A stretch of 64,000 nt of DNA, taken from assembly GCA_008632985.1 (NCBI GenBank), contig QPGO01000174.1, positions 1 through 64,000 on the forward strand, read 5' to 3'. Below the pieces are notes generated by a model that made no database searches, was not told the origin of the DNA, and saw only the letters and a program-made list of their open reading frames with translations. Shown in pieces: positions 1-64,000 of this stretch. This DNA is from Psammoneis japonica (Eukaryota). The position numbers were made by a program, and so were the translations under genes. Each line of letters starts with the position of its first letter. The first letter of the stretch is position 1.

Positions 1-150
1 CCAATCACTAATGTGTGGACAATTCGGCACTTGCGTTACCAGCTTCGTCATGAGGTCCACCACGCTCATGCCTTGTCGACAAAGGGACGATTCGATTATC
101 GGATAGGCGGCGACAGACCGATTGTTCGAATAAATCCTCCGTTTCTATCG
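1..150 (-). pseudogene. Truncated, frameshifted paralogous fragment of the adjacent GT31-like gene
   Basis: 1-150 aligns with about 595-752 (shared gattatcggataggcggcgacagaccgattgtt; peptide FEQSVCRRLSDN) with a short deletion. It runs off the window edge and retains TpA. Confidence 0.75.
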
Positions 151-309
151 CATTTGCAAGGATAGTATAACTTCTATTTTGAACAAGATGGACGGTTTCC
201 CTCTTTTCGAGTGGCGGGAAGCATTGCAAACTATACTGTGAATGCGATTGCGAAAATCAATTTACTATAGACTACCATAGTCTACAGGTGTTTTCTTTGC
301 GCGTCCCCT

Positions 310-1515
310 CTACAAAAACTTGTTTGGGAATCGAGATTGTACGACTGCAGAAATGTTTACCATTTCTTCTGGAGTCACATAATGGCACACATGCGAGTTT
401 GGACCGCAGCGATCCATCCACTGTTCCAGTCGGAAAAGCGATCCATGGTTTTTGCAACTTCCCGTCCTCCGCTTCCTCCCGTACAATTCACCATTATCCA
501 GCATGTGCAATCGTGATTGTGGCACGTCCTTGAACATGTCATTGTCGTCTGTATGCCTCGAGATGTAGTAGTAATTCACAAAGTAGGAAAGAGCCCAATC
601 ACTGTGTAGACAATTGGGAGCTTGCGTCACCAGCTCAGTCATTAACTCCACTATGCTCATGCCTTGTCGCCAAAGGGATGATTCGCCAATGAGATTATCG
701 GATAGGCGGCGACAGACCGATTGTTCAAAATCCTCATTATCCGTTTCTATCGTGGCACGGACAGCACTGGTGGTGCTGTTGTTGCAATACACTGGTTGAA
801 GCATGCGCTCCAAAGCACCTTTGCTATAGAAAGTACCCCAACCGCCAAACGGTAGCGTCCAATTGATCATGTGCACAGGGGATCTTATCATGCAGCCGGC
901 ATAAACTGTCGGTATCGAGCTGTTCTTTTCTTTCATTTCTTGATAAAACCATTCTAAATTCACATACGAGTCATCGTCAATCACAATAAAGTAGTCTGGC
1001 AGACTGTCCTGCAACGACGAGACAATCTTTGCCACATTGTATGGCATTCGCGTTTGAGCGCACAACCAGCCCATGGCGTTTGATTTTTTCCGCAACCATA
1101 GAACACTTGCAAAGCTGTTTCGAAAGTTCCTTGCAATATCAGATGTCAGACGGCTCTGTTTACATTTGCTTGAAAAATGATAGGCATATTGAGTCGTTTG
1201 ATTTGTGCATTCCGGAAAAAAGTCGTCGTTTCGTTCGTCCACGATAAAAAAGTTGCGCACCGAAACATGGGAGCCCCACGTTCGTTTCTGTGTCGTTGCA
1301 TACTGTGGCCTCGTCAAAGACCCAGTCACCATGACGTCCACCACTAATTTTTTGTGATTGCCGTTTTTGTTCTTGATGAGGTTGTGCGGCGGCGCATCAT
1401 CTGGCTGCTCGAGTGACGGCGGCAACATTTTCACCATCAACACGAATGAATGTATTGCCAAAGATGCCATTCCACTCATAAACAAGAGATTCTTGATGGA
1501 GTTGGGACGGACCAT
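310..1515 (-). CDS. Type II membrane glycosyltransferase, GT-A fold, Fringe/GT31-like
   Basis: Intact 401-aa ATG ORF with an N-terminal hydrophobic anchor, 'RTWGS', DxD motif 'PDYFIVIDDDSYVN', 'GGWGTFYS', 'SDWALSY'. Normal Tyr and TpA content. Confidence 0.75.
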   Translation of the reverse strand: MVRPNSIKNLLFMSGMASLAIHSFVLMVKMLPPSLEQPDDAPPHNLIKNKNGNHKKLVVDVMVTGSLTRPQYATTQKRTWGSHVSVRNFFIVDERNDDFFPECTNQTTQYAYHFSSKCKQSRLTSDIARNFRNSFASVLWLRKKSNAMGWLCAQTRMPYNVAKIVSSLQDSLPDYFIVIDDDSYVNLEWFYQEMKEKNSSIPTVYAGCMIRSPVHMINWTLPFGGWGTFYSKGALERMLQPVYCNNSTTSAVRATIETDNEDFEQSVCRRLSDNLIGESSLWRQGMSIVELMTELVTQAPNCLHSDWALSYFVNYYYISRHTDDNDMFKDVPQSRLHMLDNGELYGRKRRTGSCKNHGSLFRLEQWMDRCGPNSHVCHYVTPEEMVNISAVVQSRFPNKFL

Positions 1516-1744
1516 GTTGTTAAATACCTAGTTGTCAGCTGCCAGAACTGGTTGACAACCTTCACGAGGGATTACTCGTACAGTTTTGTGGGTTTTGGTT
1601 TTGAGTGAGCGGTGAGCGTTGAACGGATCAATCTCAACGGCTAGGTTGGACACGTAGACCTACAGTAGTGCAATACAGTGGAGACATATAGGGCTATTGT
1701 GTTTATGTCGCAGACATCTTCATGACTTATTCGTTTATTCCCTA

Positions 1745-2250
1745 AGTGTCATTCGGCCGTTATCATCTTACATTACTTAACACTCCCTCTCATCGGGGAC
1801 ATTGGGACGAATTGCCCAGAGTCATCTCGCCATCCACGAAAAGACGCAATCGAAAGCAAAATTGTTTCCTCATTCACTGGCTTGGTGAGGAAGTCGGAAA
1901 GTCGGTGTTTGGTGTCAATGGAATGGATCAATGTCTTGCCTCTGGAGGTGCAGCAGCCCCTGAAGTGATGTGACTTTGCACTCAAGTGCTTGGAGTTCTT
2001 GGGCTTTGCTTGCGGGTCTCCTGTTGTTTGCAGCCTTTGGAGCTCTGTTTGAGCTTTGGTCTTGGAGTTTTGGTCACATTCAAACCTTGTGGAATTGCAC
2101 CAGAAAACATTGACAGAATTCCGGAAAATCATGTGAGGAGACTTGCTTTGTTGCAATGCATTGTCAAACTTCACACACACTCCTGCCTCCCAAGTGCAAG
2201 CCGCCATTGAAAAAAAGCTCTGGCCACTCATTCTTCATGTTGAGGACAAA
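1745..2250 (-). mobile_element. Ty1/Copia 3' remnant: RNase H C-terminus, polypurine tract and start of 3' LTR
   Basis: 'SKHLSAKSHHFR..TLIHSIDTKHRLSDFLTKP' matches Copia 'TKHIxxKYHHFR..LADxFTKP'. PPT gagagggag (1783-1791, minus) is followed directly by TGTTAAG at 1782. Far LTR end not defined. Confidence 0.75.
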
Positions 2251-2329
2251 CAAAATCTTGTCGTCAGACGTCTCTCGATTGGACATGGAGCCGGACAGGG
2301 ACAAATTGGTCACATTGATGCTTTCCTCT

Positions 2330-5300
2330 AAATTGTTTTCAACAGCTTTACTTCATTTCCGGCCTTTCTTTTGTTTTTTGCCCCGGTCAACAAGAGCCAT
2401 CTTGGGCAATGCAACGCCCATTCCGCCACCAACGAGCGTGTTCTTCTGACAATGCCCAAAGGTGCATTTGGGTGATGTGCCCTCCATTCGCCAATGCTGA
2501 AACAAACCGTTCTTGCTTGCTTTTGTTTCCATGGTGCTTTGAGTCTGACAAGTTCTCCCAAAAGCAACAACTTCTTTTTCGTTGTCACTCAGAACAATGC
2601 CGTGCAGTTGCGTTGGAAACAAGCTGTTGGCTCCGTCATCATTTCTGCATTCAACACGTGCAAAGTCATGCCATTGCCCACCATTGCGGCAATTCGGGTG
2701 CACCCGAAAGTGCAACTCATGTTCAGCCTGTAGATTTGACTCGGAACACACAACTGCGTGCCTGCACTGGATTCCACACTGGTTGCAACGGCACAAAAAA
2801 TCAACAATGTCCAGCTCTAGATGAGCACTTCGTTCCCTTTTCATTTCCAAGGTGCCGGTGCACTCGCAGTGTGTTTTTTTGACTCGGTCGACTGTGAACA
2901 TGGCGTGACCCAGGTTGTGGTGTGATGATGCTGCCAATGACGAATCCTGAGTTGCATGTGGACGGACAATCAAATCATTGGCTCTCTCCAACAAAAGACT
3001 CTGCTCGTGCAGTTGGCTCGCAAGTTGACGTGTGAACTCTTCTTTGCCTTGCAATGCTTGGCAGGTCCAACTTAGAAGCTTTGCCCATTTCTTTAGACCA
3101 GACTTGCCGGTGGCGGCATCCCATCCAGAAAACACACCCAACCAACAAAGAGCGGCAATCAAGTGCAGCAGGTCGCGGAACTTGGATGTTTTCCATCCAT
3201 GTGTGCCTTCGCCACGATCAATCATGCTGTGCAGCTCGAACATCAGAAGCACCAGGCGACATTTGATGTTGGCTTGGTTGGTGTGTGAGCACAGGGAAGA
3301 ACCGCAGCTGCAGAAGGAGCAGAACAACAACAATTTGTTGAGCAACAGCAACAAGTGTTCCACATCGTCACAGTCCACTGAACAACAAGCCGGCTCCAGG
3401 TCGTCACACAGGCTGTTTAGCCTTTGGCGGAATGCAAGAGGCAACTCCTTTTCAATTTCTGAACAAACGAACAGCAGGTTGTGAGAATTTGCCTTTGTGT
3501 GAAGGGACTGGCGTCGATCCGCACAGCGTCTAAAAATCTCAGAAACGGAGGAATCGGCATGGTTTGGGATGCAGAATTGACGACCCAGGTTGACATTTCT
3601 TGTTTGCATCCACACAATGTTGTGACAAACATGAGCTTGAGCCGTTGTCAGCTGCGTTGTGCAAGGACATGTGTGCATGAGCCCATGAAGGCAACATTGT
3701 TCCTCCAGATGTTCGTTGTGGACTGGGTCATCATGGCTGCACTCTTCTTTGGTGCAAGGCTTGTCAACCAAGGATGCGGAGGCCTGCGGTGGTTGATCCC
3801 CAATGGAAACTTCCTCCTCATCACTCTCTTCCTTGTCATCTTGCAGATTTGGTTGCTGTTTGTCTGAATCACATGCGGACTCATCGTCATTGTCAAGCAA
3901 ATTGTTGTGGTTGTTGGAAACGGATTCACCTTCTTTGTGTGCACAACCATCATTGTCTTCTTCTTTGCATTCACATTCTTCTTCGCACTCACATTCTGAA
4001 GGCTGATCATCAAAATTAGAAGCACGGTTTTTCTTTGTCTTGTCAAAATCAGGATGGCAACGAAGACAGAGTGTGCTCCATCCCTCCTCGGTCTGACCCA
4101 TCAGTGCCAATGCAAACAGCTTTCCCATCTTTTGGTCGCAGGTCAAACCAGACAAGGTGCAAAATCCATTTCACAAGACAACCGGTGGAAAGTTTGATCT
4201 CTGACCTGGTCTGCACCACTGAGATCCAAACATGTGGTTTGCCAAATCATTGTCAGGATTGGGAGGAATCAGGCAAATCGTCAAGAATGACAGAGAGCGT
4301 CTGAGGGACTGTGCCGCCTTGGAACATGTGCATTGGATCAGGGGACGCAAACCCAAACACACCATGACAATTGTCTCCCATCTGAAGATGAAAGAATGAA
4401 TTGTCAACCGTGTGTTGGCCAAACACCTCATGAAGCATGGTGGAACAAATGTTCATGCGCTGGACAACTGCACTGCGTGCCTTGGAACGGATTGAATCAG
4501 CTTTCGTCTTGGACATCACTGTGTCTGTTTGTGATTTGACACAAAGATGCCATGGACTGTCGGTGGAACCGGGTGGTGGTCCAAATGCTGCAACAGTTGA
4601 ACGCTCCATCAGTTCTTGGGAAAAGTGTCTGCAGCAATGTAAAGGTTCACTGCTGTTGGTCCAGGAAGAAAGACAGGCATGACTGATGTGGCAGGAGTTT
4701 TCGCGACCAGAAACACGGCCGGTTGCTTGTGCGGCGTTAACAGCATCGACCAACAATGTTGTGCTGTGGACAATGATGCGCTTGTGACAATGCTGATCGC
4801 CCAGTCGGACTCAGCAGACAGAAGGTGATTCTTGTGCTTGAATTGCAGATGCTAGAAGGACAGATGAAATTCGGTGGTAATTTCTGATGTTCATCCTGAA
4901 AACGGGATTCTTTGTTTTGCAACCTGTGTGTGTCGGAACAAATCCAAGAGGACGCCATGCTTCAAAATGATGGCGGGCACATGACTTGATGAGAGTTACA
5001 GAGAAAACAAATGGCTGCATTGAATGAGGTGCAACCTGTCCTTTCCCGGTTTTGTCGGTGCAATGCAAAACAAGCACATGAAAGGAACCGGGGACGGTGG
5101 GAAAAATGCAGCCACAACAACAGTTGCTGCAAGTTTCACCGTCCTTCATTTCGGCATCGTCACAAAGTTTCCAATCACCATTCTCATCCAACATGGGTTC
5201 ACTGGAGAGCACCTGAGACCAACGTGAATCAGGAGGAACATCAAGATTTGAAAGATCGGCAAAAAGGGGATCGTTGAACAGATCCTGCAGTTGGAGGGAA

Positions 5301-6150
5301 AAGTCGCACACAGGGATGCCGGGAGAGAGCTCCTGAGGCGGGTCGTTCTTGAACTGGTTGACGATGGAGACAGACTTGAGAGGAATGCGCTGCAGCACCG
5401 GGGGCACAACGCCAGGAAACATTGACTTGAGCTTGGACAGGAAAGTTCAAGAAGAGGGGATTTGTCCAGTGACAGACAACCCACCACTGGAGAATTCCTC
5501 CTGCACAGTTCTCAGCAGCTCATCTGTCACACTGATTGGGACACCCTTGGAGCAGCACAAATTCAACATGGGACCATGGATGTCATTTTGCAGTTGCACG
5601 CTTTTTTCGCAGAGAGGTGCCCAACTTGATTGAGTGTGGAAAAAGGGCCAGATTCTGCAACATTGGCAGCAGAACCCTCAGTGTCGGAAACAAATTCTTT
5701 GGGGTCTGGAAACTGGCAGTCTGAAACATCATCAACGTGGGGAAGAACGGAGTTGTTGTGTGAACCCCGCAGCTCTGGGACATGTGAAGGTGCACGATTG
5801 GAATGCGACGGCCGGGGATTGTGTCAGGTGTGACCTTGTGGAGTTCGAACTGCGTTGGCATCGGGACTTGCAGCGACAAATTCAAATGGAGGAGAGCCGG
5901 GGGTAGAAGAGGCAGCAACATCCACTTGTTCATGTGATTCTCCAGTTTGGGGGTGTTTGCCATGAGCGGGGTTGGATTGACGGGAAGAAGCGTCCTGAAG
6001 GCTTTGAGAAAAGGACAGTTTGCAGGGAAGACAAGTTCTCAGGTGGTGTTGAAGACCAGCTGGGAGAAAACGTTTGCCACACATGGGACAATCATTTCCC
6101 ATGGCGAAGGGGGCCGCCATTGTTCATGTTGCAAAAACGAATGATGTGAC
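2330..6150 (-). mobile_element. Degenerate Plavaka-like DNA transposase gene
   Basis: N-terminal zinc finger 'CPMCGKRF..GLQHHLRTC'; 'LQDLFNDP'; 'VLHCTDKTG..MQPFVFSVTL..R...AWRPLGFVP'; 'PDPMHMFQGG'. Frameshifted and TpA-depleted. Confidence 0.65.
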
Positions 6151-6339
6151 AATGAGTGGGATGAACCACGTGGTAAAAAAACATGTGGCAGGTGACAAGA
6201 TTGGGTTGCACAAATCAACTCAGGCATTGACGTGTGAGATCACAGCTTGGTTTAATGCACAACTTTCAGTTGTCTGCACGCCGGCGTGCAGAGTTAGCAC
6301 CAGGCAATTGACAACGCAGGACAAATCCGACTTTCCGCA

Positions 6340-7560
6340 GTGATGGAAATTTTGCCATGCTGGCTCACATCTCGGATCATTGCCCCACCAGACGATGCCA
6401 CTGCAAGTGACAAGGAAGCCCAGACAGCCCACTTTGGGTTTGGCAGTGAAATGGAATTTCTTGGCATTGACCTTCAGCCCGGCTTGTGTTCAAGACACAT
6501 GCACACCTTTTCAAGCTCATTGAGATGGTCTTTAAAATCACCTTTTGCAAGGCATGGCATGTCATCAACACAAGTTCTGATGAACTCTAGACCTGCCATG
6601 AGCTCACTCATGTGCTCTTGGAAAATGTCCGCAGCTCCACAGATTCCCATGGGTGGTCTGCAGCATGCATTTCCCCCAAGGCATGACAATCATGCACAAA
6701 CAACATGCGTGCAGAGCCAATTCAACATGACAGCATCCCATGTTCAAATCAAGGGAAGTCACACACATGAAACCTTCAAGCTTCTGCAGCATGTCCTGAA
6801 CATCAGGCAGAGGAAACGGAGTGTGCATTGGCCTCTTGTTCAGCTCACGGCAGTCGGACAGAAACCAAACTCAACCATTTTTCTTTGGTTGAACAAAGGT
6901 TGGAGCTGCCCATTTGGAGAAATTTATTTTTCTCAAGACATTTAAATTGCACAGTCTTTCAACTTCCTTTTCGAAGTGGTCGCCTCCAAGGCTTGTGGCA
7001 TGGGAAATGGCCCAGTGTGACATGGACTCGCACCCAATCTCAACTTTAAATCCACTGGTTTCCCGGTCCATTTGCCTGGAGAACCATTGAATGGGTTTTC
7101 AAATCTTTTTAAGAGAAAGTTCAGCTGCTTCTGCTCTTCTGGAGTTAGATGAGTTGCTGCTGCTGTCACATTGTCAAGGTCAGCAGCATGATGATCTGAG
7201 TCAAGGATCCGATTGACCCTGTCATCAAGCGCAATCACGGCATGAGATTCCTCAATGTGATCGGCAATCAACTTGAAAACATCAGCATTGAAGCGTGCAT
7301 CAACATTCTCCACAGGTGCAGTTGCATCTTCCCATTTGATCTCTTTGAAAAGTCCAATGTGATCCCAAGACTGGACACCAAGTCACGTTTCACGTTCAAA
7401 CCAAATTGAAGCTTTTGAAGCTCTTGCAGACCAACATGAAGGATTGAAGGCCCTTTTGCATTGAACATTTTGTTTATCATGTCTTTTTAATTGCATTGTC
7501 GGATTGTGTCTTTTACACTTTCGTCCAAGGAAACAGTTCTCTTTTGAACAGCGTAAATTA
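6340..7560 (-). mobile_element. Ty3/Gypsy pol remnant (protease end to RT)
   Basis: 'KEVERL...WAAPTFVQPKKNG', 'PFPLPDVQDML..SLDLNMGCCHVEL' (GYYH), 'PMG...ADIFQEHM..LEFIRTCVDD' (YxDD). Confidence 0.9.
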
Positions 7561-7853
7561 AGTGGAAAGTCAGCCTGGATGTCAGAAATCAAGTAGAACT
7601 TCGGTGCTCAAAGTGTAGTCAATCCTAGAACCTTGCATTGGGTATTCTTCAGGATAAAAAAATAGGACTGCTTTTCTGTTTATGATGTTACAATCCACAG
7701 TTTGTGGCCCTCGTAATCTGGTTTGGGATCAATCTACAGGCTCGCTCGTTGCATGTCTATATTATGTTACCATAGCTAGTCAGAGTCAACTTCAAATCGA
7801 TGAGATCTGTGCTGTCGTTGCAAATAGCCATGACGTCGGCAACTCTGCATCAC

Positions 7854-9068
7854 TCAGGGGGACCATTCTTCTTGGTCGACTCCATATGAGTTGTAAAAAT
7901 GGTTGAATCCATTGCTCTCCGAGGCATGTGTCCGCCTCGAATCGTCACAGGAACGCCACAAAGCAGTCACTCGCCCGATGTTGCTGTTGAAGCTCCCCAC
8001 AAAGTACGTGGCACTGATCAACAATTTGATGTCGGCCAGCAAAAACACGGTGTGTCCGCCATCTCGTGTCGTATCGTAATCACTCCGGGCCAACGTGTAC
8101 AGCGTACAGTTAATGGATGCCCTGCGTAAGGCCTCCGTCATATTGGGCACGACGAGATAGTCATCAGTGGCTAAATAGCAGGAACGAATCTTGGACAAGT
8201 CGTCAAAAGACAACCGATTGGTGAGTTGATCCACGTATTCTTGAGCTTCGAACGGTCTCGATTCTCGTAGAATCTTATCCCCTCGCCGTACATGGAAAGC
8301 CGCCGAGTGCTCAGAATCAAGCCCCTTTCCAAAGAGCGGAATTGACGCATTTCGTAAGATGCAGTCGATGCGCGCATGGATTTCCGGACGAATCTTCAAG
8401 TTGCACGCCAAAGGCGACACACTGCCATATAGGGTAATATTCGAACGCGTTTCTTCAAAATAGCCATGAATTTTACGGAGTAGCACAAAGAAAGTGTTCC
8501 ATTGTCGATTCGTCGACAGGGAAACGGTCACTATGGGCACTTCGTCTGAAGGTTGAAAACCGGGCCACCAAGCTTTTTCGATTGGAACAGAAGAATTCAG
8601 CGACTCAATAACAGTCGGCTTGTCCTGGACGTTATCCAGAACAGAAAAGTCTGTCATGAGAAAGCCCGTGCACAAGCCATGAGTGTTGTTTGGACGGTAC
8701 TGTTCAAATCGACTTTGATCCACTACTAAGGTTCGATTTGCCGCTTCCAAGAAATATAGCTGGAACAGTATGATTTGCATGAAAAGAGACCCGAAGCCGA
8801 GGTATCTCGTGAATCTTCCAAACTCAAAAAGAAAGACTTTTTGTTTTTTCATGAGAAGATCCTTGAAGCCACCCACTCCGGATAGCGTTATAGTTTCTGC
8901 TGTGTGATGCATGGTTGATGTATTCATCAAGCCAGCCGTCCTTGTTCCATTTTGCGAGCTTTCGACCATCAACGACGAGAATGGCTGGAGGCCGGGCATA
9001 AAGTAAACTCCGCGACTGGCCAAAATTAGAACAACTCCTACCACCAGTATTCTGCGGAGAGACTTCAT
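7854..9068 (-). CDS. Alpha-1,6-fucosyltransferase-like (GT23/FUT8-like) glycosyltransferase
   Basis: Intact ORF from ATG at 9068 (the track start is a GTG). N-terminal TM segment, 'LGFGSLF', 'FHVRRGDK', 'YLATDD', 'FVGSFNSNIGR'. Normal TpA. Confidence 0.8.
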   Translation of the reverse strand: MKSLRRILVVGVVLILASRGVYFMPGLQPFSSLMVESSQNGTRTAGLMNTSTMHHTAETITLSGVGGFKDLLMKKQKVFLFEFGRFTRYLGFGSLFMQIILFQLYFLEAANRTLVVDQSRFEQYRPNNTHGLCTGFLMTDFSVLDNVQDKPTVIESLNSSVPIEKAWWPGFQPSDEVPIVTVSLSTNRQWNTFFVLLRKIHGYFEETRSNITLYGSVSPLACNLKIRPEIHARIDCILRNASIPLFGKGLDSEHSAAFHVRRGDKILRESRPFEAQEYVDQLTNRLSFDDLSKIRSCYLATDDYLVVPNMTEALRRASINCTLYTLARSDYDTTRDGGHTVFLLADIKLLISATYFVGSFNSNIGRVTALWRSCDDSRRTHASESNGFNHFYNSYGVDQEEWSP

Positions 9069-11989
9069 ATGGTCGCTGACTACAGAAGGTAGCACTCACG
9101 TTGCATTCCTCAATATCTCTTGAGGATGTTCCTTTCTCTCAAACGGAACACTTCTACTCTCTACATGCTACTACTAGAGAGTGTCTGGTCTACCAAGCAC
9201 CTCAATTGAAGGTAAAAACCTCAATTGAGGCAGTTTTTCGACCCCCGTCGCTAAATCGCTAAAACCGTTGTTGCCCCCAAGTGACACCACAATGTTGTTC
9301 TCCATGCTTTAAAACCTCTAGGGGCAACAATTGGGGCAATTTTTTCATGTTCGTGGCCGGTTAAAGGAAAAGGGAAAAAAGGAGGGGATTCGACCGTTGA
9401 ACACACACACAAATTGACCATGCAACCAAGGCCAGAGTTGCACTGGCTTCTTTTGGTCCAGGGCAGTTGCTGCAGGTGCAAAGAGTGGGGCACATTGCAG
9501 CTGCAGGAGTGACAATGTGACGCTGAGTGTGTGCCACCAAGCTGAGCAGCCCAGCTTGGTTGTCAGCCAAGCCCTGCCAGGCCAGCTGCTGCCCTGGCTC
9601 CAGCTGTTCCTCCCAGCGTGCGCCGGTTGTTGAAGGAGCACCACATTGACTCAAAGGCTGTGTTTTAAGTGGGGCAGAGAGAAAAAACTGTCATCTCAAT
9701 TGGTGCTTGCTTCAGACCCTGCATCATGAGCGCAAGCTCCTCTTGAGAAATGAGCGAGAGAACAGCCATTTTTGGCACTTCTCTTTGGTTGCCCACTTGG
9801 CATTGCCGACAAATCTTGAACCCAATTTTGCTGACAGTTTCTTCACTCTTCAACCAAAAAAGCAGGCTCAACTTTTTGTTGGCTTCTTGTGGCTGGGGGT
9901 TGCTGTTGCAGGCACAAGTGGTGGGCACATGCCATGTGGCTGCTTCTTGGCAACAATGTGATGCCAAGCATGTGCCGCACACCAAGGAGCCAAGCAGCCC
10001 AGCTCAGCTTTGAATGGAGCCCCAGGACAGCAGCCAACTCTGGGTGATCTCAGCATGGTTTGCTTGTTCAAGCTGTGCTGCACTCACCCCACAATGCTCT
10101 GTGTTGTGGCGGCTTGTTGCAAGCCATGGCTCTGAGAAGTCAGCAGTCAGCCAGGGGCCCATCTTGCAAAGGCCGTGCATGTTGACCCTGTGCAAAGCTG
10201 TGTGAGGGGCCAGGCACAGGGGTTGCAATGATGGCTTCATGGCCATTGGCTCCAAGTTGGCATTTGATTGGGAGCCATTGCTGAGGGGCTGTGAAGTGTG
10301 GGGTTGGGAGCCCCTCACACTCTTTTTGTTGTCACAAATTGCTGCCACAGCTGTCTTTGCACTGCAGCCAGTCAGGTGCAGTTGGCCCCGAGTTGGCACT
10401 TGATTTGGAGTGACTGCCAAGGAGCTGTGAAGTGTGGGGTTGGGCAGTCCGGCCAGCTTGCACTCTTTGCTGACAGCAGAAAGTGCTGTTGCAGCTGTCC
10501 TTGCATTGTGGTGCCAGCCAGGCACACATGGCCAGAGCAGCCTTGGCACATCCTGCTGACAAAGCCAGCAAAAACAGTGACTCTTGTGGTTGAGCCAACA
10601 TGCAGGAGGTCTGGGCACACCCCTGGGAAGTCAAACAGGAAGGAGGGCTCAGCATTGCCACCAGCGCCAGGCAGACCACACAGCCCAGAGTTGGGTGTCT
10701 TGGCTGGCAGGTTGGAAAGCATTCTTGAGCACAGTCTGGCATGTGGGCAGTGCTGTCACCAAGAGAGCTGCTCTGCAGAGGAAGAGGGAAACAGGCAACA
10801 ACATTTTGCAAGAACTGTTTTGTCAATGGTCGGGTGGGATGGGGCAGCATCTAGACTTTGACGGAGCATTTGGCAGACAAAGATTGAGCACAGAGAGCTG
10901 TCCACTCAAGCCCCACAAGTGGCACATTCCAAAGGTGACACACCACACATGGGCCATGTGTTCATGCATCAACATGCCTCAAGCTGCAAGTCACATGAGA
11001 AACCACAACCAACCTTTCAACCAACCACCATCATGGACAGAACAGGGCAAGAGATTTGAAACAAGAGCGATTCATTGACTCTCTTCTTGTTTCATGCATT
11101 CAAGAGCTTCTTGTCCTTCTCAAATGTTTGTTGTGCATTCTTGTCTCTTTTAATTCAAGTGCAAAGAGGAGTCACTTTTCTTGTTTCTTTCTCTTGAGGG
11201 GTTGTTGGTTGTTGAGTGATGCAATTTTTGTTGTCACATTTTTGGAAATGTTGGCAAACCTGATCACTGCTTGATTGTCAACCCATTTGCTGTTTTGAGT
11301 CTCCATGGCATGAATGCCACAATTCCAGAGCCCTCAATTGTTTCATCAAACACAGTGCTTTGAAACACGTCCAACATCAACTCAACTCAGTTGAAATCCC
11401 AGTTTGTGGGCAATGAAAAATCACGAATGTCAAACAAATGGCTGCTTTCAACACATCAAGATCCCCAAGTTCAATCCAAATGTGACAACACACCTCAGAG
11501 CTTGTGGCCATGACACATGCAAGCATGCTTCATTGTTGTCATTGCATGCTCACATCGAAAGTGCCGATGGATCAAAGTTCAGGAAAAGGATGGCATGCAA
11601 ATTCAATTGTGCATTCATTGTTGGCATTGGCGCAATGACATTTGCGGCAGAAGCAATCAAAAATCCTTGTTCGTCATTGACATTTCTGTGTTGCTCAGAA
11701 TTTGAAATCTGACCACTGCCGTTGAGCATTTGGCTCTCTTTGTGTTGAAGTGGAAATGCACACTGGCCATTTGGCTTTTTTTGTGATGAAGTGGAAATGG
11801 CGCTTGACGATTTGCACTGACCATTTGGCTCACTTTGGCTCAAAGTCAGACAAAGAGATCTGGTTGTGGGCTTGTCATCAACCAGCCACGAGCATGAAAT
11901 CTTTACCACAATTGGGCTCTTCATTTGCACTCAACCACACATTTGCCTTCTTCACCTTGTTGGCATGCAAACATGTGCGTGCCAAAAAT

Positions 11990-12210
11990 GTGCGAATTTT
12001 GGCACTTTGGTGATGATGATGCGACCGCCATTTTGATTTGCGTGGCAAAGAGCAACACCTTTGATCAGATGACATTTCAGCTGATTTCCTGAGAAGTTGA
12101 CATTTGAGTGTCGATGGGCAGACTGACTGACAAATGTCATTTCCAGTGCTCTTCTGCACAATTTCTGTGCAGCAACTCTGAGAGTCACAATGACTCCCAT
12201 TGAAGTCTTG
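11990..12210. repeat. Dispersed non-coding repeat, also at about 38455-38530 (inverted), 39670-39800 and 39975-40110 (inverted)
   Basis: Shared blocks tgatttcc(t/c)gagaagttgacatt, cagactgac and ctgcacaatttct. Confidence 0.65.
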
Positions 12211-12789
12211 GTCAGCAGAAAAAACAACTGAGACATCAGACTCCATCTCTGCAACATCAGGAAAGCATCAAAGCCCTTTGTTCAAAGCAGTGCATGTGTG
12301 CTGGACTTGTTGCCCAATGCCACAAGTTGCAAGGACTGTGCACATGTCATTGGGTGCTGCCACCATGCCATCTGTGGTGCAAAACAACAAATGGGATGAC
12401 CCCTGATGAGTGACAAGTTGCAAGATGTGAGAAAAGATTCTGTTGGAATGCTTGAGTTGGAGGTGGTTTTTGCAGAACAGACAAACAAAGTTGCGGCAAA
12501 AAGACATGCTGACAACTGTGGACAATGTGGTGAGTTTGCATTCGCAGCTCAGTTTGAGTCATTTGTCTCATGCTCACTTTTTAGCTTCTGCACCTGGCTG
12601 AGGCAACATGGTGATGGTGGTCAACAGCAACAACAACATGATGTTTGCGAGCCATGCAGTGAGTCAGGAGTTGGTGAGACCAAATGTGTGCCAGTCAACA
12701 AGCCACAAAGCTCCAACACAGAAGCTGAAAAGGCATGGCATGACACTCAAAGGAGTGGTGTCATTGGAAGGTTAGGAAGTTGAGAGGTG

Positions 12790-14230
12790 TCCAAAGATCT
12801 CAGGGCTGGGAAATTGATGGGAATCCAAAGGATGAGGGCTGGAAATTTGAAAGGAGTCCAAAGGCATGCCTTGTGTTGACAGATTGCAGCAAATGAGCCA
12901 GCTGGATGAGGGTGAAGAAATGGTCTCTGCGGGCCTTGTTGTTGAAGAAATTGATGAGGGTCTGCTGAAGGAGGGTGTGGTGAGGTTGTGTTGGGGTCAG
13001 CAAGACACAGTGCCGTGCAGCTGTTGTCAAGCCGTGGAACTCAAAAGCAAGTCTCAAAAAAGACAGGCAAGGACACAGTGCCATGCAGCTGTTGTCAAGC
13101 TGTGGAACTCAAAAGCAAGTCTAAAAAAACAGGCAAGGATGCTGCTGAGCACAGAAGCACAAAAGAACCAAAGGAGGGAGTGTCTGAAGCCATTGCCAAG
13201 TCAGCATGTCAGGCAAGAAACTGCTGCACAGAAACCACAAGGAAGATCAGCCAGCATGTTTGGAGAGAACATTTGGGCTGGAGATGCAGGCGCTGGTGTC
13301 TCTGAGGCAAGAGAACAACCCAAAAGAGCTGGAGCATCCATTGGGAAGCACTGTGTTGGAAAAGGACAAGAAAATCTGACAGAAGGAATGCAACAACTGT
13401 GCACAACAGAGTGGGATCTACAAAATGCAGAAGGCAAAGGTTTTTGGCATTGTCAGGGGCAACATGCAAAAGCCATTTGTCACAAACTTGAAGGAGTGAT
13501 GGATTTTGGGAGATGTGTGAAAGAGTGGGATGTGGCAGCAGTGCTGTTGGGTGTTCTCAGGTTGATCTCATTTGATGAAAATGAGATGACAAACCTGCAT
13601 GTTTGGGCAGTCATCAAGGCCAGAAGCAGCTGGCACTTGTTTGTCAAGATGAAGGAGAGGCACTTCAAGATTGTTGCAATTGGTCCATGAGCGTTGTTGA
13701 GGCAGCAGAAACATCTTGTGGCAGGGTCATCCCAGAAGAAATTGTCAGGAAAGAAAATGAGTTCAGCAAGGATGTGTTGATGAGCAGCTCACATTGGGGG
13801 TTGACATTTGCCCCAATTCAGCCAAGGAGGTGCCAAAGGTGTTTGACAACTGCAGGACCAAGAAACCTGATGGCGCAATTTTTGTGCAGAGCAAAAACAA
13901 GCAGATTCAATGCTGGAAGTGCACCAAAGTTGGGCATGCAAGAAAGCATTGCCCTGACAGCAATCATTCATTGGCAGAGCCAGATGATGCGGGCCATGGG
14001 AAATGACAGAACAGTTGAAGTGGCGCTGGATGGCACATGGACACATGTGGGGGCAGCATGCCCAGCATTGCTCCAAGTGCATTTTTCTAAGTGGCTCAGC
14101 TTTCCAACAAGCAATTGACAGCTGAGTGCCCCAGCAGGATCTTGGAAGATGCCGCTTGAGCATCCTTTGGCACTGGTCAATTGAGCATGGCTGCATCAAG
14201 TGAACGGCGGCAACATCTCACAATGCTGGC
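12790..14230 (-). mobile_element. Possible highly decayed non-LTR retrotransposon RT (CRE-like)
   Basis: Weak remnants 'CCQGNAF' (QGxP), 'PLAPPWLNWGKCQ' (LxLNxxKC), 'TNGF..AFLLSDFL..PQ..LHL..KCSL'. Confidence 0.3.
13004..13138 (+). repeat. Tandem duplication of about 68 bp (2 copies)
   Basis: gacacagtgcc(g/a)tgcagctgttgtcaagc(c/t)gtggaactcaaaagcaagtct..aaaa..acaggcaag occurs twice. Confidence 0.9.
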
Positions 14231-14910
14231 ACCCAGAGAATTCTGCGTGTCTCCTTCCACAGTGATGAAAAACACTTGATGGCAGCAATTGTGGCACAGC
14301 AAGGCTTTAAAAAGCACAGTTTGTGCTCGACTTGAGCGCGTCATTTGTCACCAAGGAAGGGCTTTTTTCCAATGAAACAAACATCAAGAGAAACAAATCA
14401 AGATGCTGGCAGCTGTGAGAGCCTGGGTGGTGACATGTGCACTGCAAGAATGCTGTGGATGTGCCTTTTTTGAAAGAAGCAGTCAGGCAAAAGAGGTGAC
14501 ATGCCAATGATCAGTTTTCCTGGGATGCAAGTGTGCACAACAGTCATGCCAAAAGGTTGCGAAAAGCAGCACCCGAGAAACTGACAATCGGGGTGTGCAA
14601 AAGAAAACAAGAGGAGCAGAAATCAGCCAAAACAAAACATTGCCCAAAAGAAAGTTTCAAGGTGCAACGGAGAAGAAGAACAACACTGTGACACATGGAA
14701 GAAAGTCGGTGCCCAGGCTCTTGGAAGTTTGTCAGTTTGCTCGCCATTTGACAAAAAACACAGCAATCTTAATTTGAACAGCACAGTGGACATGACCGGC
14801 TGGAGCATGAGCACTTCACAAATCTTGTGACAAAACTGCAGCTTCAAGGTGTGACTGCACTTTCATGTGACAAAAGCAAGCTTGTCTGCCCCCAGCAAGC
14901 TCCTCACTCA

Positions 14911-16100
14911 TCATTTCAGCATTCCTCCCCCCACACCATCATTGAAGGAAAAACATTCTTGGATTGCACCCTGTCCATTTGCCAGTGTCGGCACCTTGGC
15001 AACTTTTTCATGCTCCATTGGGTTGGATTCTAGCATTTGAACACGCTCAAGAGCGGGTGTTGCATTGTGCATGTCACAAAGGACAAAGGCATCTCGATCA
15101 AAGAGTTGAAAAATGTTGCAAGTGCCACAACAAATGGGAGCACAACCCCCCTGAAAGGCCATTGATGTCTTTTCCATCATGCAGCTGTCGTGAGTGCTGT
15201 GTTCCATGACCAAACAAAACCTGCAGTCGTGGCAGGATTGAACGTTGTCGGCCCAGTTTGACAGGGTGATGCCCGTGTCAATTTTTGTGTTGTTTTCACT
15301 TGCAATGTGCACCTGCCCAAGCTTGGAAATCTTGTCACATGCTGCCTCACGAAACGGCACGCAATTGGATTGGCTGTAAATCACAAAGTGCTTCTTTGTG
15401 CTTTTTGGCTTTTGACTGTGATCAAGCAGCTCGTCATGTCCCTTTTTAAAAAGTTCAAACCACCAAACAAACTGCAGACAGCAAATTCGCAACACATTGG
15501 GATGAAACGTGTTGGATGGCACTGGCCCAAGGTGACAGACAAAGTTGTCTTGCAAAATTGGCATTTGCGAAACGAGGTTGACATCAAGATCTTCCCCAAT
15601 GGACAAAACCACTTTGCCTTGAAAGGAATGCCTTGTCCAGTGTTCTACAATGGCCGCACAAAAGCCACCATTGGTCAACTGAAAAAGATCATGTTTGTGT
15701 GTGACATGCTTTCCTTGCAAATCTTTGAGCTCTTTGCCTTGAAATCTGCCTCGTCCCACATTTTGCAAACTCTTGAACAAGTGCTCAGGTGGCACATCTT
15801 GGAGTGCATTTTGGAATTGATCGTTTCCGTTGTTGTCACCCGCACAAGCAAACATGCGTGGTGCAGATTCAGCAATGTTTGCTTTCATTGCTGTTGTTGG
15901 TGTTGCTGCAACAGTCGTGGCGGCATTGTCCTCGTCATTGTCTGGCCACAAAGATGTCAACCAAAAAGCATTGAGAATCAGAGAGCTGAAAACTGTCAGT
16001 GCCAGGAAGAAAACCAAAAGTTTCTGACACAACACTGGAAAAGGGGTTTTGTTCAAAATCCGTTGTTGGGGAGACTTGGACTTTGTCCTCATGATTGCAG
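14911..16100 (-). pseudogene. Hypermutated alpha-1,3-fucosyltransferase (GT10) gene, frame still open
   Basis: TM anchor near the N-terminus. 'DCRFCLVMEH....SCMMEKTSMAFQGGCAPICCG' matches the GT10 motif YxFxLxxEN..YITEK..AF..GxxPIYxG with Tyr replaced by Cys. One Tyr seen in the 449-aa ORF. Confidence 0.8.
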
Positions 16101-16499
16101 TTTGCTTTGTTTGTGGGCATTGTTTCAAGCAGCAAACATCAGGCCTCGAGTGACGAGCATGTGCGGCGGTTCCCGGTTCCCGGATGTTGATGACGGTGAC
16201 GGTGCTCTTGCTCATCCCGGTTTCAAAACATTTTTCAAAACACACTTTCAACTTGTTCAATGACCAAAATGACCCTCAAATGACTGTTTTGTGCATTCTG
16301 TGCATTGCAAACACAACAGCCACAAACAACAAGTGATGTCAAAAAATGTTCGGAACATCCACTTTCCGTTGACATGAATTTGTGCGGTGTGGGCGCAAAA
16401 TGCACACGCGCGCAGGATGCAGAGCGAGGATGAAAACACAGTGCAGCATGGCATGAAGTGCTGATCCCAAAGTCTCATGATGGTTGTGTCAAATTTTGG

Positions 16500-17698
16500 G
16501 AACCATGGAATGCACAGGGAAACACTGCACCCGGATTGGCGTCACATTGATTTTAGTGCAGGTGGCTCATCTTGCTTCTGTTCAGCTTGCTTGCCTTTTT
16601 TGATGCAGTTTTCCAGTCCTCAGTGATGAGCAACACTCAGCTGCACTTCTGAATTCTGCCAAGAAAGTTCAGAACACAAACACCCATGAAAACAGAACGT
16701 TGGTGATTTTGATGGGAAACTTGCAATGTGGTGAGCTTGCATGGGAAACCCTTTGCACAGACATGTGTTGGATGCAAATTCAGCTGATCTGGCTCTGTTC
16801 ACCCAAGAGCCCACACAGCAATGTCAGAATGCATCCATCCTGCTGAGAGCAAAGCACATTTACAAACACCCAAAGTGCGATGATTGGGCTGATGCTGTTG
16901 ACATGACAAATGGCACAGCATGGCGCGGGCGTTTGTGCCCAATCTGCAACAAGAAGACTGCAAAGCTTGGAGGCATGGGAAACTTTAGTGGGAGTGGCAC
17001 AATCACATTCATGTGTCGATGGTTCATCTCACAACGCATCAAAAAACTTGAATGGATGAAGAAGTGTGATCGCTTTGTCATTTCACGAACTGATCATTTT
17101 TGCACAGCCCCCCATGACCTCTCAGACCTTGACAATCATTGTGTGTGGGTGCCAGCAGGAGAAGACTGTGGGGGGAAATGTGATGATCATTTGTGGTGAA
17201 CTCAACCTTGGTCTTGAAAGCTCTTGATGTGCTTCCACCAATCATCAAAAACCCAGAAAAGTTTGAAGCGCAACTGGCTTCTTTTTTAATGCACTCAACT
17301 CGGAACAGCTCCTTGCGGCACGCTGGGGACAAGAGGGGCTCATGGGTTCTGTGAAACGTTTTCAACAAATGATGTTTGTTTGTGGTGTTCCTGGAGACCA
17401 AGTCAGAATGAACCCCCTCCAAACTGTGATGGAAGAGGGAGTGCAGCCCAAGTGTGGGGCAGAATGTGCCCTTGCCAAATCGACAGGTGAGATGCAAATA
17501 GACTGTGGGTGTCCTGGTCATTGCAGCTCTCTTTCACTGAGCAGTGTTGAAGGCAAAATGCCACGTTCGTGCATGGAGCAGATGCAGCATGTGATGAAAA
17601 AGCACAAGATGAGTCAGAATGCATCATGTGTTCATGCGGCAGATTCAAGAGCTTGTGGACCCGAGTGCAACCCAAATCTTTGTGTTGCCGCAACTTAA
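16500..17698 (+). pseudogene. Hypermutated, frameshifted putative glycosyltransferase gene with C-terminal Cys-rich module
   Basis: 'HVLDANSADLAL', 'GSGTITFMCRWF', 'KCDRFVISRTDHFC', 'VWVPAGEDCGG.CD' (expected YDRFVxxRxD and EDYGGxxDR). Ends in 'CGCPGHC...CGPECNPNLC'. Confidence 0.65.
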
Positions 17699-18379
17699 AG
17701 AATGCATGGTGGAGAAATTGAGCATTGCAAATTTGAGCCACCACAACACTGTGCACACTCACCCAAGAACAATCAATCTAAAATCAACAGTCACAACACT
17801 TGAAGAAAACCACAACTGTGACAATTTAATGTTTTGGCTAGAGATCTTGATTGGCCCTCTTGTTTTTGGCATGAGGAAGTGCGGAAAGTCCAACTGTGGC
17901 ATGGAATTGGCACGACCTGTGCACACCGGGTGGGACCTGTCAGCATGCACTGCATCTTGTCTCCTTGAGCATGGTGGGAACTCAAGAACCTGCTGCATTG
18001 TGCATGCCAACATCGTGCAACTGTCTCATCACTTTGCTTGTTTGTCCTCCCATGAAGATCTGGTGTGGCGCTGGTGCAAAAACTGGACCAACATTTTTGC
18101 TGAGAGAGACTGCCAGTGGTGGGGCATGGCCAGCAGGTGGGAAAGGTGGGGGCAACCAAGCTGTCTCTCAGAGGCTTGCTGCCAAGCTCTTCAGAAGAAT
18201 TTTGAGGAGTGTCCACGATGAAAACCTCACCTTTTGCAAATGCTTTGGCAGCAACAGCATCTTCAAACTTGGTGGCAGGAGCATTGTCCTTGAGTGCCAG
18301 AGTCTGGCTGGCAGGCATCTGCAGCTCAATGCCACAAAGCAGTGGCATCAAAGGAGGAGTCTGTGGCACACCTCTGGGT

Positions 18380-20120
18380 GCTCAGGAACAGGCAGATGCA
18401 GGGCTGGACTGTCAGCAGGTGAGCTTGTGTTTGTTGCTCTTGTCCTTGTGTGCAACTGCCCTGCAGTCTTGCGGTCACTGCGCTTGCATGACTGACAAAG
18501 ATGACAAGCCAGCCTGTGTCACCTGCTGGAGAAACACACCACTGGCAACAATTTTTGTTGAGCTGAAGGAAGTCCTTGAAGAGTGCACTGCAGCTCCTCA
18601 AAATGATCAAGCTGTGGTGGGTGATTCTTCATCAAGCCACAACGGCATTTCATCTGAGCAGGAAGGACACAGCCCCATCAAACAAGATGCTCTTGACCAA
18701 TGTGTGCCCATCTCCACAGTGCCGTTGAACAATGCCAGGTTGCTTTGTGTTGCTTGGAAAATGCCAGCCTTCCAAGCAACTGGAAAATGGCAAACCTCTT
18801 GCTGTCCAGCACAACACACACTTGGTGCCAGAAGGATCAGGGAAGGGGGGGGAGGGGCTTCAATGTGTTTGCAATGGCATCTTCAAACCAGCTGGGTCCA
18901 GGCAAATGCACAGCCAAGCCTTTGGAAATTTCTTCTAAAGAGCAGCGCTCACAGAACCCACAACTTCAGGTTTGTCACAGCAATGATTTTGCTGCAGAGC
19001 TTGTGCACACTCAACTGTGTGGGTCCAGCATGTTGCACAGTTTCCCCCCATCAAACATGTGGCTTGCACCAAGGCACACACAGATGATGCAGCAAAACAA
19101 GCGGGTGCTTTTCAACNNNNNNNNNNNNNNNNNNNNNNNNNNNNNNNNNNNNNNNNNNNNNNNNNNNNNNNNNNNNNNNNNNNNNNNNNNNNNNNNNNNN
19201 NNNNNNNNNNNNNNNNNNNNNNNNNNNNNNNNNNNNNNNNNNNNNNNNNNNNNNNNNNNNNNNNNNNNNNNNNNNNNNNNNNNNNNNNNNNNNNNNNNNN
19301 NNNNNNNNNNNNNNNNNNNNNNNNNNNNNNNNNNNNNNNNNNNNNNNNNNNNNNNNNNNNNNNNNNNNNNNNNNNNNNNNNNAAGCTGTTTTGGCACAGC
19401 TGTGTCAATGAGTGTGTGTCTTGTTGGCTTGAAAAATGCGTGTGGTTGACAAATGATGAAAGACGGCCACAGATTCACATTTGTTTTGTCATGCTTGGGT
19501 GTCAAAAGAGCCAGGTTGGTCGAATTAATCCCGTTGGACCTCCCTGTTGGGGGAGTGAGCGGTCTGGGCCCACAAGCATGTGATCAACGAGAGCCAGGGT
19601 TCTGCAGTGCTGCACAGCAGTGAGATGTCTTTGCAGCAAAGACTGCGTGCAATGGATGCAATCAAGTCAGCATGCGTTTTGCTGTCAAATGTTTTGAGTC
19701 GATTCCTTGCCAGAATGTCAGGCTGAACCCAACAGTCATGCACCCCTGCATGCCGCAAAATTCCCCCCATGATGTTGTGCTCTTGCTCCCTCTCTCTCTC
19801 TCTCTCTCTGTCTCCAGTGGAGGGAGTCACAGTTGAGACAACATGAGCAAAAGGGATTGGTTGAATGTAAATGACATTGAGCGACCACTGACACGGCGCT
19901 GCTTGGTCCGTGCCATCTGGTCAGGGTTCGTCCTTGCTTTCCTTGTGACTGAAGCCTTTCTTTGTGCTTCCGTGTCGATGCAAGAGCCTGCATTGATGCA
20001 AGAGCAAGAGCTCAAATTGGTCTTCTTTGCCCAGCAGGAATCCCATTTGGCACTTGTTAAACAGACAGTGGAGGTTCAAGCAAATGGGATCTGTCCCCAC
20101 AGCGGGAATCACCCTTGACC
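18380..20120 (+). pseudogene. Possible heavily decayed membrane-anchored gene (perhaps exostosin-like) spanning the assembly gap
   Basis: Hydrophobic segment 'VSLCLLLLSLCA' followed by a stem-like region. Only faint motif resemblance. Confidence 0.25.
19117..19382. other. Assembly gap (N run)
   Basis: Run of n characters. Confidence 1.
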
Positions 20121-20230
20121 CACAATTGACTTCCAGAAAAGTGTTTTCATGAGGGTCCTTTTGTCATTGCTCTATAGAATCGTGTGCTCACACATGCTTT
20201 CCCGCCGAAAATGAGAATGACAGCAGAACA

Positions 20231-21844
20231 TTGCAGTGGCTCATTGAACTAAGAATGTTCATTTGCGTTGTCATTGACCACATGGTTTGGTGCCATCATT
20301 CTCATTTTCGGCAATGTCATTTTGTGTGCAACATTAAGAAGATGATTCCCATCTTTTTCTTGTCCAACGCACATGAAAACACTTTTTCGATCTGGAGTGA
20401 CTCCCGCCATGGGGACAGATCCAAGCAAATGACCCATTTCCTTGGTGGGGTGATTCCAGTGGAATTGATGTTGAAGCGATTGCAGCGTTCTTCAAAGTGT
20501 GGAGGTCAAAGACCAACAAGAACATGGATTTTCTGCATCCTCATGAGATGTGTCCCATTGGAAATGCCACTGCATTGTTTGGCCTGCCCACAGACCCCAA
20601 TGAAAACAATTCCAGTGAGGAGGGAGATCCAAAGGTTTGGGCAGAAATCTCCGCTAAAAACACTCGACGACTCATCCCAAACAGACTAGATCCAGGAGAA
20701 AAACTGCTTGTTGGTGCACTTGAGATGCTCTGCAATTCCATTTTTCACAAATGGAGCAGACTCAAGCAGGTTGCACTGACGTCTGGGCTGCCAATCATCA
20801 TCAACTGTGCAGACTGTCGAGGATGCAGCAAGGAAAACCTCCTGTTCAATGGGACCACATGCAGCACTCCAATCTTTTCCCTTTGTTCTGCATTCAAGGC
20901 AGAATCGTGCAATCGTGCATTTCCATTGCCAACATGTTTCGTTGTTGAGCATGCAAGGGGCAGTTCCAAAGAGTGGGATGCTGTTTTTGGGGAACAAGAT
21001 TTAACGCACCCTTGGGAAAACGAAACCAGCTGTGTGGAGAGGAACGAATTCAGGGTTTCCCAGTCAGGAAGACTGTCTTCGCCACAGAATGGCGCAAGAA
21101 GCATCCAAACACCAAGATCAACTGTTTGACATTGGACATGTCACAAGGGGAGCAGAATCAACATTTCGTTGTTCCCGGATCCCCTTTGAGGATTTTCAAA
21201 CCTGCAGAGCAACACTTGATGTGGACGGGAACTCGTGGTCAGGTCGTTTTGTCAAGCTCATGTCAATGAATTCTGTCGCAATAAAGGTGGAGCCGGAGTT
21301 TACTGATTTCTTCATGCCACAGCTTCAACCTTGGGTTCACTGCGCACCAGCACGGGCTGACATGTCGGATCTTGCCAACATTACAAAGTTCGTCCTGGCA
21401 GACAAGAATGCACCAAGAATGAAGAAAATTGTTCAGAATGCATGTGATTGGTCAAGGGATTTTTCTGTCTACAACAATGTGGTGGAATCAATCCTGCCCA
21501 TCTTGTCATTTTATGTGGAACTGCTGGACAGGAACAATCCTCATTGGGAAGACGTGTGGCGAAAAAACCTGCAACAATTGGTGAAGCCAGAGTTGAATTG
21601 GGCTGCGACTTGGTCAACCGAGGGACGAGAGAACATCAATTGCAGATGCCCTCAAACTTGCAACAAGGATGCATTGAGCAACAAGAGGAACAATCTTCCC
21701 TTCAGTTGCCAGCAACGCATCTGCTGCATGATGTCCACACATGGAATGTCTCAGAGTGAATCGTGCATCCATGCAAGCAATCCAGATTCTGGCGCATGTG
21801 GACCCGAGTGTGACCCTAACCTCTGCACAGCAACACAGACATGA
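20231..21844 (+). pseudogene. Hypermutated, frameshifted GT90 (CAP10/POGLUT-like) glycosyltransferase with C-terminal Cys-rich module
   Basis: 'FQTCRATLDVDGNSWSGRF..LMSMNSVAIKVEP....F...LQPWVHCAPARADMSDL' matches GT90 YxxxxDxDGNxWSxRF...PWVHYxPV. Frameshift near 21030. Confidence 0.85.
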
Positions 21845-22959
21845 CAGCCTGCAAATGATCCAGTCAGTGAGAGTTGCAGCCTTCACTTCAGTTCAGACAA
21901 CAAGAGTTGAGAGGGCAGTGACTGCCGACTTCTGCAGCAAAGTGTGCTTGACAAATTAAAAATGAAGTCAGCCTTCTCCCGGTTTGATGTTTAAGTTTTC
22001 AAGAAGCACCACCAAACAGTCCGTTCGTTCAAATCCCAAAACCTTCAGGGTGTGTCAAATGATTTACAAGCAGATGTTCTGCCAGTGCAAGGCCACCCAC
22101 GCCCAATGATCCCAGGCATTTCAGATGACATGTCCGATGCAGCGAATTCCATTGCTTTGGCTGGTGTCAAGAGCTGGACTTCTCTTGATGTCTCCAACAC
22201 ATCCCAAGATGGCGCCAAAGCACCACAGAAGAATCTGTCGGACAGTCAAGCTCCTCCTGCTCCCCAGCTCCCACTGATGTTGGAGTGCCCCCATTCAAAA
22301 CCTTTGTTGATTCATCCACCACCAAACCTCCTCCTGCTGGCACAACTTCAGACCTTGCCAATCATGCTTCAGACGTGGCTGACTTGAAACAAGAAATGGC
22401 TTGAATGAAACAGGACAATGAAGCCAGACTTGCCAGAATTGAGGAACAACACCAGCAATCTGTGGCCACACTCCAACATGATCTTTAGTGTGAGCATCAA
22501 ACCCAAAGGGACAACCTGGTTGAGCAAATTCAGGCATTCCTCCAAAAATGCCTTCCACCTCCCGACTCAGAATCTGAAACATGTTCATCTCCTGTGCACA
22601 AGAAACCTGCAGCTTTGGCTCCAGCTGGTGCCTCTGCTGAGCAGCCCCCGGATGCATCAATGATGGACATGGCTCAAGAGGACTCGCATTTTAATGGGGT
22701 GAACCAAGTCATCTTCTTTGCCCAAAGCAGTTGATGCAGACAATGCATCTTCTCCAGTCTCCCTTCAAGGGAGCACAGCATCATCATGAGGGGACTGCCC
22801 CTTCACCCGCAGTTGCTCCGCTGCAATGCAGGGGACCCCTCTGAACACGCAATCACCTGCATCCCTTCAAGAAGCTGCCCAACAATGGAGTCACATCCCA
22901 GATGGATGACAGCATTCTCTTCCTCCTCAAACTGTTGACTGTTCAAATCTAAAATCAAG

Positions 22960-25160
22960 TGAAGATTGGCGACCTGTTGGGTCCAAAAGCTCCAGAAACT
23001 GCTCGTCCATGTGTGCTCAATTCAAGTGGTTGTTTGTTTGACTCTCTCGGCAGTGATTTTAACTCCTGCTGCCAGGTTGTTGATGAAATTCAAGCTGATG
23101 TCATCGGCATGTCAGAAACTTGCTTGGATGCCTCCCAACCCTCCACAGCCAAAACAAGCAGGTTGGTTGTCAAGAACACCCTTCATCACAGACGCATGGT
23201 CTTCTCTGCATTCTCTGCCCCATGATTCACAACACCTCACAAACCAGGTGGCACTGCTGTTGTTTCTTGCAATTCAGCAGAATTCCAACACTGCCTCAAG
23301 ATGGCAGATCCACTGGGATGCTGGGCTGTTCAAATGTTTGATGGAAAGCAGGGTGGACAGGTCATGTTTGTCTCGTGCTGCCGAGTGTGTTCTGACAACT
23401 CTTCCACGGCAGGAAAAACCACAGCTTGTGCCCAACAAGTGAACCCACTGCACCAAGAACAAGGCAGAGCACAGCCTGAGCCGTGCCACACCTTTTGTTG
23501 CAACACAACAAGAATGCTCAAATCATTCTTGGATGAACCGAATTGTGAAGTCATCCTGTTTGGGGATTTCAACACTGACTTCCGGCATGATGCTGATTCC
23601 TTGGCATGCTGCCTTGGCAATGAGGTTTAAACTGTCGGACATGATGTTTGGCCAGATGCAAGACCTGGATTTTGCCGCTCACTTGCATGGATGCTGCCAT
23701 CTTGATTGTGTCCTGGCTGCACCTGGTGCTCTTGAGGCTGTGACAGCTTGTGGATGTGAACCTTTTGGTTGCAGGATTTTGTCAGATTGCCATGCCCATT
23801 TTGTGGATTTTGACATTGAGGTCCTTTTTGGAAACATGTCAGTTGGCATTCCTTGCTCTGCTCATTGGACTCTTTTGACCAAATCACCAAAGCATGTTGC
23901 AACCTGCCTGGATGCTGAAACATTTCAGCTCACAGCAAAGCCCCGCTGCTTTCTGAGGACCCAGATCATCACTTGGCAGAACATCTCAACCGCAACATGG
24001 CACAATTTTGCATTTCAGCTGCAAAGCACTGTCGTCAATGTCAAGAGCCAGAATGGTCCAAAAAACTTGCCGACTTGCACAGGAAAGTTTTTGTTCTTTC
24101 TCGGCTTCTCTCCATGTTTGAGAACAAGACCACTTTTGTGGATTCGATCGTCCATGCAAAGTGCAAGCTCAAGGAATCCTTTCTTCTCCCAATCACCACA
24201 GAAGAGTGTCAAACCTCCCTTTGTTGCACTCAATCCAAATGCAAGAAAGTTGCTGGAGCAAGTTTGCACCACCGAGAATTAGAAAGAGATGCAAAGACAG
24301 CAGACTTGGACATGGAGGGCACCCCTTCATCTGCCAAGGAAGCAAAAATCCTCCAAACCATGAGATGTGCTGAAGAGATCACCAGAGTTTTTTGCAAGAT
24401 CAACACATTTGCAGATGAGGATGGCTCCAGTGTCAGCAAAGTTCAAGTCCTTGAAAATCTGTTAGATGATCCCATGACATGCAACAGCTGGGCAATGATC
24501 GACGCTCCACAAGACGTCGTGGCTGTCTTGACTGCTTGGAACCAAAAGCATTTCGGCCAGGCCCATGGCACCCCACCTGCAATTCCTCCCCTGCAGATTG
24601 ACTTGGGATGTGAAAGCAACACTGTCATGGCTGAACTTGTGCTCGATGGTGACCACTCCATGACCAGCATGACAGAAGCAACAGCTCTTTTGACCAAGCA
24701 TCTCTGCAGATGCACCCCTGTTGCCACATCTAATTTCCTGATGGCCGACAACATCCGTGGTGAATTTCAAATGTGGGCTGAATCCACTTTGACATTGATC
24801 AAGTCTGGACTGCATTTGGGTCACTGGAAAGCCATGCATTCCAAGCATGTGCATTCAACAGCAACGGATCCACAAGGTGCACCTGCCACTCGGAATCAAG
24901 AGCTTGATGAAAATCAAGAAATGTTGCAACAGATTTGATTGAACCTTCTAAATTGCACACTCAAATGGGGACATTCCTTCAACAGGTGGCAAGATGTCAT
25001 CAACATCATGATCTTTAAAGAGCCTGGCAACAAAATGATCCACCGGCTCCATGTCATTCACATTCATGAAGCAGGTTTTCAATTGATCACCAGCATCAAG
25101 TGGCGGGCCCTTGCACAACACATGGAACATGATCGCTTGTTCAATCCTGGCATGCATGGC
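22960..25160 (+). mobile_element. LINE ORF2 remnant (AP endonuclease and RT N-terminus), 3'-truncated
   Basis: 'DVIGMSET', 'KPGGT', 'DPLGCW', 'VSCCRVC' (SAYR), 'ILFGDFN', 'LDCVL', 'SDCH..FVDF', 'SGLHLGHWKA', 'KEPGN..IHRLHVIHIHEA' (IHIYEAD). Confidence 0.85.
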
Positions 25161-25169
25161 ACTGGAGCT

Positions 25170-26000
25170 TTCTTGTGTGCCCAAACTGTGAAATGCTTGA
25201 GTGTCCTGACAACCTTTCTCTTCTTCCTTGATGCATCTGCATCATTTTGTGGATGTCAATGAGCACTTTTATTTTGTGGCCTTGGTCAGAGCTGTGACTC
25301 ATGCTGCAGTCTTTGGCTCATCTCTGATCTTCTTGACCATTGCATCCCATTTTGTGATGGACTCTTCCCTTGTGTTCTCTGACTTCTGTTTCAGTTCTTG
25401 TGCAGACACACCTTCCTCCGACGGCTCTTGCAGATCTTTCTGGAGCAGCACAAACACTCTCTTGTCCTGGTCATCATTCTTTTCAGCTGTTGTTAGATCT
25501 GGCTTGACAGTCTTGCACAAGTCCTTGCTTCCCTCTTGGTCCATCAGGCCTCTGTCTCATCAACCAACTCCACATCGCAATCCAATGTCAAAGTCCCATC
25601 CTTGTTTGGGCTCTTGCCAAGGTGCGCGCTGCACCCATCCTCCAGTCCTTGGAAGTGCACTCTTTCCAGCATGTGTCTCCAACAATCAGATGCAGCGTGC
25701 AGTTGCAGAACACTGTCTGCAAAGCCAGGTTTCCCAGGCAATCTTGGAATCTTTCCGCGAACGGCAAGATGCCATTGTCGTCACCACAGCAAGCACAAAG
25801 AGCTTCATTTGCAGCAGGGAAAGCAAGTGATGACACTGTCAGCAATTGCAATGGCTGCTCTTGTTGCACCCTCCATTTGATGTTTCCTTGACATGTTCTC
25901 TCACCTTTGCTGTGTTCTGCATGACCTTGGCATGATCCACCATCATCCATTCAGCAGAGCTTGTCTGCTGCTCCACAATGACCATCATCCCCGCTGCTGC
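25170..26000 (-). repeat. Decayed coding repeat of unknown family, homologous (inverted) to about 45000-45800
   Basis: 'ALCACCGDDNGILPF.ERFQD..L.LQTVFCNC.L.LIVGD..WK' vs 'VLCACCNKNNCILPL.E.FQD...TLQMVLCNCLL.LVVGDVHWK'; 'DCDVELVD' vs 'DCNVELDD'. Confidence 0.65.
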
Positions 26001-26199
26001 TGCAGTGATTTTTCCGGTGTGCCCTGAAGCACAGCACACTGAAGCAAGGTGACAGATGTGGTTGAGTGAGTCTTGCAGATGATGCGCGCACGACGGTTGT
26101 CTTTTTCCCTTCTTTGTGTTTTTTTGCTTGCCCAAAAAGGGTGTTTCCCCTGTGTTTTTTTTAATTTGGCTGCACATCTTCATTCAAATTTAAATGGAC

Positions 26200-26784
26200 C
26201 CTCCATCCAATTCAAAGCTGTGCCTCTTCAATGTCTGAACATGTGAACCGCAGGATGAAAAAACACGCCTTCTTGTCATTTTTCAACTTTTTGCAAAAAT
26301 CACATTGCCAAAAAGTGAAAAAATGGCCAAAACTGGGTGCCATTGTGAGAAAAGTTACACCCTGACGGCTCCAATGAGAATCATTTTTCTGCATGATTTC
26401 TGCATGGCTCATGCATGAATCACAGCACAACAGATGAATTTTGGTGAAAATGTTGAAGATTTGTGTGTGTCCAATGTTTGCACCACAGAGCACAAAACAA
26501 TTGCTCCAGATGTTTTTTGGCAGGTGTTCCACCTGCATGAGATTCATTGCCAATGTGCTGTCGCACAATCAGTCTTGAGTTTGCAGAGGGGATTTACAGT
26601 GCATGTTCCATGAGGACTTGAACGCCACCAAAAAAACCATTTGACTGTTCATGCACCCAACACCTGCAAAAACGCATCCACACAAGCATCTTTTTGTGCA
26701 AATTCCACATGCATGAGAGACACACAATTTGTCATGTCCAAAATGAGTTGTCATTTTGTGTGTCACCTGGGGCTGGAGCACATC
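26200..26784 (-). mobile_element. MITE related to the 33470-34036 element (left end not resolved)
   Basis: Right end reverse complement gatgtgctccagccccaggtgacacacaaaa matches 33470 ggcgtgttccagccccaggtgacacacaaaa. Internal homology of 26420-26470 to 33780-33830. Confidence 0.65.
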
Positions 26785-26799
26785 ATTGGCTGCTTGGCA

Positions 26800-28480
26800 G
26801 CACAGATGAAGTGTGGCAATGTGGAGCATCGGTGCACTCTGTTTGAGGCAGAACGGCTGTCAGCTCATGAAGATGGAGGCAGGGGGTTGGATTGATGCTG
26901 TTGTGACAGAGGGCAGTGACAGAGCAATCCTTGGCACAAAAGTTGTTTGTTTCAAGGTTGACTTTGATGCTTGCAAGTGGAAGCTGTGCCAATGTGACAA
27001 CCTTCCTGATGGGTGCTTGACCCCATCCAAACTTTGCCACAGTTCACTGTGGATTGCAGGCTTGCTGGATGATTTGAAGGCCCAGGAAGATGGCAAAAGG
27101 ACTGTTGGCCAGCTTGAGTCTGTCCGCTGAAGGACAGACATCCAATGCTTTCTTCCACTCGCCAACCACTGACTCCTGATTTCCCCTCAGCCCACAAGGT
27201 TGTTCTGTTGTCATTGTTGTTGTTGTTGTTGCAACAACAATGGGAGGACTGGGCCCACCTGTGGTGCACCCCACTCCCTGCCATGCCGCCAGTTGCTGGT
27301 GGTGCCACCATGGGTCAACACAGCCACAGCAACCCTGGCCACAGCAACCACAGCAATGGCTGCAACAGCCCTTGCCACAAGAAGTGGCACAACAGCTGCC
27401 ACCTGCCCAGCCTGTGCTGATGGCACCTGCACGGCAGCACCAACACTGGCCCAGCCAGCCTTTGGACCTGGATTGGGGGACAACGTGCCACAGCTTGTGT
27501 TGCCTGTGAAACCCCCCTTCAAGAAAACGTGCCCGGCGCACCTCCCAAGAATTGGCTGCCACAGTTTGTGATGCAAAACACACCATCACCCCTGTGTTCT
27601 GAGCTCTGTTGGTTGAAGAGCCCAGTGCTCCAGCAGAACACCTGGGCACTGCACATGATTGTTGCTGCGCAGTGCACTGTCCAGCCCCTTTGACGATGGG
27701 AGGAATGCCCGCGCACTCATGGGGGATGCACACAATGGGCAAGCTCCACAATCCATGACCTGGCCCTGAGATGCCTGCCACACTGTTGATGCTGCATGCA
27801 TGCCTTCACCCCAGCTGATGGACTGGCTGCTGGTGTCCGACCCTGCACCAGAAATGTCGAGACCATTTGACCCAACAACAGCTGGGCTGAGGTCACTGAG
27901 ATCTGCTGCGCTGTTGCGCCAGCCCCAAACAAGCACTGCCTGGCACCACTTGTCACTGGCCTGCCCCCCCCCCCCAGCATGCATGGGAAAGGCTCAGAGG
28001 AGCCATGGCAAGTGAAGGGGGGTGACAGACTGCCAGCCCTTTGCTGGCCAGCTGCGCTGGCTGCACGCTCCCCTGCCATGGTGCCAGCCAGCCCTCATGA
28101 TTGGTGGTCTGGCCACCAGCTCTTCCACACATCTCAGCACCTCAAGACTGGCAAGCTGCAAGTGCGTGCTGCTGCACACTGGTTTTGCACAACTTGCCGG
28201 ATCTCCTCGCTGCTGCCCCCCTTGCAGCTGGGGCGCAACAGACACAGCCCGAAAGACTCAGCGCCCTGGCAGAAGACCAGCAGCAGCACCTGAGAGACTT
28301 GCCTCCCACTGGTCCACATGGCCATGGCACATGCCAAGAAGGGGGTGTGGGGGACTTGCTTGAGGAACGACCATCCACTTCAGTGTTGTCATTGTGAAGC
28401 TTTCCCCACACTGCTTGACGAGCTTGCCCAAAAAATTTGCCATGCCAGTCATTGTGCTGGTGCAGCAATGTCGCAGTGAC
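26800..28480 (-). mobile_element. Possible decayed DIRS-like gag fragment
   Basis: GC-rich and TpA-free, with Ala/Pro/Gly-rich frames loosely like 30870-32170. No catalytic motif seen. Confidence 0.25.
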
Positions 28481-28686
28481 CCCTCAATTTGCAAAATTGG
28501 CATAGACTAACTGGGAGAGTGTGTCCATCCACTCTGCAGGGATTGGTACAAAATCCACACAACGGATGGCGTGACGCAAGGGCATGCCGCCGGTGCGGGC
28601 ACTTAGGCTACTTCACGAACAGAAGCAGGGAACGAACGAACAAAGGCCTCCACTTTGCCTGCACAGCAAAGTGGATCTGATCTGCC

Positions 28687-30312
28687 ATGAACAACAACAT
28701 GCCTCACCTCTTTAAGAGCTTATCCTTGTTTTTGCTTTGCAACATGATATTGGTTGCTCTTCGTCTGTTCCAACAAGCTTCTGGTATCTCGATGTACTAC
28801 GATTACGAAAGTGCCGCCCTCGATCTCCCTCAATTGGAGGAAAAGACGTCATCGTTGCACCCTGACTTGAAGGCCATGTTTGGCGTCTTGGCGGATCCTC
28901 CCTTAACGGTGACAGCAGAGGATCGGAGAATAGGAGCTGAATGGAAAACCTATATGTACCCACTTGAACAAAAGTTTCATACAGACGTATTCAAGAAAAT
29001 CAACAAGGGATGTATTCTGGAACCCTGTCCATTTGACACAATCAGTGGACACGGAATTCAGTACCTGGACCATGAATCCGAGGCAGTCATTCTATCTAAG
29101 CTTCTATCGTCTCTAGAGTTTGTTGACAGTCCCGAAGAAGCCGATCTCTTTCTTGTTCCAGCGCTAACAGTTACTGCATCAAATACGAAACCTGTCTGTC
29201 GTCGTTTCGGCAGGTGCAACCTTGGATGGTACGAGGAGCTTTTTCAACAGCTTGAGTTTCTCCAAGACTCGTCAAAGCCACACCTGTTTCTTGCGACTCA
29301 AGACTGGAGCCAAAACCACCCCTCAATTGCCAAAAAACTGTACAATCAGGAAAATGCCCTTGTCGTTAATTTGGGGCCTGGAGGTATCGTGGTTCCCTTT
29401 CTCAACACAAACATTAATGTCCAAGACCCCACGTACACAAGCATTCTTTTAGATACGACAGCAAAGAAAAGAGATATCTTCATCATGGCAAACATGGGAG
29501 TTAGACACGAGGAAAGAACCATTGTTGCTCCACAATTGGAAAGATACAAAGGAACAAGGAAAATTAAACTACCAAAGGACCCGTGGAGACCTGACGAAAT
29601 GTTTGGTGCGGTATTTACTCTTTGCTTATCTGGAGACCTTCCCGCTACAAAACGTTTCTTCGACGCGATACTCAGCTTGTCCATTCCAGTAGTAATTGAC
29701 AGCCAAGTCTCTCTCGAAGGAACCAATGAAACTTTTCGAACGTTCTGGCACAGAAATGATATTTTTTTCGCTGACATTATTGCAAATCACTCGGTAGCAG
29801 CCTCGTACCCGGATATCAGTTTTACCGGGGTTTCATATGACGACTTTTTGGTGACTTTGTCAGCTGAAGAAGCTTATTCCGACATTGTTGGAGCGCTCGA
29901 GCGTGTGTACAATGACAAGACGGGTATGAAAAAAAGACGAGACGCAATGAGAAAGATACGAGACATATTTCTATTTAACCTACGGGGTGATGCTCCTGAT
30001 GCCTTTACGGCACTTTTATGCAAACTCCACGCCATACTCAAGCCCAACGTCCCTACTCCCGTTGTTAATTGGAGTCTTAAGACTCCTGCGAAGCACAGCT
30101 CTTCGACACATATGAACTGCGGTTGTCCAAGAACCTGCAACGTGGTTGAAATAAACACAATGAAGAAGGATATGAAGATCTCCTGCTTCCACCGTATTGA
30201 GTATATGATGGCGAAGCACAATGTGTCTCAAGATGAATCTTGTACTCATGCTGGCCGTGCCGGTTTTTGTGGTCCTGAGTGCACGCCTGGTGTCTGTGCC
30301 ACCTTGCCTTAA
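28687..30312 (+). CDS. Exostosin-family (GT47) glycosyltransferase with C-terminal Cys-rich module
   Basis: Intact 541-aa ORF with N-terminal TM, 'VDSPEEADLFLVP', 'FTLCLSGD...KRFFDAILSLSIPVVI', tail 'CGCPRTC...CGPECTPGVC'. Tyr-rich, normal TpA. Confidence 0.85.
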   Translation: MNNNMPHLFKSLSLFLLCNMILVALRLFQQASGISMYYDYESAALDLPQLEEKTSSLHPDLKAMFGVLADPPLTVTAEDRRIGAEWKTYMYPLEQKFHTDVFKKINKGCILEPCPFDTISGHGIQYLDHESEAVILSKLLSSLEFVDSPEEADLFLVPALTVTASNTKPVCRRFGRCNLGWYEELFQQLEFLQDSSKPHLFLATQDWSQNHPSIAKKLYNQENALVVNLGPGGIVVPFLNTNINVQDPTYTSILLDTTAKKRDIFIMANMGVRHEERTIVAPQLERYKGTRKIKLPKDPWRPDEMFGAVFTLCLSGDLPATKRFFDAILSLSIPVVIDSQVSLEGTNETFRTFWHRNDIFFADIIANHSVAASYPDISFTGVSYDDFLVTLSAEEAYSDIVGALERVYNDKTGMKKRRDAMRKIRDIFLFNLRGDAPDAFTALLCKLHAILKPNVPTPVVNWSLKTPAKHSSSTHMNCGCPRTCNVVEINTMKKDMKISCFHRIEYMMAKHNVSQDESCTHAGRAGFCGPECTPGVCATLP

Positions 30313-30589
30313 CCCAACATTTTTTACTTGCATGAACATGTATGCAGAGACATGAAGCCATGATGCTCCACACATCCAATCTCGTCAGAGAGATCTGTCA
30401 CCTGCAATGGAACGGCAAGGACGATTCTTGTGCTTCTGAACAGCTTGGACCCATCAGCAGTTACGAGAGGGAGGCAATCTTGAAAAGACAGATGTTAGAT
30501 GATGTGCTAGACCTTAAGTTCTTGTTTTTAAAAAAGCAACTTTGGCATTTTCTGTCTAGAAGCCTCCAGCTAAGGTAAAACACTTCTAA

Positions 30590-30644
30590 TTTTTGTGGTC
30601 CCGAGTGCAAGCCTGGTGTCTGTGCCGCCTTGCTTTAACCCACT
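30590..30644 (+). repeat. About 55-bp duplicate of the GT47 gene 3' end (30265-30318)
   Basis: ttttgtggtcc(t/c)gagtgca(c/a)gcctggtgtctgtgcc(a/g)ccttgc(c/t)ttaaccca occurs at both sites. Confidence 0.9.
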
Positions 30645-30869
30645 GAGTCCAAAGAAGTGCAAACCCACAATGCCATGTTTGTGCCTTTTGAGTTTGTGAG
30701 CATTTTGCTCCCACAGCCTTTGCGGCCAAAGAAAGCATGCCGGCATGTCTGTGGAGCCGCGCCAGCAGCCAACAAAGCAGCGGCAATTGCGCCCCTGCTT
30801 GATTTTTCATGAGTGGCTTGCTGCGCAACTCAGAATGCACAGCTTCAACATGCTGTGGCATGAAATTGG

Positions 30870-33800
30870 CTCGCCATGACATGTCCACCCAATGACTTGC
30901 TCAACCGCTTTTTTGACCTCAAGGTGGAAAGGGACATCCCAGGGTGGCTGGGGCAAGGTCAGCCAATGGCACCACAGTTCCAGCCCATTGTCACTGCCAT
31001 CAAAGGGCTCGCCACAGAGCAGCACAGGGCCCGAGCCAACGCAGAAGAGCGTCAACACACCGCCTTGTGTGGCAAAACCCCAAACGAGTTTTGGGGTGTC
31101 TGCAGAGTCACCAAGCTCATGCGATGGTGCCAGGCATGCAACAAAGCAGCCCTGTCACCTCTCTGGGCTGCACTGTCTGCTGCTCAAAACACAGGGCACA
31201 TTGCCTTCACACCAAATGCCATTGACAAACAGTGACAGGCCCTGGCAGTGCACTTTGATGTGCCTGTCACAGTTGGGCTGATTGCTGAGCTCGTCCAACT
31301 GGATTTTGCGGGGCACAATCATGAAGAGCCCACACAGGGCATTGCTCCATTCATGTTTGGCCTCACCACCCCAGAGATGGCCAAGCAAAATTGCATGCCA
31401 AAATGCAATGTGCACTCAGATTCATGGTGGAACTGGAGCCCCGTTGCTTCAGGATCTTCAATCACTGGACAAGGTGCCAGTGGCAACCACCATGCAAGCC
31501 ATGCAACAGTCATGCAATGGCTTTTGTTTGCTCTTGTCCGCCGCATTGGGAGACAACCACCCCGTTGTCCAATGGCTCACCGGACAGCACTTGGACATGG
31601 ACCACTGTGCCAATGAGCTCATGGTCCAGCATGCAATGCACACCACAATCCCAGCCAACTTTCAGCATTGTGTGCAGGCTGAGATCTGACACTGGTTTGG
31701 GGCCCAAGCCAGCTCCTGTCAGGAGACACCGTTCATGCCTGCGGAAATTGTGCACAAAGTGGCCAAGGGTGAGATTTGTCTTGGTGGTGCCACCTGCCGG
31801 CTGCTGTTCAGGCAGCCAGCTCAGCAGCAACCATGCCACCAGCACCTCTTGACAACAACCCTGCACCACTGCCACCACGTGACACATCTGCCGCTCCTGG
31901 CAGCAACTCGATTGTGTGCAACCCCACCTGCGACCAGAGTTTCACCAAGCTGCACAACCGGCCCAATGTGCAATCACAAGCTGTCAAGATTCGGCACACA
32001 TGTGTCAAGACCAACCCTCCCAAAGATGACCAAGGCCACGTGCACTGCCCCCCACATCACTGCAAGGGCCAATGCAACACCAACTGTGGTGCCAGTTGTG
32101 ACCGTTGCAATGATCACACCAAAGACAAGCAAGCACGCATGCTCACATGGGGGGAGGAACATTGGAAGACCAAACAGGTCTTCTGCAATGGTCCAAGTTC
32201 CGGGACTCAGCACCAAGAGCCACCCACCGCACCAGCACAGAGGCTGGCACATCCACACCCCCCAACTGTGGAGAGTTTCAAGCGACAGTGCACCTGGCCC
32301 ATGACACATGGACAGGATGTTGCTGTGCCACAACCTGCAATGACAAATTGGGTGAGCATGTCAAAAATGATGTTGTTTCGTTGCACTGTCAAGGTCTCAG
32401 CTGCTTCCTGCACCAGTGCAGTGGCAGAGGCAATTGGGGCAAGCTTCGCCAGGTCAGGCACCATCCGGCTTGCCGCCTGCTCAAGAACTGCAAGTTTTGA
32501 GGAACCCCAGTCACTGCCACCGACATGCCTTGGATGCATGCTCAGCTGGACACCAGTGTCGCCAGGGGTCCATGCAAGTCCGCCTGCAAACATGTCGAAT
32601 TTTTATGCAAGGACATGGCCAACATGGTTGAGAAAGGCTTCTGGGTTGTGCTCCCCTGCAATGACATCCGCACTGTCCCAGGCTTGTGCCTCAGTCCCAT
32701 TGACATTGTCCCCCAACACAGCCAATGCCCCAGTCCCATCATCGACTGCACTTGTTGTGGTCTCAACACTTTGACGCAACCCAACACTCCCATGGAAGCC
32801 ATGCAATTTGGCTGCACACTTGACCAATTGCTGCACAAGATCTTGCTCTGTGATCCATCCAAAGGCAAAGTCTGCCTCATGAAAGTGGACCTTGCCAACG
32901 AATGCTGTTGCACGCAACTTGTGCCAGAATGGGCTCCACTCCTCAGAGCAGTGTTCCCTCACCATCTGGATGAACCGCCGCTGGTGGCCATTCTGACACG
33001 TCTTTCCATGGGTTGTGCAAACTCTCCACCACTGTTTCTTGCCACAACTGAAACAGCAGCAGACCTTGCCAATTTGGATCTGGCGTGCAATGTTCAAGCA
33101 CCAGCACACCCACTTGAACACCTGCTGGACAGCCATCTGGCACCTCGCCAACAAGCACCAGCTTCTGACCCCACTCACTCAGCTCTGGTGCCTGCTCATC
33201 CCGATCCCCACCTCCGGCCACATCAACGTCAATGCCTGCAATGCATCAACACATGTGTTGACAATTTCATGGGCACCGCTCAAGGATCTCACACTGCACG
33301 TCACATCCTTGATGATGTCTTTTAGCCGCTCGACTCTCAAGACCATGCCACCCACAAGGAGCCTGTCTCCGTCAAAAAGCTCTGCCAGGGTGATGCTGCA
33401 TGGTCCATGAAGAAAGAGGTCCTGGGATTGATCATCAACACTTTGTCAATGACCCTGCGTCTCACCCCCGGCGTGTTCCAGCCCCAGGTGACACACAAAA
33501 CAACAATCCATTTTGAACATAATTTGCATGAGCTTCGTGTGTTGAGGCTGTTCATCAAAATGCTTGTGCATTCTGGCTTTTACACTTGATTCGAGTGTGT
33601 GCATTTAAATGTTTTTTCATCGGTGCTCAAGTCTCCATGATGTGTGTGTCACAAAACTGTCAAGTGGAAACAGTGCTGACTGTACATTGGCACTCACACT
33701 GCAGAAATTTTTGTGCAAGTAGATTGATGCTACAATGTGCACAGGCAAACATTTTGTGTTAGCCTTCAAACAGCAACAGCACATGAATCTTCAAAAATTT

Positions 33801-36010
33801 TGGCAAAAATCATCCGTTGTGTTGCAGTTCATTTGTCGCAATGAAAAAACATTGATTGCACAAAAACAATGACATTGCAACACTGACACGAGTCTTGTCA
33901 GTGTTTCAAAACATTTGCATTTGTACAAATCTATGCTTTTGGTGGTGAAAATTCGTTTGCAAGTCAGAGACCGCGTAAAAATTGCGCGAATGTTGTTTTT
34001 GTGCATGTTTTGCTTCACGTGCCACTGGAACACGCCCCCCAGACAATGCCAGCAACTTTGCAATGCTCTGCATCAGGACTTCCTCCACACCCACAAACGT
34101 GCACACAATCCAGACTGTCAGAAACTTCTGGGAGAACTCCAATCACTTGCTGTGGCTGTCCCCAGCTTGCGCGGACTCTTCTCCAAAATTCAACACAATC
34201 TCCGCAACACCAACCCGGACTCCCGAGTCTGCATCACTCCAAACATGCACAGTGCTTTGGATGATTTTCAAGCCATTGAACCAACTCTCAAGAAACGCCC
34301 CATTTGTGTGCAGGAGCCAGTGCACCTGCCACCGACCTTCACCAGCTGCCATGATGCAGCCAGCCATGGAGCAGGCAGCATCATCCTGCCCACCAACACT
34401 GCTGCACCATGCACTTCAATGCTGCACTTCAGCAGCCAAAAGCAACACCAACAGTGCAACGCCAGTCCCATTGCATGGCACATGCCATTCCTGAAAAATG
34501 TCGCCAACCAGCTCTCCACCTGCCGCAACCCACGAGGTCCCATTGCCAACACCAACCCCAAACTCATGGATGGCATCATCCAATCTTGTGGAGCTGCTCA
34601 CTGCTTTGACATTCAAGAATGCACGCACCTGTCTCACACCAACAACTCTGGCACAATGCGTTGGGAATGCAAAGGTTCCACCACTGCAGTCAAGCCAGCC
34701 GCCAAACTCCTCCAGTGCCACGGCTGCCATCAATGCTGTGTCACTGCCGCCTGGGGCTGTGTGTGACTGAAGGCCCAGCCACCTCAACACGGCAGCAGAT
34801 GATGCATCATGACTTCAGTCCCTTGCTGACGGTGAGTTTTTGAACCATTTTAATCTCCATTGCCCACAGAAACTCTCCTGGCACCTTTGGATGCCGCCAC
34901 ACAAGCTGACTTCCTTCATGATCTTGATGCTGCTCAACACGCCGTGGCACATGGCATTGCCACCAGCTGAGCCTCCACCACCAACACTGGCTGGGACAAG
35001 TGGTGAGGGTTCTGTGCCTCTGTGGCCCTCAACCCACTGCTCCAAGATGTCAATGACCCTGTTGTCTTCTTCCTCCAAGTCTTCCTCCACTGCTGCCAAA
35101 CTGGCATCATCGCTCCCCAAGGAAATCCAGTCCAAGGACATGCCACTGAGGATGCCGCACAGTCAATTGGCCAAACGTTCACTGTGATGGGGGCCCTGGA
35201 TCCACGCCACACACACCCCAAGGCGGCATGGATTTCCGTCTTGCCTGCCAAGTCTGTTTCTGCAAGAAAGAGGATCCCCACAGCCCCAGCAGCAGTTCTC
35301 ACTTGGATCATGCATGCTGCCACCAACAGCAATGATCCAGACACCAAAGCCATTGCTGACATGATTGCAGTTGCTTTCTTTTTCTTGTTGCATCCTGGCA
35401 AGTGCACCGTGACACCGTTGGACACCACACCTTTCCAACTGGCAGACATGCGCTTGGCCTCTGACGGTGCCCATTTGGACACCTTCCAAGCCACACATGC
35501 CCAACTTGATGTGCTGCAACCTTTGCCACCCTCACTTTCACTGTGCAGAAAAATTGGGCACCTGGCAAAGTGCTTGGATCAGGCCTTTCAGGACACCCCA
35601 ATTTGTGCCCGACTCAAGCCCTTGTCTGCTGCATCAGACACCTCTGCGCCCATGGCGTGCTCCCTGACACTCCACTGGGCATCCATTTTCAAAACACTGC
35701 CTGGTGTCATGTGTTGCCAGCCGACATCACAAGCATCGTCTGGAACACTGTCATTGCTCTCAGCCCCAAAATCCCCAGGTTTCACTGCTTGAGATGTCAC
35801 CGCTTGGTGCCTTTGGGCCTCTGGTGCCATGGCACTCCTGTGTGCCAGAATCGACACCAATCTCACCTGGCTCTTGGGCTGCTGACAGTCTGATGAAATG
35901 CTGCACTGTCTTCACTTGCAAGCAGAGCCCATCATGCACAACTTTGCCCATGATGTGCTTGCAGGCAGCAACATCGTCCTTCATCCCAATGCCAAAGTCC
36001 CCATGAATCC
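30870..36010 (+). mobile_element. DIRS-type tyrosine-recombinase retrotransposon (gag, RT, RNase H, YR), decayed
   Basis: gag Cys/His tail 'CPPHHCKGQCNTNC'; RT 'GFWVVLP..LSP..IVPQ', 'KVDLANECC', 'LSMG..NSPP.F', 'TCVDNF'; RNase H 'HDAASHGAG', 'KGST'; YR 'AFFFLLHPGKCT' (LRPGEY), 'GAMALL...SDEMLHCLHLQA' (MLRYL). Confidence 0.9.
33470..34036 (+). mobile_element. 567-bp MITE inserted in the DIRS RT/RNase H region
   Basis: TIR ggcgtgttccag / ctggaacacgcc, flanked by 4-bp TSD cccc. Host peptide 'MTLRLTP|RQCQQL' rejoins across it. Confidence 0.85.
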
Positions 36011-36089
36011 CCAAGATCCCAATCAGGAACAACACCGCCGCCAGCCTTCCAGCCTCTCCCCACCCACCCATGCAATGGTGCATGCCTTG

Positions 36090-36920
36090 AAAGTGCTTTG
36101 CACTGTGGTGGCGCTGGTGGAAGGCCCTGCCACTCCAGCTTTGGGTTTGGGAAGGTGGCTTGCACATCCACTGGCAAAGCCACTCCAGTCCATCAGCCTG
36201 GAGGCTCCAGCTGGAGAGTCACAGAAGAAGGAACAAGAAGGGTGGTGTGAGCTGCCCACCTTGCATCGTTCGATGAGGCAAAATGATCCACTTGACCATT
36301 GGTCATTTGCGGCCATTAAAAATTTGAATTTGAGCAGGAGAGAGCAGCTAAGAGCAACAGCCGTCTCAGACAGTTTCATCGCTCCTGCCTCCCCCCCACC
36401 CTCTGGCCCTGTGCTGCTCCAGCTTTGGGTTTGGGAGTGAGGTGCGTGTGCATCCACCAGCAAAGCCACTCCAGTCCATCACCGTTGGCCCAGAGTCTCT
36501 GGCTCCAGCTAGAGAGTCACAGGAGAAGGAATGAGAAGGGTGGTGTGAGCCGCCCACCTCGTGTTGTTCGATGAGGCAAAATGACCCACTTGACCGTTGG
36601 TCATTTGCGGCCATTAAAAATTTGAATTTGAGCATGCTTGCATGAGCAACAAGAGCAAAGGTCATTTTCTCTTGGCTGCTCTCTCCTCTCATTCTTCCAA
36701 AGAGCAACCAAGAGCAACAGCTGTCTCAGACAGTTTCGTCACTCCCACCTCTCCTGCCCTCTGGCCCTGCTGCACCAGCTTTGGGTTTGGGAGTGATGTG
36801 CTTGTGCACCCAGCAGCAAAGCCATTCCAGTCCATCACCATTGGCCCAGAGTCTCTGGCTCCAGCTAGAGAGTCACAGGAGAAGAAACAAGAAGGGTGGC
36901 GTGAGCCGCCGGCACTCGTG
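36090..36920 (+). repeat. Three diverged tandem units (about 280-360 bp) downstream of the DIRS recombinase
   Basis: ccagctttgggtttggga..gcaaagcca..ccagtccatca..ggctccagct(g/a)gagagtcacag..gaagggtgg near 36130, 36415 and 36775. Confidence 0.9.
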
Positions 36921-37214
36921 TTGTCACAGTCCCAGTGCTTAGGGAGTCTATCATACCGCTATCCTCATTGCCCTTCGGTGTCATTGGATTGGCTCCGCCG
37001 TGCCAACAAAGACATTTGACATTTACACTGCAGGGGGATTCTATTTCTTTTCGTTCATTGTTTCAACAGTGTGGTCGATCGTCGGGCGACGTAAAAATAT
37101 TTGGCAGCGCAATAAGCTGCAATCTTTGAGCAGAAGAAACGATTCTTTAAATCACTGCCTAATACAGAATTAACTGTCTGTTTCAGAGTAACAGCTGCCC
37201 CTCACCTCATCGAA

Positions 37215-38291
37215 TCAAAAGTCGATGTTTGTGCTCTTGGCCTTCTTCATCCATGCAGCAACCTTTTCATCGCTTACTACTCCTCTTTTCTGGCCTCCCA
37301 TGCACTGGTCTTTGCGTTCACGTGCATGTTCTTCCGTGCACTTTGCAATCTTAATGACGTTTGCACTAAACTCCATGGAGCAAATACTGTCATCATTAGG
37401 CAGGACGCTCATCTCTTCTCGGCAAAACTCGTGACGATTCATAATGTCAATAAGTTGTTTGAATTTCTCAATCGCATTGTAGCGTGGCGAGGACCCGAGG
37501 CCAACCCCAGGCATTGGGTATGTATAGATATGAGGACGCTTGTCCCAATAGCTCGTTTCGACGTCTTCGACAATGTACAACCCGCCCGGAACGAGACATG
37601 GAAACATGTTGACAAAGCTAAACAATATGTGATGCGGTACGTGACTTCCATCATCAACAATAACATCCCAAGGGCCCTGCTTACAGAGAGTTTCCATGGT
37701 ATTGTGTTTTGATTGATCACCCCAAATAACCCGCAGCTTATCACGATTCTTGGTTACGAAATTGTCCATGTTGACTTTCTCGTCGACTCCCTTTGCCGGA
37801 TCACCATATGCCAAGCCCACGATTAGCTCTGGGTCATCAAAATACTCTGCCCATAAAGCTAAAGAGCGTCCTTTGTCTGCACCAATCTCTAGAAATTTGA
37901 TGCCCTGCTTCGATCGAAAGGGTGCCAACCAGCTTGCGTAGCTCTGCTCATAGTGATGGACAGAATACTTGTCCGTTCCAGTTCGCTTCATAATGTCACC
38001 AATTTTCTCTTTTGAAGAATACCCAGAAGCGCGGTCTGCAGATGGCGTCTCATCCTTGATGGAATTTATCTGTTCCCGTAAAGAGTTTTTCACTTTCTTG
38101 AGTTCTTCTATTTGCTGTTTTAGGTCTTGAATTGCTTCAAGAGACAAAGAGCGACCTTTGCCTCCTCCTGCCATAAACGAATCAATTTCGTGCTGCTGTT
38201 GCCGGAGGTTAGGTAATGAACTTTTTCTAACAACAATCACATTGAGGCAGACGCACACGACAAGAAGTGCGGCAAGAAGTTTCAACATCAT
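37215..38291 (-). CDS. Membrane-anchored class I SAM-dependent (sugar O-)methyltransferase, MycE-like
   Basis: Intact ORF. TM 'LLAALLVVCVCLNVIVV', coiled-coil stem, 'TDK...HHY...Y', 'FLEIG', 'GDQS', 'DVIVDDGSH', 'PGGLYIVEDVETSYW'. Alternative upstream ATG at 38375. Confidence 0.85.
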   Translation of the reverse strand: MMLKLLAALLVVCVCLNVIVVRKSSLPNLRQQQHEIDSFMAGGGKGRSLSLEAIQDLKQQIEELKKVKNSLREQINSIKDETPSADRASGYSSKEKIGDIMKRTGTDKYSVHHYEQSYASWLAPFRSKQGIKFLEIGADKGRSLALWAEYFDDPELIVGLAYGDPAKGVDEKVNMDNFVTKNRDKLRVIWGDQSKHNTMETLCKQGPWDVIVDDGSHVPHHILFSFVNMFPCLVPGGLYIVEDVETSYWDKRPHIYTYPMPGVGLGSSPRYNAIEKFKQLIDIMNRHEFCREEMSVLPNDDSICSMEFSANVIKIAKCTEEHARERKDQCMGGQKRGVVSDEKVAAWMKKAKSTNIDF

Positions 38292-38810
38292 CGTCAGCAG
38301 CGGCTTAATCCTCTTTCTTGCAAACAAAACCAGAGACGCACAATAGGAATCATTCGAAAATGTCGCGTGGGTCATAATTAATATTTTACATAAGGAAAAA
38401 CACAAAATCGTGTAGAAATGTACACAATGTCATACGAGAGAGTGATTAGAGCTAATAACTTTTCGGGAACTGAATTGAAATGCCATCTGATTGACGGCAC
38501 TGGCCTTCACTGTGTGAATCAAAATGCCATCAATCAGATGGCATTTCAATGGAGTGGCGCACTTTCCAAAAGTGCCGTGCGCAGTGCTCGTCTACATGCG
38601 GACAAATGGCGCCAGACTCTGTGCACCGAACACAACAAGATTTCACTCATTACGACAACAGCGCGGGAAGTCCATCACGTTGGGTGCGTCGACGTCGCTG
38701 TGCTTCTTGCGCACAAAAAATGCATCAATCCACTGACGTTGCGCATGCAAATTGGATGGGACACAGGATCTTGCAAATCTGGTGAAAAAATCGTCACCCC
38801 GTGCTTCACC

Positions 38811-39199
38811 GACGGGCTCCAGTCCTGGGTGGGACTTTTTGTGACATTTGCCCCGTAGAGTTCTACGTGCGAGCTCTGCACTTCGTACTCTGGTCAATGG
38901 ATGCACCCATCTTCGACATAAAAAAAATGGCCAAGTTTGCAGTGCATCTATCCCTGTTCACACTCGAAGTTTTGGACAATGCGCCTGCCCTGCGCCATTC
39001 TTAAGACACTCGAGAATGGCGTAGAAGAAAAAAATGTAAAAAGTTGTTCAATGGATGGCCTGACAAATGCACCATAAAATCACACAAAATTTCGCCAAAA
39101 TCACGTAGAAATGTACGTGCGCGACATACGACGCGATTCAAAAAACTGTCGATGTCACAGTTCAGCAGTGCGAGGTCCCACCTAGACCTGGAACGCGTC
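38811..39199 (+). mobile_element. MITE copy A (389 bp), partly spared from TpA loss
   Basis: TIR gacgggctccagtcctgggtgggac / gtcccacctagacctggaacgcgtc; TSD cacc on both sides. Confidence 0.85.
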
Positions 39200-39669
39200 C
39201 ACCGTGTTAAAAACCCCATGACAATCCTCCACAATGAATGGAAATCCAACTTTTTGTCAAAATCTGTTGTCGCGTGCTCACTTCAGTGCTTTGTCAATGC
39301 AGTCGACCGAGAAAACACTAAATGCACCCCAAAAAAAGTGAAAAACAACAGCCCCACTGCGGCCAAAACCTCTGCGTGATTTCAGCACCAAGTTGAGCGC
39401 GCCAAAAACCCTTCATCGCCAATGGCTCAACCAGCTCCCAAAACAACTTGATCATTGTCATTTGACATTGATGTCTCATTTCTTGTCATGTCAGTCCCAG
39501 TCCGCTGTCGTTGTTGTGTGTGTCCATTGCCGATGTGTCGGCGTCGTTGCCGCGATGTTTGTGTGTGAAGTGAACTCAAGTGAACATCTCTGCGAATTTT
39601 GTGGCACATTTTTGCGCGCGCACATTTTGTGCAGATCAGGCATGTGCACCGAATTTTTGAAAGTGTGCC

Positions 39670-40405
39670 ACTCCATTGATTTCCCGAGAAGTTGACATTC
39701 ATGTGCAGAGAGATGGACAGACTGACAACAGTTGTTTTTGGCACTCTCCTGCACAATTTCTACGTGATGACTCTCAGGACCCGAGTGATTCCCATTGCTG
39801 AGACCATCACGCATTGATTGCATGCAGCATGCTGCAATGCTCAGAGTGTGTCCCTGCGCACAGCGAACGACCACAAACGATGATTTGTGCGTGAAGCTCC
39901 CTCTCGTGCTCACCATTGCAGAGAAACGCACGCAGTGCGTGCGCGATGGTCATTGCAAGGGCTTGTGTGCAGTGTGAGTGGTCAGTTCAATGGCAATCTT
40001 TCACGCTGCAGAGTCATTTCTACAGAAATGTGCAGAACAGTGCCAAGACAATTGTCGAAAAGTCTGTCTGTCTGTCCTCAGTGAATTTTCTAACTTTGCA
40101 AAAAATGGACTTGACTGTTTTCTGATCAGGTGCATTTTTCTTCAATGCATTTGCAAAAATGCACCTGACCCGACAACAGTCAAGTCTGTTTTTGCACAAA
40201 TTTTTACATGACAGTTTCAGCACAAAAACGTGTGGATTCCACAGGCATCCACAGCTGTTTTGTGCTTTTTGCGTCGCCGCTCATTTTCGAAAGATTCCTG
40301 TTGCAATGGGAATTGTTTGAAAAAAAATGACCTGTGATGTGAATCGCATCAGTTGCTTGTGGACGTCCACAGAATCTACACATTTTTGCACCAAAACTCT
40401 GTCAT
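39670..40405. repeat. Cluster of fold-back inverted repeats
   Basis: Diverged IR 39670-39800 / 39975-40110; hairpin 40097-40196 (gacttgactgtt..caggtgcattttt / aaaaatgcacctg..aacagtcaagtc); IR 40208-40255 / 40355-40405. Confidence 0.75.
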
Positions 40406-41514
40406 CTTCTCAAAACTTTTGCAAAAAAGGACATTTTTCATTGGCGCTGGTCCAAACAATTTCTGTGCATTCAAGCCAACCCCAACCGAGTGAAAAAAGA
40501 AAATGAAAAAAGATGAAATGGCTCCAAAAGCTTGAGCTTACCCAGATTTTCACCCTCGACTCTTTTTCAACTCGGCCGAAACAAAAAAAGAGCCCGACTC
40601 TTTTTTCACAAACCTGGGAGCATGAAAAAAGAGAAAAGAGTGATGTGGGCCACAAGCTGTCACACATTTCGCACACGCGTCTTGGTTTGTGTGGGACACC
40701 AGCAAAGCAAGCCAAAGTTTGGCTCATGCGCCACACCGTCAAGTCACCATGGCAGTCTGTGATTGTTTTTGACGACTTCTTTCAATGTCATGACTGCAGA
40801 AGTGATGCCGGTTGACAATTTGAAGCAGGTGTGACATGTCTCTTGAAGGAATTGGTGAAGCATGTAGCAGCTCTTCTGCAACAGACCTTTTGTCTTCAAA
40901 TGATGTTGCCAGTCTTCACGTGCATCACAGAAAGTCAACACACAAGGTCCCTGAAGCAGATCTGTGTGACACAGGAATGACCGTGCTGACCAATTCACTG
41001 CAGATGCGACTCATTCAATGGGGCTGTTCTTGTGTTGTTTGATTTTAGATCAGGGGCTCAAAATGGCCTGAGAAGTGCACAAAAACTTTCCACTTGACAA
41101 CCATTTGAGTCACCCCACAAGCCTGTTGCATTTGCACTGAACAAAAAAAGAAATGGAGCCCACAGACCAAGAAAAAAATGGAGGTTCTGGTGGTGCCATT
41201 CTTGTTGTCACAAGGTGGAACTTCGATGCCGTCATGGGCCGTCATCTTCATTGTCATGTGAGGCCTCTTGCTTTGCATGCCCAAGACACCCAGACATTTG
41301 GCTTTTTAATTTTCGCGCCGGTCAGGTCACCAAAACGACAAAACGAAAAAAAGAGTTGAGATTGGCTCTTTTTCATTTGCTCAGCTGGGGTTGGCCTCAT
41401 CAAACAATGACTCTGCAGCACGAAAGATTGCTGCTGCATTTTTTTTTCAGCTCAAATTTGGCCAGAAAAGCTCATGATTTTCTGCTGAAAAAATTTTTGC
41501 CACACTTGCAACAC

Positions 41515-41910
41515 GACACGTTCCAGGCCTGGGTGGGAGCTCGAAGCACTGACGTGTGACACAATTGTTTTTCATCATCCGTCACATGTTTCGCGCGCAC
41601 ATTTCCACGTGTGACATTTCAAAAAATTGTTCCAGACTCGCTGTTTTGCAAAACCCCAGACATTTCATTTGACAAAATTGCAGGAACACAAATGGGCCAG
41701 GTGCATTCTTCAATGTCTGAAGAATGCAACTGGCCAAGCAGAAAATGATGCACTTCAATCACAGACGAGTTTGTGCATTCGCAAAATTGCCTCATTTTCT
41801 GTTGGTGATCATTGACACATTAATCACCTGATGATTTTACTTTGGAGCTCACACGCAGAATTCTGCGGGCCCAATGTTGCACGGATTCCCACCTTCATCT
41901 GGAACGCATC
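41515..41910 (-). mobile_element. MITE copy B (396 bp), inverted relative to A and C
   Basis: Ends gacacgttccaggcctgggtggga / tcccaccttcatctggaacgcatc; TSD acac on both sides. Confidence 0.85.
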
Positions 41911-42349
41911 ACACGGTGACCATGGCTGCTGCTTGTGATGATTCAGGCGAGTGCAGTGGAGGGGTTCCACTGCAAACAATGGGAATCTTTCAAAAATGAC
42001 CCACAATGTGAAACCAACAAATTGCTCAAGGACGTCTGCAGAATCTTCATGTTTTTGCACCAAAGCTGTTGTCTTCTCAAAACTTGTCCAAAAAAATGGA
42101 CTTTGCTGCCAACTGACCCACCCTTTTTTTTTTCAAACGTTCTTTTTTTTTTTGCTGGCAGCAAGCCCAATGTGTGCACATGGACCCAAGTGCAGTTTGC
42201 AACAAGCAATCAATGCTCGTGTGTTGTCAATCAATGCACTGGCAATGACAGAAAAATGCAAATGCTCTGCATGCATCAGAGCATTAAATGCAAAGATCCC
42301 ACACAAAATCACAAACCTTCAAACATGTGTGTTTGACATTTCAAATTTT

Positions 42350-44450
42350 CCATGACATTTCAAATGCAACGACAACGGCAACCGTGAACGCAACACACCC
42401 CATCAATGACCACAAACTCACCTTGACACTGCCATGTGTCGACAGCTTGCAATTCATCTCAAATGAACATGCCTTGCTGTGCTTTGAAAATGACAACCTG
42501 CATTGTCAGAGGTTGAGATTTAGCTCCTCTCCACATCCACAGATGTGGCTTGCAAAAAACCCAGTGTTAAAAGTCGACATTGAACTTTCTAAATTGCAAA
42601 AAGGGTCCCCCAGATTTTGGACGAATGCACGCTCCAAAACAAAATCACACAAACAAAACATTGCTCACATCTGAAATTACTTCATTTGCAACATTTGTGA
42701 TGCAAGCAAGCAAATCTCCACCCATGGAGATTTGCTCAAGACCGGTGGTTGAAGGGTTGGGGTGTGCATCTTGTGTGGTCCAGCTGGCAGGGCTGTGGCC
42801 AGCTTCTGCTGGTGTTTCAAGAAATCTTCCATTCATCCATTGCCAGTGTCTTTGCAAGACAGTTCATTTTCTTTTGTTGGGAGGAACGTGTTGGAAGCAT
42901 TTGTTGACAAACACATGCACAGTTGGTGAACCCAATCAGTGCCACCTCCATTGGTTGCCTTTGACCACAAATGCACCAGAGTCCTGAGGTTTCTGGTCAC
43001 CAAAAATTGGATCACATGAGCCAATGTCACCCACCCAAATTTGCCATCATCTGGGGTGGGTGCTTCTGAAGACACTTCAAGTCCTCCAACAAAAACAAGA
43101 GCATGTCATGGTGTGCCTGTGTGTTGGTGGACAGATCACGTGGTGCCAAGGCATCCTGATGGAGCTGCCAGTTTTGTTGGTGCAAGCAGACGAACCGCCC
43201 TTGTCAGTGCTTGGCATGAAACCCAAATGTTGCACCAGGAGCAAGAGTGTTCACAAGCTTTCATCTTCACAATGAAGATGCAGAACAACCAGGGTTCAAG
43301 TGGATGTCATTGGCACACATCAGCTCCTGTCTGGTCTGTGCACAAGCCCATTGGAAGAAGGAGATCCTTCTCTGGATTGAAATCTTTGGGGAGATTGTTG
43401 CATGTGTTGGAGTGCCATTTGTTTCAAACTGTTTCTCTGAGGTTGCAGTCATCTGCAGGAACAAACTTTTGGAGCTGTTCATGCATCGATTGGTTGACAT
43501 TGAGATTTTGATGTCGTCAAAAAGGGTGCAGGGCAGCAAGCAAGTCCCGGGAAAAACTTGGTGCCCACCAATGATGCATGTGTCTGGCTTTGGCATGCAC
43601 ACCTTTGTGCTGTCTCTTTTCAGCAACTGTTTGTGCCAAAGAGCCTTGCATGCATTGAGCTTTTTTCTTGTGGAGACATTGCAGCAGAGTGAGCAGCAAA
43701 TCGAAAAATCCTTGAGTGGCACTGGAATTTTGTCACACAGTGTGATCAGCTCAAGACAAGCTTCCTCAGCCAATTTGAGGCTGCAACCAAGTGGAAGGGA
43801 TGACTGTTCCTTGCCAACATCATCAGGGGGGTGAGCCAGCAAAAGGTGCTCTTCTTCATCAATGCCGCAACCCTTCGGCAGAGTTGGTGCCGGGAAACAT
43901 CTCCAAAAGACATGACTTGTCCTTGTTGTCTCCATTGGAATGAGATCCATTGGTGCATGCAGTGTCATCATCTTGTTCAACAGAGGCACTGTTCTCAAAA
44001 TCCACATCAGCGGCACTGAACTCTGCATCACATCCTGCCATGGCACCACATGACAAAAGGAAGGAAACAGCAGAAGAGCCAGATTGGCTGGAGGGTGCCA
44101 ATGAGGACTCCTTGTTGCTGTGTTGACAAACAAGCAAAGCAGTTGCTTGGGACAGCGTGCCCAAATCACTGGCAGCAACATCAACACAACCAATTTGGTG
44201 AAGCATGCACTGGCAATGGTGGGAACAAACCATGCCCAACAATTGCAATTTGCAGGGTGGGGATTGCCAAGATTGACCAAATCAAAGAGAGAGTCGCTGG
44301 AAGTGAGTGAACTGATTGATTTTAAAATTGGGTTGTTGTGCAGGCATGAAAGCTGACTGAGAATGCAAATGCCTTGCGGCTGGGCAGACATGAATGTTGG
44401 AATGATGGGAAACAGAATTTGAAAAATCAGCAATTAAAACATTCAGTCAC
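42350..44450 (-). mobile_element. Second, more decayed Plavaka-like transposase remnant
   Basis: 'LELITLCDKIPVPL', a 'W..GFMP'-like segment near 43220 and 'FFGDQKPQD' near 42990, in the expected order. Confidence 0.4.
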
Positions 44451-46857
44451 AGCCAAATGCAATGTTTTTGAAACTTGGGCAAGTGAATTTGAGTCATGTC
44501 AGTGAACACATGACAACAAATGAAACCAATGGCAATCCATTGTTTGGGGCTTGACATTTGCAAATGCAGGAAATTCTAGATTGCAGTGGCAAATGGCCGG
44601 GTGGCAAGGCACACATGACCGGCGCTGGGAGGAGTGCTGACAAAACAAACACATCAGAAAACAACACCAAGTTGTGGCAACCATGGTGCAGAGACTTGTC
44701 AATCCAGCCGAGTGGAGGGCAAGAGACCATGTCAAAGGAAAGGTGTTTCTCAGTGTTGCACTCATCTTTGATGCAAGGCAGCTGGAGGAAACCTGCATGC
44801 TGTGCAGAAACTGCGCCCCCAGAACAGTGGGCCAACGCTGATGGACGGAATGCCAGCAGACCTGCCAGAAGCAAAGCAAAAAACACACCTGCATTTCCTG
44901 TGGATGAAAATGAAACAAAACAGGTTGCACCAGGATTGACCAGCAATGAAGTGATCCAATGCATGTCAGGCCCAGCAAGATGAATTTCACAGCAAGCACC
45001 ATCACCAAGGATTGCCGCGGACAAAGAGATGACAAACTGATGTTGGGGACATGTTGTTGCTGATGATGCAGTGCTTTGTGCATGCTGCAACAAGAACAAT
45101 TGCATCTTGCCTTTGCCGGAATGATTCCAGGATTGATCGTTGAATCCAACATTGCAGATGGTGCTCTGCAACTGCTTGTTGTGACTGGTTGTGGGAGATG
45201 TTCATTGGAAGAAAAGCCTCTCTGACAACACAAGGTCAGGCACGTCGTGTGCCAAGGCATTCACCCACATGCTCCTGCAGAACAATTTTGCAGCATGGCA
45301 CATGGATCACAAGAGCAACAACAAGGACAGTTGTTTGATGTCAGACTGCAATGTGGAGCTCGACGACCAAGGAAGCCCCACCAGAAGGGAAGACTTGTGT
45401 GAGAAGATGATGCCAGATGCAACCGTTGGATCAAGCTCATTTACCATTTTGGAAAAAGACCTGAAGAGTCAACAGAGCAACGCACAGTGGAGGAAATGTC
45501 AAACAAATTCAAAGAGGCATGGGAGAAGTCCACATTGATTGTTTTGACAGAGGTCACGAGCAAGCTGGAAAGCAACAAGAGCTTGCCTGACAGGGAATGC
45601 AGCGCCAAGAAAAGAAAGTGCTTGAGATGCCTGAAGCACTCCATGGCAGGGAACTCCAGGAATGGAGTGGAAGAAAGTGCACCCAGGACCTGATGCAAGA
45701 TGCCCAGGACTTGCAAAGGATGGTCCCTGAGGGCAAACAAGTTCTTTGAGAAACTGGTGAGGGAAATCAAACAAGACATTGTGAGTGAACAACCAGGTGG
45801 ATGGGAGGATTAGCACAGGAAGTTTGCAGCAGGTTGCAATGAGAAAGTGGAGAAAGACAACAACGGGTCAGGGGACAAGGGTGACCACATGGCAAGCTGC
45901 GCTGAGATGCATGAGCTAGAGTTGATGCCAGTTCAGTGGATTGCAGAGTGAATCTAAATTGAAAAACTGAATTCCAGCTGGCAAGTGAGCCAGAAGGATG
46001 CATCACAAAATGGCCAGTTGGGACACCAACCACCCAATCCCTTGTCAGTCAGTTGTCAACAGCCATCAAATGGAGTGTCATGCCAGAGTTAACTTGTTGC
46101 AATGCAACGAACTTGTTGGTTTGCACATCCTTGATTCAAAACCATGGACATTTGTTGGAGGTGCCAGGTGCTCATTTTTGCACAAATCACACTTGTTTGT
46201 CACAAACAACTGTGGTCAGTGACAAATCTGACTCATTGGGACATGAACACATCGACGTGCTTGCGCTCACACATGTTTTGTCAGACTGAGGTCTGGCCAT
46301 CTGTGATTGTGAGGATTCATTGATTCGCCCCCCTGATGATGCAAGGCATTGCAGCTGAAGGTTGCAATGTTTGGACATTGATTTTTGACAATGCAGCAAT
46401 GACACAAGATTGCATTGTGTGATTGTCCTTGTCAGGCACAGAAACAAAGGGGTGTCAGAGTTGTCCACTGTGCTGAGCACAATCACCAGTTTGAAAGCAA
46501 GCGCGCACACTGACAAGTGCAAAATTCAAAAATCCATCATCTCAAAAAGGAGAAGCAATGCTGTGTTGCATTCACAAATTGAGGTGAACAGTTGAAAGAC
46601 AAAAGCAACAGGCACTCAGACATTTGTTGACATTGACGACTTTTAAAAAACATGGCCAATCGATTGGCCAGGAGCCAATCTCAAATCCCAACCCAAAAAT
46701 GACCAAGGCAGTGCGAAATTCGGTTTGTCACATGTTCATTTGCAAAGCAACCCATGTCATGAAGTCCCAAAGCCTTCGAAAGTCATTGGATGCCATTTCA
46801 TGCACGGCAAAGACCGCTTGCAAATTCGGTCATTTTGAAAGTGGCCAGCCCCAAACC

Positions 46858-47041
46858 TGAGCGGTCTTGACAAGTTGTCCACGAATGCTTTCTAAAAATT
46901 GTGGGAAAAGCTGCAATTAACTGCAGCCACAGTGTTTGGGTTTCTGTTGCAGAATTTCTTCGAGGTGTCAACAATCCCGGTCATTCAAATCTCCCGAATC
47001 TTGCAGCTGCTGATGCAATTGTGACGCAGAAGTTTGCTTCA
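46858..47041 (-). repeat. 3' LTR (184 bp)
   Basis: Direct repeat of 52386-52573. Confidence 0.95.
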
Positions 47042-50000
47042 CTCTTCCCTTCCGCGATTCATGCGAATGCTTTGAATCGCAATCCACTTGATCATGCCGA
47101 AGTCGACACGGCAAAATGCACCAAATGTTGATTCTTTCAAATGCATGAGGCACTCTTTGCATGGTGACATTTCCATTCACATGAACCTGTGTGATGGGAA
47201 AGGGACCAAAAGATCTTTCTTCCAATTTGGTGGGATCGTCTGTTTTGACCAAAATTTGCTGCCCGACACGACAATCGAAAAAGTGTCTTTTGAGATTTTG
47301 CCGACGTGAGTTGTCATCAACCAACACTTGCCAATGATCCTGAACAGCAATTGAATCTGCAATGAGAGGCAAATCGAGGAACATGTCTCTCTGGCAGATG
47401 AGAGCTCCTGGCGAAATTCCCAAAACTCTCAAGGTGGCACATCGTAGACCGTGCATGGTTGCAGCCAATGCGTTGTCAACAATCTGTTGAGCCTCTGTCA
47501 TGTTGTAAGGAGGATGTCCCCTGACTGTGGTTCAAATGATGTTGCCAGCCATTTGATGCATTCTTTTGCAAATGGCGTTGGCTTGAGGATTTCTAGCGGT
47601 GGTTTCCACGTCTTTGATTCTCCAGCTTTTGCCAACAGAATCTGAAATGGCTCACCAATGAATTCACCGCCCTTGTCATGGATGCAGCGGTTTGGCTTTG
47701 GATGTCTTGCCAACCAACAATTGGCAAACTTCATCTGCACATGATCTGAAGTCTTGTTGTCAATGTGAGCCAATTCCACAAGGTTGGAAACAGTGTCAAT
47801 CACTGTCAATGCATCAAACTCATTTTCCTGTTGTTGCACTTGTGCTTTCCAAGGACCAATTGAGTCAATGGCCACTTCATCCCAAGGAACTAAAGGAGCT
47901 TCTCTTGGTGGCAAGCAACCACATCCAACTCCCCAAAGTTTGTTCCTTTGGCATGTGTCGCAATGATGATTTTCGACCAATCGGCGCAACGACAGATGAC
48001 AGCAATGCATGCGAATCGTGCAACAGAGCTTTTGCATGCCACAATGCCCCAAAACTTGATGACACCACCTAACCACAGGCGCCAACAAAGCAGTTGGCAA
48101 AGCAATTTTCCAATCATTTTCTTGAACGTTGTTTTCAGGCCTCCAACAAATTAACGGAACTCCGCCAACGCATCGAGTCGGAAATCGAAGCGGATTCCTC
48201 TGCCGCTCTTGATTCAGCTCACAATCTTCAAACTGAAACCTTTGCATGTCAGGATTGTTCAAGGGGCATTGCATTTCTTTCAGACTTGGACAACTCAAAA
48301 AACAATCCACCAATTCTTGATCTTGAACGGTGCAGAATAGAGTTTTTAATTCCGGGCCCAAATTTTCCTCGAGCGACTCGTCTTCTGGAGCCACAGCAGC
48401 TGGAGGAACCGAAAAATCCACAACAGCGCCTTTCGACTCCACTTTAGAAGAACTCTTCCCTTCCACGGTTTTCTCCATGGGAGGAAATTGTGAAAAGAAA
48501 TCAGCTAGAATGTTCTCTTTGCCTTTAACATGTTCAAACTTTAGCGCAAATTCTTTGAGAAAAAGTCGCCAGCGGAGCACTCGTTGCGCATTGAGCGTCT
48601 TGAAAGCAAAATTCTTGTGATCTGTGTGGACTGTTGTTTCAGCTCCCAACAACATAGAGCGAAATTCTTTGAAACAAAGAACTGCAGCAAGCATTTCTTT
48701 CTCCACAGCAGAACAATTCTTTTGAGCTGCGTTGAGTTTTTGGGACCAACATGCGATCAGCTTGCCATTCTGCATGACAACCGCACCAAGCTGACAGTCG
48801 CTGGCATCTGTGTAAATTTGAAAAGGAAGGTTGTGATCGGGACAAGCAAGTGACACATCACCCACCACAATGGCCTTGATCTCCTCAAAGGCTTTCTGAC
48901 AAGCTGGAGTCCACTCAAAATGTTGTTTTCCAGTCAAATCGGTCAATGGCGCCAAAACGTGAGATCGCCGAGGCCACATGTCACGATGACAAGTGACGGC
49001 TCCAACAAAAGATCTAAGTTGTGCATGGTTCTTGGGAGGAGTGAGCTTGAGCACAGCCTCTGCTTTCTTCTTCCAAGGCTTGACACCTTCTGGAGTCATC
49101 CAATGTCCCAAAAAATCAGTTTCTTGAATGGCCCATTTGCACTTGAGTGGGTTCACTTTCAAACCGTTTTGTTCCAAACATTGCAGTGCGGCACTCAACA
49201 CTGCCAAATGCTCAGACCAAACCATTGAGAAGAGGCCAACATCATCAACAAAACAATCTGCATCAAGCTCATTCATCACTTCTTCAATGACTGCTTGAGC
49301 AACATCTGCTGCTGGCTTCAAACCCATCGCAAGCCGACAATGTTGAAACTTGCCGCGCAAGGAGTGACAACAGTGCACAGTTCTTTGGATTCTTCATCTG
49401 GCTCTAAAGTGTGACAGAACATGGACAGATCCAACTTGGTGAAGCACTTGCACCCTTTTCTCTTCTTGACAATGTCTTGTGTTCTTGGCAAAGGACAGAT
49501 CAGCCTCTTCAGTGCCTTGTTGAGCGCACAAAAATCGGATGCCCACCGCACTCGTTGATCCTTTCTAGGAACAACAAATGAAGGAGATGCCCAACAGGTG
49601 GGACCACATGGCCTCAGCACTTCTGTCTGAACTAAATGCTGAAGTGCTTTCTTGAAAACCTCATCATGAACCTTTGGAACTGAGTGTGGTCGAGCATGAA
49701 CCGGAATCGCATTAGGATCGATTTCCAAATGAACCAATTCATGTGGGTGTTGACCCAATTTTCCGTCGAACACTTTTGGGAACTTTGCTGGCACTTGCTG
49801 CAACTCCAGTTGTTGCTCTCTTGAAAGGTGTGTTTGCCTCTTAGCCACTTCTTCCGGAGACACTGACTCGCACTTGGCGTCCAGAATTTGCACAGCAAAT
49901 GCACAAAACTCGACCACGTCGATTTCTTCTTCTTCGACTTCTGGACCTGCAAGAGCAAAACAAGCATTCTCTGCATTGTCCCAAAAGGCAAGTTCTTTCA

Positions 50001-51866
50001 CAGGTGTGAACTTGTCCAACCACTTGACTGTCCTTGATGAGAAATTTACATCAACACCCGCCTTGGTCAAAAAATCCAATCCAAGAATCACGTCGCAACG
50101 ACACGGTGTTTGAAATGTCAGAGCTTTCTGGAAATCAATGCTTCTTGATCTGTCAAATTCAGGCAGCATCATTGTTTCCAAACCGACTGTTCTGCTGCTT
50201 TTCATTGGCCCTGCAGCTGCATTGCATGCCACTGTTTTCTTGAGCAGGCTTGGAGCAGCTCCACGTGCCAAACATCGCTCGTGAACAAGAGTGGTCATGC
50301 TGCCTGAATCAAATGATGCTCTCAACAAACGAGAAGAGTGAGCTCCATTCATTTGTTTGCATGCAAGCACTGATGCAGGCACCATGTTGGGATTCATGTT
50401 TTTTGTTTTGGGTGCCGGCATGCCAGCATGAAGCAATCCCATCGGCTCTTCTTGATTTTTCACGCCGTCAATTTCATGTGACAAATGTGCATCATGTGAA
50501 GATTTGTGTTCAATTGGTGCATTTGTGTCAACAGCAATGGTGTCGTCAACTTCAAAGCTGACACCAGGACTGGAGCAGCACTCCAAACTGGATCATGATC
50601 CAGGTCCTCTTAGATGTGGACCTTGTCCGACATCCGTTCCTCCTGACATCTCGTCAGGACCTCCTGGCAGACCACAGCCTGCCATGTCAAAATGGCACAC
50701 ATCTGCACCCCATTCTTGTGACTGAGTGTCAGTCGGAGGAGCTCATTGAGCCGGATGAGCATTTGATTCTTCTGAACTGCTCTGCACCTGATTTTGATTC
50801 GCACAAAAATTTTGAGGTGAATTCTGCGGACCGCATCCTCGGCCCACACTGTTTTGGTTGTAACCACGGCCATGTCCACCTTGACCACGTCCAAAACCAT
50901 TGTTGGGAGCACATCCACCATCGCCACGTCCACGTCCAGCGCAGTTGGTGTTCTGAGGACCACAAAATTGGCCTCCATAATTTCCTCAGCCTGGACATGG
51001 GTTTCGACCTCGTCCACGACCTGCATCTCGGCCTGCACTTGGCAAACCTCGGCCACCTCTCTGAAAATGAGGATTTGGACCGCAATTTGGGCTCTTGGGA
51101 TTCTCCCTGCAATTTTGCCACAGATGGGGTGTTGCAGAATCCTTGTGCAACCAACAACAAGAATCGGGACCAAACTTCTTCCCATTCCCGGCAGATTCCG
51201 TGTCTCCAGCCTTGCGCTTCTTGGAATCATCATCAGGCTTGGCAGCACCTTTCTGATCAGCAAATCCTTTCTCGTTGGACACACACTGAATGACATCTTC
51301 CAAAGAATCAGCACTGACATCCTTTCCAGCATGCACACAACTCTGTTTCCATGTCATCAGCATGCCTGTGAATGTGATGTTCTTGATCTGCTGCTCATTG
51401 AGCAAAGGTTCAGCTCCAGGTGGCTTGCCAGCACAACGCGACATTTGAATCATCCTGTCAGCACACTTGCGAGGAGAATCGCCAAAAGGTTTAGAAGAAT
51501 TTTTCAAAAATTCAAACATCGCATCACGCACTTGATGATTGCAACATTGCTGACAAAAGCGTGTGATTTCTGCGTCAAACCTGGCCATGGTCCGATCTGC
51601 TTCTGCGACACCTGAAACCAAATTGCTCCACGTGTCTTGAGCGTTGTCTTCTAACACTTCTTCAAAATGGGTGAATTTTTTCAGGTCCTTCATCACAATC
51701 TCAGTGTTCGGCACAGTTCTCAAAGTGCTCTGCAGTGCAGAGCAAGCACTCGATGCCGCACTTGCCGGTGAACTGAGGGCACATTTTCTGTTTCTTGGCA
51801 CCATCGTCACAGTTCTGTGCGAGTTTCACTTTGTCCAAATCTCCGTGTTTGAAGGTTGGTTTGCAT

Positions 51867-52262
51867 GATGGGTTCCAGTCCCAGGTGGGACTTTTTGTGA
51901 CATTGGGCCCACAGAATTCTGCGTGCGAGCTCCGCAGCAAAATCACCAAGCAACGCACACATGAATGATTGCCAACAGAAAAAGAGGCAATTTTGCTGAC
52001 GCATCTCCTCCTCCACACTTGAAGCACATTCTTTGCAGCATGCCCGGGTGTGTTCTTCAGACATTAAAGAATGTGCCCAGTGCGTTTGTGTTGTCACAAA
52101 CGCAGACAACAGAAAGCCTTTGGCTTCGCAAAACAGGCAGTGTGGAACAAATTTTTGTGACAGAACACGCAGAAATGTGCGCGCGAAACATGTGGCGGAT
52201 GATGACAAACAATTGTGTCACAGTTGAGCAGTGCGAGGTCTCACCCAGAGCTGGAATGCGTC
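51867..52262 (+). mobile_element. MITE copy C (396 bp) nested at the 5' end of the Gypsy gag
   Basis: Ends gatgggttccagtcccaggtgggac / gtctcacccagagctggaatgcgtc; TSD gcat on both sides. Confidence 0.85.
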
Positions 52263-52385
52263 GCATGCAAAGCACCGCGCACGGTGCTCTCAGCAAAGCT
52301 CTCACCAAATGCGACACTGCGTTTGAGGCAAAGGATGCACAACAAAGAAAGGAGAAGGAAAGAACAAGACACAGTGTGATCACAG

Positions 52386-52573
52386 TGAATGGTCTTGACA
52401 AGTTGTCGGTCCACGAGTGCTTTCTAAAAATTGTGAGAAAAGCTGTGATTGACTGCAGCCACAGTGTTTGGGTTTCTGTCGCAGAATTTCTTCGTGGTGT
52501 CAACAATCCCGGTCATTCGAATCTCCCGAATCTTGCAGCTGCTGACGCAATTATGATGCAGAAGTTTTCTTCA
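52386..52573 (-). repeat. 5' LTR (188 bp)
   Basis: Direct repeat of 46858-47041 with a 4-bp indel. Confidence 0.95.
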
Positions 52574-52669
52574 AAACCTGCCTGCGCCTGGTGCCCCGAC
52601 TGCCGGCAGACTGAATGCCGCAGCAACTGACTTTGTCTTGCCCGTCTGTCTCTGTCAGGGCTTGGGCAG

Positions 52670-54870
52670 GGAGTTGCATGAAATGTCAAAATTTTCATTT
52701 TTCCCTGCAAAAACGCACAGAATGTCAGAGAGACCTGCCTGCACGCGAGTGCCACCACAGTCTGCACGATGCTGCGAAAGTTTGTGCACTTGCCACCAAA
52801 ACGCTGCTCGCACTTTTTGCCAGGGGATGTGCCACAGACACACAACATTCGAAGCATTTGGCTGCAGGACAAATCCTGTGTTTTTGGGGCTCTGTTTGAT
52901 TTGACAAAATGTCGAAATTCCATGGAAGGTTTCTCAACAATTGCCTTTTTTCCCAACTGGTGCTGAGACAAAATGCCCCCAGAAATGCAGGTGGTTGTGT
53001 CTTCACCAGACCCCGCCAAAATTTCTCGTTTGAGAAGACAACCCACTGGATGGAGTGAGAATGTTTGAATGATGTTGCACAGTGCGTGAAAAATGACAAC
53101 CTGCGCTCACTCAATTGGGTTGGCATGGTGACATGAAGCACTGAAATGAACGACAAAACGGTGTGACAATCGATGATGACGACACCTGCCTTCTATCGGT
53201 GCCTGCCTGTGAGCTCATTTTCTGCTGTGTTCAAATTTGCATGTCCATGCACACATCACAAGCAGTTGCTGCTGTGTGAGCACATCACGTTGTCACGGCG
53301 TTTCTGCATGCATGATGACACGCATGGCACCGTGCGACTGCAAGAGACGCCGTTGAGTTCCCTTCTCGATCCCGAACTCCGATTTGAACCAGTCACGACT
53401 GTCTCAACCTCATCGCTTCGTGCGACAGCACAGATTTCAAATTCAAACCCGCCAAATGGCTCCAACCGCCAAAACCAAAAAAGGCCTCTTGGGGGGGGAC
53501 TGGGGCTAGAGACTGTTTTGGATTGTTGTTGTTCAAGATTCCCTTGCATGCCGTTCCAAAAGCGTTCCGAGAACGTTCTCACATGCACTGATTCGCGCCG
53601 AAATCAAACTTTGGAGCCGGTCAATTCGCCAATGAGACATGTGATGCATTGCAATTGGTGCACTGTTGTTGGAACTGTTTGAGTGTGGCACAACAGTGTA
53701 AAAGTTTAACAGATTATGTGGATTTATTGCAAAAAGGTACACCCGTCAAAACAGGTTTCTATTTTCTCTAAGAAAAAGAACGGCTGGCAGAAGTCTCAAC
53801 AATTTTGAGTTACAGTGGCTGTGGGTTGAACCACAAGGGTGTGTTGTAACTGCTGGCATTGTTTGACAATAAACCACATCTGCAACAACCGCCAACAGCT
53901 CCAACACGGAAACACCATTCGACGAAATGGGCATTTCGTCATTCCCGTGTTTCCACCGTTCCGGGACCGCACCAAAAGCGTTCCAAAACCGCACCAAAAG
54001 CGTTCCCGAAGGGAATCTCTCTAAAAGGCCTGACATCAAAACATTGTTTTTAGACGTTGGAAACGAATGAGAACCCTGCCCGACAACACATGGAACCATC
54101 AATCCACCTGCGGCAACAAAAACACTGCTGCATGGCAACAGCGCGGCATCAATCATTTGAGCACAATGTAAAATGACAAATGCGCAACACACGACTGTGC
54201 CACTCACCACGCAAATGCGCCTGCCCAGAGCCACAGTGGATTGTCTTGCAAGGACAGTCATTCAGAGGCAGACAAGATCGGAATGGATTTGGAACCAATG
54301 GGTTCGCGTCACACTTGAGCACTTTGCAGGACATGCAGCAGTGTGCGAGTTGTGGGGCCTTCTTCAAGATGAAGGCAACCTTTCTCATGGGTTCCTGCCC
54401 ACTCACTTGTTGTGTGCCCTTGTTTTCTGAATCTGCATTGTTCTGAAACCATTTTGCCAGGAATCTGTGGTGGAGCACACGAAGACACGATAAGAAAATG
54501 GTTTTGTGTCGGAACAGAGTCAACCGCAAATCTGCACTTGTTGCGCACCATCATTCCAATCTCTTTTTGAAAATCAACGCACTGGCATTGGCTTCACCAT
54601 CTTGTCATCTTAGATTGACTGGCAACACAGGTTTGCGGATGACAATGGCATGCACGGTGATGGTGGACGGCACTGACTTTCGCTTCGCATCAACGAACCA
54701 TCAACGCGTTCGCCGTTCGACCCCATCTAATCTGGTGTCTGGTGTTCGCATGTTCATAGCCCTAAATGCAACGTTTTAGGGGATGTGTAAAATGAATTAT
54801 CGTAACGAAAAAACACGAAAAACCACGAAAAACAGGGAAAAACGAAAATTTCGACATTTCATGCAACTCC
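52670..54870 (+). mobile_element. TIR DNA transposon containing a PIF/Harbinger-ISL2EU-like transposase remnant
   Basis: About 38-bp TIR ggagttgcatgaaatgtc(a/g)aaattttc(a/g)tttttccctg at both ends; 3-bp flank cag on both sides. 54300-54690: 'HFAG...VCELW.LL...PTHLLCALVF' and 'CTVMVDGTDFR'. The remnant could belong to a nested element. Confidence 0.75.
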
Positions 54871-55137
54871 CAGGGGGGAGACACAGACGGATGTTTTTAT
54901 TGCCATATCATACCGTGTGAAATTATTCATACGGTGTATGTACTGTACCGTACGGCACGTAGGGTGTAGGGCCCTATACCAGGTAGCTAGCTATAGGTAA
55001 CGAAGCACGATGGCGGCTTGAAACCAAAACTCTCTTCCTCTTTTACCGATTTACAATACTGTAAAGTACCTCTGGATACATCGTAGGACCCGGCAGGAAA
55101 GTCACTTCATTTGCAGGAGAAAAGAGTAGCTGAAATT

Positions 55138-56476
55138 ATGACCGATCCATTGCGATGCGTCAAGAGAAAACTGTTGTTTCCAATGATCGTGTGGGTTTTC
55201 ATCTGCATTCGCAGATTCAGTCTAAGTCACTCTCGCTTAATGGCGCAGTTTTCCCCGTCAGGTTTCGTCGACCATCAATCCATAATTGCAAGTGGATCAT
55301 CAGTGTCGTACAGCAAGAACATTTCGATTGTTGTGGGGTTGCGCGGCGAAATGGGAAATCAGATCTCCAGAATAGCGTTCGCTCGTGCAGTGCAGCTGTG
55401 GGCCCGAGACGACTTTGGGATTCACAACACTGAGCTTATCATTAAAGCAGAGAACGCACAAGGAGATTGGTACAAGACTCATGTTGAAGAATCAATGGTG
55501 ACGACGAAACGATGTTTCCCAAATATGCAGCAATACGATTTTGGAGCTGGCAACACAGAAGAAGTAGCAGCTGCCTTTGCGCAGCAATTGGAGTGGCTAG
55601 GAGAAGCTAATGCATCTCGACTTTCTCTTTTAGAAGATTCTTGTTTTGATGAAAATTGCCTTAACGATGCTCTCCGGTATCTGAAGACGCTGTTACAAGC
55701 CCCACCTCATCCATCCAACACCAACGCATCAATATCGATCCCGATATTGCTAGCATCACAATATAGCAATTATGCATTTGTGGTGATGGACAGATACTAC
55801 CAAGAGTTTCGGAACCTGTTTGTGTTCGATGAAGAAGTGTGTTGTAAACTACGACCGGATCCAGACGAGAGTGTGTTTGTAAGTTTCATATATTTATCAA
55901 CAAAAAATGCTGGCGTTAATGTTATCTTATCACGTCCGTGCGATTTTCCAGCACTTTCGAAATTTCAAGCGTGAATTGAAGTCGAGATCGAATGATTTAG
56001 GTTATGTAGAATTGAGCCCGAACAAAACAGCCTATGAATTGTTTGGCCATTTACGGCCAGGTGACAAGGTCGCGATAACTACACGATTCGGTGGAGACGC
56101 AGCGCAGAAATATGTTTCCGCGCTTGAATCACGTGGTTTGGTTGTTCGCTTGGTCAAGGGACAGTCGGCAGTTGAAGATTTCTGCTTCCTTCTCTCTGCG
56201 CAAAAGGAACTAGTAGGAATGGCAATGTCCACCTTCACTATTTGGGCAGGTTACATTGGCCATGCAAAACGAGTCGTTTGGTATTCCATGGATACTCCAT
56301 CTCGTCGTCGACGCTTTGGTGACAAACTGTTTGAGCACTACAATTGGACAGATCCTCAACTGAAACAAAGGGTGATTTTTCAGCTGTACAAGTCTGAAGA
56401 AGCAGAGAAACTTGATACAAAATTGAGACTCGAAAGGGGATCGCCGCCCTTGATCAAATCGCGCACGGCATTCTAA
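55138..56476 (+). CDS. Alpha-1,2-fucosyltransferase-like (GT11-like) gene; exons 55138-55878 and 55952-56476
   Basis: N-terminal TM and 'LRGEMGNQ'. A 73-bp intron gtaagt...ttttccag joins 'PDPDESVF' to 'HFRNF' in frame. Also 'DFCFL' and 'STFTIWA'. Normal TpA. Confidence 0.8.
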
Positions 56477-57069
56477 TCACATTGAACAAGTCTTCTCGTT
56501 GTCATAAGTCTTCAGGTGTACGACGTTAAATCTTCCAAAATAAACTTCTTAACGAAAGTGATTGTACCAAGACACTTTGAATAGAAACTCAAAATTGCTG
56601 GAAAACCAGGGTGGCTGGCATTGAATGTTGAAAAATGCACTCAGCCCTGAACAAAAACAATGTGTTGTGAATTGCACATGAAACAGACACTTTGGAAAAA
56701 CACATCAAACAAAATGAGCGAGTTTGTGTGATGCGCTGTTTTGGCGGCAAATTGAAAAAAAGAAAATCCACGCACTTTGCTGCAATCCCAAAAATGGCAT
56801 GAACCATCAAACATGACAGTCATCCATGTTGCCAGTGGCTCCACCACCTGCTGCCACAGCAGCGCCACCCCAGTTGCAGAGCCATGCACACATGCCTGTT
56901 GGCTGTGTGACCATCGTCCACTGGGAGGGTCAACGTGCAGCAGCACACAAGGTGACAAGTTCATTCACAAGCCATTGCATTGCAAAGTGAGAGAAGTGAG
57001 GAGTGAGAGGCATGGAGGGGTGGGACTGATGGCATGGTCAATGCTCTTTGGCAGGCCTGGTTGCATTTA

Positions 57070-57700
57070 GGGCCCTGTGCTGGAGAGAATTTGTGATGAC
57101 AGACACACACCTTGTCGCCACAATTTGCCGATGCTTTTGGTTGTAAATTGATGAATGGAAAACAGATGTTTGATTTTTGTGTGCAAGAGTTTCTGAGTCA
57201 TTCCAGCCACATTGTCACCAAAACAAGTGTCACAACCATTTGGCAAAGACTGCTGCTGCCACTTGAAGATTGGGTGCACAGAGCAACCCTCACAACTTCC
57301 GAAATCTTGTTGATTGCCAACAACACTTTTCCATTGCATCTTGTCAATTTCTTGGCAACTGTGGTGTGATTTGCTCACTTGACTTTGTCAGAGCCATTGA
57401 TGTCTCTCTTTGTTCTGGAGCCTGAAATGGGCAATGGCTTTGCAGCAATTTTTGTTGATTTTTGCAATGAGCACCATGGGTCCATGGTTGCTTGCACAAC
57501 TGCAATGTTTGACATGATTCGATGCAGTTGTGAGTGCCAACACACTTGCTTGTTTGACCCAAGCAGTGCAATGAAAACCAGTTGTTGGAAATGACTTGTT
57601 GTGTGCACATGACAAGTGTGTGCCAAGATGCACGTGGCACAAACAGATGATGATTTTAACACATGGTTGCTGTTTGCCATTGTGCATTTTAATTGGTTGG
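57070..57700 (-). mobile_element. Possible hAT-like transposase remnant
   Basis: 'LLGSNK..CWHSQ..IM' resembles TRWNSxxxM. Weak support. Confidence 0.3.
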
Positions 57701-57958
57701 CATTCTCATGGACAATTCACAGCCACAAAATCACTCATTGCTCCTCTCACTTTTCTCACAAAATCACACTTGTGACACCACTTGCACACCCTCTCTGAAA
57801 AAGACACACCACTCACAACCATGGCTGCAGCCATTGCTTTTAACACCTGTCTTGATGGGACAGTTTTTGCAGCAGGAGCCCAGAGCTGCACTGTCACCCA
57901 AGGCTTTGCTGCCATTGAAGACTTGTGTCAAGTGCCTTCCTCTAAGATTGGCGACATG

Positions 57959-58405
57959 TGCAGCATGCATGCAGACAAAAGGTTGTTTTTGTCACGCCCT
58001 TTGTGACATTTAAAGGCTGCAACACATTGCCGTGATGCATCAACTCTTGTCAGCAGCTGTGTGTTGCACTCCTCCCCATGTGTCACGCGTCCGTGCGGTT
58101 CTTTACCAACGTGTGCTGACACTGCACGTTTTTGGCAGAACAGTGTGGGTGCGCACGAAGGAACATGCAGAACTGCACAGAGTTTTGCGCGTTCGACAGT
58201 GATCAATGTTGCTGCAGACAACTCCCACTCAGGGTTTCGAACCCCTGGCCTCCTGCCTGATGGTTGCGATGAACCACTCCGCTGTGAAGTCACAATGCAG
58301 CATGCATGCAGACAAAAGGTTGTTTTTGTCACGCCCTTTGTGACATTTAAAGGCTGTGACACGTCGCCGTGATGCATTGGCTCTCATTGGCAGCTGTGTG
58401 TTGCA
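57959..58405 (-). mobile_element. TRIM-like mini LTR element (447 bp) inserted in the Copia gag
   Basis: 110-bp direct repeats 57959-58068 and 58296-58405 (TG..CA); PPT ggggaggag (58069-77, minus); TSD catg. Host reads 'KIGDM|IKGF' across it. Confidence 0.85.
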
Positions 58406-59381
58406 CATGATCAAGGGATTTTGCAAGGACACATTCAATGATGATGTGGCCAACTTTCCCCACTTGGCAGTCAGGAAGTTTTCAATTCACTGTGCACATG
58501 TCTGGGCTGTTGGGCCATCAGGAGTCAGCCTCTGCAAGCTCAGGTGTTTGTGGGCAGCAACATGATTGCTGCATGGGCTGACTGCCTTGCCAAGTTGCAC
58601 AACATTCATGGGAACAAATTGGAAGATGGTGCCACCACTGTGACCCCTCTTGCTTGGATGCACAGTTTTTTCAAGTGAGAGGAGCTTTTTGGGCTAAACT
58701 CCAGCACCATCACAATGCTGTGACCAGAGCACTGCCACTGGGCATCATTTGTAAAGAGTCAGACATTGCTGGTTGGATGGATTTGTGCTGTCACGTGCAA
58801 CACCATCCATGAAGACTTGACTGCTGCTGTGACCAAGCATGATGCACAGGCCTGTGGGACTGTGTGTGTGGCAGGTCAAAGGAGCCAATCATTGAAGGAC
58901 CTGGGTGGGCCTTCATCAAACCATTTGAGGGTTGCACCTGGAATGGACAAGAAGCCTTTTTGGCTTTAAAGAGGCCAGGCAGGCAAAGGCTTGGCTGCCA
59001 CTGCCACTTGGAAGAACTGCGCATGTGCTCAGACAGCAACCGCAAAGTGCACTGGGGGCTGCCATGCTTTTGACCAGCACACTCAGCACTGGCAGAGGGC
59101 TCACAATGATCTCCTCAACCTGAAGGGGCCTGTGGCTGACACCAAGAAGGTCGCTGTTTTTCTCAAAGGGTGGGGTGCTGACCCTCAATTGAAGCTGGCA
59201 AGAACGTCGTGAATGGCAACAAAATGCCAAGCTCTTGAGTTTTGAGTTTTGCCAGCAGCACATGAAGACCGCTGTTGAGAACACCAACAATGCCATGGAC
59301 AAGCAGTGCACTGTTGGCTCAGTTCAGAATGAATGTGATCCCAAGAAGAGGGGAAATCTGAACAGGAAGAAATGGGACAAG

Positions 59382-59491
59382 TGCAACACACAGCTGCTGA
59401 TGAGAGTCAATGCATCACGGCGATGTGTTGCAGCCTTCAAATGTCACAAAGGGCGTGACAAAAATGACCTTTTGTCTGCATGCACACTGCA
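59382..59491 (+). mobile_element. Solo LTR of the TRIM, opposite orientation
   Basis: Reverse complement of the 110-bp repeat; TSD caag on both sides. Confidence 0.85.
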
Positions 59492-62400
59492 CAAGCCCAG
59501 GATTGGGGCCAGACACCATCCAAAGGAGGGCCAATGGCCAGATCTGGAGTTGCAAGTGCAAGCCAAAGTTGAAGAGCTCCACAAGAACAGCATTGAGCCT
59601 GAGCCTGAGGAGCTGACAGCTGAGGCCATGGGCAGAGCCGATGCTGGCATGCAGCTCAGGAGGGTGGTGCACAAGCCCAGGCCTTTGGTTGAAGATGCAA
59701 TTGAGCATGAACCCTTGAAGGAGAAAACTGATCAGGAATGATTGGCTGCACTGACAAGCAAGAGGACTCTTGCAGTGTCACCTGTTGACAACAGCAGTCC
59801 TTGTCTGACTCGCTCATGTGGTGTGTGTCTGTCGGCACTGCTCCTGCCAGCTTCACGTCAGTTTGCTTTGCATGTGCAGTTCAGTGCACCTCAAACTCAG
59901 TCAACACTGAATCTTCAGACAAAGTGTCGTGCAACAAGCTTGACTGACGCATGGATGGTGCATGCATTGCTGGCTCAGCTCAAGCCCCATTTTCTGATCA
60001 CAACCACACCATTTTCAGTGCGGCCATGCTCTGACAAGTGTGAGCCAGTTCACAATGTTCCCACACAGTCAGCTGCCACATTGGTGCTGCATGAGGCCAT
60101 GACCATGCATTTTGGGGGCTGAGTGAAGAACTCGTTGACATGTCCCAACCAATTGAGAGCCAATGGCACAACTTTGGATGGCGGTCCAAAGCAGTTTGAC
60201 AGCATGAGCTCACACTTGATCTCATTCCCAGACTCAAAAGTCTGGACTCCACTCCTGGAGGAACTGCCATGTCTGGAACTCACATCCAATGAGTTTGCAC
60301 AGAACAAGGATGTTGTTGAGTTGAAGCTCAACACTGTTGGCAGTTTGTCTCAATCCTTGGGGCTCAGCCCAAAGGGGGAGCACAGGGTTGCGAATGAAGC
60401 GTGCTGCATTTCTGTGACCTGGCCATGCAATGACTGGTGACGACTCCATGCCATGCAAGTGCGTGGCAGCCAATGCAACCATTTTCCACCTCAACTTTGA
60501 AAGGGGACAGCCTGCATGACAAATGTGAACAAGATGTGCACAAGGATTGTGAGAAGCATGTGCAGGTGTTCACACTCTCAACCTCTGAAAGCATGTCCAC
60601 TCTCACACACAATGTTTTGTCCAGACATTGGGGCACTGGCCCAACTGCCACAAAGAACATGCTCAGGGTGACAACTGAAGCCAGAGTCAGGAATCTGTGT
60701 GCACCATCCAAGAGGAAGGTGTGGAAGAAGGCTCCTTGGCTCAAGTTCCTGATTGTGAATGACGAGTTTTGCATGAACCAAATTTTCTCAAAGGTCAAAT
60801 CAATTCATGAGGACATTGCTGGCTCAATTTTCAAAAAACAGCAGAGAACATGGCTGACCATTTCTGCCCTTGGGAGCTGATGCTGCCCAGGGGTGGCAAG
60901 CTCCTTCGTGCAAAGGTCAAGAGTTGCAAACCTGATTTGGGTGGAGTGCCAATTGGGGCCAGGAATTCCAGACTTGTCCCAGACTCAGGTGTGCTCACAC
61001 ACAAAAAGATGCCCCTTTTTGCATGAAACACGCAGTCCAAACTTTTGGTGCAATTTTCAATGGTTGAAATGCAATGATTTTCAAATGTGTTGTTGTGGGC
61101 ACACACAGAAAGGTCTTGTGCATGCACCCATGCACTTGAAAGTGAGAATGGACTGAGTTGTTGATTTCCAAATTGTGCCGCATGATCAGAGCTTGGTTTT
61201 CTGATGTGCAATTTGCAACTGTGGTCATGTGTGGAGAGCTGATCGTTTCCTCCCGAGTGACTGCAAATGACCACATTTTGCGTTTGACTTTTACATTTCA
61301 TGTGTGCAAAGCATGTGGTCATTGTCCAAAGAGACATTTCTCAGATGAACAATTTCATGTTGAAGCATGTCCAAATTAAACACGAAATGACAGTGCCCAG
61401 CTTGGGGTGACAGACACATCAGATGCAGATGCAGGGTCATGCCATTGGCGTCAAACAGCAGCATTGGGACCCAGTTGATCCCATCTGGAACAGCCCATGG
61501 CAGTGGAAGGCACCCATTTTGACAGAAGTTAAACAGGGGCAAAGTCATCACACTAAAGTTGGTCCTCTGCGCAGAGCTCCGCATGTGTTTGTCTGTCTGT
61601 TGCCAGTTTGTGCCAACATTTGGGGGAATGAAAGAGCTGCCAGTGTCTGCGTCCCAAGTGACCAATCATTGGAGACAAAGCAACAATGTCTGCTCTGCCT
61701 GCAGAGCAACAAGAGACAACAGCCAAGCATGTGGCAGCTCGCAGACACAGTCATTGAAGAGACGGACCGATTGAGTGGGAGATTCATGCGCACACAGAAG
61801 CACAATTTTCTCATGTGATTTTAGATTTTTGTTTCCACTGAATGCAAAAAAAAACGTTTGGGAGGAAACTGTTGATGCCACATTAAAAGTCTTTTTAAAA
61901 ATGCTTGAGCACAACTTGCTCTCAACGGATTAAATCAAACATGTGTTGATTTGCAAGTTTCAGAAGACGTGAGAAGAAGTGAAGCTCAGCCTGCACAATG
62001 TCATCAACTTTGGACCCTTTTTCACTGTTCCATTGGCATGGGTGACTCACGCACTTGCATCAGTTGATGCCATGGAGGAAATGTGCATGGAGGTGGGAAA
62101 AAAATGGTCCTTGGAGGCAGATTGTGAGTGAGCTGAGGCTCAATTGTTGGCGCTGACAGTTTTGGTCTTCTTGTGCCATGCCGCAGCCTGCATCAAGCAT
62201 TTTCATCATTGTGGCAGATGCCACAGACTGCATCAAATGCTGCGGTTGGTTGAAAAAAGTGGGCCATCATGGTTGCTAAAAGTCACAGCCATTTTGGCAG
62301 TCAGTTGGCTCAAATTTAGTGACTGATGGATGGGATCTTCAGGTTGAATGGAAGGATGGCATGTCCAACTGGCACAAATGAGATTGCTGGTGAGCCAGCT

Positions 62401-64000
62401 TTCAACTGATTGGTGTGGGACATCTTGCATGTCAGTGTGCCAGGATGGTTGTGAAGGTCAAGTCTAGCAGGTGCCAGGAGTGCACACTCCCAAAGACCAT
62501 GGTGCAAGCCCTGGCTGTGGACCAGAAGACAGGGTTGGACCTTTGGAAGAAGGCAATCAAGAAAGAGATGAAAAACGTCATGCCTGCACTCGAATTCTCA
62601 GATGACAACTCCATGCCAGTTGGACACAAACATGTTGAGTGCCACACAGCATTTGATGTTAAGACTGATTTGACCCAGAAAGTCTGATTTGTTGTGGGAG
62701 GTCACAAAATGGAGCCACCCAAAGAGTCAACCTGCTCTGGCACAGTCTCGCATGACAGTGGTGTCAGGATGGCTTTTGCCGCTGCTGCGTCAAACAATCT
62801 TGACATTGTGTGTGCGGACATTCAGAATGCCTGTCTGAATGCAAAGACTGAGAAATGCTGCCACACCACTGCTGGTCTGGAATTTGGAAAGCAGAATGAA
62901 AAACAACTGCTTGCACATGTTGATGACTTGCTGGTTGTCTCTCATGAGCCTCAGATGTTTGTGGGTCATGTGGCATCTTGTTGCATGCTCAAAAAAGGCA
63001 GCATCAAGGAACCAGAAGAGCACCTTGGTGCCCAGATCTGCAAGCACCAACCATTTGGCTTGGATGGCAAGGCATGTTGGGCATTGTCCTCTGACTTGCA
63101 TGTCAAAAGGGGGCAATTGCCAATGTTGAATTCAAGCTTGGCCAGGTTGGCCAGAGCTTCAGATCCAAGGCTTCAACTCCATTGAGCTTGGGATGCAGAC
63201 CAGAACTCAACAGTTCTCCTGAATTGGATGCCCGGATTGCAAGTTGCCATCAGGGGCTCATTGGCATGCTGTTTTAGATGGCAGAGCTGGGCCAGATTGA
63301 TGTCACAGTGCCAGCGCCCCTTGTGTCCTTACACTTGGCAGCGCCAAGGGTTGGTTGCCTGGACGAGGTGCTTTGCACATTCCCACAAGTGTGGCTGCAG
63401 ACAGAACATTGTCCCAGGGTGGCTGAAGCCATCCCAAGGGACATCCCTGAGGCATGGAGCAATGTCAATTTTGCTTCATTGCACACTGAGTTGTGTGCAT
63501 GTTGAATCCTGCATGAACCACTCGACTCAACATTTTTGGTGGAATTGGCTAGACTTTGACCCCTGCCAGAGCCACAACATGCACAAGATGTGAGCATTGT
63601 TGGTCTCAAACTCTTTAAACTGATGTCTTGCAAGAATGCAACAGGTGTGCATGTCAATGGCATCTGTCACTTCAAAATGGAGCTGACTTTTTTGTGGAGC
63701 ACCTTTGTTGCATGGACAAGTGCGAGAGTCAATGTTCAGTGATTGGCAACTGACTGACTTTCACCCCCATTCCAGGCCCCAAAAGTGTGCTGAACTGCAC
63801 ATTTGTGTGCTGTCAGTCAATCAAGGGGCATTTGGATAAAAACAGAAGGGTCAATTTTTGCACGTGGCATCATGGAGCTGAGGCGGAAAGTTGTTGGGAA
63901 GATGTGAAAAAAAATGCACACCATGACAAGCGCCGCTGATGCATTGTCTTGCAGCTCCACCAAAATAACACCAACGGCTCTCACAAACAACACACACAAT

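Follow-up and report, generated by a model that had tools for sequence, protein, structure and literature searches.

Tyrosine loss in a degenerate Ty3/Gypsy pol region points to mutation of TpA on both DNA strands

The pol region of a degenerate Ty3/Gypsy LTR retrotransposon has lost almost all of its conserved tyrosines, mostly to cysteine or histidine, and this loss is very probably explained by a regional mutation of TpA to TpG or CpA, which acted on the double-stranded DNA site by site after the element had inserted. The element lies in a window of 64,000 nucleotides, i.e. the whole stretch of DNA analyzed here, for which the signature, its strand symmetry and context dependence, its action after insertion and its organization in domains are established. 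Targeted hypermutation of DNA directed against mobile elements is well established for cytosine, through RIP in fungi and APOBEC enzymes in animals. For a counterpart acting on A:T pairs, the published case is, going by its main text, a single 2026 preprint on one alga (Mettrop et al., 10.64898/2026.01.13.699255). New in the present window are the same TpA-only signature close to saturation and on a different set of targets, the choice of strand by local context, and the decay of CpG in the same domains.

Results

The retrotransposon was delimited by Pfam matches, tblastn and terminal repeats to 46863..52573 on the minus strand and comprises gag, protease-RT, RNase H and integrase in three frames. 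It shows the hallmarks of Ty3/Gypsy elements, i.e. the order RT, RNase H, integrase between terminal repeats of 179 nt (3' LTR-like repeat, 46863..47041, minus strand) and 183 nt (5' LTR-like repeat, 52391..52573, minus strand), which lie 5.5 kb apart; a contig joint leading from 52510 to 46976 (back by 5535) agrees with this spacing. In the pol region (47100..50487, minus strand), residues 6-1138 of the 1142 residues of protein P0001 could be aligned by tblastn over 50487..47100, with two frameshifts and one in-frame stop, which is of the CGA>TGA type and located at 47534. The open reading frame 47498..49393 (minus strand) shares 65% identity with P0001 across 92% of its length and matches the C-terminal part of RVT_1, RT_RNaseH_2/RT_RNaseH, Integrase_H2C2 and rve, the latter two with scores under the curated cut-offs. 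It contains 1 Tyr, 33 Cys and 23 His. An earlier note on this DNA had correctly read a single tyrosine in this frame, while the length it gave, 626 aa, has to be corrected to 631 codons from stop to stop.

To count the losses, we aligned pol in all three frames with 60 homologues, as the earlier note had proposed, and considered the 21 columns in which at least 70% of them carry Tyr. The window has Cys (TGY) in 12 of these columns, His (CAY) in seven, Phe (TTT) in one and Tyr (TAC) in one, so that 19 of the 20 changes are to TGY or CAY. Conserved columns other than Tyr were kept in 384 of 469 cases versus 1 of 21 for Tyr (Fisher p = 1.6e-13). The same picture emerged within the 631-codon frame, where 14 columns carry Tyr in at least 70% of 40 homologues and the window reads 7 Cys, 5 His, 1 Phe and 1 Tyr. 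The Gypsy pol homologues contain 2.5-4.7% tyrosine and therefore do not themselves carry Cys or His at the lost positions; indeed, they have Tyr in these columns. Two pairs of adjacent tyrosines, both described by the earlier note, are particularly instructive and could be located. The first, within AVTCHRDMW, now reads TGT-CAT (Cys-His; 48986..48991, minus strand), with TGT at 48991 and CAT at 48988, where 47/60 and 60/60 homologues carry Tyr, respectively; here, opposite strands were hit three bases apart. The second, MFCH in place of MFYY, is located in the upstream frame and reads TGT-CAC (Cys-His; 49411..49416, minus strand), with TGT at 49416 (Tyr in 53/57 homologues) and CAC at 49413 (55/57).

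Next, codon parsimony was applied to the 105 changed conserved columns of pol. This yielded 24 TA>TG and 16 TA>CA events plus three ambiguous Ile>Met changes, whereas only three A:T>G:C transitions fell outside TpA, as compared to 40 (43 including the ambiguous Ile>Met changes) at TpA. A further 17-20 of the 105 changed columns are CpG-type G:C>A:T changes and reflect a separate process. The balance on the sense strand did not differ from 1:1, neither for tyrosine codons (12 Tyr>Cys versus 7 Tyr>His; binomial p = 0.36) nor for all codon classes (24 A>G versus 16 T>C; p = 0.27). A strong bias towards A>G on the sense strand, which would have spoken for editing of RNA, is thus not seen: 7 of 19 tyrosine changes and 16 of 40 events are sense-strand T>C. 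Because both A>G and T>C occur on the sense strand, sense-only editing of an RNA intermediate is excluded. The processive same-strand tracts for which the earlier note had suggested to look did not turn up. A runs test detected no same-strand clustering in pol (21 runs versus 20.2 expected, z = +0.27), and the order of TG and CA across the window was likewise unclustered (z = +1.4); by comparison, five dinucleotide pairs taken as controls did show clustering (z = -6 to -30). At saturation, tracts left by separate rounds would overwrite each other, and lack of clustering is therefore compatible with processivity within one round.

Which strand is hit depends largely on the local sequence context. 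In the TA-poor DNA of the window, the base 3' of the A at surviving TA steps is A in 57%, G in 28%, C in 10% and T in 4% of the cases, as compared to 26% A, 21% G, 27% C and 27% T in the gene islands (chi-square p = 9e-38). Relative to island frequency, TAT is reduced to 0.02, TAC to 0.04, TAG to 0.13 and TAA to 0.21, which gives an erasure rank of TAT > TAC > TAG > TAA. None of the 182 surviving TA steps in TA-poor DNA is found in ATAT, ATAC or GTAC, and 128 of them are in TTAA, CTAA or CTAG. The latter three contexts also account for 22 of the 31 TA steps left in the Gypsy element (TA o/e 0.077, by count). In six intact Gypsy relatives, contexts are even, with TTAA, CTAA and CTAG making up 47 of 406, and TA o/e is 0.55-0.64.

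The codons of pol tell the same story. Following a T, codons for Ile, Met or Thr, in which A is followed by a pyrimidine, became G-initial 13 times, and codons for Asn or Lys, in which A is followed by a purine, 0 times; conversely, 25 of 48 Asn/Lys codons are now preceded by C (Fisher p = 2e-4). When tyrosine codons alone were considered, pol showed 8 Cys : 2 His after a pyrimidine and 4 Cys : 5 His after a purine, which is in the expected direction and not significant (p = 0.17; p = 0.089 when a GT90 gene relic described below was included). 5'-TAY-3' is thus a preferred target with exceptions: the second codon of each Tyr-Tyr pair went to CAY even though the opposite strand presents TAA, and the sole surviving Tyr of pol is encoded by TAC. 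Of note, TpA is self-complementary, and A>G at TAY and T>C at RTA are indistinguishable by sequence.

This symmetry bears on the strongest alternative, namely that the chemistry is centered on thymine. The T in 5'-RTA-3' could be modified, e.g. to 5-hydroxymethyl- or 5-formyluracil by a dioxygenase of the TET/JBP type, and mispair with G to give T>C. We consider this unlikely. 5-Formyluracil does mispair with G, and protists do have thymine-modifying dioxygenases. The counts of tyrosine changes, TpA events and TA contexts all fit this alternative equally well, TAY on one strand being RTA on the other, and the sequence gives nothing against it. What can be held against it is that the sole published proposal for the signature, as given in the main text of the preprint, invokes adenine deamination, and this is a proposal only (10.64898/2026.01.13.699255).

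The loss of TpA extends far beyond the element. Across the whole window, 638 TA steps are present (o/e 0.15), with o/e values of 1.70 for TG, 1.65 for CA and 0.45 for CG. TA-poor DNA amounts to ~51 kb or ~80% of the window and displays o/e values of 0.054 for TA, 1.76 for TG+CA and 0.35 for CpG, whereas the gene islands have 0.50 for TA and 0.89 for CpG. In 1-kb bins, TA o/e and CpG o/e correlate (Spearman 0.66). CpG decay thus takes place in the same domains as TpA loss, suggesting that the TpA targets lie in silenced chromatin with methylated cytosines. A continuous TA-poor domain (39500..53500, no strand assigned) with 0-4 TA per 250 bases encloses the Gypsy element together with its flanks. 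The nearest TA-normal island (54700..56750, plus strand) comprises an intact host gene and its flanks (ORFs 55087-55971 and 55883-56473), with TA o/e 0.31-1.05 and a summed contig depth of ~66-69. Summed contig depth, which is no copy number, ranges from 240 to 80,884 in TA-poor bins versus 66-69 in three host-gene bins; this comparison spans 13 kb with a single host-gene island, and it is on these data that the term repeat-targeted rests. Intact host genes are spared, and among genes only relics are hit.

One could argue that no targeting is involved, TpA>TpG/CpA being simply the default bias of the genome, and that purifying selection, or transcription-coupled repair of active genes, has preserved the islands as exceptions. 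In line with this, all TA-normal islands larger than 1 kb contain an intact ORF (GT47, a FUT8-like protein, a methyltransferase and others), and ~80% of the window is TA-poor. However, ten non-coding flanks within islands have TA o/e values of 0.31-1.05, which is as high as in the coding parts (0.49-0.58), and codon selection is therefore not the cause. Moreover, the islands end abruptly, with a final TA at 1778 followed by the next at 2329 and with zero TA between 27900 and 28503, and a 567-base element with terminal inverted repeats (33470-34036) has kept 10 TA amid TA-poor DNA. A default bias is therefore improbable to our minds. Protection of the islands by transcription or open chromatin is possible. 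Two further possibilities, biased gene conversion and selection against TA, were discarded, since neither would single out TpA in a TAY context within DNA that is dead.

Elements other than the retrotransposon carry the same changes. A MITE-like element with terminal inverted repeats (51866..52263, minus strand) is inserted in the Gypsy element between gag and the 5' LTR; it has a very high summed contig depth and 1 TA left in the 531 bases counted around it (51800-52330). In a second copy of this element (41514..41911, plus strand), 2 TA are left in the 531 bases counted around it (41450-41980). Comparison of the two copies revealed 18 adjacent double transitions of the CA<->TG type versus 6 in the other seven double-transition classes together. 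A relic of a GT90-type glycosyltransferase gene (20437..21601, plus strand) lies inside TA-poor DNA and has 3 Cys, 1 His, 1 Phe and 1 Tyr at its six conserved tyrosines. When the window was compared with other genomic copies, 7 adjacent CA<->TG swaps were found among the 40 best-supported of 2,032 differing places; contigs of run X1 differ from the window at 2,020 places, i.e. by 1,675 transitions and 345 transversions. The earlier note had stated that MITEs, DNA transposons and host genes are all hit. This holds for the MITE-like copies with their 18 swaps and for gene relics; it does not hold for intact host genes, which are spared, and Pfam detected no transposase family in 157 scanned ORFs from TA-poor and intermediate DNA lying outside the Gypsy element. 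Just two of these 157 ORFs matched Pfam at all, namely GT10-like (under its cut-off) and GT90, and most of the TA-poor DNA thus appears, as judged from its ORFs, to be without recognizable origin. A 605-aa ORF (2356-4170; 0 Tyr, 43 Cys, 33 His) matched no Pfam family and has one weak partial relative.

Some long-read platforms systematically miscall methylated motifs. It is nonetheless very improbable that the signature is an artefact, in which a modified base at TpA in heterochromatin would be miscalled and TG and CA would be absent from the real DNA. Separately assembled contigs from a public run, which may share the sample of the assembly, match the TA-poor DNA with 0 other letters at 44000-44861 and with 2 at 45918-46607. 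In addition, CA<->TG swaps and single TA/TG/CA differences separate paralogous copies, as expected for true divergence, and a miscall would not produce a consistent outcome, TG or CA, in step with the flanking base.

The two LTRs of a retrotransposon are identical at integration. In the present element, the LTR-like ends differ in 12 columns and by one 4-nt indel, and these differences include one CA/TG swap, two TA-versus-TG sites and four CpG-versus-TpG/CpA sites. Editing within the retrotransposition cycle, in which an ADAR-type enzyme would act before integration on the RNA (giving sense A>G) as well as on the cDNA minus strand of the RNA:DNA hybrid (giving sense T>C), would yield both changes on the sense strand and could draw on the ADAR preference for U 5' of the edited A (cited in the main text of 10.64898/2026.01.13.699255), but it is the least credible of the alternatives, as the LTR-like ends differ at TA sites, the MITE-like copies and the GT90 relic bear the same changes, the TA-poor domain reaches kilobases past the element, and the 3' preference T>C>G>A contrasts with the hot spot 5'-UAG listed for wild-type ADAR2 (PMC10661471). 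In sum, the claim of the earlier note that hits on both strands indicate DNA mutation rather than RNA editing is supported by the 24 versus 16 events, the MITE-like copies, the GT90 relic, the LTR differences and the ~51 kb of TpA-poor DNA.

An older Gypsy fragment (6670-7232) has kept 57 of 104 conserved columns and, of eight Tyr columns, none, with 3 Phe, 2 Cys, 1 His and 1 Trp and one more counted in the pair 6735/6732; its divergence is too great for a clean count and it was excluded from the totals.

Discussion

The course of events was very probably as follows. A Gypsy copy integrated, and its double-stranded DNA was then mutated together with the surrounding repeat DNA. The A:T pair of a 5'-TA-3' step was converted to G:C, giving TG or CA according to the strand hit. 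Sites were hit singly, with neighbors even three bases apart resolving to opposite strands and no strand-coherent tracts left behind. The flanking base largely set the strand, the preferred target on the edited strand being 5'-TAY-3', and TAA and TAG were hit several-fold slower, so that the survivors are mostly TTAA, CTAA and CTAG. The process is regional: it covers repeats, MITE-like elements and gene relics, and where an intact single-copy gene lies nearby it ceases a few hundred bases away at most.

Regarding the chemistry, the pattern would fit a deaminase that is brought to silenced DNA and converts its adenine to hypoxanthine, which the following round of replication would read as G; the process may serve genome defense. 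The full reading, i.e. a natural, 5'-TAY-3'-specific adenine editor of double-stranded DNA that is recruited to silenced, cytosine-methylated repeats and, in a reversal of RIP, rewrites every TA of transposons, of MITEs and of gene copies until these are inactive, is put forward tentatively, and we would give it somewhat less than an even chance. A candidate enzyme would have to use integrated DNA as substrate, to act on either strand site by site without strand tracts, and to prefer TAY over TAR.

The closest known case is the chlorarachniophyte Bigelowiella natans. According to the main text of the preprint, TpA hypermutation affects integrated giant-virus and virophage DNA in this alga; TpA-only A>G/T>C changes were measured directly in mutation-accumulation lines; the process is ongoing and episodic with a rate ~1000-fold over background; an ADAT2 homologue is proposed as candidate, with no enzyme established; and the Discussion names RIP as analogue (10.64898/2026.01.13.699255). 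Our literature search found the process described only in this preprint and found no description in diatoms. As far as the main text goes, the two cases share nearly exclusive A>G and T>C changes, solely at TpA and giving TpG or CpA by strand. They also share the restriction to certain regions, which in B. natans are of foreign origin with the rest of the genome mutating normally and which here, within the window, are mobile DNA and relics with intact genes spared. Finally, both have TpA-poor clusters rich in CpA and TpG, there including genes for reverse transcriptase and DDE endonuclease. The cases would differ in lineage if the host of the present DNA is a diatom. They do differ in targets, since the direct measurements in B. 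natans concern two viral inserts, and here an LTR retrotransposon, MITE-like elements, gene relics and unclassified repeats are affected. The extent is mild in the active regions of B. natans (rho 0.45 for NCLDV) and near saturation in the present DNA (o/e 0.054 over ~51 kb). The words context, flanking and trinucleotide do not occur in the main text of the preprint, the supplements of which could hold context data (10.64898/2026.01.13.699255). Compared with that main text, TAY preference and overlap with CpG decay are seen in the present window only.

Our findings resemble RIP in that repeated or mobile DNA suffers transition hypermutation at the DNA level, in a dinucleotide context and on both strands, which disables elements and leaves skewed domains beside unmutated genes. 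RIP, as found in Neurospora and other ascomycetes, is triggered by duplication, premeiotic and dependent on RID/DIM-2, and it changes C:G to T:A mostly at CpA, thereby creating TpA. The direction is opposite in the present case, with TpA being destroyed and CpA/TpG created.

The enzymes TadA and ADAT deaminate A after U or T (position 34 after U33), and their natural substrates are tRNA loops. The A of the TAY target likewise follows T, as it does with TadA-derived base editors. For a TadA-8e variant, a YAC context on DNA is listed (PMC13109818); in contrast, the 3' preference in the window is for T at least as much as for C. ADAR editing also converts A to G with a preferred 5' U or T, but ADAR acts on RNA and would affect only the sense strand of retro-copies, whereas both strands, non-retro elements and flanks are affected here. 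Furthermore, TAG is relatively spared in the window, unlike UAG, which is listed as the hot spot of wild-type ADAR2 (PMC10661471). Decay of CpG through 5-methylcytosine provides a further parallel, as there, too, a self-complementary dinucleotide turns into TpG/CpA on either strand, and it does so in the same domains. It concerns the other palindromic dinucleotide, with changes in the G:C>A:T direction, and is a companion process rather than the explanation of tyrosine loss.

If a natural TAY editor exists, the enzyme would constitute a new class of DNA adenine deaminase, and a natural DNA adenine deaminase would be of interest to builders of base editors. If, in addition, the host is a diatom, the system, whose signature a chlorarachniophyte shares, would either date back far in eukaryotes or have arisen two or more times. 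The process also has consequences for annotation. DNA free of TA has almost no stop codons, which makes dead repeats resemble long ORFs, and the Tyr>Cys/His changes conceal transposon proteins in profile searches.

Tyrosine codons of a degenerate Gypsy pol gene are lost in two ways

The tyrosine-codon finding is carried by a minus-strand Ty3/Gypsy LTR retrotransposon (~46863-52573) that is degenerate and has short terminal repeats (179 and 183 nt) spaced by 5.5 kb. Its pol ORF (47498..49393, minus strand; 631 codons stop-to-stop) comprises the end of RVT_1, RT-linked RNase H domains, an integrase zinc-binding domain and the integrase core, the latter two scoring below the Pfam cut-offs. The nearest among 356 long homologues is P0001 (65% identity). 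In tblastn, residues 6-1138 of its 1142 residues aligned over 50487..47100 in three frames, and hence pol has two frameshifts. The ORF encodes a single Tyr along with 33 Cys and 23 His; Tyr content is 2.5-4.7% in the 120 homologues listed.

We aligned 60 homologues to the window separately for each frame, without joining frames, and regarded columns as conserved when shared by at least 70% of the homologues. Among 490 conserved pol columns, 385 were unchanged. Tyr was kept in one of 21 columns, as compared to 384/469 unchanged non-Tyr columns (Fisher p = 1.6e-13); 12 Tyr had become Cys (TGT or TGC), seven His (CAT or CAC) and one Phe, which confirms the observation of the earlier note that Tyr codons changed in opposite ways. 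Both peptides quoted there exist in the window, each with a Tyr-Tyr pair converted to TGT-CAY (48991/48988 and 49416/49413). The homologues do not themselves carry Cys or His at these positions, as Tyr occupies the four Tyr-Tyr columns in 47-60 out of 57-60 homologues. An older fragment, from a second Gypsy pol (6670-7232, minus strand), retains 57 of 104 conserved columns and none of the conserved Tyr, and TGA stands in frame where Arg is conserved.

Mutation at TpA affects both strands

Codon parsimony classed the 105 changed conserved pol columns as TA>TG (24), TA>CA (16), ambiguous Ile>Met (3; ATA>ATG or transversion), CG>CA (10), CG>TG (7, plus 3 ambiguous), other A:T>G:C transitions (3), other G:C>A:T transitions (5, plus 3 ambiguous), transversions (22) and codons with at least two changes (9). 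Therefore, A:T>G:C change is nearly restricted to TpA, i.e. the 5'-TA-3' step. The preceding base was T in 6/6 Ile>Val, 4/4 Thr>Ala and 2/2 Met>Val replacements.

Sense A>G and sense T>C occurred at a ratio of 12:7 among the Tyr changes (p = 0.36) and 24:16 among all TA events (p = 0.27), bearing out the claim that both strands are hit. Same-strand clustering into processive tracts, a check proposed in the earlier note, was not seen: the 40 events of the element formed 21 runs vs 20.2 expected (z = +0.27) and the 19 Tyr events 11 vs 9.8. Likewise, no clustering was found in the order of TG and CA across the TA-poor DNA of the window (z = +1.4), whereas five control pairs of complementary dinucleotides clustered strongly (z = -6 to -30). 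The strand ratio and the lack of clustering thus indicate that both strands were mutated site by site, leaving no strand-coherent tracts, although at saturation tracts made within one round of mutation could still have existed.

The changes arose on integrated DNA

Sequence comparisons indicate that mutation took place after integration, on DNA. The two LTR-like ends differ in 12 columns and one 4-nt indel; the differences include one CA/TG swap, two TA vs TG, four CpG vs TpG/CpA, two other transitions and two transversions. A MITE-like element of ~400 bases with terminal inverted repeats is present at 41514-41911 and, as an inverted copy, inside Gypsy (51866-52263), with two and one TA left, respectively, in the 531-base stretches counted around them. 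Over a 386-column core (71% identity), the copies differ by 18 adjacent CA<->TG double transitions, and the other seven double-transition classes amount to six altogether. A swap of this kind arises where different strands were hit in the two copies, so that a TA of their common ancestor became TG in one and CA in the other. We also compared contigs of public sequencing runs with 44000-57000 at a likeness of at least 80%. Contigs of run X1 differed in 2,020 places (1,675 transitions, 345 transversions); among the best-supported 40 of 2,032 places in all runs pooled, 14 represent seven adjacent CA<->TG swaps, four are TA vs TG/CA, seven of CpG type and 15 other.

Outside the element, a GT90-type glycosyltransferase relic in TA-poor DNA (20437-21601, plus strand) has 74/96 conserved columns unchanged, and its six conserved Tyr columns now read Cys (3), His (1), Phe (1) and Tyr (1). 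The GT10-like ORF 14914-16275 (minus strand) has one Tyr in 454 residues, and the TA-poor domain surrounding Gypsy is continuous from ~39.5 to 53.5 kb. Taken together, LTR differences, MITE-like swaps, GT90 relic and TA-poor flanks support DNA-level mutation rather than RNA editing.

In run X1, summed contig depth, which is no copy number, reaches 80,884 over the MITE-like copy (51812-52245), ~1,000 over the rest of Gypsy and 66 over a host gene; the copy appears to belong to a very high-copy family.

The flanking base and the mutated strand

TAs number 182 in the TA-poor part (51.6 kb) and 456 in the gene islands (12.4 kb). With both strands counted, the A of a surviving TA is followed by A in 57%, G in 28%, C in 10% and T in 4% of cases, as compared to 26%, 21%, 27% and 27% in islands (chi-square p = 9e-38). 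Relative to island frequency, TAT stands at 0.02, TAC at 0.04, TAG at 0.13 and TAA at 0.21. TTAA (56), CTAA (57) and CTAG (15) account for 128/182 survivors vs 94/456 in islands, and for 22/31 TAs surviving inside the element; ATAT, ATAC and GTAC are absent among the 182 survivors. The skew is not ancestral to such elements, because intact relatives do not show it: in six of Gypsy type, taken from metagenome contigs (TA observed/expected [o/e] 0.55-0.64), the contexts are evenly spread (A in 21%, C in 28%, G in 22% and T in 29%; TTAA/CTAA/CTAG 47/406).

Codons compared directly with inferred ancestors point the same way. Of the conserved Ile/Met/Thr codons preceded by T, in which A is followed by a pyrimidine, 13 became G-initial and one T|A remains; of the conserved Asn/Lys codons, in which A is followed by a purine, none became G-initial and 25/48 are now preceded by C (Fisher p = 2e-4), a C that we read as the outcome of opposite-strand mutation. 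Tyr codons, in which either outcome can be seen, yielded 8 Cys : 2 His after a pyrimidine and 4 : 5 after a purine; the direction is as predicted, but the difference does not reach significance (p = 0.17, or 0.089 once the GT90 relic is included). As exceptions, the second codon of both Tyr-Tyr pairs became CAY, contrary to a preference for TAY (TA plus pyrimidine). The strand mutated is largely set by the flanking base, a result first found here.

TA-normal islands

Most of the window has 0-4 TA per 250 bases; the count rises to 5-24 in islands with abrupt edges (1-1900, 7500-9500, 28500-30750, 36750-39250, 54700-56750). Every large island holds an intact ORF of normal Tyr content (GT47 exostosin, FUT8-like protein, methyltransferase and others). 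Codon selection does not explain the islands, as TA is retained in ten non-coding flanks inside them (o/e 0.31-1.05) at levels comparable to the coding parts (0.49-0.58). CpG is depleted alongside TA (o/e 0.35 in TA-poor DNA vs 0.89 in islands), and TA and CpG o/e correlate in 1-kb bins (Spearman 0.66). Across 44000-57000, summed contig depth, which does not give copy number, ranges from 240 to 80,884 over TA-poor bins, as compared to 66-69 over the three bins inside the host gene.

A small island (33500-34000) coincides with a 567-base element (33470-34036) with perfect 12-base terminal inverted repeats, which keeps 10 TA amid TA-poor DNA. Its ends resemble those of the heavily mutated MITE-like copies (41514-41911, 51866-52263), and it may be a younger insertion, little mutated so far. 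An intermediate zone (53500-54700; TA o/e 0.19, CpG o/e 0.74) separates the TA-poor domain from the host gene 55087-56473. Its summed contig depth is high at about 2,500-3,800, again no copy number, and the zone may represent a repeat on the domain edge that has been mutated in part.

Possible mechanism

The best reading is a regional, TpA-directed process acting on DNA following insertion: the A:T pair of TpA would be converted to G:C on either strand, with TAY preferred on the edited strand, and targets would be repeat or silenced DNA, active genes being spared. The chemistry may be enzymatic deamination of adenine. tRNA adenosine deaminases require a 5'-T next to the target A. Adenine deamination fits this requirement and also the 'YAC' context in which a TadA-derived DNA editor acts (PMC13109818). 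An ADAR-like enzyme fits less well, since the ADAR2 hot spot is UAG (PMC10661471), yet TAG is relatively spared here. Thymine-centred chemistry at RTA, the same site on the opposite strand, is unlikely, though the sequence cannot distinguish it from adenine deamination. A genome-wide default mutation bias is still less probable beside non-coding island flanks that keep TA, and a base-calling artefact is barely conceivable beside the CA<->TG swaps in public-run contigs. Editing within the retrotransposition cycle can be dismissed almost entirely, given the changes in MITE-like copies and gene relic.

The signature matches TpA-only hypermutation in Bigelowiella natans, measured in mutation-accumulation lines; that paper, whose main text covers neither flanking context nor diatoms, proposes adenine deamination (10.64898/2026.01.13.699255). 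Our literature search found no other description of a TpA-only process. Fungal RIP is a functional analogue of opposite direction. Beyond these, the window proves at codon level that both strands are hit, shows the TAY rule and no tracts, brings in MITEs and gene relics as evidence, and links the process with CpG decay. Overall, the interpretation in the earlier note is supported, and the mechanism is only partly known.

Gene relics and open frames in TA-poor DNA

The GT10-like (14914-16275, minus strand) and GT90 (20437-21601, plus strand) relics lie in TA-poor DNA, and the window's TA-normal islands contain several intact glycosyltransferase genes (GT47, FUT8-like). The arrangement suggests a glycosyltransferase gene cluster with some copies inactivated through the TpA process. 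Because TAA and TAG are almost lost, leaving TGA as sole stop, long open frames abound in each of the six reading frames: the 64 kb hold 112 with 130 codons or more, and the 6 kb surrounding the finding hold 29 with 80 or more. ORF length in this TA-poor DNA does not indicate a live gene. An open frame of 605 codons (2356-4170, minus strand) with no Tyr, 43 Cys and 33 His matched no Pfam family, and its sole relative is weak and partial; the frame probably represents a mobile-element protein mutated so heavily that profile searches miss it. An assembly gap of 266 N (19117-19382) also lies within TA-poor DNA.
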